From Candidatus Uhrbacteria bacterium (lineage in GTDB: Bacteria; Patescibacteriota; Patescibacteriia; UBA9934), in contig CALRCK010000002.1 of the NCBI GenBank assembly GCA_943354605.1, forward strand, positions 71,186 to 135,185: a stretch of 64,000 bases of DNA, written 5' to 3'. How positions within the stretch are numbered: the first letter of the stretch is position 1; each line of letters begins with the position of its first letter. Below the pieces are notes generated by a model. It searched no databases, was not told where the DNA came from, and saw only the letters and a list, made by a program, of their open reading frames with translations. Shown here piece after piece: positions 1 to 64,000 of the stretch. A program made the translations under genes and the position numbers.

Positions 1-3000
1 TTGCCGTACCTTCCTTGTTCATGTTGTACAAGTGGAAGTCTGCACCAGTGCTGTAGAGCTTGGTTCCGTCCGTGATGTCCGTGTCACACTGGTTCCAGTC
101 GGAACCTGCGTTGTCCGAAGCACTGAACGAGAAGACGATGTTCTTGAGAACGACATCTTCGCCGGATGCTGCGGTCACGTTGAAACGAAGTGCTTCCTGG
201 TTGCCTGGGGTCTTTGCGCCCGATGGGCTGGAAGAGCTCAAGGCAATGGTTGGCTTGGTTTCGCGGATCACGAACTTGTTCATTGCCAATCCAGCGGTAT
301 CGCCAGCAGAAATGCCAGAGATGTCGTTGGTTGCTGACAATGTCTGACCAGAGCTTGAGCCAACTGCACGGGCTTCGCTGGTGCCGTCGTCAAGCACCAT
401 ACGAACGCGCTCGTTTGACGTTGCAGAACCGCTTGAGCGATCCGTGCTTGGGACGTCGATCTTGATGGTCACTTCAGCGTGGCTATCCTTAGCCACGTAG
501 AAGGTAAGGCCGTTCAAGGTGAGACCATTGTTCGTGAGTGCACCGGTAGCAGTCTTCGTTGCGCCAGTGGAATCTGGGTACGAAACTGTCACGAGCGACA
601 CGTTGTTCGAGTACGCTGTGGAGTTTGTGGTTCCAGTATCCGTTGCAGCCTGCTGCTCTTCAACCGTGAGGCGATCAACAACGAATGCTTCGCTTGTTGC
701 GTCGAAACGGAACTTCGACACCGTGTTGCTGGAAGAACCCGTCAACAAGAAGTCTGCAGAAGGAGTGTCAGATGCTGCGGTGACTGCGAGAGAACCAACG
801 TTCGTGACGACAACGTATGTTGTTGGGTCCGTTGTTGGAGCAGCCTCGTCGAAGTTGATGTTCGAGCCGGTCACGGTCGCGGAATCACCTTCAGAGTCCA
901 ACGAGGCAATATCCGACGTTGCATTAATCTGCAAGCCGAACGCGTCGTTGGTTCCTGGGTTCACGTTTGCCAAGTTGCAGTACACGCTCAATGTTTCAGT
1001 CGTTCCGGCTGAAATGTCGAACGAGAAGTCTGCGAAGTTGATTAATCCTGTCGATGCGGACGAAACCGACTCTGGTCCAGAGACCAATGTGGATCCGTTA
1101 TACAACGAACATGATGTAATGCGGTCAAGCGAAGAGGTTCCTGTTGAAGCAGGCTCCTGTCCAGCCAACCAGGTAACCGTGTCGTCTTCACTCACAACCA
1201 TTGTTGGGCTGAAGTCCGTCACTTCAATTGCGCCGCCGTTTGCTGCTGCAAAGTTGAAGGATGCGAACAACACATCAGACGATCCGCGAACGTAGGTGTG
1301 AGCGCCGGTTGGGGTTGATGCCAACGAAACGGTCAAGCCAGAAGTTACAACGGTCATCGCGTTACCCGACAGGTTAGCTGTTGGGATGATGCTGGTGATG
1401 GAATCGCCAGAAGAATCCTCAGCGGCCAAACCGGACGTAAGGTCCATCGCGAGAGTAAAGGTATCACTTGCATCTGCAGTCGATTCCATGTCTGCGGTTA
1501 CCTTGAAGTTCAAGGTTTCACCAGCATCCATATCGAAGTCATCCGTGAAGGAAAGGACTTCCGTCAGAATGCATGAAGTACTTGCTGATGCGAGATCCAA
1601 AGGCCCCATCAACAACGCCCCGGTGTCTGCATTCACGATACGGAGGTCGGAAATTGGATCATTTCCAAGACAGCTATCGTTACCACCAGACGTTTCAACT
1701 TCCGTCAAATTCATTGGCATTGCCGTGATAGTCAATGCGCGCTCTGCAACCAACGATCCCTCAAAGAGAGAGAAGTTTTCCGCCGTGCTGCTGACGTCCG
1801 ACGCTGCTGGACCGCTGAAGGAAGCCGTCAAGTCACCGCCCTGAATGGTGACAAGCGATTCATCGCCGCTTTCGCCATCAAAACCGGTGCGTGTCACGGT
1901 GACTCCGAATCCGAAGTCGTTTCCAACTGCGTACAAGTCAGCACTGTTGTCCAAGTACACCTCGAGGGTGTCTGCAGACTGTCCGCCGATATCCGCCGTC
2001 ACCGTGAAGGTGCGATCAGATCCTTTATCGATGGAGAATGCATTCGAACCAAGGTCGAACTCGACAAGCTTGCTGCCGATGCTCGTTCCTTCTGCCAACC
2101 AGGTATCACCCTGGTACAGCTGGAAGTCGCCATGGTCAGCTTCGTCGTCAATCTTGAGTGTGATGTGCTCAAGAGTGATGTCTTCGGTGGAGTTTGCCGT
2201 GAGCTTGAACTTGCTGATGGTTGCATCCTGTTCGCCGATCACTGGGTTCGTGAGAGAACCTGTGTCAACGATCGTGACGCCACCAACGGAAGAGTTCACG
2301 ATGGTCATGGTGTTTCCAGAGATTGGGAACGATCCAGAAACATCGCCGCTTGCTTCAACGTCCGAAGAGCCTTCAAGGCCAATCGAGAATGTTGTAGCGG
2401 TGTTGTTGTTGCCCATATCGACCACGACAGAGATGTAGCGAGTTTCGCCAGCAGCAAAGTCGAGACCAAGAGAACCGAAGGTTGCCTGACGTGTGGAAGA
2501 GTTCAAGCTCTTTCCATCCGTCAAACGTGTGCTGCCCTCATAAAGGTACACGCCACCCGATGCGAAATCAGATGTTGAAGCGAGGCCCATCAACGAAACG
2601 TTCATCACGTCGATTGATGCTGCGTCGCCTGCGGTAATCTTAAAGGTTGCAACGTTCACACTCGATGCTGCATCTGGAATAGATGCCGATGCTGCAGTGG
2701 ATGATGCAAGCGAAATGCTTACGCCACCAGATACTGAGCTGTCGTCTGATTCTGTCTGCGCAGCATCCATAACAGATGTGACTGCAGAGGTGATATCGTC
2801 GCCAGCAGAAAGATCGCTGTCATCGATACCAGAACCGGAAAGGAAGAATCCAGCCTGGAGGCCGTTTGCTGAACGACCAGCGGAGCTGACCATTCGCTTT
2901 TCGCCACCCCAAGAGATGTAGTAGCTTCCGCCATCCATGTACAACATTCCGTCATATGCGGAAGCAGTCATGAGGGAAGAACCCACGGTGTAGTCTGTGA

Positions 3001-3454
3001 AGAAGACATCTGGAACGTCCTGGATGTGTCCTGCCCATGAAGAGCCGGCGTAATCCATTGCAACGTCCTCAGATTCAATCCAGTGGATGCTTCCATCCGT
3101 GGACACTGCGTATACCTTGTCGTCCGACTGAACCTTGATCCAGTACGAACCTGGGCGGTACACGACATTGCCTGCGAGAGAAAGATCCGCAAGCGCACTG
3201 TCAGAGATTGTGGTGACGTCGTCGAAGTTCTCGTACCACGTCATGTAAGTCTTTTCATTTGGGAACGTGTAGCGCATCCCGTCGTAACCGTAGTAGTAGA
3301 CCGTCGAGAGCGAGGTGCCCTTGATGAGGTCTCCAGCAGATGCTGCTGCTGCAACCGAAGGCTGCAAGAGGCCAGCACCGACAGAGAAGAGCATGGTTGC
3401 TGCAGCAACGGCTACAGACAACGCACGTTTCCCAGTTTGAAGAACGTTTGTCAT
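1..3454 (-). CDS. Large secreted surface protein, partial (N-terminal ~1150 aa; C-terminus lies beyond the window edge)
   Basis: The minus-strand frame (codon top coordinate = 1 mod 3) is open from ATG at 3454-3452 to position 1. No minus ORF in that frame is listed because it lacks an in-window stop, and the plus-strand ORFs here are short fragments. N-terminus MTNVLQTGKRALSVAVAAATMLFSVGAGLLQPSVAAAASA resembles a signal peptide, followed by a Thr/Ser/Gly/Asp-rich repetitive body. Translated by eye; the internal frame was not checked codon by codon. Confidence 0.65.
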   Translation of the reverse strand, partial: MTNVLQTGKRALSVAVAAATMLFSVGAGLLQPSVAAAASAGDLIKGTSLSTVYYYGYDGMRYTFPNEKTYMTWYENFDDVTTISDSALADLSLAGNVVYRPGSYWIKVQSDDKVYAVSTDGSIHWIESEDVAMDYAGSSWAGHIQDVPDVFFTDYTVGSSLMTASAYDGMLYMDGGSYYISWGGEKRMVSSAGRSANGLQAGFFLSGSGIDDSDLSAGDDITSAVTSVMDAAQTESDDSSVSGGVSISLASSTAASASIPDAASSVNVATFKITAGDAASIDVMNVSLMGLASTSDFASGGVYLYEGSTRLTDGKSLNSSTRQATFGSLGLDFAAGETRYISVVVDMGNNNTATTFSIGLEGSSDVEASGDVSGSFPISGNTMTIVNSSVGGVTIVDTGSLTNPVIGEQDATISKFKLTANSTEDITLEHITLKIDDEADHGDFQLYQGDTWLAEGTSIGSKLVEFDLGSNAFSIDKGSDRTFTVTADIGGQSADTLEVYLDNSADLYAVGNDFGFGVTVTRTGFDGESGDESLVTIQGGDLTASFSGPAASDVSSTAENFSLFEGSLVAERALTITAMPMNLTEVETSGGNDSCLGNDPISDLRIVNADTGALLMGPLDLASASTSCILTEVLSFTDDFDMDAGETLNFKVTADMESTADASDTFTLAMDLTSGLAAEDSSGDSITSIIPTANLSGNAMTVVTSGLTVSLASTPTGAHTYVRGSSDVLFASFNFAAANGGAIEVTDFSPTMVVSEDDTVTWLAGQEPASTGTSSLDRITSCSLYNGSTLVSGPESVSSASTGLINFADFSFDISAGTTETLSVYCNLANVNPGTNDAFGLQINATSDIASLDSEGDSATVTGSNINFDEAAPTTDPTTYVVVTNVGSLAVTAASDTPSADFLLTGSSSNTVSKFRFDATSEAFVVDRLTVEEQQAATDTGTTNSTAYSNNVSLVTVSYPDSTGATKTATGALTNNGLTLNGLTFYVAKDSHAEVTIKIDVPSTDRSSGSATSNERVRMVLDDGTSEARAVGSSSGQTLSATNDISGISAGDTAGLAMNKFVIRETKPTIALSSSSPSGAKTPGNQEALRFNVTAASGEDVVLKNIVFSFSASDNAGSDWNQCDTDITDGTKLYSTGADFHLYNMNKEGTA

Positions 3455-3647
3455 AAGTTCTGAAGTCTTTTTTTCCCAAAATAGGGAAGAAGATACCGAC
3501 ATGCATGACCGTGCGGTCTCGACCTTTAAGAGAGCGGACTCCCTTACAATGCATATCGGGGTGCGGGAATTGTGTCTTCACAATCCCTTGCGCAACGACC
3601 TCAGTGAGAGATCGTCGCTGAAGGAAATGCGACGCGAACAATGGACT

Positions 3648-4772
3648 TTATTGTGTAAGAGGATCAGCAGCTGGAGCCGCGGATTGTGGGTCAGCAATCG
3701 ACGATGGCATCGAGGCTTGCATCAGCGCAGTCGTAATAGCGGTTTCTGCATCGGCGAGCGTTGCCTCAATACCTCGGAGTACCGTGTCTGCGTGCTTCAG
3801 CGTGTCGAATGCGGATCGATATCCACCCATCGCGAAGGTGTCCATTGCCGGTGCAACATCGGCAACAGCGATATTAATACTTCGCTCAAGACGATACAGA
3901 TCCGTGTCGGTCATAATTCCCGACGCGCCGAGAACATCCGTATGAGCCTCCAGCGATGCTCGGATCACGGCGATGCGGTGCATATCGAACGTTTTGCGCG
4001 TACCAATAGCAGCAAACTGACGGAGGAACATATCATTCAACTCACGCGTAGACTGTTCAGAATTCTCGTCATTATGTGCTTCCACTGCAACCGTGACGCT
4101 ATCGTCTTGAGCAACCTGGGTTGTCGTTTGTGCAGACGTGACCGCTGCCGATTCTTCCGACGATGCTGCTGGGCCAACGGAATTCGTAATGGTGGAATCG
4201 AGCGCAACGAGATTCTGCTGCACCTCGCTTGCCGTTGCCACGGTTGTTGAATTTCCAGAAGCCTGCAACTCCCGAAGGTTTTGATTTGCAGACGCGACTT
4301 CCTGTGTATACGCATCGATGGTTTGTGCAACGAGATTCGTATCGCGACCCGATGTATCTGATTGTAACTTTGCAACTTCCTTCAACCGCGTCTCAGCGAA
4401 TTCGGTATGCAGCACCGCCTTGCGATCGAGCGACGCGAGCTGAAGTTGTGCACGCTCATTAATAAGCTTCACTGTGTACAGCACATCGCCAGGCAAACTC
4501 TGCTGCGCGGCGTTCACTGTGGTCATCAATCCGCTCACTGCAAGAACGAATCCTGCGACACCAACGGCAACTGGACGCGAAATAAATGATTGTGAAAGCC
4601 AGAGAACGTATCGTGTTTTCAAATTCACCGCTGGATCGGTGGAAGGCACAGAAATATCTGCGCCAATTGCCAGCATCAATGATCGCTTTGCCGCAATCTG
4701 TGCATCAACAGAAAAACCTCCGGCGGATGGTCGGCTTTTTGCGGCGCGGAGTTGTGCGGCAATCTTATTCAT
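3648..4772 (-). CDS. Membrane-anchored anti-sigma-factor-like protein (DUF5667-like architecture: cytoplasmic N-terminus, one TM helix, extracytoplasmic coiled-coil/Ser-Thr-rich domain)
   Basis: 374-aa ORF whose ATG overlaps the stop of the upstream ECF sigma gene (ATGA overlap at 4769-4772). Single hydrophobic segment YVLWLSQSFISRPVAVGVAGFVLAVSGLMTTV. Position immediately downstream of a sigma-70/ECF gene is typical of anti-sigma factors. Confidence 0.55.
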   Translation of the reverse strand: MNKIAAQLRAAKSRPSAGGFSVDAQIAAKRSLMLAIGADISVPSTDPAVNLKTRYVLWLSQSFISRPVAVGVAGFVLAVSGLMTTVNAAQQSLPGDVLYTVKLINERAQLQLASLDRKAVLHTEFAETRLKEVAKLQSDTSGRDTNLVAQTIDAYTQEVASANQNLRELQASGNSTTVATASEVQQNLVALDSTITNSVGPAASSEESAAVTSAQTTTQVAQDDSVTVAVEAHNDENSEQSTRELNDMFLRQFAAIGTRKTFDMHRIAVIRASLEAHTDVLGASGIMTDTDLYRLERSINIAVADVAPAMDTFAMGGYRSAFDTLKHADTVLRGIEATLADAETAITTALMQASMPSSIADPQSAAPAADPLTQ

Positions 4773-5308
4773 AGCGTATCTTTTCCGATCTTTTCTTGAA
4801 GCGCCTTCTTTGCTCGGTGCAAGAGCACCCGAACGCTGTTGGACGTCTTCTCTAAAGCAGACGCGATTTCCCCTACTTCCATTTCACTCAGGTAACGCAT
4901 GACCAGGACTTCGCGATATTCATCCTTTATTCCCCGAAGTGATGCAATGAGATCATCACTTTCGATCTTCGTCGCGATTTCTTCTGAAACCGAGACGCCA
5001 CTGTCTTTTTCCGATGCCGAGTCCAACGCCTCGGTCACCTTGTACTTCCGATAGAAGTCGGCGACCAAGTTTCGAGCAATGCGGAAGAAGAATGCGTTGA
5101 GGTTGTTTACCGCGCCACTCGTCATGTATTCCCAGCCGCGGAGAAAGACTTCTCCCGTCAGCTCATCTGCATCCTCGTTTCGCGGAAGCTTGAACGCCAG
5201 AAAGCGTCGGATGCGGTCCGCAAACATGTCGTAGATTTCGCCGTACGCCGCGCTGTCCTGATGGCGGTACACGCGGAAGGCAAGGAATTTTTCCCGAAGT
5301 GTTGACAT
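4769..5308 (-). CDS. ECF-type RNA polymerase sigma factor (sigma-70 regions 2 and 4)
   Basis: 179-aa ORF starting at ATG 5308. Region-2-like FLRGWEYMTSGAVNNLNAFFFRIARNLVADFYRK and region-4 HTH-like EVLVMRYLSEMEVGEIASALEKTSNSVRVLLHRAKKAL. Confidence 0.85.
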   Translation of the reverse strand: MSTLREKFLAFRVYRHQDSAAYGEIYDMFADRIRRFLAFKLPRNEDADELTGEVFLRGWEYMTSGAVNNLNAFFFRIARNLVADFYRKYKVTEALDSASEKDSGVSVSEEIATKIESDDLIASLRGIKDEYREVLVMRYLSEMEVGEIASALEKTSNSVRVLLHRAKKALQEKIGKDTL

Positions 5309-5394
5309 GTATTAAGACGCAAGAGGCGACAAAGTATTACAGTGCCAAAATTAGCACGAACCTTAGCAGGATTTTGCAGAATTGTATATAATTG

Positions 5395-5475
5395 AACCTG
5401 TAGAGACGGCCCGCTGAGCCGTCTCGGATCACGTCCGACGACATCGGAGACGACCCAGCGGGCCGTCTCTACAAT
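5395..5475. repeat. Nested palindromic element (R4): TGTAGAGACGGCCCGCTG...CCAGCGGGCCGTCTCTACA with inner hairpin GAGACGGCC-GCCGTCTC. A related hairpin lies at 12100-12135.
   Basis: Terminal inverted repeats of ~19 bp read directly in the sequence. Copy 2 is GAGACGGCTCGCCGGGCCGTCTCGG. Confidence 0.5.
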
Positions 5476-5528
5476 AAATTTGGCTAACATTCGCGATAGA
5501 CGTAATTCGACCCCAATCATTACACTCT

Positions 5529-5777
5529 ATGGAAGATGCTTCCATTCGCCTCTCTGTTTCCGAAGCTGCAAAATTCTTTGGCGTGAGTCCACGAACCATT
5601 CGAAGGGCGATTACGGATAAAGCCGTGGAATATATCGTGGTCCAAAACCGCTACAAGATCGACCTCGCCTCACTGCTCGACTGGGCAGACAAGACAACAA
5701 CCGTTCGCCACAAGCTGGCAAAAGACGGCATTGGTCAGTTCGTGAACAAGTGGAAGATTCCCACTGAACGCACTTAG
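5529..5777 (+). CDS. Small helix-turn-helix DNA-binding protein (excisionase/MerR-like HTH)
   Basis: 82 aa with ATG start. Motif SVSEAAKFFGVSPRTIRRAI is typical of Xis/MerR-family HTH. Only 3 nt separate it from the next gene. Confidence 0.55.
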   Translation: MEDASIRLSVSEAAKFFGVSPRTIRRAITDKAVEYIVVQNRYKIDLASLLDWADKTTTVRHKLAKDGIGQFVNKWKIPTERT

Positions 5778-5780
5778 ACT

Positions 5781-6992
5781 ATGGAGCCGCTCGACGCCCC
5801 ATTATTTAAGACGTTCCAAACCCTTCCAGCATTTCCATTTGCAAACCTCGTTCGCCAAAACCGTGCAGCTGCCCGTGTCGCTCGAGATACGTTCATCGCC
5901 GATCGCACAACACCAACGTTCATCTATCATCGTCTCGATCGTTTTGATGATGTCGAATACCTCGTGGCGCTTCGCTCGGTTCACGATCGTATCGCATCGA
6001 TTCCCGTCGCCGAGGACATTCGAACGCTCTACCTCGAAAAGCTCGCCGAGCTCACTACGCGTGCTCAGATTATTGCCGCAATAAAACGAAAGGACGACGC
6101 CGCAGTTTCTGCTCTCGCCGATCATCTTTTCGGACCGTGCGTACAAACACGCGCCGAACTTGCCGATGAATTCACCACACTCCTCGCACGGTCGCATGAA
6201 TTGCACACTCATCACAATCGCGTTGATGCCGCCGCATTCGAACGCATGGTTCGCGCAACGCTCGATCATTACGGCATGACCAACTGGACCACGCGATTCA
6301 TCAACCGCCCGAGCGTCTCGGTTTCACGCGGTGATTCGCTGAACCGAGCACCAACCGTCAAAATTCCAAAACACTTTCTGGCCTCTCGCGCTCGCGCTGC
6401 GCGACTACTCACCCACGAAATTGAGGTTCACGCATTGCGAACCACAAACGGTGCGACCTCGCCGATCTTGCTCCTCGGACGAGGACTCGCCGGATATATC
6501 GCTACCGATGAAGGGCTTGCCGTTGCAATGCAACAAAAACTCAAAGCCGAAGAATCGATGGATCCTGGTTTCTGGGATGCATGGGTTGCAGCGCTATCAA
6601 AAGAAGCAGACTTTCAATCGTGCTTCGAAACAATCCGCGATGCTCGACGAAAACTCAACATTGCACTCAACATCGAAAACGCCGACGAAGAAGCGTTCGA
6701 CACTGCGTGGCGTCTCATGCTTCGCGTATCCCGCGGTATTCATCATCCAAATACCGCCGGCCTCGGCTTCCGCCGTGACCATCTCTATCGATCCGGTCTC
6801 ATTCAGGTACGGCAAGCCATCGATACGTTTGGCGAATCAGAAATTCTTCCAACGCTCTTCGCCGGGCACGCAAGCATTGCGCATATCCCGCTCCTTCGAG
6901 CAAAACACATCACCGGCCGAACTCCAGACTTCGTCAGCAAAGACATCGTTAAGACTGTCTTGCGTGCAGAAAAGCAAAGGCGCACACTCTGA
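5781..6992 (+). CDS. DUF1704-family putative zinc metallopeptidase (HExxH; QEGLA-motif / MATCAP-like family)
   Basis: 403 aa. HEIEVHAL (HExxH) and TDEGLAVAMQQ (QEGLA-like) motifs. Family assignment comes from motif memory, not a search. Confidence 0.45.
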   Translation: MEPLDAPLFKTFQTLPAFPFANLVRQNRAAARVARDTFIADRTTPTFIYHRLDRFDDVEYLVALRSVHDRIASIPVAEDIRTLYLEKLAELTTRAQIIAAIKRKDDAAVSALADHLFGPCVQTRAELADEFTTLLARSHELHTHHNRVDAAAFERMVRATLDHYGMTNWTTRFINRPSVSVSRGDSLNRAPTVKIPKHFLASRARAARLLTHEIEVHALRTTNGATSPILLLGRGLAGYIATDEGLAVAMQQKLKAEESMDPGFWDAWVAALSKEADFQSCFETIRDARRKLNIALNIENADEEAFDTAWRLMLRVSRGIHHPNTAGLGFRRDHLYRSGLIQVRQAIDTFGESEILPTLFAGHASIAHIPLLRAKHITGRTPDFVSKDIVKTVLRAEKQRRTL

Positions 6993-6997
6993 GCTAT

Positions 6998-7729
6998 ATG
7001 AACAACCCGATCGTAAAAATCGCAGCCGGAGCGATCGTCGTCATCGCTGTTGGATTGCTACTCTTCCTTTTCCTTCCGAAAGCAGCAACAGAAACCCCAA
7101 CAGCAACGCCAAAAACATCGCAGTCATCGTCAACATCAACGCCTATCACGCAAACGTCGTCGATCTACGAAACCAGTGAACTCGCCCTCACCGTTCCAAA
7201 AGACTGGACCGCGACAGAAGCAACGCAAGACGGAACTGCAAATCCCTCCGCAGTAAACATCACCAAGGGCGAATGGATTCTATTCATCAACGTAGATGCA
7301 AACCAGGCAAGTGGTGTGACGGGCGGACGGTTCGCAGAAATTGGTATAGGAGCACCAAGTGTGGATGCCGTTGTCCTCGAACAACCAAGCGAGTGCGGGA
7401 AGGCGAAATCAACTCCAACATTTGGAGCATTCTCGCGTGTTGATCTTTCCGTGAGCGCGGCAGATGCACAACAGTGGTGCTCAGTGCCGACCAATGGAAA
7501 AACCGTTTGGTTCTTCTCCTATCTCACAAAGACTGGTGTTGGCGGATATTTCAACGACTACGTTACCGATCAAAATCCCGCGCTTGTCGTGACGATGGCG
7601 TATCAAACGTCGGTCATCAGCGATTCGCACACCGTGAACGACCTTCCAGAAATGGGAAGCGCCGACCTCAGCGCCGCATTAAAAACGATGACAGACATCG
7701 CCTCAACACTCACCATCAAAAATCACTAA
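6998..7729 (+). CDS. Membrane-anchored hypothetical protein (N-terminal TM helix, Thr/Ser-rich linker, extracytoplasmic domain)
   Basis: 243 aa. Hydrophobic segment IAAGAIVVIAVGLLLFLFL. Tightly follows the DUF1704 gene (5-nt gap). Confidence 0.55.
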   Translation: MNNPIVKIAAGAIVVIAVGLLLFLFLPKAATETPTATPKTSQSSSTSTPITQTSSIYETSELALTVPKDWTATEATQDGTANPSAVNITKGEWILFINVDANQASGVTGGRFAEIGIGAPSVDAVVLEQPSECGKAKSTPTFGAFSRVDLSVSAADAQQWCSVPTNGKTVWFFSYLTKTGVGGYFNDYVTDQNPALVVTMAYQTSVISDSHTVNDLPEMGSADLSAALKTMTDIASTLTIKNH

Positions 7730-7741
7730 ATTCATGCAACA

Positions 7742-7775
7742 CAAAACCGAGTCTCTTCAGACTCGGTTTTGTGTT
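7742..7775. terminator. Rho-independent terminator-like hairpin (AAAACCGAGTCT cttc AGACTCGGTTTT)
   Basis: Perfect 12-bp inverted repeat flanked by A/T runs, between convergent genes ending at 7729 and 7910. Confidence 0.6.
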
Positions 7776-7784
7776 ACGACCAGG

Positions 7785-7900
7785 AGTTTCACATTTGTGG
7801 CGAGTTTGGGTGCGCGACGAGGAAAGCTCGCGAGACGTACTTCATGTGTACGTTGAGCGAGTTTCCGATGGCGCAAGCCAAAAATCGGCCAAATAAGGAA
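7785..7900 (+). repeat. R1 palindromic dispersed element, copy a (~110 bp; core ...GCAAAGTTCGCGAGACGTACTTC..GTACGTTGAGCGAATTTGC...AAAATCGGCCAAA)
   Basis: Aligned by eye to at least 10 other copies in the window. Internal dyad symmetry around ACGTAC. Confidence 0.7.
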
Positions 7901-7909
7901 GTCCTGCCG

Positions 7910-9070
7910 TTAACGGACCGCAAACACTCCCTGACGAACCATCGCGTGGCGGCGATAAAGCGCAGCAGTTTCCTGCGCAATATCGTCCCAGTGATATTCG
8001 TCTTCCACAAACGTTCGCGCGGCATGACCGATTGCCGCAGCCTGCATCGGATCCTTTGCGAGATCGATAATGCAATCCGCAAGTGTTTCGACATCGCCTT
8101 GAGGAAACGGCACGCCGTAGTCGCTAATCACTTCCATGGTTTCAGGAATGTCGGCAGCAATAACGGCCTTTCCGTGACTCATTTCTTCAAGCACCGCGAT
8201 GGGCAATCCTTCACTGGTGGAAGGATGCACCATAAATCGCGCACCAGAGAACAACGCCGTGAGCGTGTCGCCACGCTGGAAACCGGTGAAGACAATGGAA
8301 TCATCGTACGACGCCATTGCGTGGAGTTTCCGAACATACGCGTCGGTAAATGCACTGCCACCAACAATCGCGAGCTTCATGCCTTTCATCACGTCAGGCT
8401 GTTGCTTGCACGCCAACTGCCATGCAGCGATCAGCGTGTGTGCTCCCTTGTGCGGAACCAAGCGCGCGATCATCGCCACATAATGGAACGGCTCCAAACC
8501 AAATGGCGACAAGAGCAATGGCTCAACAGATGTGCGTACCGGCGTAATGCCGTTTGGAATATACGTTGCACGTCGACCGTATTCCTGTTCTCCGTACTTG
8601 GTGAGTGTTTTGCTCACCGTGATGGTTTCGTCTGCAAACGCGAATGCGGCACGTTCGCCAAGACGAAGCGCAAGACGCGAAAACATTCCCCATTTTTCGT
8701 GGGTACGATCGATAGAGTGGAACGTGGTAACCACCGTTGCTCGTGGAGCAAGCATTCGAGGAATCCACGCCAAAAGCGATGGGCCGACGCCATGAAAATG
8801 ATAGACATCTGGACGGACGAAAATCGCCGCATGAAGTACCGCAAACAACGACGCCGTAATGGTATCGAGGTGTTTGGTGCGGATGCTTGGCGTGCGAACC
8901 ACGCGAATCCCGTTCACGCGATCGGCCCCCTTCGGGACGTACCACGTACGGCCATACACCGTGACCGTATGGCCAAGGCGCATGAGGCGGGTTGCAAGCT
9001 CAACAACGTGGGTTTCCACGCCGCCAAACTGTGCCGGAATCCCTTTCTGTCCAATCATGGCAATTTTCAT
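7910..9070 (-). CDS. GT4-family glycosyltransferase
   Basis: ORF 7910-9109 begins with a TTG codon. A likelier ATG start is at 9070 (MKIAMIGQKGIPAQFGGVETHV...). C-terminal EGLPIAVLEEMSHGKAVI matches the GT4 E-x7-E region. Confidence 0.8.
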   Translation of the reverse strand: MKIAMIGQKGIPAQFGGVETHVVELATRLMRLGHTVTVYGRTWYVPKGADRVNGIRVVRTPSIRTKHLDTITASLFAVLHAAIFVRPDVYHFHGVGPSLLAWIPRMLAPRATVVTTFHSIDRTHEKWGMFSRLALRLGERAAFAFADETITVSKTLTKYGEQEYGRRATYIPNGITPVRTSVEPLLLSPFGLEPFHYVAMIARLVPHKGAHTLIAAWQLACKQQPDVMKGMKLAIVGGSAFTDAYVRKLHAMASYDDSIVFTGFQRGDTLTALFSGARFMVHPSTSEGLPIAVLEEMSHGKAVIAADIPETMEVISDYGVPFPQGDVETLADCIIDLAKDPMQAAAIGHAARTFVEDEYHWDDIAQETAALYRRHAMVRQGVFAVR

Positions 9071-9139
9071 AAGACCGAGTATCGTATCAGTTTTTGGCCA
9101 TTTGGTCAACGAAAAACGGGAGGGAAAATAAAAAAGTTG

Positions 9140-9175
9140 AGATCAAAAAGTGGCTCAGATTAGCCACTTTTCGCC
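9140..9175 (-). terminator. Terminator hairpin AAAAGTGGCTCAGATTAGCCACTTTT downstream of the 9200-10429 gene. A near-identical hairpin lies at 55825-55860.
   Basis: Inverted repeat GTGGCT...AGCCAC followed by a T-run on the minus strand. Confidence 0.5.
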
Positions 9176-9199
9176 TTTCGCTTTCGACTTTAGGCTCAC

Positions 9200-10429
9200 T
9201 TATCCACACCGTGAGTATATCTCCATGATTTTCGCAAGATGCTCCTGTGGATTACCAATAGCCCTCGCCCGTTCATATGCCGCATGCCCCATTATCATCG
9301 CCCGATCAGGGTCGTCGAGCACCCGCTCTATCGCTCTCGCCAAGGCTCGAGGATCACTTGGCGGCACCACAATCCCCGCATTGGATTCCCCCACAATCTC
9401 CGGCAATCCCCCGCTTTTCGCCACGATAACCGGCGTGGCCTGACACATCGCTTCGAGCGCAACAAGACCGTATGGCTCATTCCAAATGGACGGGACCACA
9501 ACAACCGCCGCCTGAGCCATCATCTTCCAGAGTTCAGCACCCGGAACAAAGCCCAAAAATTCCACCCGATGATCCTTTCCAATGATCGATTTCAGCCGTT
9601 GTTCATCCGGACCAACCCCAACAATCTTGATGCGCGTCGTCGATGGCAGATACCGCAATGCTTCAAGAAGAACGTGAACACCTTTGTACGACTCAAGTCG
9701 TCCAGCAAAAAGCACAAACGGTTCCTTTGCTTTTGCCGGAGTCGAGACGTTCGGATGCATGAGCGGCTCTGCAAACGCATGAAGAACGGAAATCTTTTTT
9801 TCATCAGTGCCCGACTGCACCATCACATCTCTCACAAAATTCGAGTACGTTGTGTAGTGCAGAATTGCAGAATCGTACCATTTCAGCGCATGATGCATTT
9901 TTAAAATGATCTCAAGCGCGAGCGTCGCAAGAAATGATCCCTTGATGAACTGTGTTCTTGCGGTTGCAAGAACACCAATATCATCCACGTCCATCGATCG
10001 CATGTTCGACTCATCCCATAGTGAATAGTTCGCACTCATCAATGCGTAGTCGTGCACCGTCATGACCACAGGAATCTTTCTGCGCTTCGCAACCGCAAGC
10101 ACCGACGGTGAAAGATGGGTATAGATGTTGTGGACGTGAATGATGTCTGGGCGAAACACCTCAAGCATGCGATCGAATTTCTTTTCCGCTTCCCTGGACC
10201 ACAATGCTCTTGCGGCTTGCCGAAATGCACTCAATCCAATCACCGCGCGCTTCGTTTCAAGATTCGAAACGAAATATTCGCTCCACGGTGTTGGTTCGTT
10301 TCTCTCGTCGTGCATCGCAAATGGCGCAACTGCATTCCCCGCCTCTTCTTGCAAACGCATCAACCCTCGCTCATACCGACTTGCACCGTCGCGAGAATGA
10401 AAATATTTATGGACATGGACGATACGCAT
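9200..10429 (-). CDS. GT4-family glycosyltransferase
   Basis: ORF runs to 10462. Likely start is M12, ATG at 10429 (MRIVHVHKYFH...). Motifs PSIWNEPYGLVALEAMCQATPVIVAKSGGLPEIV are GT4-like. Confidence 0.8.
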   Translation of the reverse strand: MRIVHVHKYFHSRDGASRYERGLMRLQEEAGNAVAPFAMHDERNEPTPWSEYFVSNLETKRAVIGLSAFRQAARALWSREAEKKFDRMLEVFRPDIIHVHNIYTHLSPSVLAVAKRRKIPVVMTVHDYALMSANYSLWDESNMRSMDVDDIGVLATARTQFIKGSFLATLALEIILKMHHALKWYDSAILHYTTYSNFVRDVMVQSGTDEKKISVLHAFAEPLMHPNVSTPAKAKEPFVLFAGRLESYKGVHVLLEALRYLPSTTRIKIVGVGPDEQRLKSIIGKDHRVEFLGFVPGAELWKMMAQAAVVVVPSIWNEPYGLVALEAMCQATPVIVAKSGGLPEIVGESNAGIVVPPSDPRALARAIERVLDDPDRAMIMGHAAYERARAIGNPQEHLAKIMEIYSRCG

Positions 10430-10462
10430 AAAATTATTCTTCACGAAGACCTCGTCCGTCAT

Positions 10463-10546
10463 TCTGAGCGAAGCGAAGAATCTCCGTCGGGATCAGATCC
10501 TGATAACCTGCGAGAGATTCTTCGCTTCGCTCAGAATGACTGATGC
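10463..10546. repeat. R2 perfect palindromic element GTCATTCTGAGCGAAGCGAAGAATCTC ... GAGAGATTCTTCGCTTCGCTCAGAATGAC
   Basis: 27-bp perfect inverted arms around a 30-bp spacer. Related copies at 22748-22835 and (degenerate) 32165-32270. Confidence 0.7.
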
Positions 10547-10555
10547 TATGTCTCA

Positions 10556-12088
10556 TCATACAATCTCCTCCTTCTTTCCGAATGCCACAACCAGGCCGCC
10601 CGTCATCCACAAATACGGTGCGAGCGTTCTTGCTTCAAGATACGTTGCAAGAAATGCATTGACCGCAACCGCGATCATGGTTCCAGCAACCCCCAAGGCC
10701 AACGCACGAACTTCTGGGTCTTTTGATTCGCGATACACGCGCAAACACACAGAAAACAAGGCAATATACATCACGAGATATGCGCCAAGCCCCAACGTCC
10801 CCAATTCGCCCCACATGCTGAACCAATTGTTGTCGATATACCCCTCGGTACCGTACACGCCAAACGGCAAACCAAGTTGATCGTACACATCGGTATTCCC
10901 CAGTGCCGCAACGGCTCCTCCGCCGTATGTTCCCGGCCCATGGCCAAACAACGGCGACGACGGCACCACGGTCCACACGGTTTGCGCCATCCAGTACACG
11001 CGACCAAGCCCGAAATATTCGCCTTGCCATCGTGTGTAAGAGAATGCCTCAAAAAATCGCTCGCTCAGTGTTTGGCTCGACGAATCGATGAGTTGATTCA
11101 CAACAAGGCCAGAGAGTGAAAGATATCCAGCAACGAGCGACGCGCCAATAAGCGTTGCAACGAAAACTCGCTTATCGCGCTTGATGACGAGTGCGATAAA
11201 GAAAAACGCGAGCGCAAAACCAAACCACGCAGAACGGGAATACGCCAATCCCACAACAGGAATGGAAAACAGGAGAATGAACCACGCTGGCGTCTCCTCG
11301 TGTTTTGCAAGAACGCGCTCATATAAAAGCGCGACAAGAAGAATCAAAAAGAACGCCATGAATGTTCCTAACTGATCGTATCGACCGAGTGTGCCAAAAA
11401 CGCGTTCACCGGGATCCCAAAATTCTGTGGTGCCGGACGTGAGCTGTAAACTCCCAAGCGTTCGTTGTGCTGAAGGAAGAAGGAAGGTATCCAAAGGTTC
11501 ACCAATAACACGCTGAGCGTACCCAAGTGCGGCCTGAATGGTAACGATAACAAACATTGCGACGAGCAATTTTCGAACAACGTTTTTTGGTGGCGCAAGG
11601 TACACGACGATGAAGAACAGCAATACGAACCGGAATATTTGTCGCAAGCCAAGAATCGCAACCCATGGAGAAAGCGTGTTGATGACAACGGAAACCAACG
11701 CAAGAAAGATCACGACGCAAAAGGCAACATCGAGCGGTGTGCGCTTAAACACGATCGAGCCCGTGATCATTCGCCACAACACCACCGCGAGGAGCAAATA
11801 GACAACGAGCTCGGAGCCGTATCGCGCAAACACATACACGTCGTCTGGAACCCACTTCAGCAAAAACGGCTCGAATGGAAGATACGTCGCAAAGGCAACA
11901 AGCGTCCATGTTGGCTTAGCGAATGTAAAGGCGATGCCGATAATGACGAGTACCGCAGCAACAACAAGTGTCGACGAAAAAAACACCGTACCAAGAAACC
12001 CCAGTGCAAGGAGCACGGTAAACCCAAAAAACGCAAGACGCGCATGCTCTTCCGACGCACGATACAACGAACGGAAATTCGGGATCAT
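10556..12088 (-). CDS. O-antigen ligase / Wzy-like polytopic membrane protein
   Basis: About 510 aa from ATG 12088 (MIPNFRSLYR...). At least 10 predicted TM helices plus a large periplasmic loop, the architecture of WaaL/Wzy-family proteins. The function is inferred from topology and the surrounding glycosyltransferase genes. Confidence 0.55.
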   Translation of the reverse strand: MIPNFRSLYRASEEHARLAFFGFTVLLALGFLGTVFFSSTLVVAAVLVIIGIAFTFAKPTWTLVAFATYLPFEPFLLKWVPDDVYVFARYGSELVVYLLLAVVLWRMITGSIVFKRTPLDVAFCVVIFLALVSVVINTLSPWVAILGLRQIFRFVLLFFIVVYLAPPKNVVRKLLVAMFVIVTIQAALGYAQRVIGEPLDTFLLPSAQRTLGSLQLTSGTTEFWDPGERVFGTLGRYDQLGTFMAFFLILLVALLYERVLAKHEETPAWFILLFSIPVVGLAYSRSAWFGFALAFFFIALVIKRDKRVFVATLIGASLVAGYLSLSGLVVNQLIDSSSQTLSERFFEAFSYTRWQGEYFGLGRVYWMAQTVWTVVPSSPLFGHGPGTYGGGAVAALGNTDVYDQLGLPFGVYGTEGYIDNNWFSMWGELGTLGLGAYLVMYIALFSVCLRVYRESKDPEVRALALGVAGTMIAVAVNAFLATYLEARTLAPYLWMTGGLVVAFGKKEEIV

Positions 12089-12241
12089 GAGATGATTATA
12101 ACAAACGTGGAGACGGCTCGCCGGGCCGTCTCGGGCCATAAACGCGAAGAGTCCCCCGATCCAGCCTTGCGGCCGAGTCGAGGGACTCCGTGTGGTCGGC
12201 GTTGCGTACGCCTACCCGTGCGAACGAACCCTCAGATCACG

Positions 12242-14275
12242 CTAGCAGCCGTGCCCCGGGTACACCGTGGCATCGCTGTCGTTGCAGTCGGCGCTGTCTT
12301 CCATGTACCCGTAGGACGTGTAAGTGGCCTTCTGCGTGCACGACAGAGGGTCGGTGCAGGCGTCGGGGTTGCCGTACCCATCGCCGTCGCCATCGGCGCA
12401 GAACAGGACGAGATCCTCGTCCACACTGCCGTCGCAGTCGTTGTCCACGCTGTCGCAGACTTCGGAGGCTCCGGGGTACACCCCATCGTCCCCGTCGTCG
12501 CAGTCGGTGGAGTCAGACACGTACCCGGCCGGAGCCGAGCACGCCGCGTCGGTCGTGGAGGAGTCGCCGTAGCTATCCCCGTCGCTGTCCGCGTAGAAGA
12601 CGCTGGTGACGCCTTCGTCCGTGCTGCCATCGCAGTCGTCGTCCGCACCGTTGCACACTTCGGGTTCGCCAGGGTTCAGGCTGGCGTCGCCGTCGTCGCA
12701 GTCGGCACACACGTCGTAGCCGTCTCCGTCGTAGTCGCCGTCGTCCGCGCTCCCCGAACAGTCGTTGTCCACCCCGTCGCACCATTCGATGTCGCCGGGG
12801 TAGGAATCGTTGTTCGTGTCGTCGCAGTCGGTGTTGTCGGCGGTGTAGCCGGAGGGCTCACTGCAGGACGTGGTGCTGATGGCCACGTTGCCGTAGCCAT
12901 CGTTATCCGCGTCCACGTACCACGTGAGGGCGTCCACAGCGCCGTCGTCCACCACGCCATCGCAGTCGTCGTCCACGCTGTTGCACGTCTCGAGTTCCCC
13001 GGGGTTGATTCCGGAGTCGGCGTCGTTGCAGTCGGTGAGGTCGAAGACGTAGCCGGAGGGCGCGGTGCCGTCGCACGTAGCGGTGGAGATGGAGGGATCG
13101 CCGAAGCTGTCGCCGTCGGCATCGGCGTAGGAACTGGTCCACGAGAGACCGTCGTCCGCGCTGCCGCTGCAGTCGTTGTCCACCCCGTCGCACGCCTCCA
13201 CTTCCGCGGGGTTGATTCCCGCATCGGTGTCGTCGCAGTCTGAGACGTTCGTGCTGTAGCCGGCGCCCGGATCCGCGCACTCGGAGGTTCCTACACCCGC
13301 ACCGTACCCGTCGCCATCGGCATCGGGGTAGTAGATGATGGTGGCGAAATCCTCGTCCGTGGAGCCGTCACAGTCGTCGTCCGCACCGTTGCAGACTTCG
13401 GCCGCACCCGGGTTGATGCCCAAGTCGCCGTCGTCGCAGTCGGTGGAGTCGGCGACGTAGTCCGAAGGCTCGTCGCACGCGGAGGTGGAGATGGAGGGAT
13501 CGCCGTACCCGTCGCCGTCGCTGTCCGCGTACCAGGTGAGGGCGTCGGTCGCGCCTTCATCGACGGTGCCTTCGCAATCGTTGTCCACCCCGTCGCACAC
13601 TTCCGTGTTGCCGGGGTAGGCGGTCGCGTCGGTGTCGTCGCAGTCCTCGCACGCGATGGTTCCGTCGCCGTCCAGGTCGGACGTACCGGCGGATCCGTCG
13701 CAGTTGAGGTCGATGGTGTCCGTGCAGCTCTCCACGGCGTACGGGTGAACGGTGGCGTCGGTGTCGTCGCAGTCGGTGTCGTTCTCGACGTACCCGACCG
13801 GAGCCGAGCAGCCGTCGATCGTCGCCGAGGCGTCGCCGTACCCGTCGCCGTCCGCGTCCGCGTAGAACGTCTTCTGGTCGGCGGCATCGCTGTCGATGTT
13901 GCCGTCGCAGTCGTCGTCTACGCCGTTGCAGACCTCCACCGAACCCGGGTTGATCGCCGGGTCGGCGTCGTCGCAGTCGTCGTCGGCCGTGAAGCCGTCG
14001 CCGTCCGCGTCGATGGGCTTGGCGGTGTCGCCGGTCTCACCGGTCTCGACCGAGTCCGAATCGCCGGTTTCCGAGTTGGTGTCCGGGACGGAGTCGGAAT
14101 CGGTCACGGTGCTGTCGCCGGTGCCGGTGTCGGAATCGCCGCAGTTGAGGTCAATGGTGACGGTGCCACCAAAGAGACCACCGGACGACTTCGTGCAATC
14201 GCCGGACGGCACCGCACAGGCATTGAGGACGAGGGTGACGAGAAAGGAGGGAACGAGAACGAGGGAACGGGTCAT
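12242..14275 (-). CDS. High-GC secreted/lipoprotein with ~11 tandem cysteine-rich repeats (DCDDxDxxxxPGAxExCNGxDDDCDGxxDE; MXAN 'putative metal-binding motif'-like)
   Basis: ATG at 14275 preceded by GGAGATTATC. N-term MTRSLVLVPSFLVTLVLNAC. GC ~68% with G/C-rich third codon positions; the repeats are visible directly in the translation. Confidence 0.75.
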   Translation of the reverse strand: MTRSLVLVPSFLVTLVLNACAVPSGDCTKSSGGLFGGTVTIDLNCGDSDTGTGDSTVTDSDSVPDTNSETGDSDSVETGETGDTAKPIDADGDGFTADDDCDDADPAINPGSVEVCNGVDDDCDGNIDSDAADQKTFYADADGDGYGDASATIDGCSAPVGYVENDTDCDDTDATVHPYAVESCTDTIDLNCDGSAGTSDLDGDGTIACEDCDDTDATAYPGNTEVCDGVDNDCEGTVDEGATDALTWYADSDGDGYGDPSISTSACDEPSDYVADSTDCDDGDLGINPGAAEVCNGADDDCDGSTDEDFATIIYYPDADGDGYGAGVGTSECADPGAGYSTNVSDCDDTDAGINPAEVEACDGVDNDCSGSADDGLSWTSSYADADGDSFGDPSISTATCDGTAPSGYVFDLTDCNDADSGINPGELETCNSVDDDCDGVVDDGAVDALTWYVDADNDGYGNVAISTTSCSEPSGYTADNTDCDDTNNDSYPGDIEWCDGVDNDCSGSADDGDYDGDGYDVCADCDDGDASLNPGEPEVCNGADDDCDGSTDEGVTSVFYADSDGDSYGDSSTTDAACSAPAGYVSDSTDCDDGDDGVYPGASEVCDSVDNDCDGSVDEDLVLFCADGDGDGYGNPDACTDPLSCTQKATYTSYGYMEDSADCNDSDATVYPGHGC

Positions 14276-14554
14276 GATAATCTCCAGGATCAGTGAGGGA
14301 AAGTGTCGTATCTGAGGGTTCTGTTTTGAAAGATTCGTGCCCGAATGAGGGCGTCGTGACATCGTGTCACTCCCCCATGCGAGGGACAAGGAAGAATAGT
14401 CTAAAAGTGTCGAAAAGTAAAGCAAAAAAGTGGAGAAAATTCAAACGACCTCGGACACTCGACCAACCCGCGTGGGGAAGGAAGAGGCCGAGGCCGTTCG
14501 TTGCGTGAGTCACCGAACCGTCACGCGGCGGGGTTGCTGCCGACTTCCGCACGC

Positions 14555-15301
14555 CTAGGGCGTGTACAGGTACTCGTAGCTGCCGTACGTGGCGTACGCC
14601 GTGGCGCTGAGGTCGTACCCGTTGACCGAGTACTGGACCACCGCGCAGGTGACGTTGCCGTCGTAGAACACCGCGTTGCCGGTGAGGCCGCCGCAGGCGT
14701 ACACGGAGAAGTCGCCGTAGCCGTCGGTCGTGGTGCTGAGGCCCGAGAGCTTCAGCACGTGACCGGTGGAGCCGGGGTACTCCGCGCACTCGCCCACGAG
14801 GTCGCTGGTGTAGAGCGGGGTCGGGACGGTGCCGTCGGACGCGAACCAGTAGGTGCTGTCCCCGCTGGTCATGTCGAGCACGGCCACGGAGTAGGCGGCG
14901 GCGGAGGTGACCGTACAGATCCGGGTGACGTCGTGGACGTCGTTGTCCGAGTCGTTGAGGTCGCCGCCGATCGCCACGTAGCCGGAGGGCTGGGTGCAGG
15001 ACCACGTCGAGCTGGCGGTGAGGCCGAACCCGTCGTTGTCCGCGTCCAGGTACCACACGATCTCCGTGCACGCGCTGGTGTCCTCCGCCGTGTCGGCGGA
15101 GTCCGCGGTGTCGTCGGCACCCGAATCCGCGGTGTCCGTGGAGTCCGTGTCCGTGTCGGTCGAACCGGTGGAGCCGGAGCTGCCGATGCCGCCGAAGCTG
15201 TAGCCGCCGGAGGCGGGGGCCTCGGAGCCGGTGTCGGGCGCCGGGCTGGACACGCCGCAGGCGGCGAGGGTGAAGAGGAACGGAACGAGGGTGGAACGCA
15301 T
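14555..15301 (-). CDS. High-GC lipoprotein, hypothetical (one WYxDADxDGFG...C..PSGYV repeat related to the 12242-14275 gene)
   Basis: ATG 15301 preceded by GGAGAGACTCTC. Lipobox FTLAAC. GC ~68%. Confidence 0.7.
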   Translation of the reverse strand: MRSTLVPFLFTLAACGVSSPAPDTGSEAPASGGYSFGGIGSSGSTGSTDTDTDSTDTADSGADDTADSADTAEDTSACTEIVWYLDADNDGFGLTASSTWSCTQPSGYVAIGGDLNDSDNDVHDVTRICTVTSAAAYSVAVLDMTSGDSTYWFASDGTVPTPLYTSDLVGECAEYPGSTGHVLKLSGLSTTTDGYGDFSVYACGGLTGNAVFYDGNVTCAVVQYSVNGYDLSATAYATYGSYEYLYTP

Positions 15302-15482
15302 GAGAGTCTCTCCGAGGGTGACACGGCCCGTGCTTTTGCTAAGCGCGGGTTGTGGCAGAAGTGAAACTTTCGCTTCACTGCTCGCACAATTCTGTGTCCA
15401 TTCCTATAAAATCTTGACCGAGTATTGTAGCAAAAATTTGGAACTTTGTCAATGATCAAAGCTCGGTTCGAGCCGACGAGAA

Positions 15483-15598
15483 CGGTTTTATTTGCGACGA
15501 GTTTGGACGCGCTTCGAGCAAAGTTCGCGAGGCGTACTTCTCGGTACGTTGAGCGAATTTGCGAAGAAGCAAGTTCAAAATCGGCCAAATAAAACTGT
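15483..15598 (+). repeat. R1 palindromic element, copy b
   Basis: ...GAGTTTGGACGCGCTTCGAGCAAAGTTCGCGAGGCGTACTTCTCGGTACGTTGAGCGAATTTGCGAAGAAGCAAGTTCAAAATCGGCCAAAT... Confidence 0.7.
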
Positions 15599-15719
15599 TC
15601 TCAAAAGCGAACACCCCGGGCGACCGCTTCACTCCCCCGTAGTTGGGAAGGAAGGGTCGCACCGGGGTGCGCGTGGTTGCCGCGTTCACCCACACGGCAG
15701 GTCGGGCTGGGGAGCCCTA

Positions 15720-16352
15720 CTAGTACGTGTGGCAAGCCGTGTCGGGCGGGGCGAAGCTTCCGCCGAGCGGGCTCACCACACCGTTCTCGACCATGAACGA
15801 CCAGTTGACGTCCGTGCGGTAGCCGCTCGAGTCGTAGCCGGTCATGCCCGCGCAATCGGGGCTGCCGTTCACGATCGTGGCGAGGTAGCGCGAGTCGTCG
15901 TTGGTCGTGAGGCCCTCGAGCGCCTGGCAGAAGCCGTTCTGCGTGTACGGAGTCGCGGACGTGAGCCCGCAGGTGATCTCGTACATGCCGTCGCGGATGC
16001 CGGTGGCGCCGTAGCCGACGACCTCGCCCGTCGAGTTGGTCAGCTCGGGGAGCGGGAGGAAGGCGGTCTCCCAGCCGAACTCCGCGTCGTTGTACTCCTC
16101 CGAGCCGAAGCCGAAGGTGGAGTAGCTCTGGCCCGAGGCGTTCACCGGCATGGTGGCGCTGAAGAACCAGGCGACGCTGGCGCCCACGTCCGTCTGCCCG
16201 AAGGCGTAGGACTGGTTGCCGTAGTCCGAGATGCCGTTGCCGTCGAGGTCGTCGATGGCCACGATCTCCTGGACTTCGCCGCCCGAGACGTCGGGGCCGG
16301 AGGAGTAGGTGGAGCAGGCGGGGAGGATGGTGAAGAGCGCGATGAGGATCAT
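15720..16352 (-). CDS. High-GC lipoprotein, hypothetical
   Basis: ORF runs to 16466. Probable start is ATG 16352 (MILIALFTILPACSTYSSG), preceded by GGAGACACAGTC. Lipobox LPAC. Confidence 0.65.
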   Translation of the reverse strand: MILIALFTILPACSTYSSGPDVSGGEVQEIVAIDDLDGNGISDYGNQSYAFGQTDVGASVAWFFSATMPVNASGQSYSTFGFGSEEYNDAEFGWETAFLPLPELTNSTGEVVGYGATGIRDGMYEITCGLTSATPYTQNGFCQALEGLTTNDDSRYLATIVNGSPDCAGMTGYDSSGYRTDVNWSFMVENGVVSPLGGSFAPPDTACHTY

Positions 16353-16502
16353 GACTGTGTCTCCGAACGGGTGGAAGAAGGCCGGGGGTTCCCGGCGACT
16401 CGGGTTGCGAGCCACCTGGATGTCCAGGCCTTGGCAGAAGTGAAGGATTTCCTTCACTGCTTGCAAGGACTGGCTTACAGGACTTCCTCATTTTGACTAT
16501 TT

Positions 16503-16612
16503 TCGGCTTGCTCGTCGCACATTCGCTCAACGTACCGAGAAGTACGCCTCGCGAACTGTGATCCTCGCGCACCGAAACTAGCCTAAAATGAGAAAGTTCT
16601 GTGTAAAACTCA
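16503..16612 (-). repeat. R1 palindromic element, copy c (inverse orientation)
   Basis: TATTTTCGGCTTGCTCGTCGCACATTCGCTCAACGTACCGAGAAGTACGCCTCGCGAACTGTG...CGAAACTAGCC. Confidence 0.7.
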
Positions 16613-16837
16613 TGTTCAATTGTGAACCAAGTACTATAGCAAGAATTTGAAGTTTTGTCAATGATTGAGGTTCATCAATCATTCATTTTGCTGCAAATGC
16701 TCTTGTATTGAGAAGCGTCGCGAACGGCCGGGGGAATCGAGGCTTGTGGCCCCTATCCCCCAGCCGAACCGTTGCGTGGTCACCGTGTCCTTGCCCGTCA
16801 GCCCCACTTCGACATGGGGCCTACTAGGGCGAAGGAA

Positions 16838-17818
16838 TCAGCGCACCGTCACCGAGCTGCCGCTGCCGACCGGACCGGCGAAGAAGCGGATGCCGCCGTG
16901 GCCGTAGCCCACCCCGCCGATGCCGGCGGTCGAGCTGTCGACCATGTCGTACCCGCCGCCCACGAAGAGCTCGATGTTCACCGGCCCGAAGGCCTGGAAA
17001 TCGATCCCCACCTGCGCCTGCCCGCCCGTACGGGTGGCGGAGCACAGGGGGTCGCCCGTAAAGGCGCCCTCGCAAACGAACGACGGACCGATGCCGACGA
17101 CGAGGTCCGCCCCCTCACCGAGGTTCTGCACCAGCTCCGGGAGGGCCCGGATCGAGGTGGCATCGGCGCTGAAGCCGTACCCACCGTCGATCTCGAGGGC
17201 CACCCACGTGTTCGCGTGGACGTCCCAGGAGAAGCGGCCGAAGAGCTCGGTGCGGTCCGACACCCAGGCATCGCTGCCCGGGAGCGGCGGGGCCACCGTC
17301 CCCATCTCGGACAAGCCGATCTGGAAGCGGGTGCCCGACACGCGGACCGTCTCGGTGTGCTCGGTGTGCTCGACGACCGTCGGGTTGACCGTCACGTCCG
17401 ACGCCGCCACGTTCACGACCGGGGCCGGGACGTTGACGACGATCGGCCGGGTCTGCTCCGCACGCAGCGCCTCGGTCAGCTCCGTGATCTCCGCCTTGAG
17501 CGACTCGATCTCCGCGGTGTGCGGGTCGGGCTGCGGGGCGGAGGCGGCGGGGGCCGGGGCGGCGGGCGGGGCGGCGGGGGCCTTGGGCGCGGCGGGCTTC
17601 GGGGTGCTGGGCTTCGCGGTCGCCTTCGGCTTGGCCGGGGCCGCGGGCTTGCACGACGACTTCGCGGCGCACTTGGCGCGCAGCTCGGCGAGCTGGGCCT
17701 CGAGGGCCTGGCGCTCGATGGCGTCGCGCACGACCTCGGTCTCGAGAAGCGAGGGGTCGAGGGTGGCGCCGTCGTCGGCGTAGGCGGAGAGGGTGAAGGA
17801 CAGGAGCAGGGTGAGCAT
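16838..17818 (-). CDS. High-GC secreted protein, hypothetical (signal peptide, coiled-coil, Pro/Ala/Lys-rich linker, Gly-rich C-terminal domain)
   Basis: 326 aa. N-term MLTLLLSFTLSAYA. GC ~70%. Confidence 0.65.
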   Translation of the reverse strand: MLTLLLSFTLSAYADDGATLDPSLLETEVVRDAIERQALEAQLAELRAKCAAKSSCKPAAPAKPKATAKPSTPKPAAPKAPAAPPAAPAPAASAPQPDPHTAEIESLKAEITELTEALRAEQTRPIVVNVPAPVVNVAASDVTVNPTVVEHTEHTETVRVSGTRFQIGLSEMGTVAPPLPGSDAWVSDRTELFGRFSWDVHANTWVALEIDGGYGFSADATSIRALPELVQNLGEGADLVVGIGPSFVCEGAFTGDPLCSATRTGGQAQVGIDFQAFGPVNIELFVGGGYDMVDSSTAGIGGVGYGHGGIRFFAGPVGSGSSVTVR

Positions 17819-18424
17819 CGGATTGATTCTCCTCGGCCGGATGGCCGATGGTTCGGGTCAAGAATTGCGCGGGCCGGATGGCCTACTTGAGCATTTCGCG
17901 CTCCAGAAGTTCGGCGTCGACCGGGTGTTGGAGGGAACACCCAGAACACCAAACTCCTGGAGAACGAAATGCCCTGTTTTCTTTGACCTTTCTCCGATGG
18001 AATCCTTTATTCAAGGACAGACCATCATACCAAGAAACGCCCAAAAAGTCAAATATTGGCGAATGTTAGAGAAGAAAATTGACCAAAATAAAAACCCTTT
18101 CCGGAGACCCTATGATCACAGATTGCAACGAGGAGGAGGCGTCACAAACGTTTCGTAGGGTCCCCGCAAAAGGCTTTCGTGAGCAAAGGGAACCAAAAGC
18201 AGGCGCAAGCGTCAAGAATCTATCAACAATGAACCGGGATAAGTGAACCTGGCCTGAAGTGACCTTAGATGGCATTGAGGGGGCGGGTCTGAATCCTTGA
18301 AAAGAGAATGGACGGGACGAGGCTGGGAGTACGAGGTACTGCGACAAGAAATGACACCCTTGAATTTTGGGGTTTTAAAACTGGGTCACAAAATGTGATC
18401 TGAATCGAAAGTCGATGAAAAGTG

Positions 18425-18545
18425 AAATTGATTTCGAAAATACACGATTGTCGATCGTAAACGGCGCTATCAGCGACCTTGCGCATCGCCAAAATCGACC
18501 AGCGTTTCCTTAATGCAACTCAGTTGCGTTTACAAAACACCCTGT
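18425..18545 (+). repeat. R5 repeat (~120 bp) shared with 29400-29525 in inverse orientation
   Basis: ATCGCCAAAATCGACCAGCGTTTCCTTAATGCAACTCAGTTGCG matches the reverse complement of TTCTTAACGCAACTCATTTGCATTAAGAAAACGCTGGTCGATTTTGCCGAT. Flanking segments are ~70% similar. Confidence 0.55.
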
Positions 18546-18690
18546 TTGAAATCAAATACCCCCAACTCTCCCCGCCCAACTCAGGCTGGTCGAGCGTCGC
18601 CGATGATGCGTCGTGTCGTCGCTTCCGTCACGTCAATCCAAGATTCACCTCCCTCCAACTCCCTCCTTCGTAAGGAGGGAGAGGTATCAC

Positions 18691-19335
18691 CTAATCCTCA
18701 TCATGCATGAACTGGTGCCGACGGCGGGTGCGTTCTGCGGCAATCAGGAGATAGCCAGCTCCGCCAAGTAATCCAAGCGCGAGGCCGGAGAAACCGTTAA
18801 TCAACAAGTTCGGTCGAACTGGGTATCGCGAGTTCAGTGGCTCATCCACAACCTGCACGGTGATGTTCCCGCCAGACGTATACGTCCAACCCTCCGTGGT
18901 GAGCACATACGCAACCGCTTGCGCAATTTGCTCTGCTTGCTGCACGTCTGGATGATACGCGGTAATGGAAAGCGATCCGCTGCTCCGCGACACTTCGGCG
19001 GTTACCGTCTTCTCCCACTGATCCCGAAGCTTGATGGCATCATCAGGAAAATAGGTTGGATCAATGTCGTACCCCGATGCCATCACCTTATCGAAGAACG
19101 TTGAGTAATACACCGCGCTCGCAAGTCCGTCGGCAATACGTTCCGCAGAACGGCTCGCCGTATATGCATCAACCGCGCCAAGTTCTTGGGTAATAAGAAT
19201 CTGCGTCGTTGAGCTGTATTCCAGTGGACGCAAAAACGACAACCCAACCGCAAGCGCCATGCCAATAACACCCGAAAGAAGGATGGTTACCCATCCGCTT
19301 AATAACGGCGTGAGCTGTGCGTATCGATATGCCAT
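18691..19335 (-). CDS. Wzz/YveK-like polysaccharide chain-length-determinant-type protein (two TM helices flanking a periplasmic domain)
   Basis: ATG at 19335 (MAYRYAQLTPLLSGWVTILLSGVIGMALAV...). C-terminal TM GFSGLALGLLGGAGYLLIAAERTRRR. Assignment is from topology only. Confidence 0.45.
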   Translation of the reverse strand: MAYRYAQLTPLLSGWVTILLSGVIGMALAVGLSFLRPLEYSSTTQILITQELGAVDAYTASRSAERIADGLASAVYYSTFFDKVMASGYDIDPTYFPDDAIKLRDQWEKTVTAEVSRSSGSLSITAYHPDVQQAEQIAQAVAYVLTTEGWTYTSGGNITVQVVDEPLNSRYPVRPNLLINGFSGLALGLLGGAGYLLIAAERTRRRHQFMHDED

Positions 19336-19339
19336 ACGT

Positions 19340-20482
19340 TTAGTATACCAGGGTCGATGCATCGCCAAGCGTCACAGAAATGGTCATCGTTTGGCCAGCG
19401 CGCAACACGGTGCAGCGAGCGACATCACCCGGATCGTACAACGCGAGAATTTCTGCAAGCGACGTTGATTCCGTAATTGATTCCCCGTCAACCGCGAGAA
19501 TAATGTCTTTGCTTGCAAAACCCGCCTCTGCCGCAGGCCCGCCACGCACCGTGGCGTGCACCGACGTATCTGGCGAGAATATCAACGCACCGGCGCGAAG
19601 ATTCTGACGAAGTTCGCTGTCAATATTGTACGCGTGAGCAAGATCGATACTATACGCGCCAAACGCCGCAACCGCATCGGCACCCGTCTTCACCACCGAG
19701 CGAATCGCGTGAAGCGCCTGGTGCAATGGCAATGCGTGAACATCACCAGCGCGAACAAATCCCGCAAGCTCGCCCGCCGCATTCACCATTGGCGAGCTCA
19801 ATGGCGCACTCACGCTCGAAAGCAACCAATCAGTTGTGAATGTTTCGGCGTACTGCGCGCCAGCCAACGTTTCTTCATCACTTTGGGCTACCGCCGTGGG
19901 GAACACTCCCCCAAGCGCGTCAACAGCGAACATCATTTCTCCAGAATGCTCGCCATTCGTGGACGCAAAGCCCAACGGCGAAACACCCGTTGCGGTCGTA
20001 TGCAGCATCACCACACTCGTCTGCGCATCACGAACCACGGTTTGCACTGCATATCGCTTCCCGCTCATCCACACTTCAGCATCTTTCAATGGATTCTTCA
20101 CGCTATCAAGAACACTCGCGTCAATCGCAACCCATCCGTCGTCGCTCACAATCGCGCCGTATCCGAGCGCAGATTCGTCACGAAGCCAGCTCTTTGCCGC
20201 AAAGCTGTCCGTGGTTGCCGGCATCACGGCTGCAACACCAGTTCGTGCACTTCCTCGAACACGCGACAGTGCTTCCTCATACGTTCCGGGGATTGGCGTG
20301 GGCTGTTGTGTGGAGACTTGCGGTAAACGACGATCCGCCAACAGCGATGCTGCGTAGTCATCGAGCGACCGCGACGTCCATACCGCGGTAACAACACCCG
20401 CACCAGCGCCAGCAACAATCGCGAGAAGAAGAGATCGACCAATTCCCCACCACCAGCCCGAAGAAGTTTGCGATGTCGTCAT
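19340..20482 (-). CDS. HtrA/DegP-like trypsin-fold serine protease with C-terminal PDZ domain, membrane-anchored
   Basis: ORF runs to 20665. Likely ATG at 20482 (MTTSQTSSGWWWGIGRSLLLAIVAGAG). PDZ-like DIILAVDGESITESTSLAEILALYDPGDVARCTVLRAGQ. Confidence 0.7.
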   Translation of the reverse strand: MTTSQTSSGWWWGIGRSLLLAIVAGAGAGVVTAVWTSRSLDDYAASLLADRRLPQVSTQQPTPIPGTYEEALSRVRGSARTGVAAVMPATTDSFAAKSWLRDESALGYGAIVSDDGWVAIDASVLDSVKNPLKDAEVWMSGKRYAVQTVVRDAQTSVVMLHTTATGVSPLGFASTNGEHSGEMMFAVDALGGVFPTAVAQSDEETLAGAQYAETFTTDWLLSSVSAPLSSPMVNAAGELAGFVRAGDVHALPLHQALHAIRSVVKTGADAVAAFGAYSIDLAHAYNIDSELRQNLRAGALIFSPDTSVHATVRGGPAAEAGFASKDIILAVDGESITESTSLAEILALYDPGDVARCTVLRAGQTMTISVTLGDASTLVY

Positions 20483-20490
20483 AAAAAAAA

Positions 20491-21255
20491 TTAGAGCCAG
20501 CGGGCAGATCCCAAAATAATCATCAGCAGCACTCCGGCAAACGCCAACGTCCGTAGCACCATCGTTTTCGATAACCGCTCCAACACATTTGCGCGAGACA
20601 ACACGAGGAATGTGTACAAGAGTACTGCGAACGTCGCGGCATTCGTGACGAAACTCGTTGGCCACGTGGAAAGCACGCTATACAGCTCCGCCATGATCAA
20701 TGCGCCCACAATGGCATACGGCCGTCCGGTTTCAAATCCAATTTTACTCACCCAAAACACCGAAACCGTTGCAAGAAGCACCGCAACAAACACCACCACC
20801 ATCGGAATCCACACCGGCAGCAGCAAGAACAATTGAGAGCCGAATGCGCCGCTCGTAAAAAAGAACGCACTCAACACGTACAACACGAGTGACAAATTCT
20901 CGAGTGCATACGCCTGGTACGCACTGGGCAAATGATAAAACGTAAAGACATTTTCCGCGTACAACGCCACGCCAAACGTCACCGTGGTTGCAATAACCCA
21001 TTTACTCACCGGATCCTCAAGAAATGAAAAGAAGATGAGCGACGAAAACCACAACAGCATTGGTGTACCAAGAAACACCCAAAATGCCGGACGGCGAAAT
21101 TCCCACAACAACAAACGCGCAAACGAAAACATGAGAATCGCTGCGGCAGGAAGAAGCGCCTTCATGCCAAAGAACGGCGAATAAATCAGCGACGCGAATG
21201 CCGCGATACTCACGAGGGCAATGCCAAATGGCGTGATGCGATGAACAAGAATCAC
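20491..21255 (-). CDS. Integral membrane protein, hypothetical
   Basis: ORF runs to 21360. GTG at 21255-21253 overlaps the TGA stop of the upstream gene (GTGA coupling). Multiple TM helices. Start uncertain. Confidence 0.45.
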   Translation of the reverse strand: MILVHRITPFGIALVSIAAFASLIYSPFFGMKALLPAAAILMFSFARLLLWEFRRPAFWVFLGTPMLLWFSSLIFFSFLEDPVSKWVIATTVTFGVALYAENVFTFYHLPSAYQAYALENLSLVLYVLSAFFFTSGAFGSQLFLLLPVWIPMVVVFVAVLLATVSVFWVSKIGFETGRPYAIVGALIMAELYSVLSTWPTSFVTNAATFAVLLYTFLVLSRANVLERLSKTMVLRTLAFAGVLLMIILGSARWL

Positions 21256-21653
21256 AGAGCAAACCAAGAATACTGTGCGTGAAGCGCATTGAATCGCGCC
21301 ATCGCGTCGTCCGTACCTGCAGAACTTCCGTCGGCAAGCTTTCCTAACGCAATAATGCAATCAATATGAAATTGTTGCATCGACGACGGCACGTGGAGCG
21401 CGATGAGCGCGTTGTACGCCTCGGTGGGATTCTGATTCGTGTCGTATGTTGCAAAGATCGACGTCACCGCAGACTTGTATCCGTCTTCCGTCACAACAGA
21501 AGCTGTCGATGACGCGTCGTCTCCTCCGCCCTGTATGAACGCCGCAAAGTCTCCGGGGCGGAACTTCGCATAAAACGCGATTGCAAGAACAATCGTTAAC
21601 CCAGCAACAATCACCGGGAACCAATTACGCTGCGATGACATGTCTTCGTTCAT
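21252..21653 (-). CDS. Small membrane-anchored hypothetical protein
   Basis: 133 aa, N-terminal TM helix. Its ATGA-type overlap with the upstream AI-2E gene (21650-21653) suggests co-transcription. Confidence 0.4.
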   Translation of the reverse strand: MNEDMSSQRNWFPVIVAGLTIVLAIAFYAKFRPGDFAAFIQGGGDDASSTASVVTEDGYKSAVTSIFATYDTNQNPTEAYNALIALHVPSSMQQFHIDCIIALGKLADGSSAGTDDAMARFNALHAQYSWFAL

Positions 21654-22711
21654 AAAATATCGTTAACACGTTCTTTTCGATGAAAAATATCATCCATAAA
21701 CACGAGAATCGCCATAGAAAGCGGAATGGAAAGAACAGCACCAACAATACCGCCCACACGCCAACCAATCAACACCGCAAGCACACTCACAATAGGATTG
21801 ATACCCGCAACTTTCTGCATGATTTTTGGCACAAGAATATTTCCTTCAATCTGTTGAATGACGAGATATGCGAATGCCGTGAGCAACGCATGCACTGGCG
21901 ACACCGCAAGTGCAAGAACAATTGCGGGAATTGCAGACACCATCGGACCAACAAACGGGATAATTTCAAGCAAACCAGCGAAGAGTGCAAGAACGAGCGC
22001 GTATGGAATGCCAAGAATCGAGAGCGCACCGTAAATCAGCACAAAAATCGATCCCATGAGCGCGAGTTGACCACGAAGCCATACACCCATTTGTTCACGA
22101 GCCTTCAGCGCAATGTGCATCACAAACGGCTGATACTCCGGTGGAGCAACGATACCAATGCCACGAATCATCTCGTTTTTCTCAACAACGAAGTAAAACG
22201 CGAGGATCAACACCACACCAACACTCAATGCAACGTCGAATGCCGACGATCCGAACGCAGCAATCTTTGGAAGCGCTCCAGCAACACCGCTGTCGCGAAT
22301 GGACGACACAATTTCGCCGACGTTTGAACTCCATGTGCCAGCAAGAAACGCATCCACCTGAAGCCATCCATTCGCACCAGCAACAAACGGTGAGAGTGCC
22401 GTCGCGAGTTCACTTAATTCTGTGAGCAATGGCGGGACAATAAGGAGCACGACAAGGACGAAAAATGAGAAGCCGAGCAAATACACGACGAGCACCGCGA
22501 GCGCGCGAGGAATTTTCCATCGCGTAAAAATATCCGCGAACGGATCGATAAGCGTTGCAAGAAATACCGCAACGAGCGTCATCGCTACCACGTCGCGAAT
22601 CATGTACAAAAACGCCGCAACCGCCGCAATAATCAACACCCGGAACATGGTTCCGCTCGAAATGGCAATCGATTTTACGCCTGAAACACCCTCAGCTTTC
22701 CGTGTAGTCAT
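21650..22711 (-). CDS. AI-2E family transporter (PerM/YdiK/TqsA-like permease)
   Basis: 353 aa. Motifs LIDPFADIFTRWKIPRALAVLVVYL and C-terminal GGIVGAVLSIPL are typical of the AI-2E family. An internal ATG at 22648 is an alternative start. Confidence 0.75.
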   Translation of the reverse strand: MTTRKAEGVSGVKSIAISSGTMFRVLIIAAVAAFLYMIRDVVAMTLVAVFLATLIDPFADIFTRWKIPRALAVLVVYLLGFSFFVLVVLLIVPPLLTELSELATALSPFVAGANGWLQVDAFLAGTWSSNVGEIVSSIRDSGVAGALPKIAAFGSSAFDVALSVGVVLILAFYFVVEKNEMIRGIGIVAPPEYQPFVMHIALKAREQMGVWLRGQLALMGSIFVLIYGALSILGIPYALVLALFAGLLEIIPFVGPMVSAIPAIVLALAVSPVHALLTAFAYLVIQQIEGNILVPKIMQKVAGINPIVSVLAVLIGWRVGGIVGAVLSIPLSMAILVFMDDIFHRKERVNDIL

Positions 22712-22747
22712 AAATCACCATTAGTGTATCATGATTCAAGCGTCATT

Positions 22748-22835
22748 ATCCGTCCAAAAATCATATTCAGTCATTCTGAGCGAAGCGAAGAATCTCGTGT
22801 AGGTTATCCGGATCACCTGCGAGAGATCCTTCACT
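22748..22835. repeat. R2 palindromic element, copy 2
   Basis: GTCATTCTGAGCGAAGCGAAGAATCTC...GAGAGATCCTTCACTTCGTTCAGGATGAC. Confidence 0.65.
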
Positions 22836-22871
22836 TCGTTCAGGATGACTCAAGCGGATGCAACTATTCAT

Positions 22872-23309
22872 ATGTCTCTAGCCCAGAATAAAAAAGCCTT
22901 CCACGATTACGAGATCCTCGAGAAATTCGAGGCAGGCTTAGTGCTCACTGGCGCAGAAACAAAAGCCGCGAAAGCTGGAAGTGTAAACTTGAAAGGCGCG
23001 TTCGTGACGGTGCGCGCCGACGAAGCGTACATCACGAACATGCACATTGGGCAATACGCAAAAGCACCGGTAAAAGATTCTGATGATCCTACCCGCACTC
23101 GCAAGCTGCTCCTGCACAAACGCCAGATCAATTATCTGCGAGCAAAGCGCGAAGCGGATCGCCTCACCATTATCCCGCTTGCCCTCTTTGTTACCCGAAA
23201 CAGAGTAAAACTCGAGATTGCACTGGCACGAGGAAAACGCAAATACGAGAAACGCGACACCATCAAGAAGCGCGACCTCGATCGGGCGATGCAGCGCGAT
23301 CTTGAGTAA
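22872..23309 (+). CDS. smpB: SsrA-binding protein SmpB
   Basis: MSLAQNKKAFHDYEILEKFEAGLVLTGAETKA... is the canonical SmpB N-terminus. The ORF is listed from 22845; ATG 22872 is preferred. Confidence 0.9.
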   Translation: MSLAQNKKAFHDYEILEKFEAGLVLTGAETKAAKAGSVNLKGAFVTVRADEAYITNMHIGQYAKAPVKDSDDPTRTRKLLLHKRQINYLRAKREADRLTIIPLALFVTRNRVKLEIALARGKRKYEKRDTIKKRDLDRAMQRDLE

Positions 23310-23347
23310 TCGTTTACAAACGATCAAAAAAATGCTAATATTTGCGC

Positions 23348-23746
23348 GGGCCTGACGGGCTTCGATGCTCTTCGGATCCTCACAAATCACGCCGGAAGGG
23401 CACCATATTCCGAAATCCCGTGGTGCAACGAGATACTTGCAAACGCATTCTCAAAGGTGAAGGCAGCTATCGCTTCGGCGTTCAGCGTTCCTTCATTCTC
23501 ATTGGTTACCGCCTAAGGGCCGCAACCCATCCACTTCGCAATGCCTCATAGCGGATGTTGGGTGCAATATTATGAGACTATAGGCGTTCTCTTGTTCGCT
23601 CAGAGAACGTAACCCGTTGCAGCGAAATCGTTATGATGATTCTTGTTCCGTCTTATCGTCATGCCGTATCCGACGGAACTGCGCGTGGAATAAATTTGTT
23701 TGGTGATGTGGGGTAGACGGGAGTTCAACTCTCCCCAGGTCCACCA
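23348..23746 (+). ncRNA. ssrA: tmRNA (ssrA)
   Basis: Lies directly downstream of smpB. The 5' GGGCCUG pairs with the 3' CAGGUCC-A-CCA to give a 7-bp acceptor stem with G3·U70 (alanine identity). T-arm GGGAGTTCAACTCTCCC. 5' region GGGCCTGACGGGCTTCGATG resembles the tmRNA consensus. The tag reading frame was not resolved. Confidence 0.75.
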
Positions 23747-23777
23747 GAAAACCCCGTAATTTCGTCCAGGACGTTGT

Positions 23778-23872
23778 CAGAAAACTCCGCGTTGCCTCAA
23801 CGTACCACGACGTACGTCTCGGCGACTGCTCGTTTTCTTCCTAGTCCTGAACAAAATTACGGGGTTTTCTCA
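23778..23872 (-). repeat. R1 palindromic element, copy d (degenerate), between tmRNA and the infC start
   Basis: ...GCCTCAACGTACCACGACGTACGTCTCGGCGACTGCTCG... Confidence 0.5.
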
Positions 23873-23947
23873 TCATATCGCTCCCATCAGCTCCTTCCCT
23901 TTTTTCGAATCTTAAGCTATCCTTTCAGCAACTTTAACCCTACTGCC

Positions 23948-24505
23948 ATGCGCATTCACCGCCATCGTCGGTTCCAGAAACCGAAGTTCGAAATTCAGGA
24001 ATATAAGGCAAACCACAATATTCTCGCCCCGGAAGTGCGAGTTATTGACGACGAAGGCGCCGCACTCGGTGTAATGACGACCACGAAGGCGATTAGCCTT
24101 GCCCAGGAGAAAGGCATGGATCTTATTGAGGTTTCGCCATTGGCCGAGCCACCAGTCTGTAAGTTTGCCGACTACAGCCACTTCAAATACCAAAAGGAAA
24201 AGGAGATGCGAAAGCAGCGCGCCCAAAGCAAAGAGGTGGAAATCAAGGGTATTCGCCTTTCCATGCGCATCGGCTCCGGCGACCTGCAGATCCGCGTGGA
24301 ACAGGCCGCGAAATTCTTTGAACAAGGCGATAAAGTAAAAGTGGAAATGATCCTTCGTGGCCGCGAACGCGCCCATGGCGACGTGGCTCGAGCCGTCTTT
24401 GATGAATTTGTGAAGCAGCTCGGAACCCATTACCCAATTCGCGTTGAAAGCCCATTAAAGGCCGTGGACGGAAGGATGAACATGATTTTAGCTCGACAGA
24501 CCTAA
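23948..24505 (+). CDS. infC: Translation initiation factor IF-3
   Basis: From ATG 23948: MRIHRHRRFQ...NHNILAPEVRVIDDEGAALGVMTTTKAISLAQEKGMDLIEVSPLAEPPVCKF... The listed ORF 23774-24505 extends upstream through the R1 copy. Confidence 0.85.
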   Translation: MRIHRHRRFQKPKFEIQEYKANHNILAPEVRVIDDEGAALGVMTTTKAISLAQEKGMDLIEVSPLAEPPVCKFADYSHFKYQKEKEMRKQRAQSKEVEIKGIRLSMRIGSGDLQIRVEQAAKFFEQGDKVKVEMILRGRERAHGDVARAVFDEFVKQLGTHYPIRVESPLKAVDGRMNMILARQT

Positions 24506-24575
24506 AATCTTCCCCACTTGTCCTTGACCGAACGCCAGTTTTCCACTAACCTTCGCACATCTTAGAAACACCAGT

Positions 24576-24776
24576 ATGGCAATGAAGACCCACAAAGCGA
24601 TGTCCAAGCGCGTTCGAATCACCCGAACGGGCAAAGTCGTGAAGCGAAAAGCTGGCCAAGGCCACTTCAATTCCCGCGAATCCGGCAACACCACGCGCAA
24701 CAAGCGCACCGACGTCTCCTTTGGCGTCACCATCCGTCGCGCCCTTAAAGCGATGATGCCATATAACTTGACCTAA
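24576..24776 (+). CDS. rpmI: 50S ribosomal protein L35
   Basis: MAMKTHKAMSKRVRITRTGKVVKRKAGQGHFNSRESG... Confidence 0.9.
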   Translation: MAMKTHKAMSKRVRITRTGKVVKRKAGQGHFNSRESGNTTRNKRTDVSFGVTIRRALKAMMPYNLT

Positions 24777-24782
24777 AAAACT

Positions 24783-24892
24783 TCGCTCTTTGGCCGATTT
24801 TCGACTCAGATCATCGGAAACTTCCTCAACGTACATATGAGGTACGCCTCGGAAGCTTTCCTCGATCTTCGTCGAAACTCGTCTCAAATATC
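24783..24892 (-). repeat. R1 palindromic element, copy e, in the rpmI-rplT spacer
   Basis: TTTGGCCGATTTTCGACTCAGATCATCGGAAACTTCCTCAACGTACATATGAGGTACGCCTCGGAAGC... Confidence 0.6.
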
Positions 24893-24915
24893 AAAGTTTT
24901 TATCAATTCTCTCCT

Positions 24916-25260
24916 ATGCCACGCGTCAAACGAGGTACCCAACACACAAAACGCCGAAAGAACCTGCTTGCTCGCGTAAAAGGCTATAAGTGGGGCCGCA
25001 AGAGCAAGATCCGTCTTGCCCGCCCGGCAATGCTCAAGGCTGGTGTATACGCATTCCGCGACCGCCGTGCCAAGAAGCGCACCTTCCGCGCCCTTTGGAC
25101 GGTAAAGATCAACGCAGCAGTGCACGAACTCGGCCTGAGCTACTCCCGGCTCATCAACATGCTCAAGGTGTCCAATATCGCCATCGACCGCAAGATTCTT
25201 GCCCAGGTTGCAGAAAAGCACCCAGAAGTGTTCGCAAAGATTGTTGCAGCAGCAAAATAA
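24916..25260 (+). CDS. rplT: 50S ribosomal protein L20
   Basis: MPRVKRGTQHTKRRKNLLARVKGYKWGRKSKIRLARPAMLKAGVYAFRDRRAKKR... Confidence 0.9.
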   Translation: MPRVKRGTQHTKRRKNLLARVKGYKWGRKSKIRLARPAMLKAGVYAFRDRRAKKRTFRALWTVKINAAVHELGLSYSRLINMLKVSNIAIDRKILAQVAEKHPEVFAKIVAAAK

Positions 25261-25264
25261 GCCC

Positions 25265-25300
25265 AAAAATCACCCCCGAACCGTCGGAGGTGATTTTTTG
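25265..25300 (+). terminator. Rho-independent terminator after rplT (AAAAATCACCCCCGAACCGTCGGAGGTGATTTTTT)
   Basis: GC-rich inverted repeat followed by a T-run. Confidence 0.65.
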
Positions 25301-25474
25301 TTCATTGAATATTGACTTTTCCGCGTATTTCTGATATCCTTTCACGTCATGCGAAATTGTGTGAGTCCGGGTTTTTGAACGGCGAAGTTCCCTTCGCCCT
25401 TCCAAGCCCCGGATTCCCGGGCACCGCCGCAAACCAGCCACTCGGCTGACCGGCACCCCTCCCTGGAGACTCGC

Positions 25475-25993
25475 ATGAAGCGCCTCGTTCTGTCCCTCGC
25501 CCTCATCGCCGCCGGCTGCGCCAACACGCAGTCCGGCTCCACCTCCACCACCAGCCCCCTCGCCGCGACCTGCGACGTGCCGGCGGACACCACGCTCAGC
25601 ACGTTCAACGCGGACGGCACCTTCCCGGTGACCGGTCGCGGCGTCTCGGCCGACGGCTCCATGGCGGTCAACCTGTGCGACGGCCCCGTGTTCCGGGTGC
25701 TGTTCGTGGAGGGCATGATCGCGGGCGACGCCGCCCAGCACCAGGGCGGCCTCTTCACCGACGGCCAGAACCACCTGGTGCACCACGACGACCTGATCAC
25801 CACCTCCACGACCCCGGTCGCGGCGGACGGTGGTCTCGACGGCGTGAAGGTGACCTGCTTCAAGGGGGTCAACTGCAAGGACGCCCCCGACGAGCCGGCC
25901 CCGGCCGCCGAGGACGCCGTCAGCAACACGCCCGCCGCCCAGGCCGCCGAGCCGCAGGCCGCCACCACGGTCGCGCCCCCGCCGCACCCGTAG
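25475..25993 (+). CDS. High-GC lipoprotein, hypothetical
   Basis: ATG preceded by CTGGAGACTCGC. Lipobox LIAAGC. GC ~70%, unlike its flanks. Confidence 0.65.
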   Translation: MKRLVLSLALIAAGCANTQSGSTSTTSPLAATCDVPADTTLSTFNADGTFPVTGRGVSADGSMAVNLCDGPVFRVLFVEGMIAGDAAQHQGGLFTDGQNHLVHHDDLITTSTTPVAADGGLDGVKVTCFKGVNCKDAPDEPAPAAEDAVSNTPAAQAAEPQAATTVAPPPHP

Positions 25994-26134
25994 CAGGGAC
26001 ACGACGCCACCGGTAGTTTTCCAACGCGGCAGCTACCACGCGATGCCCGACTCCCCCACCATAGGGAGCCGGGCATCTGCAATTTTAGAAATACTTTTCA
26101 AAAGAAAAAGTCCTCACCGAAGTGAGAACCTTTT

Positions 26135-26155
26135 CTGGCGGGACGGACGGGACTC
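26135..26155 (-). repeat. 21-nt direct duplicate of the tRNA-Asp 3' end (TGGCGGGACGGACGGGACTCG), 166 bp from the intact tRNA
   Basis: Identical to 26322-26342 and in the same orientation as the tRNA. Candidate att-site remnant. Confidence 0.6.
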
Positions 26156-26289
26156 GGCCTCGCCTCGAGGGTCGTCGACACTCCCCTCGGGCTGGCCACC
26201 GCCTCGCGATTCCGACTGGTGTCGGAATAACGCTCCGGCGTTCTCGTCCCGACGCGAGCAAAATTGTTTGCTCGCTTCCGCCCGCACAC

Positions 26290-26320
26290 GAAAACACGAC
26301 CCGATGTGGGTCGTGTTTTC
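26290..26320 (-). terminator. Hairpin AAAACACGACCC gatgt GGGTCGTGTTTT immediately 3' of tRNA-Asp
   Basis: 12-bp perfect stem with flanking A/T runs. Confidence 0.6.
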
Positions 26321-26321
26321 G

Positions 26322-26398
26322 TGGCGGGACGGACGGGACTCGAACCCGCAACCTCTGCCGTGACAGGGCAGCGCTCTAACCAGTTGAGCTACCGACCC
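26322..26398 (-). tRNA. tRNA-Asp (GTC), CCA encoded
   Basis: Reverse complement is GGGTCGGTAGCTCAACTGGTTAGAGCGCTGCCCTGTCACGGCAGAGGTTGCGGGTTCGAGTCCCGTCCGTCCCGCCA. Anticodon loop CTGTCAC. T-arm identical to E. coli tRNA-Asp. Acceptor pair 4-69 is U·U. Confidence 0.8.
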
Positions 26399-26412
26399 AG
26401 GGTGAACGTCCC

Positions 26413-26512
26413 TATTTGGGGTATTTTCGGCTTGCTGCGTCAAAAATTTGCTCACCGTACCAAGAAAGTACGCCTCGCAAATTTTCTCCTAGCGCACCGA
26501 AACTACCCGCAA
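26413..26512 (-). repeat. R1 palindromic element, copy f, adjacent to the tRNA-Asp 5' side
   Basis: TATTTTCGGCTTGCTGCGTCAAAAATTTGCTCACCGTACCAAGAAAGTACGCCTCGCAAATTTTCTCCTAGCGCACCGAAACTACC. Confidence 0.6.
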
Positions 26513-26601
26513 ATATGAACGTTCACAGAAATTCCTGAGCGCGAGTATAGTACCACGCAGAATTTTTTTGACAAGGACGGGGACTGTGCGAAAATGCAGA
26601 T

Positions 26602-27591
26602 ATGGAACCGTCGAAACATCCTGCAATATTCATTATTGTGCTCATCGCGCTGGGCATTGGAATTGGCGTCACCATTTCTTGGCTCCTTTTCCGGCCAAAC
26701 GCCATTGACACCGGGCATACGTTACGCTTAACCGACCCCAACTACCCGCTCATCAAACCGCTCCTGGCGTGCAACATCGATAGCACAACACCAACAAAAA
26801 CGCTCGACCCATTACAATCATCGCTTCAAGACGCGGTGGATCGCGCGACTGCCGCAGGAGACATCACTCGTGCAGGAATCTATATACGAAAACTCTCCGA
26901 TGGCACCTGGACCGCAGTACACGGCGACGACGAATACAGTCCCGCAAGTCTCATGAAAATCGTGACACTCTTCGTGTATCTTCACGATGCGGACAATGAT
27001 CCTTCCGTCCTTGATCGCGTTCTTGTTGTCGATCCAACCATCAACACGGGGACGCAAAATATCATCCCAACATCAACAGCCATTCCAGGAAAACGCTACA
27101 CCGTCAATGAGCTCCTCCGATACATGATTGTGAATTCAGACAACGTCGCAACGCTTACGTTGGTACACAATACGCAAAACGATGAACTGAATACACTGTT
27201 AAATGATTTGGAAATTCCCGGATATTTAGACGAAGAAAATTTCACCATATCCCCAAGACACTACTCTCGATTTCTCCGCATTCTGTACAACAGCACTTTG
27301 CTGAGCGAAAAATCCTCAGAATTTGCCTTGGAATTGCTCGCGGCGAGCGACTACCGTGATGCGCTCGTCCAAGGAATTGCCCCACAAGAAACCACTGCTC
27401 ACAAATTTGGCGAACGTGGCATCACAAATGCTGACGGTTCAAAATCGTATCAACTCCACGACTGCGGAATTGTCTATGCACTAGAGCCGTATATGCTATG
27501 CATCATGACCGAAGGGAACGACCTACCCACGCTCGCGAACACCATTGCCTCGTTCACGACGATCGTTGATACATTCATCAATACCTACTGA
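26602..27591 (+). CDS. Class A beta-lactamase-family serine hydrolase (paralog 1)
   Basis: PASLMKIVTL (S-x-x-K), NSDNVAT (SDN) and HKFGE (KTG-like). N-terminal TM anchor. Confidence 0.65.
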   Translation: MEPSKHPAIFIIVLIALGIGIGVTISWLLFRPNAIDTGHTLRLTDPNYPLIKPLLACNIDSTTPTKTLDPLQSSLQDAVDRATAAGDITRAGIYIRKLSDGTWTAVHGDDEYSPASLMKIVTLFVYLHDADNDPSVLDRVLVVDPTINTGTQNIIPTSTAIPGKRYTVNELLRYMIVNSDNVATLTLVHNTQNDELNTLLNDLEIPGYLDEENFTISPRHYSRFLRILYNSTLLSEKSSEFALELLAASDYRDALVQGIAPQETTAHKFGERGITNADGSKSYQLHDCGIVYALEPYMLCIMTEGNDLPTLANTIASFTTIVDTFINTY

Positions 27592-27621
27592 TGTGCGTCC
27601 CGCGGGGATCTCATAGAAAAA

Positions 27622-28641
27622 ATGTTAAATCACTGCAAAAATACAGCCATGATTTCAACACGACACACTGTACTCATCGTTTGTACAACAGCAATATTCG
27701 GCTTTTGTTTTGGTGTTGGAGCCAGTTTGTGGTTCTCCTCTTTAACAAGCGCCGACAAAACTGGTCACACGCTTCGGATTAAAAATCTGAGCTATCCCCT
27801 CATCAAACCCCTCCTTGCCTGCAATATCGACGCACAAACTCCTACACCCGCCTTGAACGACCTTCAATCACTACTTAAAAAAGCCATCGACACTGCAACA
27901 GAAAGCGGTAACATCGCCAAAGCAGGAATATATATTCGTGATTTGGACGACGGGTCATGGACGTCGGTGAATGGCGATGATCGGTACACTCCCGCGAGCC
28001 TCATGAAAATCGTGACGCTGATGGGATATTTAAACGAAGCCGAAAACAATCCATCGATCCTTCAAAACAGGCTCACAGTGGATCCGGATCTCGACGTCAC
28101 AAAACAAAATATCATTCCCGCACTCTCGGCCGAGCCAGGAAAAGAATACACCGTCGCGGAGCTTCTCCAGATGATGATTGCGTATTCAGACAATACCGCT
28201 TCACACACGCTTATTGAACATATGAGAGCTGAATCACTGAACGGTCTTCTTGACGTTTTGGAAATTCCAACATTTGCGGACGAAGCGCATTATACAATCT
28301 CGCCGCGCCTCTACTCACGGCTCCTGAGAATTCTTTACAATAGCACACTACTGACGGCCTCAGATTCCGAACGTGCACTCGAACTTCTCGCACAAACCGA
28401 TTATCGCGAAGCACTCGTCAAAGGCGTAGATGCCTCAGAAACCGTCGCACACAAATTTGGCGATGTCACACTCCTCAACTCCGACGGAACAACGTCCTAC
28501 CAACACCATGATTGCGGGATTGTTTATGCAACACATCCATACGTTATCTGCATCATGACCGAAGGGAACGACTTACCAACGCTCGCGAACACCATTGCCT
28601 CGTTCACGACGATCGTTGATACGTTTATGAACGATCGGTAA
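27622..28641 (+). CDS. Class A beta-lactamase-family serine hydrolase (paralog 2, tandem duplicate)
   Basis: Same motifs (PASLMKIVTL, YSDNTAS, HKFGD). The last ~90 nt are nearly identical to paralog 1. Confidence 0.65.
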   Translation: MLNHCKNTAMISTRHTVLIVCTTAIFGFCFGVGASLWFSSLTSADKTGHTLRIKNLSYPLIKPLLACNIDAQTPTPALNDLQSLLKKAIDTATESGNIAKAGIYIRDLDDGSWTSVNGDDRYTPASLMKIVTLMGYLNEAENNPSILQNRLTVDPDLDVTKQNIIPALSAEPGKEYTVAELLQMMIAYSDNTASHTLIEHMRAESLNGLLDVLEIPTFADEAHYTISPRLYSRLLRILYNSTLLTASDSERALELLAQTDYREALVKGVDASETVAHKFGDVTLLNSDGTTSYQHHDCGIVYATHPYVICIMTEGNDLPTLANTIASFTTIVDTFMNDR

Positions 28642-28987
28642 AACGCGAACGCCACGTTGGGATATTGTTCCAAAGACGTTGCCAGGAACCCAGTACTCCA
28701 GGGAGCGGCTTCCGAACAATGATAGTTATTGCAGACACAAGGATCAACAAAAGCATCGCAACAAGAGAAACCCCGTCTTGTACCTCTTGTGATACGCCTT
28801 GGGCCTCAAGAATGTTCGAAAGCACACCAATTCCGATCGCTCCAAGAATAATTGGCAGCGCGAATGCACCGGCATACCCATAGCGCTTTGCAAGAAATTT
28901 TCCCAACGAATCCATATACCCGCATTGTACAGCACGACGGCGGCAAAAAGTTTTCCACAGGTCCAAGGGGTGGCGCAATTTTTCCAT
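28625..28987 (-). CDS. Small membrane protein, hypothetical
   Basis: 120-aa ORF with two hydrophobic helices. Converges on the upstream hydrolase gene with a 17-nt overlap. Start uncertain (possible ATG at 28915). Confidence 0.35.
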   Translation of the reverse strand: MEKLRHPLDLWKTFCRRRAVQCGYMDSLGKFLAKRYGYAGAFALPIILGAIGIGVLSNILEAQGVSQEVQDGVSLVAMLLLILVSAITIIVRKPLPGVLGSWQRLWNNIPTWRSRFTDRS

Positions 28988-29024
28988 GTATGCTTTCTCT
29001 AGGATTAATACTTAATCACTTCCT

Positions 29025-29246
29025 ATGATGAGCAAAGGCGATTGTTCCGTACACAAGGTCGCGAGTGTGTTGGTATGGGTTGGTGCTTTAAACTGGGGAC
29101 TTTGGGGCTTCTTCCAGTGGAATCTTGTGCACTCGCTCCTTGGCAGCGTAGCAGGAGGATCGTTGGAAAATGTGGTATACATGCTCGTCGGTCTTTCCGC
29201 AGTGGCCATGCTCTTCTGTGGCAAGTGCAAAATGTGTAAGATGTAA
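29025..29246 (+). CDS. DUF378-family small membrane protein
   Basis: 73 aa. VLVWVGALNWGLWGFFQWNLVHSLLGS...VVYMLVGLSAVAMLF matches the DUF378 pattern. Confidence 0.55.
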   Translation: MMSKGDCSVHKVASVLVWVGALNWGLWGFFQWNLVHSLLGSVAGGSLENVVYMLVGLSAVAMLFCGKCKMCKM

Positions 29247-29271
29247 CAGTCCTGTGTCGGTCGATTCAACT

Positions 29272-29305
29272 CAAAACACGGCCCGAAAGAGCTGTGTTTT
29301 GTTTT
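29272..29305 (+). terminator. Terminator-like hairpin CAAAACACGGCCCGAAAGAGCTGTGTTTTG
   Basis: Inverted repeat plus a T-run after the DUF378 gene. Confidence 0.5.
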
Positions 29306-29399
29306 TGCGAACCTGAACTGAACCTTTGAGGAGCCGTGACGAAACAAGAAAAGAATGCCGAGCGACATCATCGGCGAACTCGGGGGTACTCGATTTTAA

Positions 29400-29525
29400 A
29401 CGGGGCACTTTCTTAACGCAACTCATTTGCATTAAGAAAACGCTGGTCGATTTTGCCGATCCGCGTAGTCGGCGATAACAACGTTTACAATCGGCGATCA
29501 CGCATTTTCGGAATCGATTTCATCA
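29400..29525 (-). repeat. R5 repeat, second copy (inverse orientation relative to 18425-18545)
   Basis: See the R5 feature at 18425-18545. Confidence 0.55.
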
Positions 29526-29707
29526 TTTCTCAATTTTAGGCTCAGGCCACATTCTGTCGCGCAGTTGTAAAACACCGAAATTCGAAAGTGCCGTTTTCTT
29601 TCGCAGTACCCCATACCCCAAGGCCCAGTCATCCCGTCTCTGTTCATTCAAAAGATCACCTCAGATCCCAATCTTTCCCACTCTCAAAGATTCAGCTCAG
29701 GTTCAGG

Positions 29708-30217
29708 TCATTTCACAATCAGCACCCCTTCCATTCCCAACTTTCGGTGCGCACCAATGTCGCAGTAATACGGGTAGCTTCCTGGTGCTGTTGGCGCGGT
29801 GAATACAACAACCGTGCCGGTGGTAATTGTTTTCTTCAAACCGATTTCGTCGATGACGAACGTATGTGTTCCCTCATTGTCCGTAAAAGAAATCGATACC
29901 TTTTGGCCAGGACTCGCCGTAATTGTTGCCGGGTCGAAAAAGAAGTTCCCCGATGTCATCGCGATAGCCAAAGGCTCCGGCTCGGCGGCGGGAGGCACAA
30001 CGATTTCCGTTGTTACTGCAGAAGTAGTAGTGGTGGTTGTCGTTGCTGTGTCTGAAACGGACTTTGACGACGAAGCTGGTATGGTCGTTAAAGATTCCGA
30101 TGTCGCTGCCGGCGTTGTGGCGGCTGGAGCTGTCGATGTTGGCGCAACGGTCGCCGACGATCCGCACCCTGCGCCAAGAAGCAAAAGGATACTCATCGCA
30201 AAAGCAAAACGTTTCAT
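29708..30217 (-). CDS. Cupredoxin (plastocyanin/azurin-like blue copper) lipoprotein
   Basis: Lipobox LLLGAGC, Thr/Ala-rich linker. C-terminal GTHTF...YPYYCDIGAHRKLGMEGVL provides H...C..H...M copper ligand spacing. Confidence 0.7.
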   Translation of the reverse strand: MKRFAFAMSILLLLGAGCGSSATVAPTSTAPAATTPAATSESLTTIPASSSKSVSDTATTTTTTTSAVTTEIVVPPAAEPEPLAIAMTSGNFFFDPATITASPGQKVSISFTDNEGTHTFVIDEIGLKKTITTGTVVVFTAPTAPGSYPYYCDIGAHRKLGMEGVLIVK

Positions 30218-30224
30218 AGAAAAA

Positions 30225-31628
30225 TTATCCGCCGTGGATCGTTAATGAAAGCGTACCACCGCCACCAACCACGTACGCCACACGATCTCGTGCCTTCAAA
30301 AATCCGTGACGAATCAGGAACGCATGTGATCGGGGAACAAATGTTCCGGCGTCAAGCGGCAGCACGAATGGGACGACTCCAGCATACAGCACAATGCGTC
30401 GCGCCTGGGCAGCATCCTCGCATCCAACAAGGATTGGAACGTGTGGCCGATATCGAGGAAGTGCTAATGCAACGTCAGGAAGCGCCACGGTACTCACGAT
30501 CGCATCAATCAGCGCTCGCGACGCCATAACAGCAACATTGTGCGCAAAGGCGTGCACCGGACTATCAACGTCGTCAATCGGCATCTCCACCAAATCAAAC
30601 CGAGATTGCTCCGCTTCGTCAATCACCGACGCCATTGCCTGCACCGTTGCCGCAGGATACCGGCCAGACGCGGATTCTGCGGAAAGCATCACCGCATCCG
30701 TATGATCAAGCACCGCGTTGGCGACGTCGGACACCTCAGCGCGAGTCGCACGAGGATTGCGAGCCATGGAATCAAGCATGTGCGTTGCAATAATGATCGG
30801 CTTCCCCGCTCGCCTACACTTTTCAATAACCTCCTTCTGCACAATCGGCACTTCTTCCATCGGAATCTCCAGTCCAAGATCACCCCTACCGAGCATGATC
30901 CCATCAACAACCTCAAGAATCTCATCAAACCGCTCCACCGCAAGCGCGGTTTCAATCTTTGCCATAATCCATGGCACCGGAACCCCGTTCGCTCGAGCGG
31001 TGGCGATTGCAACACGCCGAACATGCTCGACAACTTCTGGTTTTGCAATAAACGACAACACCAACCAATCCACGCCGTGCGCGACGCCAAACAACAGATC
31101 CGCGTGATCCTTTTCTGTAAATGGATCCACGCTCACTTTCGTATCCGGAAGATTCATCCCCTTTCGCGACTTCAACAATCCGCCGTGAACAACCTTCGTA
31201 TGGATAACCCTTCCCTTCACGCTCGTCACCACAACCTCCAAAAAACCGTCATCAAGGAGAATTCGATCCCCCGCCTTCACGTCGCGATGAAGATTTTTAT
31301 ACGTCACCGGCAATGCGCCGTTTACCTCGTACGTCTCAATCGCGGTTGAAAAACTCACCGATTGCCCCTGATGCAGTTCCACACCAGTATCAGGCAACGC
31401 ACCAACGCGAATCTTCGGCCCCTGTAAATCTTGCAAAATCGTAATATGCTTCCCGGTTTTCTTTGCGCTCGATCGAATATTTCGTAACAACACCTCGTGC
31501 TCCGGATGCGTGCCGTGGGAAAAATTCAGCCGCGCCACATCCATACCAGACCGCATCATGCGGGTTAATACCGACGGCGCCGACGACGCCGGGCCAATGG
31601 TACAAACAATTCGTGTTCTGCGCGGCAT
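30225..31628 (-). CDS. pyk: Pyruvate kinase
   Basis: From ATG 31628: MPRRTRIVCTIGPASSAP...NFSHGTHPEH...MVARGDLGLEIP. The listed ORF extends to 31691 through the R3 hairpin. Confidence 0.9.
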   Translation of the reverse strand: MPRRTRIVCTIGPASSAPSVLTRMMRSGMDVARLNFSHGTHPEHEVLLRNIRSSAKKTGKHITILQDLQGPKIRVGALPDTGVELHQGQSVSFSTAIETYEVNGALPVTYKNLHRDVKAGDRILLDDGFLEVVVTSVKGRVIHTKVVHGGLLKSRKGMNLPDTKVSVDPFTEKDHADLLFGVAHGVDWLVLSFIAKPEVVEHVRRVAIATARANGVPVPWIMAKIETALAVERFDEILEVVDGIMLGRGDLGLEIPMEEVPIVQKEVIEKCRRAGKPIIIATHMLDSMARNPRATRAEVSDVANAVLDHTDAVMLSAESASGRYPAATVQAMASVIDEAEQSRFDLVEMPIDDVDSPVHAFAHNVAVMASRALIDAIVSTVALPDVALALPRYRPHVPILVGCEDAAQARRIVLYAGVVPFVLPLDAGTFVPRSHAFLIRHGFLKARDRVAYVVGGGGTLSLTIHGG

Positions 31629-31656
31629 ACAGGAGAAAGTATAACACCTGCAGCCC

Positions 31657-31690
31657 CATACTGGATCCCCGCCTGCGCGGGGATGACTCA
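31657..31690. repeat. R3 REP-like hairpin GGATCCCCGCCTGCGCGGGGATGACTCA. Other copies at 36193-36226 and 52660-52696.
   Basis: GCGGGGATGA / TCATCCCCGC perfect stem. Three near-identical copies, all in short intergenic gaps of minus-strand operons. Confidence 0.65.
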
Positions 31691-31695
31691 AAGAG

Positions 31696-32154
31696 TCACT
31701 TTCCCGACAGATTTTTCAGCTCCTTTTCAAACATCTCCAATCCTTCAAAGGAACGATACACCGAGGCAAACCGAATGTAGGCAACTTTGTCGAATCCCTT
31801 CAGTTGTTGCATCACGATCTCTCCAATCTGTGCCGACGTAATCTCTCCCCCGCGAACCTTCTGAATCTCGCGTTCAATGTTATGCACTAACGAATGAAAT
31901 TGGTTTTGTGTGTACGGACGCTTCTCGAGCGACTTCTTCAGTCCGGATTCCAACTTCTCTCGCAAATATGGCTCGCGACGGCCGTTCCGCTTTATCACCG
32001 CACAGTCCATGAGCTCAACTTCCTCCTGCGTACTAAAACGAAACGCACATCGCGTTTTTTCACACTCCCGTCGCCTGCGCACCGCCATGCCGTCCTGCGA
32101 AAGGCGGGAGTCGATGACTTTTGTGGATTTATAGTCGCAGACGGGACACCTCAT
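31696..32154 (-). CDS. nrdR: Transcriptional repressor NrdR
   Basis: MRCPVCDYKSTKVIDSRLSQDGMAVRRRRECEKTRCAFRFSTQEEVE... (zinc ribbon plus ATP-cone). Confidence 0.9.
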   Translation of the reverse strand: MRCPVCDYKSTKVIDSRLSQDGMAVRRRRECEKTRCAFRFSTQEEVELMDCAVIKRNGRREPYLREKLESGLKKSLEKRPYTQNQFHSLVHNIEREIQKVRGGEITSAQIGEIVMQQLKGFDKVAYIRFASVYRSFEGLEMFEKELKNLSGK

Positions 32155-32164
32155 ATGCCACAGA

Positions 32165-32270
32165 GTCACCCTGAGCGTAGCGACTTGTGCCCCGAAGGGG
32201 TAAGGGTCTCTCGCAGGTTATCAGTTTCCCTGCGGGGATGTTTCGCTTCGTTCAACATGACTGATTGAAA
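32165..32270. repeat. Degenerate R2-like palindromic element (GTCACCCTGAGCGTAGCGA ... TTTCGCTTCGTTCAACATGACTGA)
   Basis: By-eye similarity to the R2 arms. Confidence 0.4.
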
Positions 32271-32287
32271 ATCGTATCTCAGACCAA

Positions 32288-33640
32288 TTACATCATCTTT
32301 CTTCGGATAAACGCTGGAATCCCAAAGTCATCATCTTCACTCTTTTGCGGTGGCTGCTGGATTGGCGCTGGCGCTTGCTGTTGCGGAGGCTGATTGGAAA
32401 CGGGCTGCTGGCGGAATCGCGGTTCGGACGGGATAACATCATTCATCATTGATGCACGCGGCATTGGTTCTTGATACATCTCGCGCTCTTGCGGCACCAA
32501 GCGCTCCATCTGCGGCTGAGCAGGCGGCGCCGAAGGGACCTTTCGCGACTCGAACGGTGTTTCGTACGGCGATGCAACACGCGATGTTCCGCGGAAGTCG
32601 TCCCGACGCGCAGCTGGCGTTGGTTGCCACGTGGAGCGCGGCGCAATTTCCACATCTCCAGCCAAGCTTGGTGCGCGGCGCATCTCACGATTATCAAATC
32701 CGGTTGCAACAACAGTGATACGCACTTCGTCACCCATCGTTTCATCGATGTTCGCACCAAAAATCACACGAGCATCGTCGTCGGCAGATCCAGTAATAAC
32801 CTTCGCGGCTTCCGCAACCTCGTACATGGCGAGGTCTGGACCACCAGTAACCGTAAACAAAATGCCCTTTGCGCCGTCGATCGAAATCTCGAGCAACGGG
32901 CTTGCGATCGCCTGCTTCGCCGCATCCACCGCACGATTTTCGCCCGACGCCTTTCCGATACCCATGAGCGCACTTCCGGCATTCGCCATAATCGCCTTCA
33001 CGTCGGCGAAGTCCACGTTAATCAACCCTGGAAGCGTAATAATCTCGGCGATTCCTTGCACACCCTGGCGCAACACATCATCAACAATCTTGAACGCGTC
33101 GAGCAGCGACGTCTTCTTATCGATAATCTGCAACACGCGATCGTTCGGAATGGCGATAATGGTGTCCACGTGCTGAAGCAATTCCTGGTATGCGTCTTCT
33201 GCAATCCGCTTCCGCTGTGCGCCTTCAAAGCTAAACGGCTTCGTGACGACGGCAATGGTGAGCGCACCAACTTCGCGAGCGATCTTCGCGATTTCGGGAA
33301 TCGCACCGCTTCCTGTGCCGCCACCCAAACCACACGTCAAAAAAATCATGTCCGCACCAGCAATGACATTGCGCAAATCGTTCGCATTCTCTTCTGCAGA
33401 TCGCCGACCCATCTCTGGGTTCATTCCCGCACCAAGCCCTCGCGTCACCGTCTTTCCGATAGGAATCTTCGTTACCGCCAAGTTTGCGTGCAGTGCCTGA
33501 GCATCGGTGTTCACCGCAATAAAATCCACACCTCGCAGGTTTGCCAAGATCATCCGGGTAATTGCCGCGCCGCCTCCGCCACCGACACCAATGACCTTAA
33601 TTTTCGCGCAAGTTTCGATGTCCGGTTTGATTTCCGCCAT
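32288..33640 (-). CDS. ftsZ: Cell division protein FtsZ
   Basis: IKVIGVGGGGGAAITRM...GLGGGTGSGAIPEIAKIARE. The ORF is listed from a TTG at 33649; ATG at 33640 is preferred. Confidence 0.95.
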   Translation of the reverse strand: MAEIKPDIETCAKIKVIGVGGGGGAAITRMILANLRGVDFIAVNTDAQALHANLAVTKIPIGKTVTRGLGAGMNPEMGRRSAEENANDLRNVIAGADMIFLTCGLGGGTGSGAIPEIAKIAREVGALTIAVVTKPFSFEGAQRKRIAEDAYQELLQHVDTIIAIPNDRVLQIIDKKTSLLDAFKIVDDVLRQGVQGIAEIITLPGLINVDFADVKAIMANAGSALMGIGKASGENRAVDAAKQAIASPLLEISIDGAKGILFTVTGGPDLAMYEVAEAAKVITGSADDDARVIFGANIDETMGDEVRITVVATGFDNREMRRAPSLAGDVEIAPRSTWQPTPAARRDDFRGTSRVASPYETPFESRKVPSAPPAQPQMERLVPQEREMYQEPMPRASMMNDVIPSEPRFRQQPVSNQPPQQQAPAPIQQPPQKSEDDDFGIPAFIRRKMM

Positions 33641-33924
33641 AGTGAACAACCAAATGGTTCAAGGATAGGGAGCCCTGAACACTGAATGTGATCACCGTAT
33701 AGTATAGCGTGTTCAAGGGTCAACGAATACTGGGGATGAAATGGGGACAGGATAGGGCTAAACTAAGTTTGAGACTAACTAAGTTAGTAGCAAACTTAGT
33801 TAGTGGCAGACTTTCAAAAGCATCCGCCCCGCAAACTCTTTCGAGCCGCGGGGCGGGCGTTGGCCGGTCGCTGCGTACGACCGGCCTGGCGTGGGTTGTG
33901 GAACCTACCGAACGGAGACCGAGA

Positions 33925-34686
33925 TCAGGCGGTGGTAGCGAGCCAGATGGCGAAGTCCAGGAACGCCTGGTTGTCGCCGCACTGCGAGCGGTAGATCGCA
34001 GCCTGCCCCGCGAAGACCGGGGCGACGACCTGACGGGCGCCCTGGACGTCCATAATGCGGCGCCAGCCGCCCTGTTCGCCAGCGATGCGAAATGCCTCCT
34101 CCACGAAGCGGTGAATCTTCACGGCCGCGACGTCGTCCACGCTGCCGGCGGCGAAGACCACCGCCTTCTCCACGAGCCATATCATGATCTCCGTTGCGTG
34201 GCGACGCTCGGCGATGGACTGAGCCTCGCCGTCCTTGCGCTCGGCGAACATCGCCTCGATTTCGGGGATGAGGCTATCCTCCCCCACGATTCGGAGGTAG
34301 ACACGCCAGGGCCGGATCTGCTGCTCGGCCCAGGCGCGGTAGTCCGCCTCCTCCTTGCGCTTCGTGCCGGCAGCGATCTGGTCCGCGAGCTCGGCGGCGG
34401 CACGCTCACGGGCAGCGCTGCGATCGGCACGGTTCGGAGCACCCTTACGCCACCAGCCGAAGACGGAGAAGGCGAGGGAGCCGCCGCCGATGAACGCGAC
34501 AGCAGCGATGAGGAGGCTCACGATGCGCGGGCCCGCCTCGGGCGTCCACAGCTTGAGCACGTGGGTGTCCACGAGACGCGCGTAGTCCGGGTCGGACACG
34601 GCCGCGAGGCTGCCGATGAGCACGAGGCTCGGGATGAAGAACGCGGGGTGGATGACGATGCGGTAGAGAAACCGGAGCAGGAACAT
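33925..34686 (-). CDS. High-GC membrane protein, hypothetical (two N-terminal TM helices)
   Basis: 253 aa, GC ~66%, inserted between ftsA and ftsZ. ATG 34686. Confidence 0.6.
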   Translation of the reverse strand: MFLLRFLYRIVIHPAFFIPSLVLIGSLAAVSDPDYARLVDTHVLKLWTPEAGPRIVSLLIAAVAFIGGGSLAFSVFGWWRKGAPNRADRSAARERAAAELADQIAAGTKRKEEADYRAWAEQQIRPWRVYLRIVGEDSLIPEIEAMFAERKDGEAQSIAERRHATEIMIWLVEKAVVFAAGSVDDVAAVKIHRFVEEAFRIAGEQGGWRRIMDVQGARQVVAPVFAGQAAIYRSQCGDNQAFLDFAIWLATTA

Positions 34687-34875
34687 GGCGGAAGCCTTCT
34701 TGTTGGGGGAACGAGGGAGGTTGAATGCCGGATTCGGCTTGGATATTCAATCAAAAAAATGAGAATTTGGCAAGCAAAAGCCAAGAAATAGCACTTGAAA
34801 AGGTTTTAGGGTGTAGGTTTTAGTCCAATCCATCTGCCACGAATCACTAACACCTATAACCTAAAATCTCCAAAC

Positions 34876-36135
34876 TCACGGAACCAACGACTTCATCCAT
34901 TTTCGGAGCTGGTCGGCAACCTTGTCTACGGATTTAAATTTCAGAAGCGATCCCAAAGAGAACTTCCCCTTCCCAACCCCGCGAATCGCGTTTCCCCACA
35001 CCGCCAAGCCAATCGCGGTCGCGAATGCTGGGTCGTGAACTTCGTCGATAACGCTCGAAACGCTCGTTGGAATTCCAAGAGAGCATGGCAAGCGGAGAAT
35101 ACGCTTCGCAACCTCCACAACCCCCTCGAGCTTCACCGATCCTCCGGTGAGGACTGCGCCAACCGGAAGCATGCCGGAGCGGTCGATCTTCCGCAGTTCG
35201 TTGTCGGCGGCCTCGAAAATCTCTTCCAAACGAGCCTCGATGATTTCGGCAATAAAGCGCTGCTTCACCATTTCCTCGCCCTCGATACCGAAGTCGGCGA
35301 GCGCAAATTGTGCCTTGCGATCGACACGGTCTGGCAATGCCTGGCCGTATTGCATCTTTACTTGCTCCGCGACATCGATGGATGTGCGCAAACCAATCGC
35401 GATGTCGTTCGTAATATGATCCCCGCCAAACGGAAGCACCGCCGTGTGAAGTAAATCCCCTTCCTCGAACACCGCCAATGTGGTGGACGACGCACCGACG
35501 TTCAGCACGCACACACCAAGTTCTTTCTGCCGCTGTGTGAGCACAGCCTCCGCAGTTGCCAGTGGCGTATACACCAAATCGTCAATATCAAGACCGGTGC
35601 GATACACGCTCTTGGTGAGATTTTTAATATGCGATGCAAGGGCCTCGATGATGAGCGCATCCACCTCCAAACGAATACCGTTCATGCCCACCGGATCTTT
35701 CACTCCGCGCTGACCGTCCACCGTAAAACTCTTTGGAATAACATGAAGAATGTCGTAATTCGTTGGCGTTGCCACCGATCGCGCAGCCTCCATGGCGCGC
35801 TCCACATCTTCCTCCCGCATCTCGGCATCGGTTCGCGACACGCCAATCACTCCTCTGCTCTCCTGCACCAAAATGCTCTGGCCAGCAATGCCAACCCAGG
35901 CACTATTAATCGCCACACCGGTCATGCGCTCTGCTTTTTCGAGTGCTTTCGAGATTGACGAGACAGCATCTTCGAGGCTCGAGATTGCGCCCCGATGCAC
36001 GCCAAACGACGGCGACGATACCGCGCCAATCACATGAAGGCGGGGTTTCCCGTCTTCGCCAGGCATCATCTGAAGAACCGCCACCCGAATGGTAGACGAT
36101 CCAATATCAAGACCAGTGAGGATTTCATCCGCCAT
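34876..36135 (-). CDS. ftsA: Cell division protein FtsA
   Basis: From ATG 36135: MADEILTGLDIGSSTIRVAVLQ... Actin-fold motifs. Confidence 0.9.
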   Translation of the reverse strand: MADEILTGLDIGSSTIRVAVLQMMPGEDGKPRLHVIGAVSSPSFGVHRGAISSLEDAVSSISKALEKAERMTGVAINSAWVGIAGQSILVQESRGVIGVSRTDAEMREEDVERAMEAARSVATPTNYDILHVIPKSFTVDGQRGVKDPVGMNGIRLEVDALIIEALASHIKNLTKSVYRTGLDIDDLVYTPLATAEAVLTQRQKELGVCVLNVGASSTTLAVFEEGDLLHTAVLPFGGDHITNDIAIGLRTSIDVAEQVKMQYGQALPDRVDRKAQFALADFGIEGEEMVKQRFIAEIIEARLEEIFEAADNELRKIDRSGMLPVGAVLTGGSVKLEGVVEVAKRILRLPCSLGIPTSVSSVIDEVHDPAFATAIGLAVWGNAIRGVGKGKFSLGSLLKFKSVDKVADQLRKWMKSLVP

Positions 36136-36192
36136 AACTCGAACAGAATTATAACATAGGAGAATCGAGCCTCGGGTCATCTACGCACCTCC

Positions 36193-36226
36193 CTCAGTCA
36201 TCCCCGCCTGCGCGGGGATGACTGAG
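36193..36226. repeat. R3 REP-like hairpin, copy 2 (AGTCATCCCCGCCTGCGCGGGGATGACTGA)
   Basis: Perfect inverted repeat. Confidence 0.65.
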
Positions 36227-36264
36227 GGAAAAAGGGGATGACTGAAAAATGACAAAAAGAAATT

Positions 36265-36654
36265 TTACCAAAGTTTCCAGAGCGCCGAGAGGGTTGGTTC
36301 GAGATGTGGCCAGAAAATGAGGTAGCCGACGAATACTGACGCGATAGCGGTCAGGAGCACGGCGCCCGCCATCATGTCTTTAATTTCCTTCACCATCGGG
36401 CTCACCCGAGGCTCCACCGCATCGGCCAAGCGCTCAAAAATACTGTTGATAATTTCCAGCACCAACACAGCCCCTACCATCAACGTCAACGTTACCCGTT
36501 CCCAAATCTGTAACGTCGGCATCACAATCATCAACCCGAAAACAATCGCCGCTGCGAGCATTTGCAGACGAAAACTCTGTTCTTCCTCCGCGGTGCGGAC
36601 AATACCACGAACCGCGTGCGTAAAACTCTTCCAAAATCCTTTGAGAGAAATCAT
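36265..36654 (-). CDS. dgkA: Diacylglycerol/undecaprenol kinase family protein
   Basis: 129 aa with three TM helices. LEIINSIFERLAD motif. ATGA overlap with ybeY. Confidence 0.8.
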   Translation of the reverse strand: MISLKGFWKSFTHAVRGIVRTAEEEQSFRLQMLAAAIVFGLMIVMPTLQIWERVTLTLMVGAVLVLEIINSIFERLADAVEPRVSPMVKEIKDMMAGAVLLTAIASVFVGYLIFWPHLEPTLSALWKLW

Positions 36655-37073
36655 AAGACGGTTCCAACGAGTGAATCTTGTAACGGAAACATAATTGCCG
36701 CGTCCTCCGCCTTCTCGTGATCATGACCAAGAACGTGCAGAATGCCGTGAACAATCAGGTCAACGAGTTCAAGTTCGATGTCTCCTTCTTCCGCCTGGCG
36801 CATCGCTTGATCGAACGAAATCACCACGTCGCCGAGCGTGCCGGTCTGGTCCGCGAAATCGGAGGCGAACGACAGCACGTCGGTCACTGCGTCTTTCTGT
36901 CGATACACGCGATTCAATCTTCGGATCTCTCTGTCGTCCACATACGAAACACCAATCGTGCCCTGAACCGTTGGCAAATGCTCGCCAAAAACCTCAATAA
37001 TCCGATGGTACGTGCCTTCGGGCAATCGCGACGCTTCTGGCACAATGTCGTCTACAACATCAAGGGTAATCAT
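36651..37073 (-). CDS. ybeY: Endoribonuclease YbeY
   Basis: LIVHGILHVLGHDHE metal-binding motif. Confidence 0.9.
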   Translation of the reverse strand: MITLDVVDDIVPEASRLPEGTYHRIIEVFGEHLPTVQGTIGVSYVDDREIRRLNRVYRQKDAVTDVLSFASDFADQTGTLGDVVISFDQAMRQAEEGDIELELVDLIVHGILHVLGHDHEKAEDAAIMFPLQDSLVGTVL

Positions 37074-38041
37074 GGGGTAATGTGAAAGCTGTTCACCATC
37101 ATGGCGAATGTTTGGATGTATGAAATTTCCGTGGAAGCATTCAGACTATACGTCATGGTGTACACCGCCGTTCCAAGATCGAGGTATGCAACAAGATCGT
37201 CTTTACTCCGCAATGTGTAATAGCCTTCTTTGGTATACGACGCCTTCAGGGTGGTAATGTCTGCACCTTTCACATTCTTGAGCACCCAGTCTTCCACGGT
37301 CAGATCTTTTTCCTTTGCACTCCATGTTACTGTCACGGAAGCCAAATTCGGCGTTTTAAACGTAACGACACTTTTTGCTGCATCAATAGACGACTGCCAG
37401 CTGGTTGGGTAATACACGGTAAATGGCAGTGTGGTATCCGAAAACACCTTTACCGCGCCAGTATCGAGCAACGTGCTTGGTGCAAGACCATTCGGGTCAT
37501 ACCGATGAAACACCTCATTGCCATCCAAGAACGTGTCGCCGTCGGAATCCGGATTGCGATAATCGGTTCCATACATCCGTTCCTCAATATCGGTGAGCCC
37601 ATCGCTATCGCTATCCTTCGACTGCGTTGGAGCTGTTGGCGTGGTGGTGGTTGGTTTTGTCGTGGTGGTCGTTGTTGGCGTTGTTGTTGCGGGGAGTGTC
37701 GTGGTGGGTTTTGTGGTGACCACTGTTTGTGCTGGCGTTTTAGTGAGCGTCACATACGCAACAGCTCCAGCACCAAGAAGGACAACAAGGACGAGCACAA
37801 CCCAGAGCGCAATAGGGACACGACGCTTTGGCGGAAGCGGAGTGAGCGGTGGTTTTGGGGCCACTGGCGCAACAATAACCGGAGAAGGAGCAACAGGAGG
37901 AGCGGCCTCAACACGCAATTTCGCTTCCTTCCCTAAAAAATCCTTCGGCATGACGTGAATCACCACGCCCAAATCTTCCGGCTTTGTTTCTGGAGCCTCC
38001 GGAACAACTTGCGCGGTTTTTTTTCCTCCGAAAAGACTCAT
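37070..38041 (-). CDS. Membrane-anchored protein with thrombospondin-type-3-like Ca-binding repeats (paralog 1 of 3)
   Basis: Pro-rich N-terminus, TM helix, Thr-rich linker, DSDSDGLTDIEE...DSDGDTFLDGNE repeats. ATGA overlap with ybeY. Confidence 0.6.
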   Translation of the reverse strand: MSLFGGKKTAQVVPEAPETKPEDLGVVIHVMPKDFLGKEAKLRVEAAPPVAPSPVIVAPVAPKPPLTPLPPKRRVPIALWVVLVLVVLLGAGAVAYVTLTKTPAQTVVTTKPTTTLPATTTPTTTTTTKPTTTTPTAPTQSKDSDSDGLTDIEERMYGTDYRNPDSDGDTFLDGNEVFHRYDPNGLAPSTLLDTGAVKVFSDTTLPFTVYYPTSWQSSIDAAKSVVTFKTPNLASVTVTWSAKEKDLTVEDWVLKNVKGADITTLKASYTKEGYYTLRSKDDLVAYLDLGTAVYTMTYSLNASTEISYIQTFAMMVNSFHITP

Positions 38042-38047
38042 AGACTT

Positions 38048-38767
38048 TTAGCTCCCCTGAGGAACGGTAAACAATTTTCCAGGACCATTCGGATTATATC
38101 CGCCGGAAACCTCTTGTCCGTCTAAATATCCGTCGCCATCCGTATCTGTCTTTCGCGGATCGGTTCCGTACACTTCAACTTCCTCCCGATCCCCAAGCCC
38201 ATCGCCATCGGTATCTGCCTTCGTCACAGATGTGCCAACCTCGAGTTCACGCGCATTTGTTAAACCATCGCCGTCGCTATCAAGAAGCGACGCAGGATTG
38301 GTCGTTTGAACTGGCGCCTGTGTTGTTGGTTCTTCTGGAGCGGTTGTTGCGGCTGGGGCTGTTGTGTTTGACGGTGTTTTTGTTGTGGTCGACGAATCCG
38401 TTGCAACACCAGTGTCTGGAACCGCGTCAACAACACTCCCGTCCGCCGCTGGCTGAACCATGATGCGATATGCGAAAAAACCAGACACACCAAAGATGAC
38501 CAAAATACCTACAACAATAAGAACCATCTTCATACCTCCCCCGCCGCCTCGAGATTCTGGCATCGGCTCCATAGTCGGTGCCGCGCCATACGATGGCGGC
38601 AACCGCGTTGGTGGCGGTGCGATTGGTGGCGGAGCCTGAATCGGCTGTGGTTCTGCTGGCGACGCCATCGGAGCGGGCGCTGGAGCAGCAGCCGGAGCCT
38701 TATCTGTTCCCTCGAATATGTCTTTTGGTTCTTCGTCAAACATACGTGGCTGATTTATTTTGCCCAT
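38048..38767 (-). CDS. Membrane-anchored protein with TSP3-like Ca-binding repeats (paralog 2)
   Basis: From ATG 38767 (MGKINQPRMF...). DSDGDGLTNARELE...DTDGDGLGDREEVE...DTDGDGYLDGQEV. Confidence 0.6.
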   Translation of the reverse strand: MGKINQPRMFDEEPKDIFEGTDKAPAAAPAPAPMASPAEPQPIQAPPPIAPPPTRLPPSYGAAPTMEPMPESRGGGGGMKMVLIVVGILVIFGVSGFFAYRIMVQPAADGSVVDAVPDTGVATDSSTTTKTPSNTTAPAATTAPEEPTTQAPVQTTNPASLLDSDGDGLTNARELEVGTSVTKADTDGDGLGDREEVEVYGTDPRKTDTDGDGYLDGQEVSGGYNPNGPGKLFTVPQGS

Positions 38768-38769
38768 TT

Positions 38770-38872
38770 TCACCTCACTCGTCGAAAACTTCCTCACCGT
38801 ACCAATGAAGTACGCCTCGGAAGATTTTCTCCTCCTTCGGCGAAACTGGTCTAAAATAGATCAGCCACGTTT
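38770..38872 (-). repeat. R1 palindromic element, copy g
   Basis: ...CTTCCTCACCGTACCAATGAAGTACGCCTCGGAAGATTTTCTCC... Confidence 0.55.
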
Positions 38873-38877
38873 TCATA

Positions 38878-39702
38878 TCATTTCAATGGATCGTGACCTG
38901 AGGCGACCTCCTGGCTATCAGTATACCCGTCTCCGTCGGTATCTGCATTCGTGTCCGATGTGCCGAGCTTGTATTCCTCAAGAAGCGACAAACCATCGCT
39001 GTCTTGATCGATGGACAAGAACACATCCTCACAGGTTGCGGCTTGATCACCGCTAAACTGCGCACAACCCGCTGGATTTCCGCTTGCGACCACGGCATCG
39101 AGCTTTCCTTGGAATCCGCAGATTGAATCATTGATTCCGTACTTCGAGCATTCTCCTGCAGCGATCACAACGGAAACCAACTGCGCCTGACAAGTGGCTT
39201 TGGTTGCATCGTCGGTAATCGACGAACACATACTATAATCCTTTGCCTTTGTTGCTGCAGCAAATATTGCTTCATCCTCGCACGTCGACTGATCTAATCC
39301 TGAAAGCTCCGAGCATACGTCTTTATCGCCCGAATCCATCGCAATCAACGTCACACAGTTCGTGAGCTTTTTATCGGCCAACCCGGAGCACACCGACGAC
39401 TGCCCTGTGGTACGTGCCGCATCGGACCTCGCACGATCCTCGCATGCTTTTGGATCCTTGTCTGTCGCACACGACGCAGCAGCATTTTCAATAATGTTCT
39501 TTGCCTGATCCACTTTTGCGACATCAACGTGCGTCAGCGAATACGTTTGATATCCATAATACCCTACAACCCCAACGCCAATGACAATCCCAACCACCGC
39601 CAACATGCGCATGTGGTTCTTTCGTACTTTCCACCACGGCAAAGCCACAGGAGCCTGCTCGTCGAGCGAAAAGTAATTTTGGTTGTTGGGATCGATTGGC
39701 AT
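38878..39702 (-). CDS. Membrane-anchored Cys-rich protein with TSP3-like Ca-binding repeats (paralog 3)
   Basis: TM helix, roughly 18 Cys in the extracellular region, C-terminal DQDSDGLSLLEE...DTDGDGYTDSQEV. Confidence 0.6.
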   Translation of the reverse strand: MPIDPNNQNYFSLDEQAPVALPWWKVRKNHMRMLAVVGIVIGVGVVGYYGYQTYSLTHVDVAKVDQAKNIIENAAASCATDKDPKACEDRARSDAARTTGQSSVCSGLADKKLTNCVTLIAMDSGDKDVCSELSGLDQSTCEDEAIFAAATKAKDYSMCSSITDDATKATCQAQLVSVVIAAGECSKYGINDSICGFQGKLDAVVASGNPAGCAQFSGDQAATCEDVFLSIDQDSDGLSLLEEYKLGTSDTNADTDGDGYTDSQEVASGHDPLK

Positions 39703-39717
39703 AGTGCGATGTTACAT

Positions 39718-39838
39718 CGGGTTTCTCATTTGCGCCGAGTTTGGGTGCGTGACGAGCAAATCTCTTGAGACGTACTTCTCGGTACGTTGAACGAGTTTGC
39801 GATGACACAAGCCCAAAATCGGCCAAATGAGGAAGCCG
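39718..39838 (+). repeat. R1 palindromic element, copy h, ending at the stop codon of the giant gene
   Basis: CATTTGCGCCGAGTTTGGGTGCGTGACGAGCAAATCTCTTGAGACGTACTTCTCGGTACGTTGAACGAGTTTGCGATGACACAAGCCCAAAATCGGCCAAAT. Confidence 0.7.
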
Positions 39839-39839
39839 A

Positions 39840-42800
39840 TCATGGGGCGCAGTAATCGATTCTGACATTACTCACGTTAATGGTGCCATCACCGCGGAAC
39901 GTAATCTGCACCGGAACCTCTGTCTCGTTCGTGCCGTCACACTCGAATCCGCTTGGCCACGGAAGTGTGATGTTGTGTGAATCGTCCACCTGACCTCGGT
40001 CCACCGATACCACACCGTCGGACGATGAAAGCAACACGGCCTGACCTTTGGTGATGGAGTCAATAATCGACGTGTATGCACCGGAAAGCTCAGATGACGT
40101 TGCACCGCTGTAAGAGTAATCAAGAAGGTTATTGTCGTTATAGTCCTCGCTCGAATCTGGATCCGATGTGGATTCATCGATGTCACACGATGACAGCGAC
40201 GACTCGGTTTTTGCACAAATCGTATTTGACGACCAGCGATCCATGCTCGTTTCCAGCGTATCCGTTGACGTCAATGCAAGAGAGTACAACTCTGTTCCGC
40301 TCTGAAGAACCGTCAACACATCAGCATCTGGTTCGTGTCCGGCGGTTGGTTCACCGTCGCTTAACAACACGATAATTCTGTCGGTATTCGCGGCGTATGC
40401 ATCGGTATTCGCGGCGAACAGAGCCATAGCATCCTGCAATCCTTCGTCCGCATACGTTCCGCCTCCAGCGCTATACCCAGCAATTCCTGCCGAACCCGTA
40501 AGAGTCGATTCATCGGACTCATCCAAGAAGACGGGGTTATTAGAACCATCTCTCGTGTCAATCGACGAGGAACTCGAGAAGCTCACAAGTCCGATATGCA
40601 CCTTGCTCCCCAGCTCATCGAACAATGTGCCGATTGCGGTCGTTAAACTTGCCTTTGCGACAACAAGACGCTCGTCGACCGTCGTGTCCGTGTCCGAGTC
40701 TGCGCCAAAGGCGTATCCCATCGATCCAGAGGTGTCCGTCACAAACACCACATACACTTCTGGTGGATTCGCATTACCAAAATCCACATCAGCAACAAGG
40801 TTGCCTGCAACCGTACACGCTGGAACCGTAATCGTTGCGGCATTTGGAAGACTTGCGGTACTTGATGAGTCGTACGAGTAAAGATCGACATCGCTTGTAT
40901 CAGCAGCTCCGGCCTGATTACTTGTGAGAAGAAGATCGATATTCGATGTTGAGGTTGGGCAGGTCGATGCACACGACGCGTCACACACCGGAGGGACCCA
41001 TGTACCCCCGCCATCACAGATCGCACCAGCAATATGAATCTCGCCGTTGTCGGTACCGCCATTGCACATGCCAATCTCGTAACAGTATGTGAGCGAATAT
41101 TGTTCAACACCAGAATCATCGATGTACGTGTGATACTCCGGATTTCCAGAAGCGTCGGTATGCGTTTCGTGCCATTCCTTTCCACTATCAGCAGGATCAC
41201 AGGTTCCTGCGAATGTATAGAGGTCTTCACTGGTGCTCCACCAATAGTACGGAACATCGGCACCGTCGCACACTTCGTCCCCATTCAACACGCCGTCGCC
41301 GCAGAATTCACCGGAAGACGTGGTGTAATAACAGCTCGTCGAACACGCCGTACACGTCGATTCGTAGGCGGAATCACATCCAGCGCCGTTCTCTGTGCCC
41401 TGGTCGCACTCCTCAACACCATCATAGATGTATCCGTCGCCGCAGACGTTCAACGTACAGGCTGTCGTACAATCATCAGTTGCAACGTCGTTGCCGTCGT
41501 CGCATTCTTCGTCACCGTCAACGACGCCGTTGCCACAATACTGGCCATTATAGTTGCAATAATTCCACGAATCCCATCCACACGTGGAGGACGAGTCTCC
41601 GTCGTCGCACGAACGGGTTCGATAGGTTTGATATGTCTGTCCAGCGGAATCACATGTTCCCCCGTTATCGACACAATACGCATGGAGTGCAAGTTCCGCT
41701 ATGAGAAGCGCCCCGCTACTAAACTCAGAGGACACCGACGTCGGCCATGCAGTGATATCGCACGGATATCCATCGTATGTTCCACCATCACAGACATGCG
41801 CTTCTGGACACGCTGCACCAACCCAGGCGCCACACGTTCCGGTTCCGCAATCAGCGCTTGTTGTGCATTCCGTGACACCGTCGCTGCACAGCGATCCGGC
41901 CCACGCATCGTCCGTCCCATCACACGATTCGACAGAGTCCACCACGGTGTCGCCGCAATAACTTGCCGCGCCGGAGCAGTCCCATGCACATGTGGTGTTT
42001 GGGTTTGCGCCGTATGTTCCGTTGCGGCCAATACACGAACCAACGCTTCCACCGTATGGTTTTGAATCCGCAAGCGCCGTCGTTGCATTGGAATCCCCAC
42101 AGTCACAGGCCTCGCCACCAGAAATCACACCGTCTCCGCAAAACGTTGCTGTGGTGTAGTCACAAAGGTCGCCGCAGTATCCATATTCTCCATTCATTGC
42201 GCCATCGTCGCAAGTTTCCGTGCCGTTCACCACACCATCGCCACAAGAATCTGCGCTGCATGTTGCGTCGGCAGCAACGGCGTCGTAGCCCGTACAGGTA
42301 CTGTTGCAATCAGCATTTGCGGTGCCGTCCGTATCGTCGGATGTGCCAGAAACACCATCGGCACCAACATCATACACACAGGCGGCAGCCTGAACATCGC
42401 CAATTTCACATGTTTCCGTAACGCCGCTTGCGTTCACACCAATAATGCCGTCACCACAAGCACTGGATGTGCCGTATACATCGCCGTCGCAGTAGGACGA
42501 CGTGTAGAATGTCACTTCGTCTGTGGTGTCGTCATCAAGGCTGTTCACCCAACTCGATGCCGTGTATTCCAATTCTGTTGCAAGTTCGTAGTCACGAGAA
42601 CCCACCGCACGATAGTGGTACACATACGAACCGTCTGGGCAGGAATAGGAACCGCTCGTTTGGTTCACGCAGGTTGCAGAATCATATCCGGAACATGCCG
42701 CATACGTATTCAACGGATCGGTTGGCAACGAAGTTTCATCCAGCGCGCCGCCAAGCGATTCAGACCACGACGTCCATGCGCTCGATGCAAGTGCACGAAC

Positions 42801-45800
42801 CGCTGTGCCAGACGACAACGTTGGCACCCCGTATGCAGACACCGCAATGGAAACGTCCTTCAAATCGGCAAGACGTTCCGTGTCACGGGTAATCTTGGCC
42901 TTGTCGTCAAGACACGTTTCTCCGGAAGGACAGTCTGCGTCCGCCGTACACGATGTTGATGCTGTCGCGCTACACACCGCGGTATCGGTAACGTTCGTGA
43001 GGAAGTGAATGTTCTCGAGCATCTGGTTGTACACCTCCTGCGTTACCGCCGACGCGCCTTCGTTGTACGAAATCACGAGAATGTTGGAATACAAACCGGA
43101 CGTCGTGGAGTTTGCAATTGCGATATACGTTGAACGATCATCGGTTACTGCCTGGAATCCATCCACTATTGTTTCGCTCGGGCTACCGGTGAAACCCTGA
43201 TCCTCATACCACGCCATTGGACTGAGATACTCTGCGTTGCTCAACAGACGAACACCAATAACATCACCAGCATCGTCCGTAGAAGCGGTGGACGACGTTG
43301 AATCGATCTCAAAAAGATATTCCTTCAGCACTTTGCTGGTTGGCGATGTTGGAGCGAGAACAACATTCACGTCCGGAAGATCGTCAGAGAAATCGTGCAG
43401 GGAGCACGTCTCGGTGTCGGGACAGTCACTGTCCGCATTGCACGAAGTGGTCGTTGTCACGCTACACGACCCAGAATCAGAACCGTAGTCCTTGCAATAC
43501 GCCACCGAGAAGTTCATGTAACCGCCCGGAAGCTCGGAAACGCCCGAATCCCCAGAAGCGTCGTCGGTCCATGGGTACGACGACAATGCTGGCCATGGAT
43601 TCTCACAAAGCAATGCCGTAACATCCGCAGAGCCATCAACAGTAGACGTCACCGTTTCACACGTCTCCGTAGCCGGACAGTCGCTATCGATGGAACAGCT
43701 CTGTGTCGTTGTCACGCTACATGCCTGCGCAGTTGTCGTGGAATCGGTGACTGTCGCCGTTGCAACGACCGTTGAATTACCATTATCGCCAACCGTGACG
43801 ACCGCTGCGGTGTCGAGCGCCGATGAACCACCTTGTGTTGCGGTGAACAGCGTCGTGTCAGCACTCTCCCATCCAGACCACACCCAACTGTACACGCCGT
43901 CGATACTCGTAATTTCTTGTCGAGTGCTGTTATCGTACGAGATTGGCGTCGCGGTAAAAGTGTGAGACTCTCCCGTTGTCGTAAAGGTGTTTGGACTTGT
44001 TTCGTCGGTATCGGTTACGTCCACCGCGTCGAGCGTACAGATATCGGTTCCTGTCGTGAACGTGACCGACTGCGTTCCCGCCATTCCTGCACCAAGCTTC
44101 GACGTGATTCCATCGGTGGTTTCGTCTGTGGTATCGTCATCGCCAACAAATACCAACGTGTAGCTCGAGCTCGCCTCGAGCGCCTGGCTGTAGTTGAGCG
44201 ATACTTTAAACGTTCCATCCCCCATGTCGGTCTGTGTGTACGAATCAATTGGCAAAACACAGTCGCCAGAACCTGCTGCACCCGCAGCTGCAGCAGCCTC
44301 AACATCCTCACCAAGGAAGAACGTGCGAATCGTTTGTATGATTCGCGCAAAGAAGCTCGTCTTTGTCATTGCGAGTTCCGTGTATCCATCTGGACATGCA
44401 TGTGCTCCGTTCAAATTCAATTTCACGTACATGTACGGCGTGGTGGTGGTCACTCCGTCTGTCGTCTCCTCATACGTAAACGATCCCTTGTCCATTTCCT
44501 CAGAAAATACTCCGTTGATTGCGGCGTTGCGGCACACCGACGTCCCAGACGGCGCAGAAGATTCAAGCGTTGGGCGTGGCACGCAGCAATGTGCTACACC
44601 AACACCGGTTGTTGTTGGGTCGGCACAGTCTTGGTCATTTGATGCTGAGCAGGTCAGCGCAAAGTCGGCAGTATCCGAAAGATCCGGCGCCTCTGCAATG
44701 GAGACGGTGACGACACCAATCGCTTCGTTCGTTGTTGGACTCACTTCAAGAACCGCGTCCGACGTCATGTACGCGACCTGCGTTGGATCTTCTCGGCCAT
44801 CACCGGTTACACTTGCGGATTCGCATGCACTGTATTCACCAGTTCCTGCAACGCCATCGCCACACACCGAAGGCGTCGCAAACTCCACGGACGATCCTTC
44901 AAAGGTACAGCTGCTCGTACAGCCTTCCGTTCCGGCCGCAGGGTCGCAATCTTCTCCTGCGCTTGTTGTTGCATCCTGCTCAACCGTTGCATTTCCACAG
45001 CAGTTTGTTGTAACAGTCGTTGTACATTTCGTCAGGCCTTCACGAATACAGATGGAAGAACATCCATCGTTGTTGTCAGTATTTCCGTCGTCGCACGTTT
45101 CATATGGCGCAGTAATTTCGCCGTCTCCACACAAGGCGCCACCCAACGACGCAAGACTCTGTGAGCCTTCTGGCAAACACAATCGCGAGCATCCGTCGCC
45201 GCTTGCATTATTGCCATCGTCGCACAGTTCACCGGCATGCGTTGTAGCGTCGTACACAATGTCGTTGTTGCCGCACGTTGCGCCAACGGACGCCGAACCT
45301 TCTGCTAAACAGGTCGCAGAGCATCCGTCCCCGTCTACAACATTTCCATCGTCACAACTTTCTGCGATATCACTCGAATACGTAACATCGATGACTGAAT
45401 TTCCACAACAATTCGTTTCGACTGTTCCACACGTCGATGCGGCGTATGCACAATCACTATCTGTTGTGCACGCTGTTCCGCTCACCGTACAAAGGGAGGT
45501 GGTGGCGTCGCACGTCTCCTGACACTCGCTGTCCGCGGTACACGTTGCCCCAGTTGAACTGCAGGTAAATGTGCACGCCGAAGACCCTTCCAACAAACAA
45601 CTTGATGAACAGCCATCATGATCCGTGGTGTTGCCGTCGTCGCATTCCTCACCGCTTCCGTCCGTTTCACGGTCAAGTGTTCCATCGCCACACACTGCTT
45701 GATACGGTGAGCTCCCTGCTGGAGTACACGACGACGAACACCCAGCAACAATGGACGACGATCCTCCGTCGAGCAATGCATCGTTTACCGTTTTCCATGC

Positions 45801-48800
45801 TGCCGTATATCCATCCGTTGCAGTATTTTGATCGGAATCTGGAATCGGGTTGGTCCATCCCCATGTATAGTCGGCTCCCGTCAGCTGTTGACCAGAGGTA
45901 GAGCACGAATCCGCGGCGCCGTATGCCTCAACGGTAAAAGCAGAGGTGTCCCCAACCGCCGCAACAACAATGCTCGATGGCAGCAAGGAAATACGTTCCA
46001 CTGCACACGCCGTACCGTCCTCACGAACACGGAATGTCCAAGAATAATCGGATCCGTAATTTGTTCGAATCAACGCCACACCGCTCGTGCTCGTCACATC
46101 TCCGGAAACAATAACGCGATAGTATTCTCCGGCCGTTAATGCTTCCGTTGGGAATTCAAATCCCGTACAACGCGTGGTATCGGTAGGATCGAACGTACAC
46201 GGAGGGTTTGAGTCAACAAATGTGAGGTTCGTGCAGAGCTCGTTCGAGCAATGATCAAGAACGATGTTCCCACCATCTTCAATATCCGTTTGAGTCATCG
46301 CCGTGTTGAACGATGCTGAAATTGCGGCATTTGTACAGGCTTCGGTACAGTCTGGGGCGTAACTCGAGATGTATGGATCGGTGAAGTTCACCGTTAATGT
46401 GGAGTCGTCAGAAACGCTTCCCGCTTCGCTCGCGTTCAACGCCGTTGCAGTCACCGCGGTAACGCCCTCAGCGAAGGCTTCAAGCGTTGCGCATGCTGAA
46501 GGATCTCCAACACATGTGGAGTCTGCTGTCGTATTGAAATCAACATACGAGTGGCTATCAAGCGACCAGCCCCACGTGTAGTCGCTACTATCCACAACGA
46601 CGCATCCCGTACCAGCATTTGCGGAAAAACCTGTCGTAGCATTTTTTTCCGCAAGCGTGTCTTCTGTTGGGGTAACCGTAACACGATCAACAACACACTG
46701 CTCTGACGACGTGGATGTCGTAAACTCCCATGTTACATCGCTCGCCATCGCAATGCTGTCGGTAGACATTGCTGCGGTTGAGATAGTGACTTGATACGTG
46801 GTATCCGTATCAAAATCGGAATCAGGAATCCACGTCACGCGAGAAACGGTGGATCCTGCAACGGTTGCAGTTCCAGAAACCGCTTCTGTCGTGGCACACG
46901 GATCGTCGCTTGGACTGCTCACCGACGCGGTACATTTCACCACCGATAGCGCATCTGAAACAGTCGCCTCGTTCATGAGTTCCGTAAATTCCGCATACAC
47001 CACTGCATTCACACAAATCTCACTTTGTTCGGAATAGCTATTGTTTGGAACCGCGGACACCGTGTCGTCTGAACATTCGGTCACCACACCAGGAACCGCC
47101 ATGATTTCTCCCGTTGAGAAATCCCAAGCGTATGCTCCAGCAACCTCGACCGCAGTCGTCGATTCCACCGCGCCAACGGTCAGGTTCACGGAGTTACTCT
47201 CCACGCCGGCCACCGTTACGGTAACCGGACCAGTCACCGCACCAGTAGGAACCTCAATCTGGATCTCGCTATTGTTCCATGATCCTGCAGTAATACTCGT
47301 CACATCGCTGTAGAACGTTACGGTGTCTGTATCAAGTCCAAAATGGTCACCGGCAATCGTGATACTTCCACCAACGTCTGCACTTGAGGTGATGCTACAA
47401 ATTCCTGGTGTAGGGTCGGCATCGGTTACCGTAAAATCCACCCCGGACGACGCTGTTCCCCCTCGTGGAGTAATGCTCACCGTGTACGCGCCAGCAGAAA
47501 GCGCCGTCCCGTTGTCCAACGTATCTGGAACAATAATAATCACCTCGTCGTCGTCCCAATAATCCGAGCTACATGCAGATGGGAAATCCACGCTTCCCGT
47601 TGCCGTATCGCCCGTAGAGCTCGTGAATGTCACCGTTCCAACGGACGTTCCAAAATTTGAGCCTGTCAATGTGACGTACTGTCCAATACCACCTTCAGAA
47701 GGACTAATGTCCACAATCGTCGCTGTTTCAGACGTTGCCTCAGTAACTTCAAATGCGATGGTATTCGACGCCTCGCCACCAACGGTAACTCCAACATCGT
47801 AGCTTCCGGCAGTCGCCTCTGGCACCGTAACCTTCACCGAGCTATCAGACCACGATGTGTATGATCCGGCTTCGGTCGAGGTAAACGTCACCGTGGACGT
47901 GTCTTGCGTGTCGCCAAAATTTGCACCAGAAAGTGTCAGTGCGGATGTTGACGTTCCTGTAGACTTCGATAGCGAGCACAAACCAGGATGAACAGTGTCG
48001 TTCACGTCGAAATTGGGAATAAGCTCACCAGAATCGTCGTCCGTAGTATCCGAAACATCGTCGGCGTTCGTGAGCGTAATCGGCCCATCGCCTGCACCAT
48101 CTGGAACCGCAACAACCACCTGTGTATCGCTCCATCCATCAGCACAGCTCGTAAGAATCTCTGCTTCAACGGTTCCCGTTCCTGCAGTATCGGTGAAGAG
48201 AATCGTTCCGGTGTTTGCACCAAAATCGGTTCCGGTAATGGTGACATACGTTCCCACCGCGCCGTCTTGCGGCGAAACGTCGGTAATCACGGGATTCGAA
48301 ACACAAACCCCGTCGGTACAGGATCCGCTCGAGCAATCACTATCCTCCGTACAGCTCGAACCATCACAAGCACCGCAATACGTTGTGGCAGTTGAATCGC
48401 CGCCACAATCAATACCCGTTTCGCCGAGATCGGTGTCTTCAACGCCGTTGTAGCACCATTCCGGCCTCGCGCGGACAGAAACCGTGTCGGAATCCTCGTT
48501 GCCAGCAAAATCGGTGACCGTCGCCTTGAATGTGTATCGGGTTCCGCTCACGAAACTCGACGTGTCGATGGTGGTGGAAATCGTTGTGTCTGTGGTGCCA
48601 TCGGCCGAAATGCTGTCTTGCCATTCGTCGTCCACCAAGAAATCTGCAGCCGAAACTCCAGCGTCGTCTGTGGCACCCACCTGAAAATCGGTCGTTGAAT
48701 CTGCGGGAACGGTGGACTCAGGAACCGTAATCGACGCCACCGGGTCCTCAGTATCAACGAGCGAGCCCGATGTAAATGTCGATGTACATGGTGTGGTGGT

Positions 48801-49562
48801 GTCGCACGTGATTGCCGTTCCGCCAGAGCTCAGTAATCCTGTTCCGATCGTCACCGTGAACGTCGCATTCTCATCAAAACAGAATCGATCCGAGTTTGGC
48901 TCCGGACACGCTGCCGCTGGAGTAAACGTGACGTGATTCCCGCTGGTGGTAAATGTTCCCGACACCGCAGTGCCAGACGCATCAGCAATCGTGATATTTG
49001 CATCGACCGCGGTACTATCAACCGTTTTACTAAACGTGATACGTGGGACGATATTGCGAATCGTTACCGATCCATCGGGCGAATATCCTGTTGCGGTAAA
49101 CGACGACGAACTTCCACCGCCTAAACCGTAACCGCTACCGCTACTTCCACTACTACCGCTCCCGCTTCCAGAGCCCGTGGCATTGGTGAGCGAAGAAATG
49201 ATAAATGTCGCGATGCTCCAGGACATCAGGATAATGATCAGTCCAATCACGGCATTGATGAGGATCTTTTTCGCCTTATCCACCTGATCCGGTCGGCCAG
49301 CGGCAGTCATCCATACAAAACCACCGTACACAATGAAACACACCAACACGATGCCGATGACACCAAGTCCTGTACGAATAATGTTTCCGACGATGATCTT
49401 CGGATCCGTCGTGCTCAAACCAGTTTCGTCACCAACAGACGTCAGTGTATCGGTGGTAACGTCTGCGGCCAAAGCAGTCGATGCATGAACGCCGAAAGCC
49501 CCAATGCCCAAAAGAAGGCTGAGGCTTATTGCGGTGCAAAGTTGGGCAATGCGACGTTTCAC
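39840..49562 (-). CDS. Giant (3240 aa) cell-surface protein. N-terminal signal peptide plus a TrbC/VirB2-pilin-like two-helix module, a Gly/Ser linker, IPT/TIG-like domains, at least 7 Myxococcus-type cysteine-rich repeats (CGDG...ECDDGN...DGCS..C), and a C-terminal vWA domain with a DxSxS MIDAS motif.
   Basis: Single uninterrupted ORF with a GTG start at 49562. Repeats and the MIDAS motif (VTDTSGSMG...DRIIVLLSDGEPT) read directly from the translation. IPT-like PVITDVSPQDGAVGTYVTITGTDFG. Confidence 0.85.
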   Translation of the reverse strand: MKRRIAQLCTAISLSLLLGIGAFGVHASTALAADVTTDTLTSVGDETGLSTTDPKIIVGNIIRTGLGVIGIVLVCFIVYGGFVWMTAAGRPDQVDKAKKILINAVIGLIIILMSWSIATFIISSLTNATGSGSGSGSSGSSGSGYGLGGGSSSSFTATGYSPDGSVTIRNIVPRITFSKTVDSTAVDANITIADASGTAVSGTFTTSGNHVTFTPAAACPEPNSDRFCFDENATFTVTIGTGLLSSGGTAITCDTTTPCTSTFTSGSLVDTEDPVASITVPESTVPADSTTDFQVGATDDAGVSAADFLVDDEWQDSISADGTTDTTISTTIDTSSFVSGTRYTFKATVTDFAGNEDSDTVSVRARPEWCYNGVEDTDLGETGIDCGGDSTATTYCGACDGSSCTEDSDCSSGSCTDGVCVSNPVITDVSPQDGAVGTYVTITGTDFGANTGTILFTDTAGTGTVEAEILTSCADGWSDTQVVVAVPDGAGDGPITLTNADDVSDTTDDDSGELIPNFDVNDTVHPGLCSLSKSTGTSTSALTLSGANFGDTQDTSTVTFTSTEAGSYTSWSDSSVKVTVPEATAGSYDVGVTVGGEASNTIAFEVTEATSETATIVDISPSEGGIGQYVTLTGSNFGTSVGTVTFTSSTGDTATGSVDFPSACSSDYWDDDEVIIIVPDTLDNGTALSAGAYTVSITPRGGTASSGVDFTVTDADPTPGICSITSSADVGGSITIAGDHFGLDTDTVTFYSDVTSITAGSWNNSEIQIEVPTGAVTGPVTVTVAGVESNSVNLTVGAVESTTAVEVAGAYAWDFSTGEIMAVPGVVTECSDDTVSAVPNNSYSEQSEICVNAVVYAEFTELMNEATVSDALSVVKCTASVSSPSDDPCATTEAVSGTATVAGSTVSRVTWIPDSDFDTDTTYQVTISTAAMSTDSIAMASDVTWEFTTSTSSEQCVVDRVTVTPTEDTLAEKNATTGFSANAGTGCVVVDSSDYTWGWSLDSHSYVDFNTTADSTCVGDPSACATLEAFAEGVTAVTATALNASEAGSVSDDSTLTVNFTDPYISSYAPDCTEACTNAAISASFNTAMTQTDIEDGGNIVLDHCSNELCTNLTFVDSNPPCTFDPTDTTRCTGFEFPTEALTAGEYYRVIVSGDVTSTSGVALIRTNYGSDYSWTFRVREDGTACAVERISLLPSSIVVAAVGDTSAFTVEAYGAADSCSTSGQQLTGADYTWGWTNPIPDSDQNTATDGYTAAWKTVNDALLDGGSSSIVAGCSSSCTPAGSSPYQAVCGDGTLDRETDGSGEECDDGNTTDHDGCSSSCLLEGSSACTFTCSSTGATCTADSECQETCDATTSLCTVSGTACTTDSDCAYAASTCGTVETNCCGNSVIDVTYSSDIAESCDDGNVVDGDGCSATCLAEGSASVGATCGNNDIVYDATTHAGELCDDGNNASGDGCSRLCLPEGSQSLASLGGALCGDGEITAPYETCDDGNTDNNDGCSSICIREGLTKCTTTVTTNCCGNATVEQDATTSAGEDCDPAAGTEGCTSSCTFEGSSVEFATPSVCGDGVAGTGEYSACESASVTGDGREDPTQVAYMTSDAVLEVSPTTNEAIGVVTVSIAEAPDLSDTADFALTCSASNDQDCADPTTTGVGVAHCCVPRPTLESSAPSGTSVCRNAAINGVFSEEMDKGSFTYEETTDGVTTTTPYMYVKLNLNGAHACPDGYTELAMTKTSFFARIIQTIRTFFLGEDVEAAAAAGAAGSGDCVLPIDSYTQTDMGDGTFKVSLNYSQALEASSSYTLVFVGDDDTTDETTDGITSKLGAGMAGTQSVTFTTGTDICTLDAVDVTDTDETSPNTFTTTGESHTFTATPISYDNSTRQEITSIDGVYSWVWSGWESADTTLFTATQGGSSALDTAAVVTVGDNGNSTVVATATVTDSTTTAQACSVTTTQSCSIDSDCPATETCETVTSTVDGSADVTALLCENPWPALSSYPWTDDASGDSGVSELPGGYMNFSVAYCKDYGSDSGSCSVTTTTSCNADSDCPDTETCSLHDFSDDLPDVNVVLAPTSPTSKVLKEYLFEIDSTSSTASTDDAGDVIGVRLLSNAEYLSPMAWYEDQGFTGSPSETIVDGFQAVTDDRSTYIAIANSTTSGLYSNILVISYNEGASAVTQEVYNQMLENIHFLTNVTDTAVCSATASTSCTADADCPSGETCLDDKAKITRDTERLADLKDVSIAVSAYGVPTLSSGTAVRALASSAWTSWSESLGGALDETSLPTDPLNTYAACSGYDSATCVNQTSGSYSCPDGSYVYHYRAVGSRDYELATELEYTASSWVNSLDDDTTDEVTFYTSSYCDGDVYGTSSACGDGIIGVNASGVTETCEIGDVQAAACVYDVGADGVSGTSDDTDGTANADCNSTCTGYDAVAADATCSADSCGDGVVNGTETCDDGAMNGEYGYCGDLCDYTTATFCGDGVISGGEACDCGDSNATTALADSKPYGGSVGSCIGRNGTYGANPNTTCAWDCSGAASYCGDTVVDSVESCDGTDDAWAGSLCSDGVTECTTSADCGTGTCGAWVGAACPEAHVCDGGTYDGYPCDITAWPTSVSSEFSSGALLIAELALHAYCVDNGGTCDSAGQTYQTYRTRSCDDGDSSSTCGWDSWNYCNYNGQYCGNGVVDGDEECDDGNDVATDDCTTACTLNVCGDGYIYDGVEECDQGTENGAGCDSAYESTCTACSTSCYYTTSSGEFCGDGVLNGDEVCDGADVPYYWWSTSEDLYTFAGTCDPADSGKEWHETHTDASGNPEYHTYIDDSGVEQYSLTYCYEIGMCNGGTDNGEIHIAGAICDGGGTWVPPVCDASCASTCPTSTSNIDLLLTSNQAGAADTSDVDLYSYDSSSTASLPNAATITVPACTVAGNLVADVDFGNANPPEVYVVFVTDTSGSMGYAFGADSDTDTTVDERLVVAKASLTTAIGTLFDELGSKVHIGLVSFSSSSSIDTRDGSNNPVFLDESDESTLTGSAGIAGYSAGGGTYADEGLQDAMALFAANTDAYAANTDRIIVLLSDGEPTAGHEPDADVLTVLQSGTELYSLALTSTDTLETSMDRWSSNTICAKTESSLSSCDIDESTSDPDSSEDYNDNNLLDYSYSGATSSELSGAYTSIIDSITKGQAVLLSSSDGVVSVDRGQVDDSHNITLPWPSGFECDGTNETEVPVQITFRGDGTINVSNVRIDYCAP

Positions 49563-49571
49563 AAAGGTCGG

Positions 49572-51371
49572 TTAGAAAAGCGAACAGGCAGTATCTTGCG
49601 CAACACCATTACAACAAAACGGCGCCGTTGTTGTTGTTCCGCATGAACCGCCTGATGCGTCGGGGCCCTCTCCAGGGACAAAGCAATTTTGATACTCATT
49701 TCGCACGCCTTCGTTTGCTGTCACGCTGTACATGTAGGACAACGGAACCGTTGCATCCGAAGCTAAAAACGTTCCATGGGAAATGGTAACCAGGGTTTTT
49801 GCCGGCACCTGAGAATCCACAAGCACTTCATCGCCCTCAGATGTTAACGATGTTGCGCCGAACGAATACCACATTTCATGACTATCCCCGCTCGTCATTT
49901 CCTTATTCGTCATGACAATGTTGGACGAATTTGCGGTGGATGAATCCAGCAACGAGTCAAAGGTGATTTGTACCGACTGATCAAGATCGACATTCTCTTC
50001 CTCAATGTTTGGTGTGATGCTCTCGATTGCCGGCGCGTCAAGATTGATGTCGTTGGTGGTGGTAAAGCCCCACGTGTAGTCGTCGTCCGTTCCAACGGAT
50101 CCATCGCTATTGCCGTCGAGCGAATTTCCGGAAGTGTCCACAATGCCATCGTATGGGAAAATAGACGCCGTCGGATCTGTTGTGCTGGTTGGCGTCGCTG
50201 AATACACCGTGGCAGTAATCGATTCCCCGCCAGGCAAACAGTATATTGTCTCACCGCACGAATTCGTGCCGCACGCGTCGGTTGATGTGAACGTCACGGT
50301 TTTGTACGAATTGCTGATGACATATTCTCCGGCAACAGGAGCCGTAGACGACGTGCCGACAATTTGGATATTTGAGAATCCGCTGTCGCTCTCACGCGTT
50401 CCCGTGGCTGACGTTGGATCCACCGCTTCGCTAAAAATCGCTTGAACAACAATGTTTCGGTCCTTTGTGGTGCCGTCGGTTGGAATGACGTATTGCACCG
50501 TCGGTGGCGTGATATCAACGGTTGTCCCGGTGGTGAAGTACCAAAGATACCCACCCGAATCGATTGGAGTATCACCATCAGTATTCTTGATGGAATCACT
50601 CAAATATACGGCGTATGTAACGTCTTCTGTCGCCGAACCAAGATACTCGGTTGGATCGAACACAAAGGTCTTGAGGTCATCTGTAAACGTCACCGCAACA
50701 TCGGTGAGCGCCGCCGAGTCACCATCCGCACGAACATAAATCTTTACGTTCTCGCTATTGATTGCCGTGGCCGTTGTGTCGTCGGAAACGTCGCTCGGCG
50801 TACTATTCGTATCGTATCCAGTAATAAACGATGAAATATCCATTGCGTCACGGAAGGTCACAAATATTCGCGTGTTGCGAGAAATGTCTGTTGCGCCACG
50901 AGCGGGATAATGATCACGGATCACTCCAGAGCCCAGAGAATTGGAAAGCGATTCAACCGAAACGCTTCCCGAAGAGCTCCCAGAACCGGATCCACCGGTC
51001 GCATCAGTAAGTAAATTGATAACGAACACGGAAATCGCGTATGCGGACATGGTGATGAGCAAACCAACGACGGCATTGATCAAAATCCCTTTCGCCTTAT
51101 CAACCTTCTTCCCATCACCACCAGCCGTCATCCAAATTGCACCCGCGTAGACCAAGAGAATCAAAAAGACAACACCAAGAATACTCAGGAACACATTGAT
51201 GATGCGGCCGATAATTGTTGTGAGACTGTCGGTGCCCAAACCCGCCGTTGATCCAACCGAAGAAAGATTGCTGTCTGCAGCAAAAACAAGGAGCGGTACT
51301 CCAATGAACGCACCAACCGCGGCAAGCATGGCGCCGCGCTTGAGGACCTTGAGCACAGTGGGAGAAATCAT
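49572..51371 (-). CDS. Surface protein (599 aa) with the same VirB2/TrbC-like N-terminal module as the giant gene, followed by Ig-like domains and a Cys-containing C-terminus
   Basis: ATG 51371 (MISPTVLKVLKRGAMLAAVGAFIG...). The segment ILGVVFLILLVYAGAIWMTAGGDGKKVDKAKGILINAVVGLLI aligns with the giant protein's GVIGIVLVCFIVYGGFVWMTAAGRPDQVDKAKKILINAVIGLII. Only 9 nt separate it from the giant gene. Confidence 0.75.
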   Translation of the reverse strand: MISPTVLKVLKRGAMLAAVGAFIGVPLLVFAADSNLSSVGSTAGLGTDSLTTIIGRIINVFLSILGVVFLILLVYAGAIWMTAGGDGKKVDKAKGILINAVVGLLITMSAYAISVFVINLLTDATGGSGSGSSSGSVSVESLSNSLGSGVIRDHYPARGATDISRNTRIFVTFRDAMDISSFITGYDTNSTPSDVSDDTTATAINSENVKIYVRADGDSAALTDVAVTFTDDLKTFVFDPTEYLGSATEDVTYAVYLSDSIKNTDGDTPIDSGGYLWYFTTGTTVDITPPTVQYVIPTDGTTKDRNIVVQAIFSEAVDPTSATGTRESDSGFSNIQIVGTSSTAPVAGEYVISNSYKTVTFTSTDACGTNSCGETIYCLPGGESITATVYSATPTSTTDPTASIFPYDGIVDTSGNSLDGNSDGSVGTDDDYTWGFTTTNDINLDAPAIESITPNIEEENVDLDQSVQITFDSLLDSSTANSSNIVMTNKEMTSGDSHEMWYSFGATSLTSEGDEVLVDSQVPAKTLVTISHGTFLASDATVPLSYMYSVTANEGVRNEYQNCFVPGEGPDASGGSCGTTTTAPFCCNGVAQDTACSLF

Positions 51372-51403
51372 GCGCACAGTATACCGCACTCGAACGAACA
51401 CCT

Positions 51404-52498
51404 TTATTTTTTTGCTGGGGAAAAAATGTGTGCAATAGCGTCGCGAAGGTGTTCAAGTCCTTCGCCAGTTTTTGCAGAAACCGCGATCATTCCCTCTTCC
51501 ATAGGGAAAGATCCTTGATGCCATGCGTCAATTTTGTTGAACACACGAAGAACAGGCGTGTCGGTAACGCCAAGTTTTTTCAAAATATCGTCTACAACCG
51601 CAATTTTTTCCTCGCGTTTGTCGTCTGCGGCGTCGATGACATGCAGAAGAAGATCGGCGCCAATCGCCTCCGAAAGTGTTGAGCGAAACGACGCCAAAAG
51701 TTCAGGAGGAAGCCCCTGAATAAACCCGATCGTATCGGAAAGTAAGGCCGTTCCTTCGAGCGCCGGCAGATACATCGTGCCAACACGGGTATCGAGGGTG
51801 GCAAACAGCGCGTTTGCGGCGTATTCCTTGCGCTTCGTGAGCGCGTTTAACAACGAGGTCTTCCCCGCGTTTGTGTAGCCAACCAACGCCACCGTGCGCT
51901 GGCGCATTTTGTCTCGTCGTTCACGCTGCCGGTCGCGAACGCCTTGATACGTTTCAAGCTTCTTCATGATGGCGCGCTCTTGCTCCTTCAAATGCCGCTT
52001 CATCGCCTCCGTGTTCCCCTCTCCGCTTCCGCCGCGTGTTCCGGTTCCGCCGCGCTGACGGCCAAGCTGTTCACCCATGTCGTAAATCCGCGGGCCCATG
52101 TGCCGGATTCGCGCTAACTCGATCTCGAGCTTCGCCTCCGTTGTTTTTGCGTGCTTATCAAAAATGTTCAAAATCAAGTCTGTTCTATCCCACACTCTCA
52201 TCTTTGCCGGCTTCAGCTCCTCCTCCAAGTGAAAAATCTGACTCGGTTTAAGCACGTGATTGACGACGAGGAGCGTTGCACCAAGCGCCTTGGCATCGGC
52301 GAGAATCTCCTCAACTTTTCCCTTGCCGATGAATGTTCGGCCGTCAGGCTTCTCTTTTCGCTGAATGTTCTTGACCACTACGGCCCCACCGTACGTTCGC
52401 ACAAGCTCCTCCAGTTCCTCCATTCGATCCGAAGCCTCCCGCGCACTGGCGCGGAAGTGTATGAGGTCGGCGAGAATGGTTTTTTGTGGGGTGGCCAT
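51404..52498 (-). CDS. hflX: GTPase HflX
   Basis: From ATG 52498. DRTDLILNIFDKHAKTTEAKLEIELARI (HflX N-domain) and LVGYTNAGKTSLLNALT (G1). Not Obg. Confidence 0.85.
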   Translation of the reverse strand: MATPQKTILADLIHFRASAREASDRMEELEELVRTYGGAVVVKNIQRKEKPDGRTFIGKGKVEEILADAKALGATLLVVNHVLKPSQIFHLEEELKPAKMRVWDRTDLILNIFDKHAKTTEAKLEIELARIRHMGPRIYDMGEQLGRQRGGTGTRGGSGEGNTEAMKRHLKEQERAIMKKLETYQGVRDRQRERRDKMRQRTVALVGYTNAGKTSLLNALTKRKEYAANALFATLDTRVGTMYLPALEGTALLSDTIGFIQGLPPELLASFRSTLSEAIGADLLLHVIDAADDKREEKIAVVDDILKKLGVTDTPVLRVFNKIDAWHQGSFPMEEGMIAVSAKTGEGLEHLRDAIAHIFSPAKK

Positions 52499-52659
52499 GA
52501 CGCGAAGCGAATAATCAACGGGTGGCGCCGAGGGAGGTCCCCGTACGGAGCGCAACGAGCGCCGCACGTACTCAATGCTTACACAAAGGGTTCGTGCGCG
52601 AGCTGAGCACCGTAACGGGGTCCGAGGCGACAGGACCCGTTGATGAGTGAGAGGAGCGA

Positions 52660-52696
52660 GAGTCTGGATCCCCGCCTACGCGGGGATGACTCAAGT
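52660..52696. repeat. R3 REP-like hairpin, copy 3 (GGATCCCCGCCTACGCGGGGATGACTCA)
   Basis: Perfect stem with one loop substitution relative to copies 1 and 2. Confidence 0.6.
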
Positions 52697-52698
52697 AC

Positions 52699-53145
52699 TT
52701 ACTTCTTGAGAATTTTATCCACGGCTGCCTTAATGCGCGAGCCGTCGGCGTACTCCTTCAAATCTGCCATAAGCGCACCCATTGCCTTGCCCACGGATGC
52801 CATATCGGTAATGCCGAGATCGGCGAGCTTCGCGCGAACCTTTTCTTCAAGCTCACCGTCGGTCATTTGTGCTGGCAGATACTTTTCGAGAATCGCAATT
52901 TCCGCCTTTGCCTTTTCCGCCAAATCTTCGCGAGCCGCACTTGCAAACGACTCAAGGCTATCCTTCAGCTTCTTGAGGTCGCTCTTAATCGTCGCAACCA
53001 CATCGGCGTCGTCCAGTTCCTTTCCAAGATCAATCGCCTTGTTTTTGATGGACGAAATCAGCATGCGCACCGTGTCGAGCGTTGCAGAATCCTTGTTCTT
53101 CATTGCGGCCTTCATGTCCTCACGGATCTGTTCGTAGAGAGTCAT
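52699..53145 (-). CDS. GatB/YqeY domain-containing protein
   Basis: 148 aa. MTLYEQIREDMKAAMKNKDSATLDTVRMLISSIKNKAID... is typical of the YqeY family. Confidence 0.8.
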   Translation of the reverse strand: MTLYEQIREDMKAAMKNKDSATLDTVRMLISSIKNKAIDLGKELDDADVVATIKSDLKKLKDSLESFASAAREDLAEKAKAEIAILEKYLPAQMTDGELEEKVRAKLADLGITDMASVGKAMGALMADLKEYADGSRIKAAVDKILKK

Positions 53146-53175
53146 ATGAAAACGATTGTAGCCTAAAAAGGCAAA

Positions 53176-53210
53176 AACAAAAACGTCTCCGAGAATTCAG
53201 AGACGTTTTT
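53176..53210 (-). terminator. Terminator hairpin AAAAACGTCTCCGAGAATTCAGAGACGTTTTT after rpsU
   Basis: Perfect inverted repeat flanked by A/T runs. Confidence 0.6.
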
Positions 53211-53214
53211 GATG

Positions 53215-53466
53215 TTATCGACGAGTTGGCTTGCGGAGGTCCTCTTCCTTAATCTTTCCGGTTTTCAGAAGATATTCACGCTTTGCACCCTTTTCAAGAC
53301 TGCGAAGTTTGCTCTCCTTTACCTTATTTGGCTTTGCTTTCTTTGCAAAGTATCGGCCGGCGCGGACGTCGAGGACTTTTCCGCTTTGCTGCTGACGGCG
53401 GCTAAAACGGCGGAATACCGCCTCAAAGCTCTCGCCTTTCTTTCGTTTGACTTCAATATCAGACAT
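53215..53466 (-). CDS. rpsU: 30S ribosomal protein S21
   Basis: MSDIEVKRKKGESFEAVFRRFSRRQQQSGKVLDVRAGRYFAKKAKPNKVKESKLRS... Confidence 0.9.
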   Translation of the reverse strand: MSDIEVKRKKGESFEAVFRRFSRRQQQSGKVLDVRAGRYFAKKAKPNKVKESKLRSLEKGAKREYLLKTGKIKEEDLRKPTRR

Positions 53467-53530
53467 AGTTTTTCACTCCTCTCAGAGATGCGGAGGATGA
53501 TAGCAGATGGAACAGAAATGGGCAAATGTA

Positions 53531-53785
53531 TTAATAGACGTCGTCATGATTCCCCGCTTGTCGGATAACAACGCACTGGTCTTCGAGAGTAAAGATTATG
53601 CGATAGCTCTGTGTTACCGAACAAGAGAAAAACGCCGACAATGAACCGCGAAGTCGATGCGTTCGCAAGGCAGGCTGGAAAGGATCCTGCTCCAGCATAA
53701 AAAGACAATCTGCAATGCGGCCCTGAAGATCTGAAGAGCACCGTTTTACTGATCGTAAAAACCCGGGCATCAAAACGACCTTCAT
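53531..53785 (-). CDS. Type II toxin, RelE/ParE superfamily
   Basis: 84 aa. The C-terminal SYRIIFTLEDQCVVIRQAGNHDDVY matches the ParE/RelE signature (YRxIYxxxDxxxxIxRIGHRxDxY). Confidence 0.6.
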   Translation of the reverse strand: MKVVLMPGFLRSVKRCSSDLQGRIADCLFMLEQDPFQPALRTHRLRGSLSAFFSCSVTQSYRIIFTLEDQCVVIRQAGNHDDVY

Positions 53786-53788
53786 ACA

Positions 53789-54004
53789 TTATCGGACTGT
53801 CTTCAAAAAATCCTCTTTAGAAGTAAACAGAATTGTATGCTCTTTCCCCAAAAGCATGCGCTTTTCATCTCGCGCAATACTCCGAGCAAGCATCCAATCC
53901 CGTATGGTTTGCAACAAAACTCTGAGTAAAACCAAAAATCCTGGCTTGCGAGCAAACCCTGGAGCGTCGGGAGAAGACTCCAAAGAAAATATTTTTGTAT
54001 TCAT
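53789..54004 (-). CDS. Putative cognate antitoxin (family not recognised)
   Basis: 72-aa ORF whose stop lies 3 nt upstream of the toxin ATG. No recognisable RHH/Phd motif. Confidence 0.3.
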   Translation of the reverse strand: MNTKIFSLESSPDAPGFARKPGFLVLLRVLLQTIRDWMLARSIARDEKRMLLGKEHTILFTSKEDFLKTVR

Positions 54005-54158
54005 ACACAAAAAGTATAGCAAGCTCGTAATAAAACGCGAAGAGACCCTCGACCGGCATGCCGATCGAGGGTCTCCGTTGGCCGGCGCTGCGTACGCCTG
54101 CCCGTGCTGTCTACCGACCGAACACCGAACCTTGACTCGAACCGCTGACCGATCCCCG

Positions 54159-55607
54159 CTACGGGATCGTGACGACGCCGTCGCCGCCGTTCATGACGCC
54201 GTCGCCGTCGGTGTCGTACTCGGAGTCGGTGGTCGAGCTGAGCACGGACACGCCGCCGATCGTGAAGACCGACGTGTGCACCGTACCGCCCGACATCCAA
54301 CCCCAGTACTCGACGCCCGTCGTGCTGTCGATGCAGTCCAGGTTGGCCTTGAGGCTGTGCCCCGAGACCGCCCCGAACGCCGACGTGCAGACCTCGCCGG
54401 TCCCGGTGGCGTACACGTACGGCCACCAGGTCGGGTCGTCGGGCGTGTACGGGTACACCGTCATGTCCGAGAGGAACAGGCTGCAGGTGTCGGTGCTCTG
54501 CACACCTTCCGCGCAGATCTCGCTGCTCGAGCTCGGCGTCATGTCCGCCGTGCCGTCGCAGTCCTCGTCCACCGCGTTGTCGAGGATCTCGGCCGCCCCG
54601 GGGTTGATGCCGGAGTTGCCGTCGTCGCAGTCGGTGTCGTCGGCCACGAATCCCGAGGGCGCACCGTCGCACGTGGTCTCCCACGTGGCCGGATCGCCGT
54701 AGGTGTCGCTGTCCGCGTCCGCGTACCACGCGTCGAACGTGAGCCCGTCGTCGATGCCACCCGCGCAGTCGTTGTCCGCGCCGTCGCACACCTCGGGGTT
54801 GCCCGGGAAGGCGGCGGCGTTGCCGTCGTCGCAATCCGTGCTGTCGCCGACGTAGCCGAGGGGCTGGTCGCACGCGATGTCGCTGGTGGCGGCGGACCCG
54901 TAGGTGTCGCCGTCGCCGTCGAGGTACCACGTGCTCTGGCCGCTCACGCTGCTGTCGGCGTCGTCCGCGCTGCCGTCGCAGTCCTCGTCCACGTCTGCCG
55001 CGTCGCACACCTCGGTCGCGCCGGGGTTGACCGCGACGTTGGTATCGTCGCAATCGGTGCTGTCGGTGACGTAGCCGCTGGGCTGGCTGCACGCCGTGGA
55101 GGTCGCCGAGGCGTCCCCGTAGGTGTCGCCGTCGGCGTCCGCGAAGTAGGTGGTGCTGCCGCCGGACTCGTCCACGGAGCCGTCGCAGTTGTTGTCCACC
55201 GTGTCGCACACCTCGGCTGCGTCCGGGTTGATGCTCGCGCCGGTCGTCGCGTCGTCGTTGCAGTCCATCCCGATCTCGCTGTCCGCGCTGATCTGGATGT
55301 AGTGCTTCGGGCCGCCGCTGAGGGTGAGGTTCACGCAGATGTAGTCCGCGTACCCCGACGAGTTGTCCGCGTAGATGTCGGTCCAGTCCGACGGCTCGAT
55401 AGCGAAGCCGTCCTGGTCGTCGTCGAGCGCGAACACGGCGCTGACACCGTCGGAGGTGCAGACCGAGAGGTCGCTGCCGCTGACGCGCTTCGTCGAAGCG
55501 GTGGCCATGATGCCGTACTTCGAGTTGATGGCGGAACCGGACTGCGTGGAGCAGCCGGTGGTGAGGATGATGCCGAGGCCGGTGAGGGCGATGAGGGAGG
55601 TGCGCAT
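54159..55607 (-). CDS. High-GC lipoprotein with ~7 cysteine-rich DCDDxNxxxNPGAxExCDxxDxDCDGxxDE repeats (same family as 12242-14275)
   Basis: ATG 55607 preceded by GGAACGGAG. Lipobox LTTGC. GC ~68%. Confidence 0.75.
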   Translation of the reverse strand: MRTSLIALTGLGIILTTGCSTQSGSAINSKYGIMATASTKRVSGSDLSVCTSDGVSAVFALDDDQDGFAIEPSDWTDIYADNSSGYADYICVNLTLSGGPKHYIQISADSEIGMDCNDDATTGASINPDAAEVCDTVDNNCDGSVDESGGSTTYFADADGDTYGDASATSTACSQPSGYVTDSTDCDDTNVAVNPGATEVCDAADVDEDCDGSADDADSSVSGQSTWYLDGDGDTYGSAATSDIACDQPLGYVGDSTDCDDGNAAAFPGNPEVCDGADNDCAGGIDDGLTFDAWYADADSDTYGDPATWETTCDGAPSGFVADDTDCDDGNSGINPGAAEILDNAVDEDCDGTADMTPSSSSEICAEGVQSTDTCSLFLSDMTVYPYTPDDPTWWPYVYATGTGEVCTSAFGAVSGHSLKANLDCIDSTTGVEYWGWMSGGTVHTSVFTIGGVSVLSSTTDSEYDTDGDGVMNGGDGVVTIP

Positions 55608-55824
55608 TGTCTGGAACTCCGTTCCTTTTTGAGGTCAACTGGCACGGCGCTCCCAAGGGGCAACACCGTTCGGTTATCCATCGGAAAGAGCGGGGTGCGC
55701 TTCCTCTGGGCCTAATGCTGCAAAAATGGCTAGCATTCGCGCAGGATTCGGGCCAGAGGAAGGAGGGGTGAGATTATCCGATTTTCTGCAAAACGTCAAG
55801 GCTTTTTGCTTGTGGCGAACAAAA

Positions 55825-55860
55825 AAGTGGCCAATATTAGCCACTTTCTTGTTTTTCATT
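55825..55860 (-). terminator. Terminator hairpin AAAAAGTGGCCAATATTAGCCACTTT after hisS
   Basis: Stem GTGGC(C/T) / (A/G)GCCAC, T-run on the minus strand. Near-duplicate of the hairpin at 9140-9175. Confidence 0.55.
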
Positions 55861-57204
55861 TTACGCCTGCTTTTCTGCAACGTCCTTCAGTCGCTTCGCA
55901 ATGATTCCCACTACCTTTTCCACATCCACAATTTCCTGAGCGCCAGATTCCATGTCGCGAATGATAATTGTGCCATCAAGAACCTCCTTCTGGCCGAGAA
56001 TCACCGCAACTGGGGCCTTCAACTTATCGGCAATTTCGAGCTGCGCCTTCAGCGTGCCTTTCCCAAACGCCTCCCCCACCATAATGCCGCCTTCGCGGAA
56101 CTTCTCATACACGGCAAGGCCTTTTCGGCGGGCTCCTTCGCCAAGCTGGCAGAAGAACACATCAATCTTTTCGCGACGTGGCGGCATCGCATTCGCCGCC
56201 TTCATGGCAAGTACCATGCGTTCCACACCCATCGCCGCCCCCATCGCGCTCGTGTTCTCACGTCCACCGAGCATCGGAATCAACCCGTCGTATCGTCCGC
56301 CACCACCAAGCGCCAAGCCTTCAAGCTCTGGCGACGGTGCATTGTTCAGGACAATTTCAAATGTCGTTTTTGTGTAGTAATCCAATCCACGAACCAAACA
56401 TGGGTTTAATGCGTACGGCACTTCGGTCTCGTCCAAATATTCCAACACCTTCATGAAGTGCTGCTTGGATGCTTCGTCGAGATAATCAAAAATCTGCGGC
56501 GCATTCGCCTTCAACTCCTCCATTCCCGGTTCCTTCGAGTCGAGCAAACGCAATGGGTTCTTGGTGAGGCGCTTCAAATCCGTTTCCGACAACGCTTTCT
56601 TGTGCTGCTTGAAATATTTTACGAGCTCGGCAATGTAGTCCTTGCGCGATGCTGGTGTTCCAAGCGAGTTGATCTGCACAATAACGTCGAGGCCGAGATC
56701 GCGGCAGAACCGTTGCGCCATGAGAATAATCTGCGCATCAACCACAGGATCGTCGGAACCAATCGCTTCAATGCCCCACTGGTAGAACTGGCGGTATCGG
56801 CCAGCCTGCGGGCGCTCATGACGGAAAAATGGCTCGAAGTACCACAGTTTGACTGGCTGCGACTGATTCACCATGCCGTGCTCAATGTATGCACGAGCAA
56901 CTTGCGCCGTGCCCTCTGGACGCAACGTCATTTTGACGCCACCTTGATCCACGAACGTGAACATTTCCTTTTCCACGATATCTGTATCTTTTCCAACGGA
57001 TCGCTCGAACAGCGCCGTCTGTTCCAACACTGGCATACGAATGCGACCAAAGCCGTAGGCCTGGGTCATGCCGCGTGCCAACGACTCAATCTTTTCCCAC
57101 GCAGCCTGTTCGTCGGCTAACACGTCACGAAATCCACGGAGCGTTTCTGGTGTTTTCGATTTCTTTTTTACGTCTGCTGCTGGTGCTGCTTTTTCGGTTG
57201 GCAT
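55861..57204 (-). CDS. hisS: Histidine--tRNA ligase
   Basis: GFRDVLADEQAAWEKIESLARGMTQAYGFGRIRMPVLEQTALFERSVG...RPEGTAQVARAY. The C-terminal anticodon-binding domain is present. Confidence 0.9.
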   Translation of the reverse strand: MPTEKAAPAADVKKKSKTPETLRGFRDVLADEQAAWEKIESLARGMTQAYGFGRIRMPVLEQTALFERSVGKDTDIVEKEMFTFVDQGGVKMTLRPEGTAQVARAYIEHGMVNQSQPVKLWYFEPFFRHERPQAGRYRQFYQWGIEAIGSDDPVVDAQIILMAQRFCRDLGLDVIVQINSLGTPASRKDYIAELVKYFKQHKKALSETDLKRLTKNPLRLLDSKEPGMEELKANAPQIFDYLDEASKQHFMKVLEYLDETEVPYALNPCLVRGLDYYTKTTFEIVLNNAPSPELEGLALGGGGRYDGLIPMLGGRENTSAMGAAMGVERMVLAMKAANAMPPRREKIDVFFCQLGEGARRKGLAVYEKFREGGIMVGEAFGKGTLKAQLEIADKLKAPVAVILGQKEVLDGTIIIRDMESGAQEIVDVEKVVGIIAKRLKDVAEKQA

Positions 57205-57231
57205 AGGGAGAAAAATTTGGAGATCACGATC

Positions 57232-57846
57232 TTACTCGGAATAGGTTGGAACGGCAAACGTTGCAGCACGGTCGAGCGGCAGACCCCGGACCCACACACG
57301 TCCGACCAAATTTTCCCTTGGAACAGCTCCGAAGTAGCGAGAATCGAGGCTCGCATCACGATTATCGCCCATCACATAGTATTCATCCGGTCCAAGCGTG
57401 CGACGATCTCGACCCTCTGTCACTTCGCTAATATACGACTCCGTTAAGGCGAAACCGTTTGGAACGTCATTATTGTAAATAGTAATCACGCCATTGCGGA
57501 TCTCCACCGTTTCTCCTGGAAGCCCAATGACACGTTTAATGTAGTACTGATCCGTATGCTGCGGCGGACGGAACACAACGATTTCGCCGCGCTCTGGATT
57601 ACGGAAGTGAAAGGTCAACTCGTCGATGATGAGGTACTCGCTGTCGTAAAAATTCGGCTCCATGGAGGCACCCTTCACAATGAACGGCTGAATGAGGAAA
57701 TATCGCACCGGCAAAATAATCGCCAGCGCCAACACAGCAATCTGCACGATTTCCACGATAAACAGCGCGAACGCCCCAAGCGTTGGTCCAAACCACTTCA
57801 TGAACTTGTGTTCCTCCGCACCAGCGTTTTTGCGTGAAAACAGCAT
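57232..57846 (-). CDS. lepB: Signal peptidase I
   Basis: From ATG 57846. GASMEPNF (Ser box), YIKRVIGLPGETVEI and GDNRDASLDSRYFG boxes. The listed ORF extends to 57969, reading through the tRNA. Confidence 0.85.
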   Translation of the reverse strand: MLFSRKNAGAEEHKFMKWFGPTLGAFALFIVEIVQIAVLALAIILPVRYFLIQPFIVKGASMEPNFYDSEYLIIDELTFHFRNPERGEIVVFRPPQHTDQYYIKRVIGLPGETVEIRNGVITIYNNDVPNGFALTESYISEVTEGRDRRTLGPDEYYVMGDNRDASLDSRYFGAVPRENLVGRVWVRGLPLDRAATFAVPTYSE

Positions 57847-57877
57847 AGTAGTGAGCACGATAGCACAGAAGCTGGAA

Positions 57878-57908
57878 TCAAAAAAGAACCGAACGAGTCG
57901 GTTCTTTT
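57878..57908 (-). terminator. Hairpin AAAAAGAACCGAACGAGTCGGTTCTTTTT 3' of tRNA-Met. The same stem recurs at 58622-58650 after pth.
   Basis: Perfect 9-bp stem AAGAACCGA/TCGGTTCTT in both copies. Confidence 0.55.
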
Positions 57909-57984
57909 TGGTAGCTGGGGCGGGAATCGAACCCGCGACAACAGGCTTATGAGTCCTGCGCTCTACCAACTGAGCTACCCAGCC
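57909..57984 (-). tRNA. tRNA-Met (CAT), elongator or Ile2-type; CCA encoded
   Basis: Reverse complement is GGCTGGGTAGCTCAGTTGGTAGAGCGCAGGACTCATAAGCCTGTTGTCGCGGGTTCGATTCCCGCCCCAGCTACCA. Anticodon loop CTCATAA. Confidence 0.8.
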
Positions 57985-58091
57985 ACACCTGTAACGTGGA
58001 GGAGGATATCAAAAAACCTGGGGCATCGCAAGAACAGAGTCTCTGGCTATAAAACAAAAAGGAACCGATAAATTCGGCCCCTCTTCTTCCT

Positions 58092-58373
58092 CTACGCAAC
58101 TCGTTGTTCCAAGATCAGCAGTCGAGATTCATGATTATCGATCTGTGGGAGAATCTCGTTCCCAACGATATCCGCGACGCCTTCCAAAATCTCGTCCCTT
58201 ACCTCGTGCATCATTTTCGTCATCCTGGATTCCGAAGCAGCAATACAGGAACGAATCTCATCACGAATTTCATGTTTAAAGTCCGAGAACCGAATATCGA
58301 GTCTCTTGTCCCATTCACGATTATTTTCTGTAAACATTTCACGTAACACCTGAATATCTTTTTTGCTGAGCAT
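58092..58373 (-). CDS. Small hypothetical protein (coiled-coil-like)
   Basis: 93-aa ORF, charged and helical (MLSKKDIQVLREMFTENNREWDKRLDIRF...). Not recognised. Confidence 0.35.
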   Translation of the reverse strand: MLSKKDIQVLREMFTENNREWDKRLDIRFSDFKHEIRDEIRSCIAASESRMTKMMHEVRDEILEGVADIVGNEILPQIDNHESRLLILEQRVA

Positions 58374-58653
58374 AAAACAAAGATATTATACGAACTTCCA
58401 TGATATTCCCGAGATCATGTATCGCAAGAATGAATTCATGCACTGGAGAATATTTCTATACTATCAAAAATATTTGCCCGAAACAAACGGCTGTTATTCA
58501 CATCCAACAACATATGCTCAGCCTCGTCGACTTCGAAATGAAAAAACTCTGATACACCTTTCCTGTATCTTGGAATTCAATCTTTCAAAACGAATCAGTA
58601 GCCAGACGCTTCGATCACAAACGCAAAGAACCGACATGATCGGTTCTTTGTGT

Positions 58654-59346
58654 TTAAACAGTATAGGTTGTTGTCTTAAGTGACTCCGGGATTGTGGAGA
58701 GGATTTCAACGGCCTTCGCAACAGAACGGTCGATGACACCGTGTTCTTCTTTCATGAAGCGATTCAGGACGTAGGTTTCCAGGGAAATATTTTCTGGAGG
58801 TGGATTTACACCAACTTTAACGCGCCAGAAGGTTTGGGATCCAATGTGTTGAATAATAGACTTCAATCCGTTGTGGCCGCCGGCGCCGCCTTCAGATCGA
58901 ACGCGAAGGGTTCCCAGCGCAAGCGCAACGTCGTCGGAAACAACGACTGCGGACTTCGCATCGATATGGAATCGATCCATCACCAATCGCACCGCCTCAC
59001 CAGACGCGTTCATGTACGTGGTCGGTTTCATCAAGAGCATTTTTTGTCCATTGACGTTGCCCTCGGCAATCGTGGATCGCAACGTTGGCTCATGTTTCCA
59101 GCTCAACCCCTTCGCTTTTGCAAACGCATCAACAACCATGAATCCCGCATTGTGGCGCGTGCGGTCGTAATCTTTTCCCGGATTCCCGAGACCAACAATG
59201 AGAACCGCCTCATTTCGTCCATTTTCGGCTTGCTTCCTCGGCGTGATCGACGACGTACCGAGAAGTACGTCTTGACGCTCATGCCTTCGTCGCGCACCGA
59301 AACTGGTCTGAAATGAGACGATTCTCAATTTAGGATCAATCGCCAT
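58654..59346 (-). CDS. pth: Peptidyl-tRNA hydrolase. Start uncertain: the 5' end traverses an R1 element in frame.
   Basis: Core AVLIVGLGNPGKDYDRTRHNAGFMVVD...GGHNGLKSI. No canonical start codon lies between the R1 copy and LIVGLGNPG. The nearest in-frame ATG (59346) is upstream of the repeat and overlaps the der 3' end by 11 nt. Confidence 0.75.
   Translation of the reverse strand: MAIDPKLRIVSFQTSFGARRRHERQDVLLGTSSITPRKQAENGRNEAVLIVGLGNPGKDYDRTRHNAGFMVVDAFAKAKGLSWKHEPTLRSTIAEGNVNGQKMLLMKPTTYMNASGEAVRLVMDRFHIDAKSAVVVSDDVALALGTLRVRSEGGAGGHNGLKSIIQHIGSQTFWRVKVGVNPPPENISLETYVLNRFMKEEHGVIDRSVAKAVEILSTIPESLKTTTYTV
59226..59334 (-). repeat. R1 palindromic element, copy i, in-frame within the 5' region of the pth ORF
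   Basis: ...CGACGACGTACCGAGAAGTACGTCTTGACGCTC...GCGCACCGAAACTGGTCTGAAATGAG. Confidence 0.6.
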
Positions 59347-60712
59347 AGGTGGTATGCGATTTGCGCGTTGCCGAAACGCGAATGCGAATTGGCGTGCCCA
59401 AGAACTGATACTTTTCACGCATGATGTTTTCAATGAACCGAAGATACGAATCGGCGAGCGAATCTTCGCGCGACAAGTTCACCGTCAGCAAGAACATTGG
59501 CGGATTCACACCAGCCTGATGGAAGCTCGTAATACGAGGATGCTTCACGCCCTTTCCCTTGCTTGGCTTGTGTTTCACGATGGCCTGCGAAATAAACGCC
59601 TTCGTTTCTGCGTCGCTCAAATGGACGAATCGACTCTGGAACACGGTATCGATGGTATCGAAAAGGACATTCGTTCGCTGAGAGTGCAGTGCCGAAACAA
59701 ACACAATCGGTGCATATTTCAAATGCGGCAACAACCCACGCATGTAGCGTTCAACGTCATTGATGGTATTCGGCCCCTTTGCCTCCACCAAATCCCACTT
59801 GTTTGCGACGATAATCACACTCACACCAGCGTCGGCCAACATTCCGGCAAGGTGCTTGTCGTGTGCGGTAATTCCTTTCTTCACGTCGAGCACGAACAGC
59901 GCAACATCAGTCTCCTTCAAAATCTCAATCGTACGCATGACACCCTGCGCCTCAAGGTGGACGCCAGCGTTGCGAATGGTGGCGTTCCGACGAATACCCG
60001 CGGTGTCGATGAACAGATAGTTCTTATCGTTGCGCGTGAGCGGCGCATCGTTTGGTTCGCGGGTGGTGTGCGCGATGTTTGCGGTAATGAAACGCTTTTG
60101 GCCAAGAAGCGCGTTCAGCAACGTGGATTTTCCAACGTTCGGTTCGCCGAGCACTGCAACACGCATCGTTGCAACTTTCGAAATATCCTGCGGCGGCCTA
60201 CCAATCGCAATCAACATGTCGCGCGCAGCATCGAGCGCATCGCCAACACCACTTCCCTGTTTTGCAGAAACACAAATCGGGCGCGGCAATGGCCACGACA
60301 ACCAATCCTTGCCGTCGGCTCGCGCACGGAGCGGCGCAGTGTCTGCCTTGTTGCCCAGGACGAGCACCGGCTTCTTTTTCTTAAACAGCAACTTTGCAAT
60401 CTCCAAATCGTCCGGCGTTGGACCAACCATCATGTCCACCACGAAAAAGATCAAATCGGACTCCTCAATCGCGATTGTTGCTTGCTCCACGATATTCTTT
60501 TCAATTTCATCCGCACGCTCCACATTTAATCCGCCAGTATCCACCAATCGCATCACCTGGGCACGCCAAACACAATCCGCCTCAAACCGATCGCGGGTGG
60601 TACCAGCAACGGTACTCACGAGCGACTTCTGTTCTTCGACCATGCGGTTGAACAACGACGACTTTCCGACGTTGGTTCTGCCGATAATCGCAATTTTTGG
60701 TGGCTGACTCAT
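59336..60712 (-). CDS. der: Ribosome-biogenesis GTPase Der (EngA)
   Basis: From ATG 60712. MSQPPKIAIIGRTNVGKSSLFN (GD1), RVAVLGEPNVGKSTLLNALL (GD2), C-terminal KH domain. Confidence 0.9.
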   Translation of the reverse strand: MSQPPKIAIIGRTNVGKSSLFNRMVEEQKSLVSTVAGTTRDRFEADCVWRAQVMRLVDTGGLNVERADEIEKNIVEQATIAIEESDLIFFVVDMMVGPTPDDLEIAKLLFKKKKPVLVLGNKADTAPLRARADGKDWLSWPLPRPICVSAKQGSGVGDALDAARDMLIAIGRPPQDISKVATMRVAVLGEPNVGKSTLLNALLGQKRFITANIAHTTREPNDAPLTRNDKNYLFIDTAGIRRNATIRNAGVHLEAQGVMRTIEILKETDVALFVLDVKKGITAHDKHLAGMLADAGVSVIIVANKWDLVEAKGPNTINDVERYMRGLLPHLKYAPIVFVSALHSQRTNVLFDTIDTVFQSRFVHLSDAETKAFISQAIVKHKPSKGKGVKHPRITSFHQAGVNPPMFLLTVNLSREDSLADSYLRFIENIMREKYQFLGTPIRIRVSATRKSHTTYGD

Positions 60713-60771
60713 AGGGAAAGAGAAGCGGAACAGTACCATCGCGAATCGATATTGTCGATGCAACGATTATA

Positions 60772-60892
60772 GAACGTTCTCATTTGCGGCGAGTTTGGGT
60801 GCACGAGGAGCAAAGTTCGCGAGACGTACTTCATGGCTACGTTGAGCGAATTTACGACGAAGCAAACCCAAAATCGACCAAAGGAGGACGTT
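60772..60892 (+). repeat. R1 palindromic element, copy j
   Basis: CATTTGCGGCGAGTTTGGGTGCACGAGGAGCAAAGTTCGCGAGACGTACTTCATGGCTACGTTGAGCGAATTTACGACGAAGCAAACCCAAAATCGACCAAAG. Confidence 0.7.
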
Positions 60893-62377
60893 CTATCGCA
60901 TTACCAAATTCATCCCGTTCTCCCCAATAATAATCAAAAAGTCGATATCTGAACCGGATCGGTCGGGCACCGATCCCAAAGAATCTGGCACGACGGCATC
61001 GGACGAAAGATACCCTTGCGGCGTCATCACAACATCGGCATCAAGGTACTTTTGCAACGACGCAAGCTCCTCAGCCTTCTTGCCGTTCGTGTAATCGAAA
61101 ATCATGGTCTTTGGATAGTTTCGAACGTCGGCGTTACTCACCACCGCGATTGTAAACCCAGAGCTTTCGAGAAGCTCAGCAGTTCGCGCTGCGAGGCCAG
61201 TGGTACTTGTGCCGTTTTGAATTTCAATCCGAACATCGTCGGTGGACGACGGCTTTTCTGGAAGCGCTGCAGACTGGGATGTCGCGACATTGGTCTTGTC
61301 GAAAATATTCGCCGCGATCAATTTCAAATCGCTCCAGTCTTCGTTCCTCGGCAAAAGCACGTACGCGCCGTTGATCATGGTGGAATACAGCGGACTTCCT
61401 GGAGCAGAATCGAGCACGCGCATCACAATCGCCTGACGGTTGATTTTTGGAATGTACTCCGCCAAACGCATCATCTCCCAAATGCTCATGTCGGTATGCA
61501 CGTTGTCGCGAATGGTGGAAAGAATCTTGTTGAGCTTGGCTGGGTTTAACAACACGTTCAGCGAGAGTGCCTTGTCTTTCAGCGCGAGCAGAATTTTTTG
61601 CTGACGTGCCGCGCGAGCGAAGTCGGAACCCTCCCCATTGTCGCCGTGGCGTGACCGGGCGTATTCCAATGCTGTTTCGCCGTTCATCGTTGCCCAACCC
61701 TCAGTGAAAGAAACCGTCTGAACGCTTCCCAAATCATCGTCGAGTGGATACGTGTTGTCCGTAAACGAATTATCGACATACACATCCACACCGCCAACGT
61801 CGTCGATAATATCCTCGAATCCATGAAAATCGACTTTAATCGTGTAATCGACGGTTTGGCCAAGAATATCGTGAATAGTGTTCGCAGCAGCAGTCATTCC
61901 GGATCCGTCAGCATTCATTTCTGCCAACGCATTCACCGCGTTAATCTTGCGGTATCCGTAATTTGGAATATTCACCGTTAAGTCACGAGGGATAGAAATC
62001 ATTCCCACATCGTTCGTTGAGGGCTTGTAGCTTGCGAAAATCATCGTGTCCGTCAGCTCCGGACCGTCATGGCCAGAGCCACCGATTCCAAGAAGAAGCA
62101 CATTGATACGATCCCCATCTTCCCCGTTCAGGGTCTTGTCTGGCGCAGTGACCAGCCGACGCAACGATGAGAACAATGAAAATCCATTTGACGCCTCGGG
62201 TGCCTCTGCTGTTGTTCGAGCGATCCGAGTGCTCGCAAACGCGCCAGCCGCAACCAAAATTACCGCACCAATGCTCAGCATTTTGGTGACGGATCCAATC
62301 TTCGCCCGAGCCTGACGCTCGGAAAGAATTGGAGACGGTTTTGGAAGAAGATCAATGTGCGGTTCGTCAATCGGCAT
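60893..62377 (-). CDS. LytR-CpsA-Psr (LCP) family cell-envelope phosphotransferase
   Basis: TM anchor, then DTMIFASYKPSTNDVGMISIPRDLTV...YRKINAVNAL (LCP core). ATG at 62377. Confidence 0.75.
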   Translation of the reverse strand: MPIDEPHIDLLPKPSPILSERQARAKIGSVTKMLSIGAVILVAAGAFASTRIARTTAEAPEASNGFSLFSSLRRLVTAPDKTLNGEDGDRINVLLLGIGGSGHDGPELTDTMIFASYKPSTNDVGMISIPRDLTVNIPNYGYRKINAVNALAEMNADGSGMTAAANTIHDILGQTVDYTIKVDFHGFEDIIDDVGGVDVYVDNSFTDNTYPLDDDLGSVQTVSFTEGWATMNGETALEYARSRHGDNGEGSDFARAARQQKILLALKDKALSLNVLLNPAKLNKILSTIRDNVHTDMSIWEMMRLAEYIPKINRQAIVMRVLDSAPGSPLYSTMINGAYVLLPRNEDWSDLKLIAANIFDKTNVATSQSAALPEKPSSTDDVRIEIQNGTSTTGLAARTAELLESSGFTIAVVSNADVRNYPKTMIFDYTNGKKAEELASLQKYLDADVVMTPQGYLSSDAVVPDSLGSVPDRSGSDIDFLIIIGENGMNLVMR

Positions 62378-62485
62378 AGGCAAATCGAACCAGGAAAAGA
62401 TTCTTCAAGAGTATACCGTATTCAGGGATTGAGCAAAACGATCTTGCCCGGTGTTCACGAGAGTGATAGACTCTCACTCGCGTAG

Positions 62486-62571
62486 GCCGCGGTGGCGGAA
62501 TGGTATACGCGACGGACTCAAAATCCGTTTCTCGCAAGGGATTGAGGGTTCGAGTCCCTCCCGCGGCACCA
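62486..62571 (+). tRNA. tRNA-Leu (CAA), class II with long variable arm; CCA encoded
   Basis: GCCGCGGTGGCGGAATGGTATACGCGACGGACTCAAAATCCGTTTCTCGCAAGGGATTGAGGGTTCGAGTCCCTCCCGCGGCACCA. Confidence 0.8.
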
Positions 62572-62585
62572 CAAGAACTTCACCA

Positions 62586-62698
62586 ATTTGCCTATTTTCG
62601 GCTTACTGCGTCGCACATTCGCTCAACGTACCGAGAAGTACGCCTCGCGAACTGTGCTCCTGGCGCACCGAAACTAGTCTAAATTGGTGAAGTTCTTC
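62586..62698 (-). repeat. R1 palindromic element, copy k, filling the tRNA-Leu / tRNA-Val spacer
   Basis: TATTTTCGGCTTACTGCGTCGCACATTCGCTCAACGTACCGAGAAGTACGCCTCGCGAACTGTGCTCCTGGCGCACCGAAACTAGTC. Confidence 0.7.
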
Positions 62699-62702
62699 TC
62701 AG

Positions 62703-62779
62703 GGATGTTTAGCTCAGCTGGTTAGAGCGCTGTCCTCACACGACAGAGGTCGGTGGTTCGAACCCACCAACATCCACCA
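62703..62779 (+). tRNA. tRNA-Val (CAC); CCA encoded
   Basis: GGATGTTTAGCTCAGCTGGTTAGAGCGCTGTCCTCACACGACAGAGGTCGGTGGTTCGAACCCACCAACATCCACCA. Anticodon loop CTCACAC. Confidence 0.8.
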
Positions 62780-62780
62780 A

Positions 62781-62812
62781 AACGATCCCAAGCCATTGGG
62801 GTCGTTTTGAAT
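62781..62812 (+). terminator. Terminator hairpin AAAACGATCCCAAGCCATTGGGGTCGTTTTG after tRNA-Val
   Basis: Inverted repeat plus a T-run. Confidence 0.6.
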
Positions 62813-62898
62813 TTATAGACATATTCTTCTCTAACATTAGCCAATAACCCCCCTCAAACCTGCCCAAGAATCTCGTGCTGTGCTATCATGCCGCCATT

Positions 62899-63363
62899 AT
62901 GACGCTCACAACCCACGCGGCCATTGGCGCTGCAATCGGTAGCGCGGTCGGAAATCCGGTCCTTGGGTTCACCCTAGGGGCCGCATCGCACTTCCTGGTG
63001 GACATGATTCCTCATGGAGACAATCAACTTGCAGACCTTTTCCGGGTCCACAAAAAGAAACGGAAGCTTGCCGTGGCGTACGTCATGGTGGACGCCGTTG
63101 TGGCAATGTACATGGTGATGGCGGTATTCCTCGTACGAACCGATGCAACGCACCTCGCGTTTGCTGCAGCCATTAGCGGAAGCATTCTGCCAGACATGCT
63201 CGTTGGACTGAGCGATATCTTCCATACCAAAGCGCTCCGCGTGTTCTGCAAAATTCATTTCTTCTTTCACGACTTCTTTTCCCGCAAATACGGCGATGTA
63301 AAGCTCCAGTACGCCCTTGTTGGCCAGGCAATCTTCGTCGCATTCCTCCTGAAACACATCTAG
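62899..63363 (+). CDS. Membrane-bound metal-dependent hydrolase-like protein (DUF457/YdjM-like), hypothetical
   Basis: From ATG 62899 (MTLTTHAAIGAAIG...ASHFLVDMIPHGD). Several TM helices. Family call is tentative. Confidence 0.4.
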   Translation: MTLTTHAAIGAAIGSAVGNPVLGFTLGAASHFLVDMIPHGDNQLADLFRVHKKKRKLAVAYVMVDAVVAMYMVMAVFLVRTDATHLAFAAAISGSILPDMLVGLSDIFHTKALRVFCKIHFFFHDFFSRKYGDVKLQYALVGQAIFVAFLLKHI

Positions 63364-63528
63364 AACCAAAAAGACTCACCACACATCGGTGAGCCTTTAC
63401 ATTGTCGCCGTAGTCCAAATGGGGTCCAAATGGGGTCAGGTCGTTTATTGCTAGATTTTAAAATATGATTCGACATTGTCGGAATTCTTGATCTCTTTTC
63501 GATATACTACATCAAACGACCTGACCCC

Positions 63529-63981
63529 TTAAAAACTCACCATCGTGACCCCAAGCACAATCGCACCCATGATGAGCATCCCACCAACGAGCGCCGGCCA
63601 GGAACGTTTCCAGGAAATCTTGAGCGCAACCGCGGCAAGCGCACCAGTCCAAATGCCGCCACCAGGAAGAGGAATCGCGCTCAACACGACGAGAGCGACG
63701 ATGCCATAGCGCTCGTACTGTTTTCCAAGCCTGCGATGCGCGTGGTCAATAGCACGATCAAGCCATGTCGTCATCCACGAAGCAGATTTCGCCGCCCATG
63801 ATCGGAACCACTGAAAGCCAAAGAAGATTGGTGCGATCGGAATGGCGTTTCCGATCATCGCAAGAACGTACGCCACGATCGGAGAAAGATGCCATGAAAG
63901 AATTGCGACAGGAATCGTTAACCGACATTCCGTGATTGGCAATGCCGAAAGAACGATGGTTGCAAGCCACGGCGGGATCAA
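63529..63981 (-). CDS. Small multidrug-export-like (COG2426) membrane protein, hypothetical
   Basis: 150 aa with four hydrophobic helices. Weak family resemblance only. Confidence 0.4.
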   Translation of the reverse strand: MIPPWLATIVLSALPITECRLTIPVAILSWHLSPIVAYVLAMIGNAIPIAPIFFGFQWFRSWAAKSASWMTTWLDRAIDHAHRRLGKQYERYGIVALVVLSAIPLPGGGIWTGALAAVALKISWKRSWPALVGGMLIMGAIVLGVTMVSF

Positions 63982-64000
63982 TTGCGCCCAGCGAAAGAGT

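What the first reader, a model, noticed from the sequence alone, without database searches (positions are those of the whole stretch)
39840..51371. Two co-oriented genes (599 aa and 3240 aa) sharing a TrbC/VirB2-pilin-like N-terminal module fused to huge adhesin-like ectodomains
Both proteins start with a ~30-aa signal peptide followed by hydrophobic helix - short Gly/charged loop - hydrophobic helix, (V/I)Y(A/G)G(A/F)(I/V)WMTA(G/A)G....VDKAK.ILINAV.GL.I. This closely mimics the fold signature of TrbC/VirB2 conjugative pilins (e.g. RP4 TrbC ...IAIVIAGIMWAFGE...RRLMGLVFGIALA). After a (GS)n linker the small protein carries Ig-like domains. The giant carries IPT/TIG domains, at least 7 Myxococcus cysteine-rich repeats (TIGR02232-like CGDGx..ECDDGNxxxxDGCSxxC), Cys-rich EGF-like segments and a C-terminal vWA/MIDAS domain. 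Only 9 nt separate the genes, three paralogous Ca-binding membrane proteins lie just upstream, and the group sits immediately after the ybeY-dgkA pair. This could be a pilus-like or T4SS-associated surface fibre specialised for cell-cell attachment, with a VirB2-like anchor presenting a giant tip adhesin. That would fit an episymbiotic lifestyle, but it is speculative.
Basis: partly seen in the sequence, partly recalled or inferred. Interest (0 to 1): 0.8.

Follow-up and report, generated by a model that had tools for sequence, protein, structure and literature searches.

The report
Conjugative-pilin modules fused to giant surface fibres
Two neighbouring genes of an uncultivated ultra-small bacterium (Candidatus Uhrbacteria) each join a conjugation-pilus-type pilin module to a large surface domain, one of them a 3,100-residue fibre ending in an adhesion domain; the pair is conserved in hundreds of related genomes and could be how these bacteria attach to other cells.

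Summary
On the minus strand, gene A (49572-51371, 599 aa) and gene B (39840-49562, 3240 aa) lie 9 nt apart. Both start with a Sec signal peptide followed by a two-helix hairpin. The two N-termini are 43% identical (E 3e-26), and both match Pfam PF18895 (T4SS_pilin) above its curated cut-off. A profile of the module aligns to genuine VirB2/TrbC pilins (hhalign 87.8%, E 3e-6), while an ATP-synthase c-subunit control does not. After a Gly/Ser linker, A carries a rod of Ig-like domains. B carries four TIG domains, Big_5 domains, about 12 Cys-rich repeats and a C-terminal vWA domain with a DxSxS MIDAS motif.

The pair is not a one-off. At least 542 species-level genomes encode A, and in 79 of the 80 loci fetched A is followed directly by a pilin-module gene (the 80th contig ends inside A). 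The neighbourhood is always housekeeping: lepB-hisS-rpsU-yqeY-(hflX)-A-B-TSP3.

No T4SS machinery lies in the window or within 10 kb of any locus. Two genomes that carry the pair are listed as VirB4-positive elsewhere.

Best reading: modular VirB2-like pilins that display a surface fibre. Whether they join a pilus or only anchor in the membrane is unresolved. This is a new variant of a known kind.

The parts
49572..51371 (-). Gene A, 599 aa: a modular VirB2-like pilin (signal peptide, pilin hairpin, G/S linker, Ig-like rod, Cys-rich C-terminus)
   Evidence: ORF and translation. PF18895 37.0 bits and Big_5 56.3 bits. The same 599-aa product appears in public gene calls.
51279..51371 (-). A residues 1-31: Sec-type signal peptide, ending VFA|AD
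   Evidence: The sequence shows an n-region with K/R, a hydrophobic stretch at 12-34 and an A-x-A type site. This segment is poorly conserved, 0.27 identity.
50997..51233 (-). A residues 47-125: pilin hairpin (helix, WMTAGGDGKKVDKAK loop, helix)
   Evidence: PF18895 match at residues 47-116. AF2 helices at 50-81 and 87-125. Identity across 74 orthologues is 0.55-0.65.
50949..50996 (-). A residues 126-141: Gly/Ser linker
   Evidence: Sequence. AF2 pLDDT is below 50 for residues 123-138.
49575..50948 (-). A residues 142-599: all-beta ectodomain of tandem Ig-like (Big_5) domains with 8 conserved Cys
   Evidence: Big_5 x3. AF2 pLDDT is mostly above 90 up to about residue 450 and 71-94 beyond. Foldseek matches tandem Ig-like domains of LdtMt2, S-layer SbsC/Sap, cadherins and titin. 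Invariant Cys are listed.
39840..49562 (-). Gene B, 3240 aa: a giant modular VirB2-like pilin
   Evidence: ORF and translation. PF18895, TIG, Big_5, DUF4215 and VWA hits. TIGR02232 hit. Conserved collinearly in 45 full-length orthologues.
49464..49562 (-). B residues 1-33: Sec-type signal peptide, ending ALA|AD
   Evidence: Sequence and hydropathy. Conservation is low, 0.26.
49185..49400 (-). B residues 55-126: pilin hairpin (helix, WMTAAGRPDQVDKAKK loop, helix)
   Evidence: PF18895 match at 67-121, 40.6 bits for the isolated module. AF2 helices at 54-86 and 91-128, pLDDT about 90. hhalign to VirB2/TrbC over residues 51-118. This is the most conserved part of B.
49074..49184 (-). B residues 127-163: Gly/Ser-rich linker
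   Evidence: Sequence.
47163..48296 (-). B residues about 423-800: four IPT/TIG domains
   Evidence: TIG 52 bits with 4 stretches. The best stretches are 531-604 and 723-793.
44883..45698 (-). B residues 1289-1560: first cluster of Cys-rich acidic repeats (TIGR02232/DUF4215)
   Evidence: TIGR02232 94.1 bits, 5 stretches. DUF4215 hits. Regex repeat starts at 1291, 1386, 1430 and 1478 (a fifth start at 1567 lies just beyond this span).
41238..42458 (-). B residues 2369-2775: second cluster of Cys-rich repeats
   Evidence: Regex repeat starts at 2369, 2440, 2475, 2488, 2676, 2707 and 2754. DUF4215 hits in fragments 8 and 9.
40257..40751 (-). B residues 2938-3102: von Willebrand A domain with a DxSxS (DTSGS) MIDAS motif
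   Evidence: VWA 35.2 bits and VWA_2 34 bits on the C-terminal fragment. DxSxS at residue 2943. This is the least conserved part of B.
37070..39702 (-). Three downstream single-pass membrane proteins with Asp-rich Ca-binding (TSP3-type) repeats; conserved neighbours and possible partners
   Evidence: TSP3_bac 29.2 and 54.3 bits for the first two. Sequences. A TSP3a-like gene follows B in most of the loci that extend that far.

Best explanation
A and B are modular VirB2-like pilins of an Uhrbacteria-type Patescibacterium (GTDB class ABY1).

Proposed pathway (inferred): each protein is exported by Sec and its signal peptide is removed at an A-x-A site. The two-helix pilin module then sits in the membrane, with its short Lys-rich loop on the cytoplasmic side. 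The C-terminus points outward, so the Gly/Ser linker and the ectodomain are extracellular.

The ectodomains (domain content shown; rod or fibre shape and tip position inferred): A presents a conserved rod of about 470 aa made of Ig-like domains. B presents a very acidic, disulfide-rich fibre of about 3,100 aa (TIG and Big_5 domains plus Cys-rich repeats), whose far end is a vWA domain with a metal-ion-dependent adhesion site.

Role of the hairpin (inferred): it keeps every hallmark of the small pilins and is the most constrained part of both proteins. It therefore most likely still makes pilin-type contacts, with other pilin modules and/or a T4SS-like assembly machine encoded elsewhere. On this view A and B act as minor or tip subunits that decorate or cap a short pilus-like structure and mediate contact with another cell or surface.
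For: - PF18895 is matched above the curated cut-off in both proteins.
- The modules are 40-57% identical to small pilins and share the family motif YGGFvWMTAxGxExKVxKAKKII..AVIGLIII.
- hhalign against authentic VirB2/TrbC, each flanked by VirB1 and VirB3 genes, gives 87.8% and E 3.3e-6. An AtpE hairpin control gives 0.1%.
- The hairpin is 0.51-0.65 identical across orthologues. Signal-peptide cores are 0.26-0.27, the TM anchor of the neighbouring TSP3 protein is 0.27, and the proteins' own ectodomains are 0.44-0.50.
- In 8 of 80 genomes a canonical small pilin gene lies between A and B.
- A related small pilin (P0043, 43% identical over the matched region) lies in a Saccharibacteria array next to VirB4, TraC-like and PrgI genes.
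- Two genomes that carry the pair (L020, L080) are listed as VirB4-positive in PMC12102498 Table S1.
- Small pilin arrays are essential in S. epibionticum (PMC10633639).
- The vWA domain with DxSxS is the least conserved region of B, as expected for a ligand-binding tip.
- There is a design precedent: modular type IV pilins with a vWA module polymerise through their pilin module (PMC8179133).
Against: - No VirB4, PrgI, TraC-like or small-pilin gene lies in the 64 kb window, and none lies within 10 kb of the pair in 80 genomes.
- The locus always sits among housekeeping genes.
- No PF18895 pilus has yet been seen in any Patescibacterium.
- Ectodomains of 470 and 3,100 residues cannot be on every subunit of a tightly packed helical fibre.
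- End-to-end conservation of A and B looks more like a core structural component than a host-specific adhesin.
- The window proteins do not hit PF04956 directly.
- Fold searches are uninformative.
Confidence: 0.5

Rival explanations
1. Co-opted anchor. The pilin hairpin serves only as a stable two-helix membrane anchor, possibly an A-B heterodimerisation device. A and B are cell-bound surface fibrils that need no T4SS and form no pilus.
For: - The pair is never next to T4SS genes. It lies in a fixed housekeeping neighbourhood in all 80 genomes examined.
- 71 of the 80 loci have no small pilin within 10 kb.
- The ectodomains are too large for regular pilus packing.
- Some Uhrbacteria assemblies are listed as lacking VirB4, although those MAGs may be incomplete and were not shown to carry A-B.
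Against: - The hairpin is about twice as conserved as passive hydrophobic segments in the same loci, and more conserved than the ectodomains. The loop motif of the small pilins is retained almost unchanged.
- A passive anchor would not need this.
- A small pilin is inserted between A and B in one subclade.
Confidence: 0.3
2. Envelope scaffold. A, B and the downstream Ca-binding TSP3 membrane proteins form a conserved structural layer or spacer of the cell envelope (S-layer-like or wall-spanning), not an adhesin.
For: - Conservation is collinear end to end across class-level divergence.
- Foldseek matches for A include the S-layer proteins SbsC, Sap and EA1.
- The ectodomains are extremely acidic, with net charges of -403 and -49, and TSP3 proteins are conserved neighbours.
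- The flanking genes are cell-division and envelope genes (ftsA, ftsZ, lytR).
Against: - A distal vWA domain with an intact DxSxS motif, more variable than the rest of B, points to ligand binding.
- The Foldseek matches reflect generic tandem Ig folds.
- The single A-B gene pair gives no evidence of the high copy number or lattice-forming domains expected for a layer.
Confidence: 0.15

Closest known systems
VirB2-like pilin arrays of Patescibacteria (Pfam PF18895 T4SS_pilin; Wang et al. 2023, PMC10633639; Quinonero-Coronel et al. 2025, PMC12102498)
   Same: Same N-terminal module: signal peptide, two helices and a WMTAxG...KAK loop. The modules are 40-57% identical to small array pilins, and the genes are in tandem and co-oriented.
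   Different: The described pilins are about 100-190 aa and lie in arrays of 2-11, often near virB4. Here the module carries ectodomains of 470 and 3,100 aa, and the pair sits in a fixed housekeeping locus without T4SS genes. The 2025 survey reported that no adhesins such as PrgB were detected.
TrbC/VirB2 conjugative pilins of Gram-negative T4SS (Pfam PF04956)
   Same: Long Sec signal peptide with an A-x-A|Q-type site, then two hydrophobic helices with a short loop. The profile-profile match spans both helices. Some A orthologues carry precomputed PF04956 hits.
   Different: The window proteins have no direct PF04956 hit. VirB2 proteins are small, sometimes cyclised (my own knowledge), and encoded between virB1 and virB3. 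None carries an ectodomain.
Modular type IV pilins (Streptococcus sanguinis PilB = pilin + vWA, PilC = pilin + lectin; PMC8179133)
   Same: Same design logic: an N-terminal polymerisation module, a short linker and an adhesive module that includes a vWA/MIDAS domain. These pilins are proposed to sit at the pilus tip.
   Different: The pilin fold and assembly system are unrelated. Type IV pilins use a class III signal peptide, a prepilin peptidase and a single N-terminal helix. A and B have Sec-type signal peptides and a two-helix hairpin.
Giant bacterial adhesins (SiiE, LapA/MpIBP type) and vWA tip adhesins of sortase pili (RrgA)
   Same: Long rods of Ig-like domains, acidic and probably Ca-dependent, with a distal ligand-binding domain.
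   Different: The anchoring differs. Those proteins use a T1SS retention module or LPXTG/sortase linkage, not a pilin hairpin. This comparison rests on my own knowledge and on PMC8179133, not on a test made here.
Mbov_0395 family pilin-like conjugal transfer protein of Mycoplasma ICEs (NCBIfam NF045849)
   Same: Both modules give sub-threshold matches over the full model (22.3 and 31.1 bits). This links the module to monoderm conjugation systems.
   Different: The matches are below the 40-bit cut-off, and those proteins are small, about 80 aa.

Membership tests
PF18895 T4SS_pilin (VirB2-like pilins of Patescibacteria and monoderms) | HMM score at or above the Pfam gathering score (26.6 bits) | tested here: met
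   A scores 37.0 bits and B 36.4 bits. The isolated modules score 40.3 and 40.6 bits.
PF18895 T4SS_pilin | Sec signal peptide followed by two hydrophobic helices joined by a short charged loop carrying the family motif | tested here: met
   Sequence and hydropathy. AF2 hairpins. Alignment with 40 small pilins shows invariant Gly81, Gly89 and Gly107.
PF18895 T4SS_pilin | Small protein (about 100-190 aa) with nothing after the second helix | tested here: not met
   A is 599 aa and B 3240 aa, with large C-terminal ectodomains.
PF18895 T4SS_pilin | Encoded in a pilin array and/or next to T4SS genes (VirB4, PrgI/VirB3, VirB6) | tested here: not met
   Only A and B carry the module in the 64 kb window. 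tblastn with a Saccharibacteria VirB4, TraC-like protein and PrgI found nothing in the window or in the other fetched loci, including all 80 A-B loci. The rest of the source genome could not be read.
PF18895 T4SS_pilin | Polymerises into an extracellular pilus | not testable with these tools
   This has not been shown for any member of the family either (PMC12857230).
PF04956 TrbC/VirB2 | Direct HMM match | tested here: not met
   No PF04956 hit at E <= 0.1 for A, B or their isolated modules. Several A orthologues do carry precomputed PF04956 hits.
PF04956 TrbC/VirB2 | Remote homology by profile-profile comparison | tested here: inconclusive
   hhalign of A1 against 7 authentic VirB2/TrbC gives Prob 87.8% and E 3.3e-6 over both helices. 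The AtpE control gives 0.1%. The PDB profile search found VirB2 (8cue) only at E 4.9. Transmembrane composition can inflate such scores.
PF04956 TrbC/VirB2 | Structural similarity to solved VirB2 or TraA pilins | tested here: inconclusive
Type IV pilins (modular type IV pilins) | Class III signal peptide (short leader, then G|F/M-T-L-x-E) cut by a prepilin peptidase | tested here: not met
   Both leaders are about 31-33 aa, Sec-type, and end in A-x-A. No G-F-T-L-x-E motif is present.
von Willebrand factor A domain (PF00092/PF13519) | HMM above cut-off and a DxSxS MIDAS motif | tested here: met
   VWA scores 29.4 and 35.2 bits against 23.8, and VWA_2 30.2 and 34 bits against 27. DTSGS lies at 2943-2947. 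Candidate Thr and Asp MIDAS residues can be picked out by eye only. Metal binding was not tested.
Myxococcus cysteine-rich repeat (TIGR02232) / DUF4215 | Repeat HMM above cut-off | tested here: met
   TIGR02232 scores 94.1 bits against 20.8, with 5 stretches. DUF4215 scores 38.5 bits against 27. The regex finds 12 repeat starts.
IPT/TIG (PF01833) and Big_5 (PF13205) | HMM above cut-off | tested here: met
   TIG scores 52 bits with 4 stretches. Big_5 scores 37.5 bits in B and 56.3 bits in A.

The most novel reading that the evidence does not exclude
A and B would be the first recognised modular conjugative-type (VirB2-like) pilins: a class-wide, vertically inherited pair in which the T4SS pilin fold carries an Ig-rod adaptor and a roughly 100-nm (rough estimate, not computed), vWA-tipped fibre. 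On this reading they are the so-far missing adhesin of the Patescibacteria T4SS-like apparatus. The pilin module would be extracted from the membrane pool and placed at the tip or base of a short pilus built from small pilins, coupling host contact directly to the essential secretion or uptake machine.
Probability: 0.35. Interest if true: 0.8.

Novelty: new variant of a known kind. Interest (0 to 1): 0.62.

Why it matters
Patescibacteria make up a large share of uncultivated bacterial diversity, and the cultivated members live attached to other cells. Their T4SS-like system and its VirB2-like pilins are essential in the one genetically tractable species. Nobody knows whether a pilus is made or what contacts the host, and a 2025 survey found no adhesin linked to the system.

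This locus offers a concrete, deeply conserved candidate: pilin modules covalently joined to adhesin-like ectodomains. It gives defined targets for antibodies, for cryo-ET density assignment, for metaproteomics and for recombinant vWA binding assays in class ABY1.

The finding matters even if the pilus link fails. It would then show the conjugative-pilin fold reused as a dedicated anchor for giant surface proteins in monoderm ultra-small bacteria, a display mechanism distinct from sortase/LPXTG anchoring, T1SS retention modules and type IV modular pilins.

Tried and rejected
2. PDB profile search. The top hits were designer 'Pizza' beta-propellers matched through a repeated 18-residue motif, which is spurious. 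VirB2 (8cue) scored only E 4.9.
3. Looking for VirB4 on the contigs that carry A-B. I matched contig lengths in a VirB4 homologue search. This failed because the only VirB4 I could obtain (L095) is from Saccharibacteria, and all 120 listed hits were close relatives of it (87-100% identical; those with a source name are Saccharibacteria/TM7).
4. Walking off the window ends by exact-protein look-up. The two end proteins I tried are not on record.
5. Large ORFs (872-1851 aa) inserted just upstream of A in some genomes. They begin with signal peptides and look like further surface proteins, not T4SS parts.
6. Type IV pilin identity. Rejected, because there is no class III signal peptide.
7. 'EGF-like' segments. 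They drew no Pfam support.
8. Chance similarity or a generic signal-anchor hairpin. Rejected by the family HMM score, the 40-57% identity to small pilins, the negative control and the conservation analysis.
9. Literature searches for pilin modules fused to adhesins in Patescibacteria. They found no description.


Full report
**1. Observation**

The region holds two co-oriented genes on the minus strand. Gene A is 49572-51371 (599 aa from ATG) and gene B is 39840-49562 (3240 aa, GTG start). They are separated by 9 nt. Public gene calls on an independent assembly give the same 599 and 3240 aa products.

The first 160 residues of the two proteins align at 43% identity over 115 residues, E 3e-26. 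Both begin the same way:
- a Sec-type signal peptide, ending VFA|AD in A and ALA|AD in B;
- two hydrophobic helices joined by the loop WMTA(G/A)G...VDKAK;
- a Gly/Ser linker.

The corrections concern the surroundings. Because the genes are on the minus strand, the three Asp-rich membrane proteins (37070-39702) and ybeY-dgkA lie downstream of B, and hflX lies upstream of A. A strong terminator-like hairpin follows rpsU. None separates yqeY, hflX, A and B, so co-transcription is possible but not shown.

**2. What the N-terminal module is**

- Both proteins match Pfam PF18895 (T4SS_pilin) above the gathering score: 37.0 and 36.4 bits against 26.6, and 40 bits for the isolated modules.
- They give sub-threshold matches to the Mycoplasma ICE pilin-like family NF045849.
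- A database search with the B module returned 51 proteins. Almost all are small (90-280 aa) PF18895 proteins of Patescibacteria, 31-57% identical, and they share the motif YGGFvWMTAxGxExKVxKAKKII..AVIGLIII with three invariant glycines.
- AlphaFold models give a confident helical hairpin, pLDDT about 90.
- I therefore tested remote homology by profiles. I fetched seven authentic VirB2/TrbC genes from MPF_T conjugative plasmids, each lying between a VirB1-type (or other type IV secretion) gene and a virB3 gene. hhalign of the Patescibacteria module profile against them gives 87.8% probability and E 3.3e-6 across both helices.
- The E. coli ATP-synthase c subunit, another two-helix membrane hairpin, gives 0.1%.
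- The window proteins do not hit PF04956 directly, although several A orthologues do in precomputed annotations.

Conclusion: the module is a genuine member of the VirB2-like pilin family of monoderms and Patescibacteria. It is probably, but not certainly, homologous to classical VirB2.

**3. The ectodomains**

*Protein A.* It carries three Big_5 matches. Its AlphaFold model has mean pLDDT 83.9, mostly above 90 in the ectodomain up to about residue 450 and 71-94 beyond. The model is a disordered linker followed by an all-beta rod. The best structural matches are tandem Ig-like domains: LdtMt2, the S-layer proteins SbsC, Sap and EA1, cadherins and titin. No enzyme fold is present.

*Protein B.* In order along the chain it contains:
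- Big_5 and Big_7-like domains;
- four TIG domains, at about residues 423-800;
- two more Big_5 domains;
- Cys-rich TIGR02232/DUF4215 repeats, with 12 CG[DN][GNS] starts in two clusters, 1291-1567 and 2369-2763;
- about 800 residues with no Pfam match;
- a C-terminal vWA domain (2938-3102) carrying the DTSGS (DxSxS) motif at residue 2943.

B has 150 cysteines. Its ectodomain has a net charge of -403, and that of A is -49.

**4. Distribution and context**

- A full-length search with A found at least 542 proteins. The best 120 are all about 570-630 aa and 51-100% identical, and all but three are annotated with both PF13205 and PF18895. NCBI names them 'pilin' or 'Ig-like domain-containing protein'.
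The titles are mostly Candidatus Uhrbacteria, plus Magasanikbacteria and Komeilibacteria. The T4SS survey places the Uhrbacteria and Magasanikbacteria genomes it covers in GTDB class ABY1.
- In 79 of the 80 loci fetched, A is followed directly by a gene that starts with a pilin module, or by a small pilin and then such a gene. This gene is 2,800-3,500 aa wherever the contig does not cut it short. The one exception (L058) is a 2.2-kb contig that ends within A.
- The gene order lepB-hisS-rpsU-yqeY-(hflX)-A-B-TSP3 protein recurs throughout.
- B is conserved collinearly from end to end in 45 full-length orthologues. The hairpin is the most conserved part (0.62 identity). The vWA region is among the least conserved (0.22-0.40 identity, 65-79% aligned).
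- In 8 loci a canonical small pilin (ORFs of 124-190 aa) lies between A and B.

**5. Link to a T4SS**

*Against a local link.* Nothing in the 64 kb window resembles T4SS machinery, and only A and B carry the pilin module there. tblastn with a Saccharibacteria VirB4, TraC-like protein, PrgI and a neighbouring 1009-aa protein found nothing in the window or in any A-B locus.

*Context of the related small pilins.* They lie in tandem arrays of 5-9 genes.
- In a Saccharibacteria contig the array sits beside VirB4, TraC-like and PrgI genes.
- In four other contigs, one of them titled Falkowbacteria, no VirB4 lies within 10 kb.

*From the literature.*
- PF18895 pilins are widespread in Patescibacteria. 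They occur in arrays of 2-11 and lie near virB4 in about 58% of assemblies that have both (PMC12102498).
- The arrays are essential in S. epibionticum (PMC10633639).
- A pilus has not yet been observed (PMC12857230).
- Table S1 of PMC12102498 lists two genomes that carry A-B as VirB4-positive: Magasanikbacteria RIFOXYD1_FULL_40_23 (L080) and Uhrbacteria CG_4_10_14_3_um_filter_41_21 (L020).

I could not read the rest of the window's own genome.

**6. Is the hairpin a passive anchor?**

Across orthologues the two helices and the loop are 0.51-0.65 identical. The signal-peptide hydrophobic cores are 0.26-0.27. The single TM anchor of the neighbouring TSP3 protein is 0.27. The ectodomains of A and B are 0.44-0.50. 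A segment that only had to be hydrophobic would not be the most constrained part of a 3,240-aa protein. This argues for specific contacts, either pilin-pilin, pilin-machine or A-B, but it does not say which.

**7. Mechanism**

*Shown:*
- the composition and order of the parts;
- family membership of the module;
- the deep conservation and fixed context of the pair;
- the absence of nearby T4SS genes.

*Inferred:*
- the topology, with the loop in the cytoplasm by the positive-inside rule and the C-terminus outside. This matches what is known for VirB2-type pilins (my own knowledge);
- surface display of an Ig-like rod (A) and of a long, acidic, disulfide-rich fibre with a vWA tip (B);
- incorporation of the modules as minor or tip subunits of a pilus-like assembly.

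The closest functional analogy is the modular type IV pilin PilB of S. sanguinis. There a pilin module carries a vWA adhesin and is modelled at the pilus tip (PMC8179133). That system is unrelated in fold and in assembly.

*Rivals.* One is a co-opted membrane anchor that needs no T4SS. The other is a conserved envelope scaffold built together with the TSP3 proteins.

**8. Novelty**

The module family, its abundance in Patescibacteria and its tandem arrays are known. The fusion proteins sit in public databases under generic names. I found no paper that describes VirB2-like pilin modules fused to large ectodomains, or this conserved A-B locus. The dedicated T4SS survey reported that no adhesins such as PrgB were detected. 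I therefore rate it a new variant of a known kind, with moderate to high interest.

Noticed in passing
window 12242-17900 and 54000-55700: Two GC-rich islands (63-66% against about 52% elsewhere) encode minus-strand secreted Cys/Asp-rich proteins with PF11617 Cu-binding_MopE repeats: 12242-14425 (727 aa, 9 repeats) and 54159-55607 (482 aa, 4 repeats). Three more secreted ORFs without a Pfam match lie at 14.5-17.9 kb. The second island interrupts the hisS-rpsU synteny that is otherwise conserved, so it may be horizontally acquired.
   Followed up: partly
protein ids P0172-P0321: The PF18895-like superfamily is very large: 94,421 clusters at 50% identity with E <= 1e-3. The top-scoring members are 'poly-pilins' with 2-17 tandem pilin modules in one ORF, for example P0189 (1775 aa, 17 modules).
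   Followed up: no
L085 7856-9418, L086 7128-8705: Small-pilin arrays of 6-8 genes are flanked by a divergently oriented, conserved polytopic membrane protein of about 520 aa. It has no Pfam family and is 37% identical between the two loci. It may be an array-associated processing or glycosylation factor. The window has no homologue.
   Followed up: partly
L094 5450-6838, L096 3531-4907: In two other small-pilin arrays the first pilin gene directly follows an SBP_bac_1 solute-binding protein gene.
   Followed up: no
L049, L052, L062, L067, L068, L069, L072, L077 (between A and B): One subclade has a canonical small PF18895 pilin gene (ORFs of 124-190 aa) inserted between the A and B genes.
   Followed up: yes
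L032, L033, L037, L040, L044, L047 (just upstream of A): Extra large secreted proteins (872-1851 aa, each with a signal peptide) are inserted between yqeY and A in L032, L033, L040, L044 and L047, and directly upstream of A in L037. This suggests the site is a hot spot for surface-protein genes.
   Followed up: partly
record titles (e.g. L008, L012, L013): Many third-party MAG records that carry this Patescibacteria locus are titled 'uncultured Gammaproteobacteria bacterium'. These titles appear to be mislabelled.
   Followed up: no
window 53531-53785 (-), 23348-23746 (+), 26602-28641 (+): A RelE/YafQ-like toxin ORF lies between rpsU and the GC-rich island. There is also a tmRNA gene (89.9 bits) and two adjacent PF13354 beta-lactamase-like paralogues.
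   Followed up: no
window 57232-57969 (-): Signal peptidase I (lepB) is part of the conserved lepB-hisS-rpsU-yqeY-(hflX)-A-B gene order. Both A and B have signal peptidase I type cleavage sites. The proximity is probably a coincidence of housekeeping synteny.
   Followed up: no

Follow-up and report, generated by a model that had tools for sequence, protein, structure and literature searches.

Conserved, structured 3′ untranslated regions behind a class of GC-rich genes in a Patescibacteria clade

Stem-loops located at or upstream of intrinsic terminators can stabilise bacterial mRNAs, an example being the ‘positive retroregulator’ of Bacillus thuringiensis cry. REPs, the palindromic repeats of enterobacteria and pseudomonads, can likewise stabilise upstream mRNA. 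To our knowledge, non-coding regulation is almost wholly unexplored in CPR bacteria. The 3′ flanks of seven genes from an uncultured Patescibacteria (CPR) bacterium resemble the cry-type stabilisers in placing GC-rich hairpins, which would act in cis, between the stop codon and the RNA end, with a predicted role in blocking 3′ exonucleases. They differ in carrying an extra small stem-loop or linker that is conserved in sequence and is common to several unrelated genes of one compositional class only. Intrinsic terminators offer a second parallel: each gene ends in a long GC-rich hairpin with U-containing sequence after it, and the stems covary among orthologues. Unlike those terminators, the flanks have a short U tract with interruptions (UUCGCGUUU, AUGCUUUUG), their hairpins far exceed in length the ones at normal-GC genes of the same genome, and a conserved extra element precedes them. 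With modest confidence, we regard these flanks as lineage-specific, resident structured 3′ UTRs of one special gene class in one CPR clade.

The seven genes are named here after their end coordinates: g54 (54159), g12 (12242), g33 (33925), g14 (14555), g15 (15720), g16 (16838) and g25 (25993). All are unusually GC-rich and fast-evolving and encode hypervariable exported or membrane proteins. Their GC3 is 0.87–0.98, compared with 0.48–0.62 (about 0.55) in 19 other genes of the window, the whole 64,000-nucleotide stretch of DNA. The paralogous genes g54 (54159..55607, minus strand; GC3 0.96) and g12 (12242..14275, minus strand; GC3 0.87) encode MopE-repeat lipoproteins, and g33 (33925..34686, minus strand; GC3 0.88) encodes a clade-restricted membrane protein between ftsA and ftsZ. 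Gene g54 is flanked by hisS and rpsU, between which gene content differs among relatives, and g25 is placed after rplT. The earlier note on this DNA had described independently located cassettes; this description is contradicted by a sigma-70-like promoter (TTGACx-17-TAnnnT) belonging to each of the seven genes, and by positional orthologues at the same places in about six related species. The orthologous proteins are only 35–64% identical and their genes still have GC3 values of 0.87–0.98 despite heavy substitution. The g33 family has only four homologues and the g16 family nine, all of them inside the clade. A search for close orthologues with g54 was dominated by matches to MopE repeats of Myxococcota, Bacteroidota and other groups; loci L002 (Bacteroidota) and L003 (Uhrbacteria) are uninformative on the 3′ element. 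A chimeric assembly at g54 was rejected, as an independent Logan contig (ERR5863123) spans the hisS/g54/rpsU junctions with 100% identity over 5.9 kb. In several public records, these GC-rich genes are called on the wrong strand.

The strings quoted in the earlier note were located at, or within about 10 nt of, the positions it gave, and lie directly 3′ of the high-GC gene in all seven cases. Read in the sense direction, the stop codon is followed by a GUUCG-rich spacer, then by a small GC stem-loop, a long terminator-type hairpin and finally a UUCGCGUUU-like tail; every element (7/7) lies on the strand of its gene, bounded by the stop codon on one side and a strong hairpin on the other. Folding gives strong hairpins at all flanks (z-scores −1.8 to −5.6, six of the seven at or below −3.6), and the long hairpin begins 3–10 nt beyond the small stem-loop or a conserved single-stranded word. 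The words ACGCA/ACGCG, GGUUCGG and CGGUGAC recur in these small stem-loops and single-stranded words. GTTCG is present in the sense reading of six of the seven flanks (10 copies in 779 nt vs 1.27 expected; Poisson P about 1e-6) and once in the antisense of the same flanks; GTTCG/TTCGC words are found on both sides of the hairpins. The possibility that GTTCGG is an uptake signal was rejected, since its 41 copies in the window against about 31 expected do not amount to over-representation.

Downstream of g54, the stop codon TAG (54159–54161) is followed on the minus strand by a spacer with three GUUCG words (54103..54158), a mini stem-loop with an A·G mismatch (GGCAGGCG-UACGCAG-CGCCGGCC; 54080..54102), the linker AACG (54076–54079), and a terminator-type hairpin and tail (54029..54075) made up of GAGACCCUCGA...UCGAGGGUCUC (54042–54075) and UUCGCGUUUUAUU. 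The minus-strand flank of g12 contains the mini stem-loop GGUAGGCG-UACGCAA-CGCCGACC (12194..12216) and the terminator-type hairpin GGAGUCCCUCGA...UCGGGGGACUC with the tail UUCGCGUUU (12140..12189), downstream of which is a second hairpin, a canonical terminator (12110–12132). The g33 module (33856..33899, minus strand) consists of ACAACCCACGCC, the stem-loop GGCCGGUCG-UACGCAG-CGACCGGCC (33862–33886) and AACGCC; its terminator hairpin and tail (33811..33856, minus strand) comprise CCGCCCCGCGGCUCGAAAGAGUUUGCGGGGCGG (33824–33856), whose stem covaries among orthologues, and AUGCUUUUGAAAG. The 3′ UTR of g14 (14440..14554, minus strand) includes the word CGGUGACUCACGCAACG (14499–14515) and a long terminator hairpin containing CUUCCUUCCCC, while that of g15 (15600..15719, minus strand) has a hairpin and the word AACGCGGCAACCACGCG (15670–15686), then a long terminator hairpin with CUUCCUUCCCA. 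In the 3′ UTR of g16 (16715..16837, minus strand), hairpin 1 is followed by an unpaired conserved linker, CACGGUGACCACGCAACGGUUCGG (core 16770–16785), and a terminator hairpin. The only plus-strand member, the 3′ UTR of g25 (25994..26090), holds a hairpin GGUAG...CUACC (26012–26037) that includes AACGCGGCAGCUACCACGCG (26023–26042), and a terminator hairpin (26042–26077).

All seven flanks were compared pairwise by Smith-Waterman alignment against 300 dinucleotide shuffles. The g54 and g12 flanks align over about 108 nt, from GCACGGG through TTCGCGTTT (score 84, z = 25, 0/300 shuffles as good), and those of g54 and g33 with a score of 42 (z = 10.7, 0/300 shuffles); the g12–g33 comparison is marginal (z = 2.4, 11/300 shuffles). 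The similarity is, as the earlier note held, no coincidence. The last 240 nt of the g54 and g12 coding sequences are dissimilar (z = 0.8). Homology begins past the stop codon, with the module attached to non-homologous coding ends. The 16-mer GGCGTACGCARCGCCG is found exactly only at 12197–12212 and 54083–54098, and with three mismatches at 33866–33881; the loop plus 3′ arm pattern occurs three times in 64 kb, against 5e-7 expected, each time with a stop codon on one side and a terminator hairpin on the other. Two further pairs show weaker similarity: g14–g16 (z = 4.7, 1/300 shuffles), with the common 17-nt word CGGTGAC(T)CACGCAACG, and g15–g25 (z = 4.5, 0/300 shuffles), with the common 20-nt word AACGCGGCA(GCT)ACCACGCG. 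The word GGGAAGGAAGRGG, reported earlier as shared by g14 and g15, is indeed present in both flanks and 12/13 identical, yet weak (z = 1.8). Pairs drawn across the three groups are at chance level (z −0.9 to 2.3), and a single MAFFT alignment of all seven flanks brings only ACGC into register, at 42% mean column identity. A seven-member family was therefore rejected. What survives of the shared 3′ element proposed in the earlier note is one clear three-member family (g54/g12/g33) and the two weaker pairs, all with a common architecture; no single element can be aligned across the seven flanks. A covariance model (R1) was trained on four g33 orthologues; MAFFT mis-registers the arms of g54 and g12 against g33. 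Scanning the window and 1.2 Mb of loci with R1 recovered its own g33 family only; g54 scored 13.4 bits (E = 0.5), and g12 was not listed.

The 3′ UTRs are conserved across species under purifying selection: identity is 79–92% for g33, 79–91% for g25, which is kept in three other species, and 82–94% for g16 in two other species. Across those genome pairs, the proteins encoded by the GC-rich genes are only 35–64% identical, whereas ftsZ, ftsA and hisS agree at 57–72% of third codon positions (about 60% for ftsZ and hisS) although their proteins are 95–100% identical. Four species share one and the same g33 stem (9+9 nt); the loop reads YACGCAG in three of them and CUACGCG in the fourth. Both ACAACCCACGCC with this stem at g33 and CACGGUGACC.ACGCA.CGGUUCGG at g16 are kept base-for-base in species with synonymous sites about 40% diverged. 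Compensatory changes are seen in the terminator stems, the small hairpins and g16 hairpin 1; one pair of the mini stem is changed on both sides between g54 and g12 (C-G to U-A), and in the g25 small hairpin U-A is replaced by C-G in one other species. G·U wobble pairs occur in the stems only in the sense reading of the gene. The small stem of g33 offers no covariation because it never varies among orthologues; as an unchanging inverted repeat, it might just as well be a site in DNA. The small stem-loop is not indispensable: L028 has lost its 5′ arm (an alternative 7-pair stem is possible), L108 has a different structure in its place, and L113/L114 have only a plain terminator.

Might the flanks be nothing more than compound terminators? 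By this account, conservation would mean only that transcription has to stop ahead of ftsZ, rpsU or wzy, and the likeness of g54, g12 and g33 would be historical, through UTR duplication or gene conversion. A stable GC-rich sense hairpin does stand at every gene end, with compensatory and G·U pairs in orthologues, g54 and g12 are paralogues, the terminator is shared more widely than any other part of the module (g12, L109, L108 and L029), and some orthologues lack the small stem-loop. However, a terminator needs structure and not sequence, and the true terminator stems here drift with compensation; the small stem-loop and linkers of g33 and g16 are instead identical base for base at that same synonymous divergence. 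The normal-GC genes hisS and rplT, moreover, end differently: their 3′ UTRs are short, with a canonical hairpin and then a long T run. The long hairpins are followed by poor U tracts (UUCGCGUUUU, AUGCUUUUG, GUUUGAAUUUU, GUUCGCGACGCUUCUC), and a simple consensus terminator scan called only the second g12 hairpin. Searched against Rfam at the gathering threshold, the whole window yields tmRNA and tRNAs only, and E-value scans of the UTR regions give only sub-threshold matches to miRNA-like hairpins. We consider it unlikely that termination is all there is to these flanks.

Imperfect inverted repeats immediately 3′ of an ORF are also a feature of integron attC sites, and the earlier note had raised a site-specific recombination site while seeing no integron hallmarks. 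The latter observation holds: Pfam scans of about 50 window ORFs reveal no integrase, recombinase, resolvase, transposase or reverse transcriptase domain, GTTRRRY and R″-L″...L′-R′ boxes are absent, and the candidate heptamers GTTGGCC and GTTGCGT do not fit. The structure is a simple 8–9 bp stem with a 7-nt loop, not of attC length, and the genes are dispersed and syntenic with promoters of their own, unlike a promoterless contiguous cassette array. Other DNA sites, namely a tyrosine-recombinase core or the operator of a dimeric protein, might be read into the inverted repeats of 8–9 bp that enclose TACGCAG, an asymmetric spacer of 7 bp. The 9-7-9 or 8-7-8 geometry with spacer TACGCAG/A at three loci does resemble recombinase core sites, the arms are invariant in g33 orthologues, and the hisS–rpsU interval varies in gene content. 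Against this, the gene tables of roughly 100 kb of related loci also lack any recombinase, transposase or reverse transcriptase, and no partner site was found 5′ of the GC-rich genes. The three strong copies (g54, g12 and g33) are direct repeats that surround essential genes, and a cell would presumably not survive recombination from one to another. Spacer identity is lost in L109 (loop ACAC) and L027, and pairing in L109 and L028 is maintained through G·U pairs, whose DNA counterparts would not match. A DNA site of any of these kinds is extremely unlikely, and of the ‘recombination or regulatory site’ suggested earlier, it is the regulatory half that is compatible with the evidence. The target of a DGR (IMH plus downstream hairpin) similarly has a GC-rich hairpin just past the 3′ end of a hypervariable gene, but here neither an RVT domain nor a template repeat was found, the repeat search returning only MopE repeats and a MITE-like family, and variability spans the whole ORF and not a C-terminal variable region.

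That MITE-like family, with at least nine copies in the genome, bears on whether the module itself is a short mobile element or repeat of the MITE or REP type, equipped with a terminator, that landed behind several genes. The same module behind non-homologous coding ends and the GTTCG/TTCGC words flanking the hairpins would be in keeping with this, and REPs too are imperfect GC-rich palindromes of 3′ UTRs with GC content above that of the genome. REPs, however, are present in hundreds of copies and tied to RAYT transposases, whereas the window has no RAYT gene and three related copies of the module in 64 kb, with none in 1.2–1.35 Mb of other CPR loci. The copies show no terminal inverted repeats or clear target duplications and occupy orthologous rather than variable positions. 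A scan of 185,579 species genomes with the pattern CGTACGCARCGN{0,1}CCGRCCAN{0,1}ACG revealed no multi-copy relative; its 14 single matches fall in unrelated taxa, consistent with chance, and all of them lack both the 5′ arm and the context seen here. A mobile element is thus very unlikely. A recent transfer from a high-GC donor, bringing a donor REP or terminator, was rejected on the same scan, together with the clade-only g33 and g16 families and the retention of position and GC3 by orthologues in about six species. The imported terminator of the earlier note is unlikely, given that scan, the clade-only families and the 79–94% identity of the 3′ UTRs in all relatives. In L029, a more distant relative, a normal-GC gene at the ftsA/ftsZ position has the same terminator style, a stem and then TTCGCGTTT. 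Neither the recombination-site nor the imported-terminator reading is supported.

The 3′ element is less remarkable than its setting, a stable GC3 split: one small genome holds two codon-composition regimes (GC3 about 0.95 vs 0.55), kept across species near synonymous saturation. The split is not explained by the ordinary amelioration that genes undergo after horizontal acquisition, and a search of the literature on GC3-split CPR genomes returned nothing pertinent. The conserved 5′ and 3′ UTRs could be homology anchors at which homologous recombination often replaces alleles of the hypervariable ORFs, with the 3′ module kept partly as a recombination arm or tract boundary and GC-biased conversion at such hot spots driving GC3 towards 0.95. 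Conserved UTRs do enclose poorly conserved coding sequences, and GC3 is held high despite heavy substitution. The g25 alleles form two classes, window with L122 (amino acid identity 0.64) and L117 with L115 (0.63), with 0.38 between classes, which do not track third-position similarity of rplT, although this incongruence rests on one short marker (115 codons). At the g54 position, L109 has a mosaic 3′ module, the tail of which is identical to the window g12 module over 22 nt. For bacteria, a GC bias in gene conversion has been put forward (PMC4450053). On the other hand, same-species assemblies from different samples are identical and leave no polymorphism to compare, the 5′ UTRs are not GC-enriched (0.52–0.63), and homology anchors have no need for hairpins, sense-strand G·U pairs or sense-biased GUUCG. 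A GC3 shift from 0.55 to 0.95 is also far above the effects usually attributed to bacterial GC-biased conversion. The chances that the UTRs serve as such anchors are accordingly small. Slightly more doubtful still is a broader proposal, that the UTR modules delimit a locus-specific diversification regime in which ORFs between a fixed promoter and 5′ UTR and the 3′ module are continually replaced or converted, through recombination with strong GC-biased conversion or some targeted, transcript-linked process. If true, this regime would keep the ORFs hypervariable (35–64% amino acid identity vs 95–100% for the core) and pin their GC3 at about 0.9–0.98 in a genome of about 0.55, and the 3′ stem-loop would mark or bound diversification, beyond merely ending the mRNA.

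Resident structured 3′ UTRs remain the reading we favour, and their position, sense-strand RNA structure and conservation point, somewhat more than evenly, to a role at the RNA level in transcript 3′-end formation and stability, possibly including a candidate binding site. Transcript 3′ ends, stability and any binding partner are predictions from the DNA. Each transcript would end in a small GC-rich stem-loop or conserved single-stranded word and then the long GC-rich hairpin with its short, interrupted U tract (UUCGCGUUU), at which transcription would be ended or paused. The long hairpin and upstream stem-loop may together block 3′-to-5′ exonucleases, in a manner resembling the 3′ stem-loop ‘retroregulators’ and REP hairpins of other bacteria. 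The sequence-invariant small stem-loop or linker would be a putative recognition site for a trans-acting RNA-binding factor that handles the gene class jointly, in stability, processing or read-through into ftsZ, rpsU or wzy, and the g54, g12 and g33 copies may be alike through descent from, or homogenisation to, one module.

The conserved structured 3′ UTRs, absent from Rfam, mark one coherent class of CPR genes, whose fast-evolving lipoproteins and membrane proteins are probably the cell-surface interface of an episymbiont. Should a single factor prove to recognise the 3′ modules, these would mark out a post-transcriptional regulon for the variation of Patescibacteria cell surfaces.

The sequence is a Patescibacteria (CPR) chromosomal stretch of about 52% GC that carries ftsA, ftsZ, hisS, der, hflX, infC, rplT, smpB, tmRNA, pyk, nrdR, ybeY, rpsU and yqeY, and encodes giant proteins with a T4SS-pilin N-terminus; an S21 protein in the same 90% cluster bears the NCBI name ‘Patescibacteria group bacterium’. 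Seven genes, named by approximate kb position, are extreme in third-position GC (GC3): g12 (12242–14275), g14 (14555–15301), g15 (15720–16466), g16 (16838–17818), g33 (33925–34686) and g54 (54159–55607) on the minus strand, and g25 (25475–25993) on the plus strand. Their GC3 is 0.87–0.98, compared with 0.48–0.62 in 19 other genes of the window and a genome background of about 0.55, and their fourfold sites comprise 1% A, 5% T, 35% G and 59% C, those of other genes being nearly even. All seven encode lipoproteins or membrane proteins (two with MopE repeats) and have their own sigma-70-type promoters. An assembly chimera is ruled out as the source of this mosaic composition, because the hisS-g54-rpsU region has a 100% identical counterpart in a separate, independent assembly (Logan ERR5863123). 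The split is kept in positional orthologues of about six species, whose proteins share 35–64% identity. A GC3 split that is stable within a genome in hypervariable genes is, as context, the most unusual fact here, and amelioration of acquired genes in its ordinary form does not explain it.

The same phenomenon is seen in other CPR lineages. In one whose FtsZ is 58% identical (L061 18680–19629; also L060 and L062), a Cys-rich lipoprotein gene has a GC3 of 0.88 in a context of 0.50–0.54, while Uhrbacteria MopE genes (L003 1764–8412) have 0.90–0.94. Public gene calls in relatives place wrong-strand ORFs across GC3-rich genes (L112 1546–4019; L115 367–1374 and 8487–9203; L121; L122), where signal peptides and orthology locate the true genes on the opposite strand; such genes are therefore easily mis-annotated or missed.

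Read in gene sense, the seven 3′ flanks share one layout: a GC-rich spacer follows the stop codon, and after it come a small stem-loop or a conserved word, a long hairpin and a short tail containing U. The earlier note had proposed a related element behind all seven genes, and every string it quoted was found in the window next to the gene concerned. Smith-Waterman comparison against dinucleotide shuffles (n = 300 per pair) separates the flanks into three groups by z. The g54 and g12 flanks have about 108 nt in common, from GCACGGG to TTCGCGTTT (z = 25; 0/300 shuffles as good); g54 and g33 share the spacer and small stem-loop (z = 10.7; 0/300), and g12 and g33 the small stem-loop only (z = 2.4; 11/300). 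Two further pairs are g14–g16, with CGGTGAC(T)CACGCAACG (z = 4.7; 1/300), and g15–g25, with AACGCGGCA(GCT)ACCACGCG (z = 4.5; 0/300). By the same test, pairs across the groups are no more alike than chance. The final 240 coding nt of g54 and g12 are unrelated (z = 0.8), their homology beginning only past the stop codon. The pattern of loop plus 3′ arm occurs three times in 64 kb against 5e-7 expected, and GTTCG is present in six of the seven flanks, whose 779 nt hold ten sense copies (1.27 expected) and one antisense copy (P ~1e-6). The three groups and the GTTCG word thus bear the proposal out in part: three flanks form a clear family, the other four fall into two weaker pairs, and the architecture is common, but no single element aligns across all seven.

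In that family, the small stem-loop, a short GC hairpin with a 7-nt loop, reads GGCAGGCG-UACGCAG-CGCCGGCC in g54, GGUAGGCG-UACGCAA-CGCCGACC in g12 and GGCCGGUCG-UACGCAG-CGACCGGCC in g33. One pair differs on both sides between g54 and g12 (C-G to U-A); both retain an A·G mismatch at a position that is C-G paired in g33. A hairpin of 12–16 bp follows 3–5 nt ((A)ACG) downstream, succeeded in g54 and g12 by the tail UUCGCGUUU. Elsewhere, the palindrome GAGACGGCCCG..GCCGUCUC forms a 37-nt inverted repeat at 5399–5473 and recurs as a second terminator after g12 (12110–12132). The long 5′ UTR of g54 (55608–55775, minus strand) contains a conserved hairpin, CCUCCUUCCUCUGGCCCGA ... GCGCGAAUGCUAGCCAUUUU ... 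GGCCCAGAGGAAG, also found upstream of the g54 orthologue in L005 and in L006, the latter with compensatory changes; nothing in Rfam matches this hairpin. In the other GC-rich genes the 5′ UTR spans 65–275 nt and includes pyrimidine-rich CUUCCUUCC-like words.

Syntenic loci of about six species-level relatives were recovered by looking up exact protein matches and by scanning metagenomes with FtsZ. In every relative with at least 96% FtsZ identity (L023–L028), g33 lies between ftsA and ftsZ, with a GC3 of 0.89–0.90 against 0.46–0.58 for ftsZ. Among relatives FtsZ and FtsA are 99–100% identical as proteins and 57–67% at third positions; g33 proteins are 35–57% identical and their 3′ UTRs 79–92%. 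The same holds for g25 after rplT (proteins 38–64%, 3′ UTRs 79–91%) and g16 (49–59%, 82–94%). The g33 small stem is unchanged in four species; the g33 terminator stem varies, with substitutions that are compensatory or give G·U pairs. One pair of the g25 small hairpin changes from U-A to C-G, and hairpin 1 of g16 has several compensated pairs and keeps its unpaired linker CACGGUGACC.ACGCA.CGGUUCGG. Covariation was read from alignments of three to five species each, within 64 kb of genome and short related loci; a covariance model from g33 alone retrieves neither g54 nor g12 significantly. These comparisons show that the 3′ UTRs are conserved, structured, under purifying selection and specific to the GC3-extreme gene class.

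The g54 position, from hisS to rpsU, is more fluid than those of g33, g25 and g16. In L109 its small hairpin is re-registered as GGU-A-CGGCGCC-ACAC-GGCGUCG-GCC, with two wobble pairs, and the terminator matches the g12 tail of the window at 22/22 positions. In L108, L110 and L111 a g14/g16-type word (CACGGTGACCGCACGAACG) replaces the hairpin, which hints that the flank subtypes may be diverged relatives; L113 and L114 have a plain terminator only. That all these elements are plain terminators, alike only through history, seems unlikely. Between rpsU and the g54 terminator sits an insertion of roughly 500 nt that is low in GC (53470–54028). It carries a RelE/YafQ/YoeB-like toxin ORF (53531–53785, minus strand) and what may be a small antitoxin ORF, and it is missing in L108, L109 and L110.

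The modules might also act as homology anchors through which alleles are replaced, with GC-biased conversion. The mosaic L109 module speaks for this, as do the g25 alleles (25475–25993), of which those of the window and L122 make up one class and those of L117 and L115 another. Because these classes are discordant with rplT third-position similarity, exchange of g25 alleles between lineages is suggested. We nevertheless hold the anchor explanation to be doubtful.

Neither a cassette-associated recombination site nor an imported terminator is supported. The genes have their own promoters and conserved positions among core genes, the g54, g12 and g33 copies repeat in direct orientation around essential genes, and no integrase, transposase or reverse transcriptase was found in the window or related loci. 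The 3′ elements lack the features of integron attC sites. A mobile repeat is improbable, and a site-specific recombination site or operator very improbable. Against import, two of the gene families are confined to the clade (four and nine homologues among 5.8 billion proteins), and the terminator style looks native to the lineage, because a normal-GC ORF (GC3 0.62) at the ftsA/ftsZ position of the more distant L029 (FtsZ 89%) has it too: GGGAUUCCCC...GGGGGAAUC-UUCGCGUUU.

Separate repeats also occur in the region. One of them, intergenic, MITE-like and some 125 nt long, folds into a single extended hairpin (−58 kcal/mol; folding z = −8.7) with terminal inverted repeats AGAACTTCACCAATTT and AAATTGGTGAAGTTCT. 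It lies in both orientations at 7788–7905, 15479–15600, 16478–16600, 24778–24895, 26404–26525, 39722–39835, 59202–59325, 60777–60894 and 62574–62696, and in L028 at 200–320; its presence differs among relatives. A short repeat, TCAGTCATTCTGAGCGAAGCGAAGAATCTC, forms an inverted pair at 10455–10543, with a further copy at 22767–22814.

In other CPR lineages, 1.2–1.35 Mb of sequence linked to ftsZ yielded nothing resembling the 3′ modules; a scan of 185,579 species genomes gave 14 single matches, all without the 5′ arm; no Rfam family matches, and literature searches found nothing on such elements. The 3′ element belongs to a known kind, structured 3′ UTRs or hairpins associated with terminators, of which it represents a new version restricted to the lineage. 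G·U pairs that form in the sense reading only, sense-biased GUUCG, a place within the transcript between stop codon and terminator hairpin, and covarying terminator stems favour a sense-strand RNA element. A DNA inverted-repeat site is compatible with the g33 small stem taken alone, because its invariant arms give no covariation signal.

3′ stem-loop stabilisers, REP elements and intrinsic terminators provide the general background for a role. By analogy with these, we lean towards structured 3′ UTRs that act on the transcript end. The long hairpin would terminate or pause transcription and protect the 3′ end, and the sequence-constrained small stem-loop or linker would be the putative recognition site of a factor that may co-regulate stability, processing or read-through.
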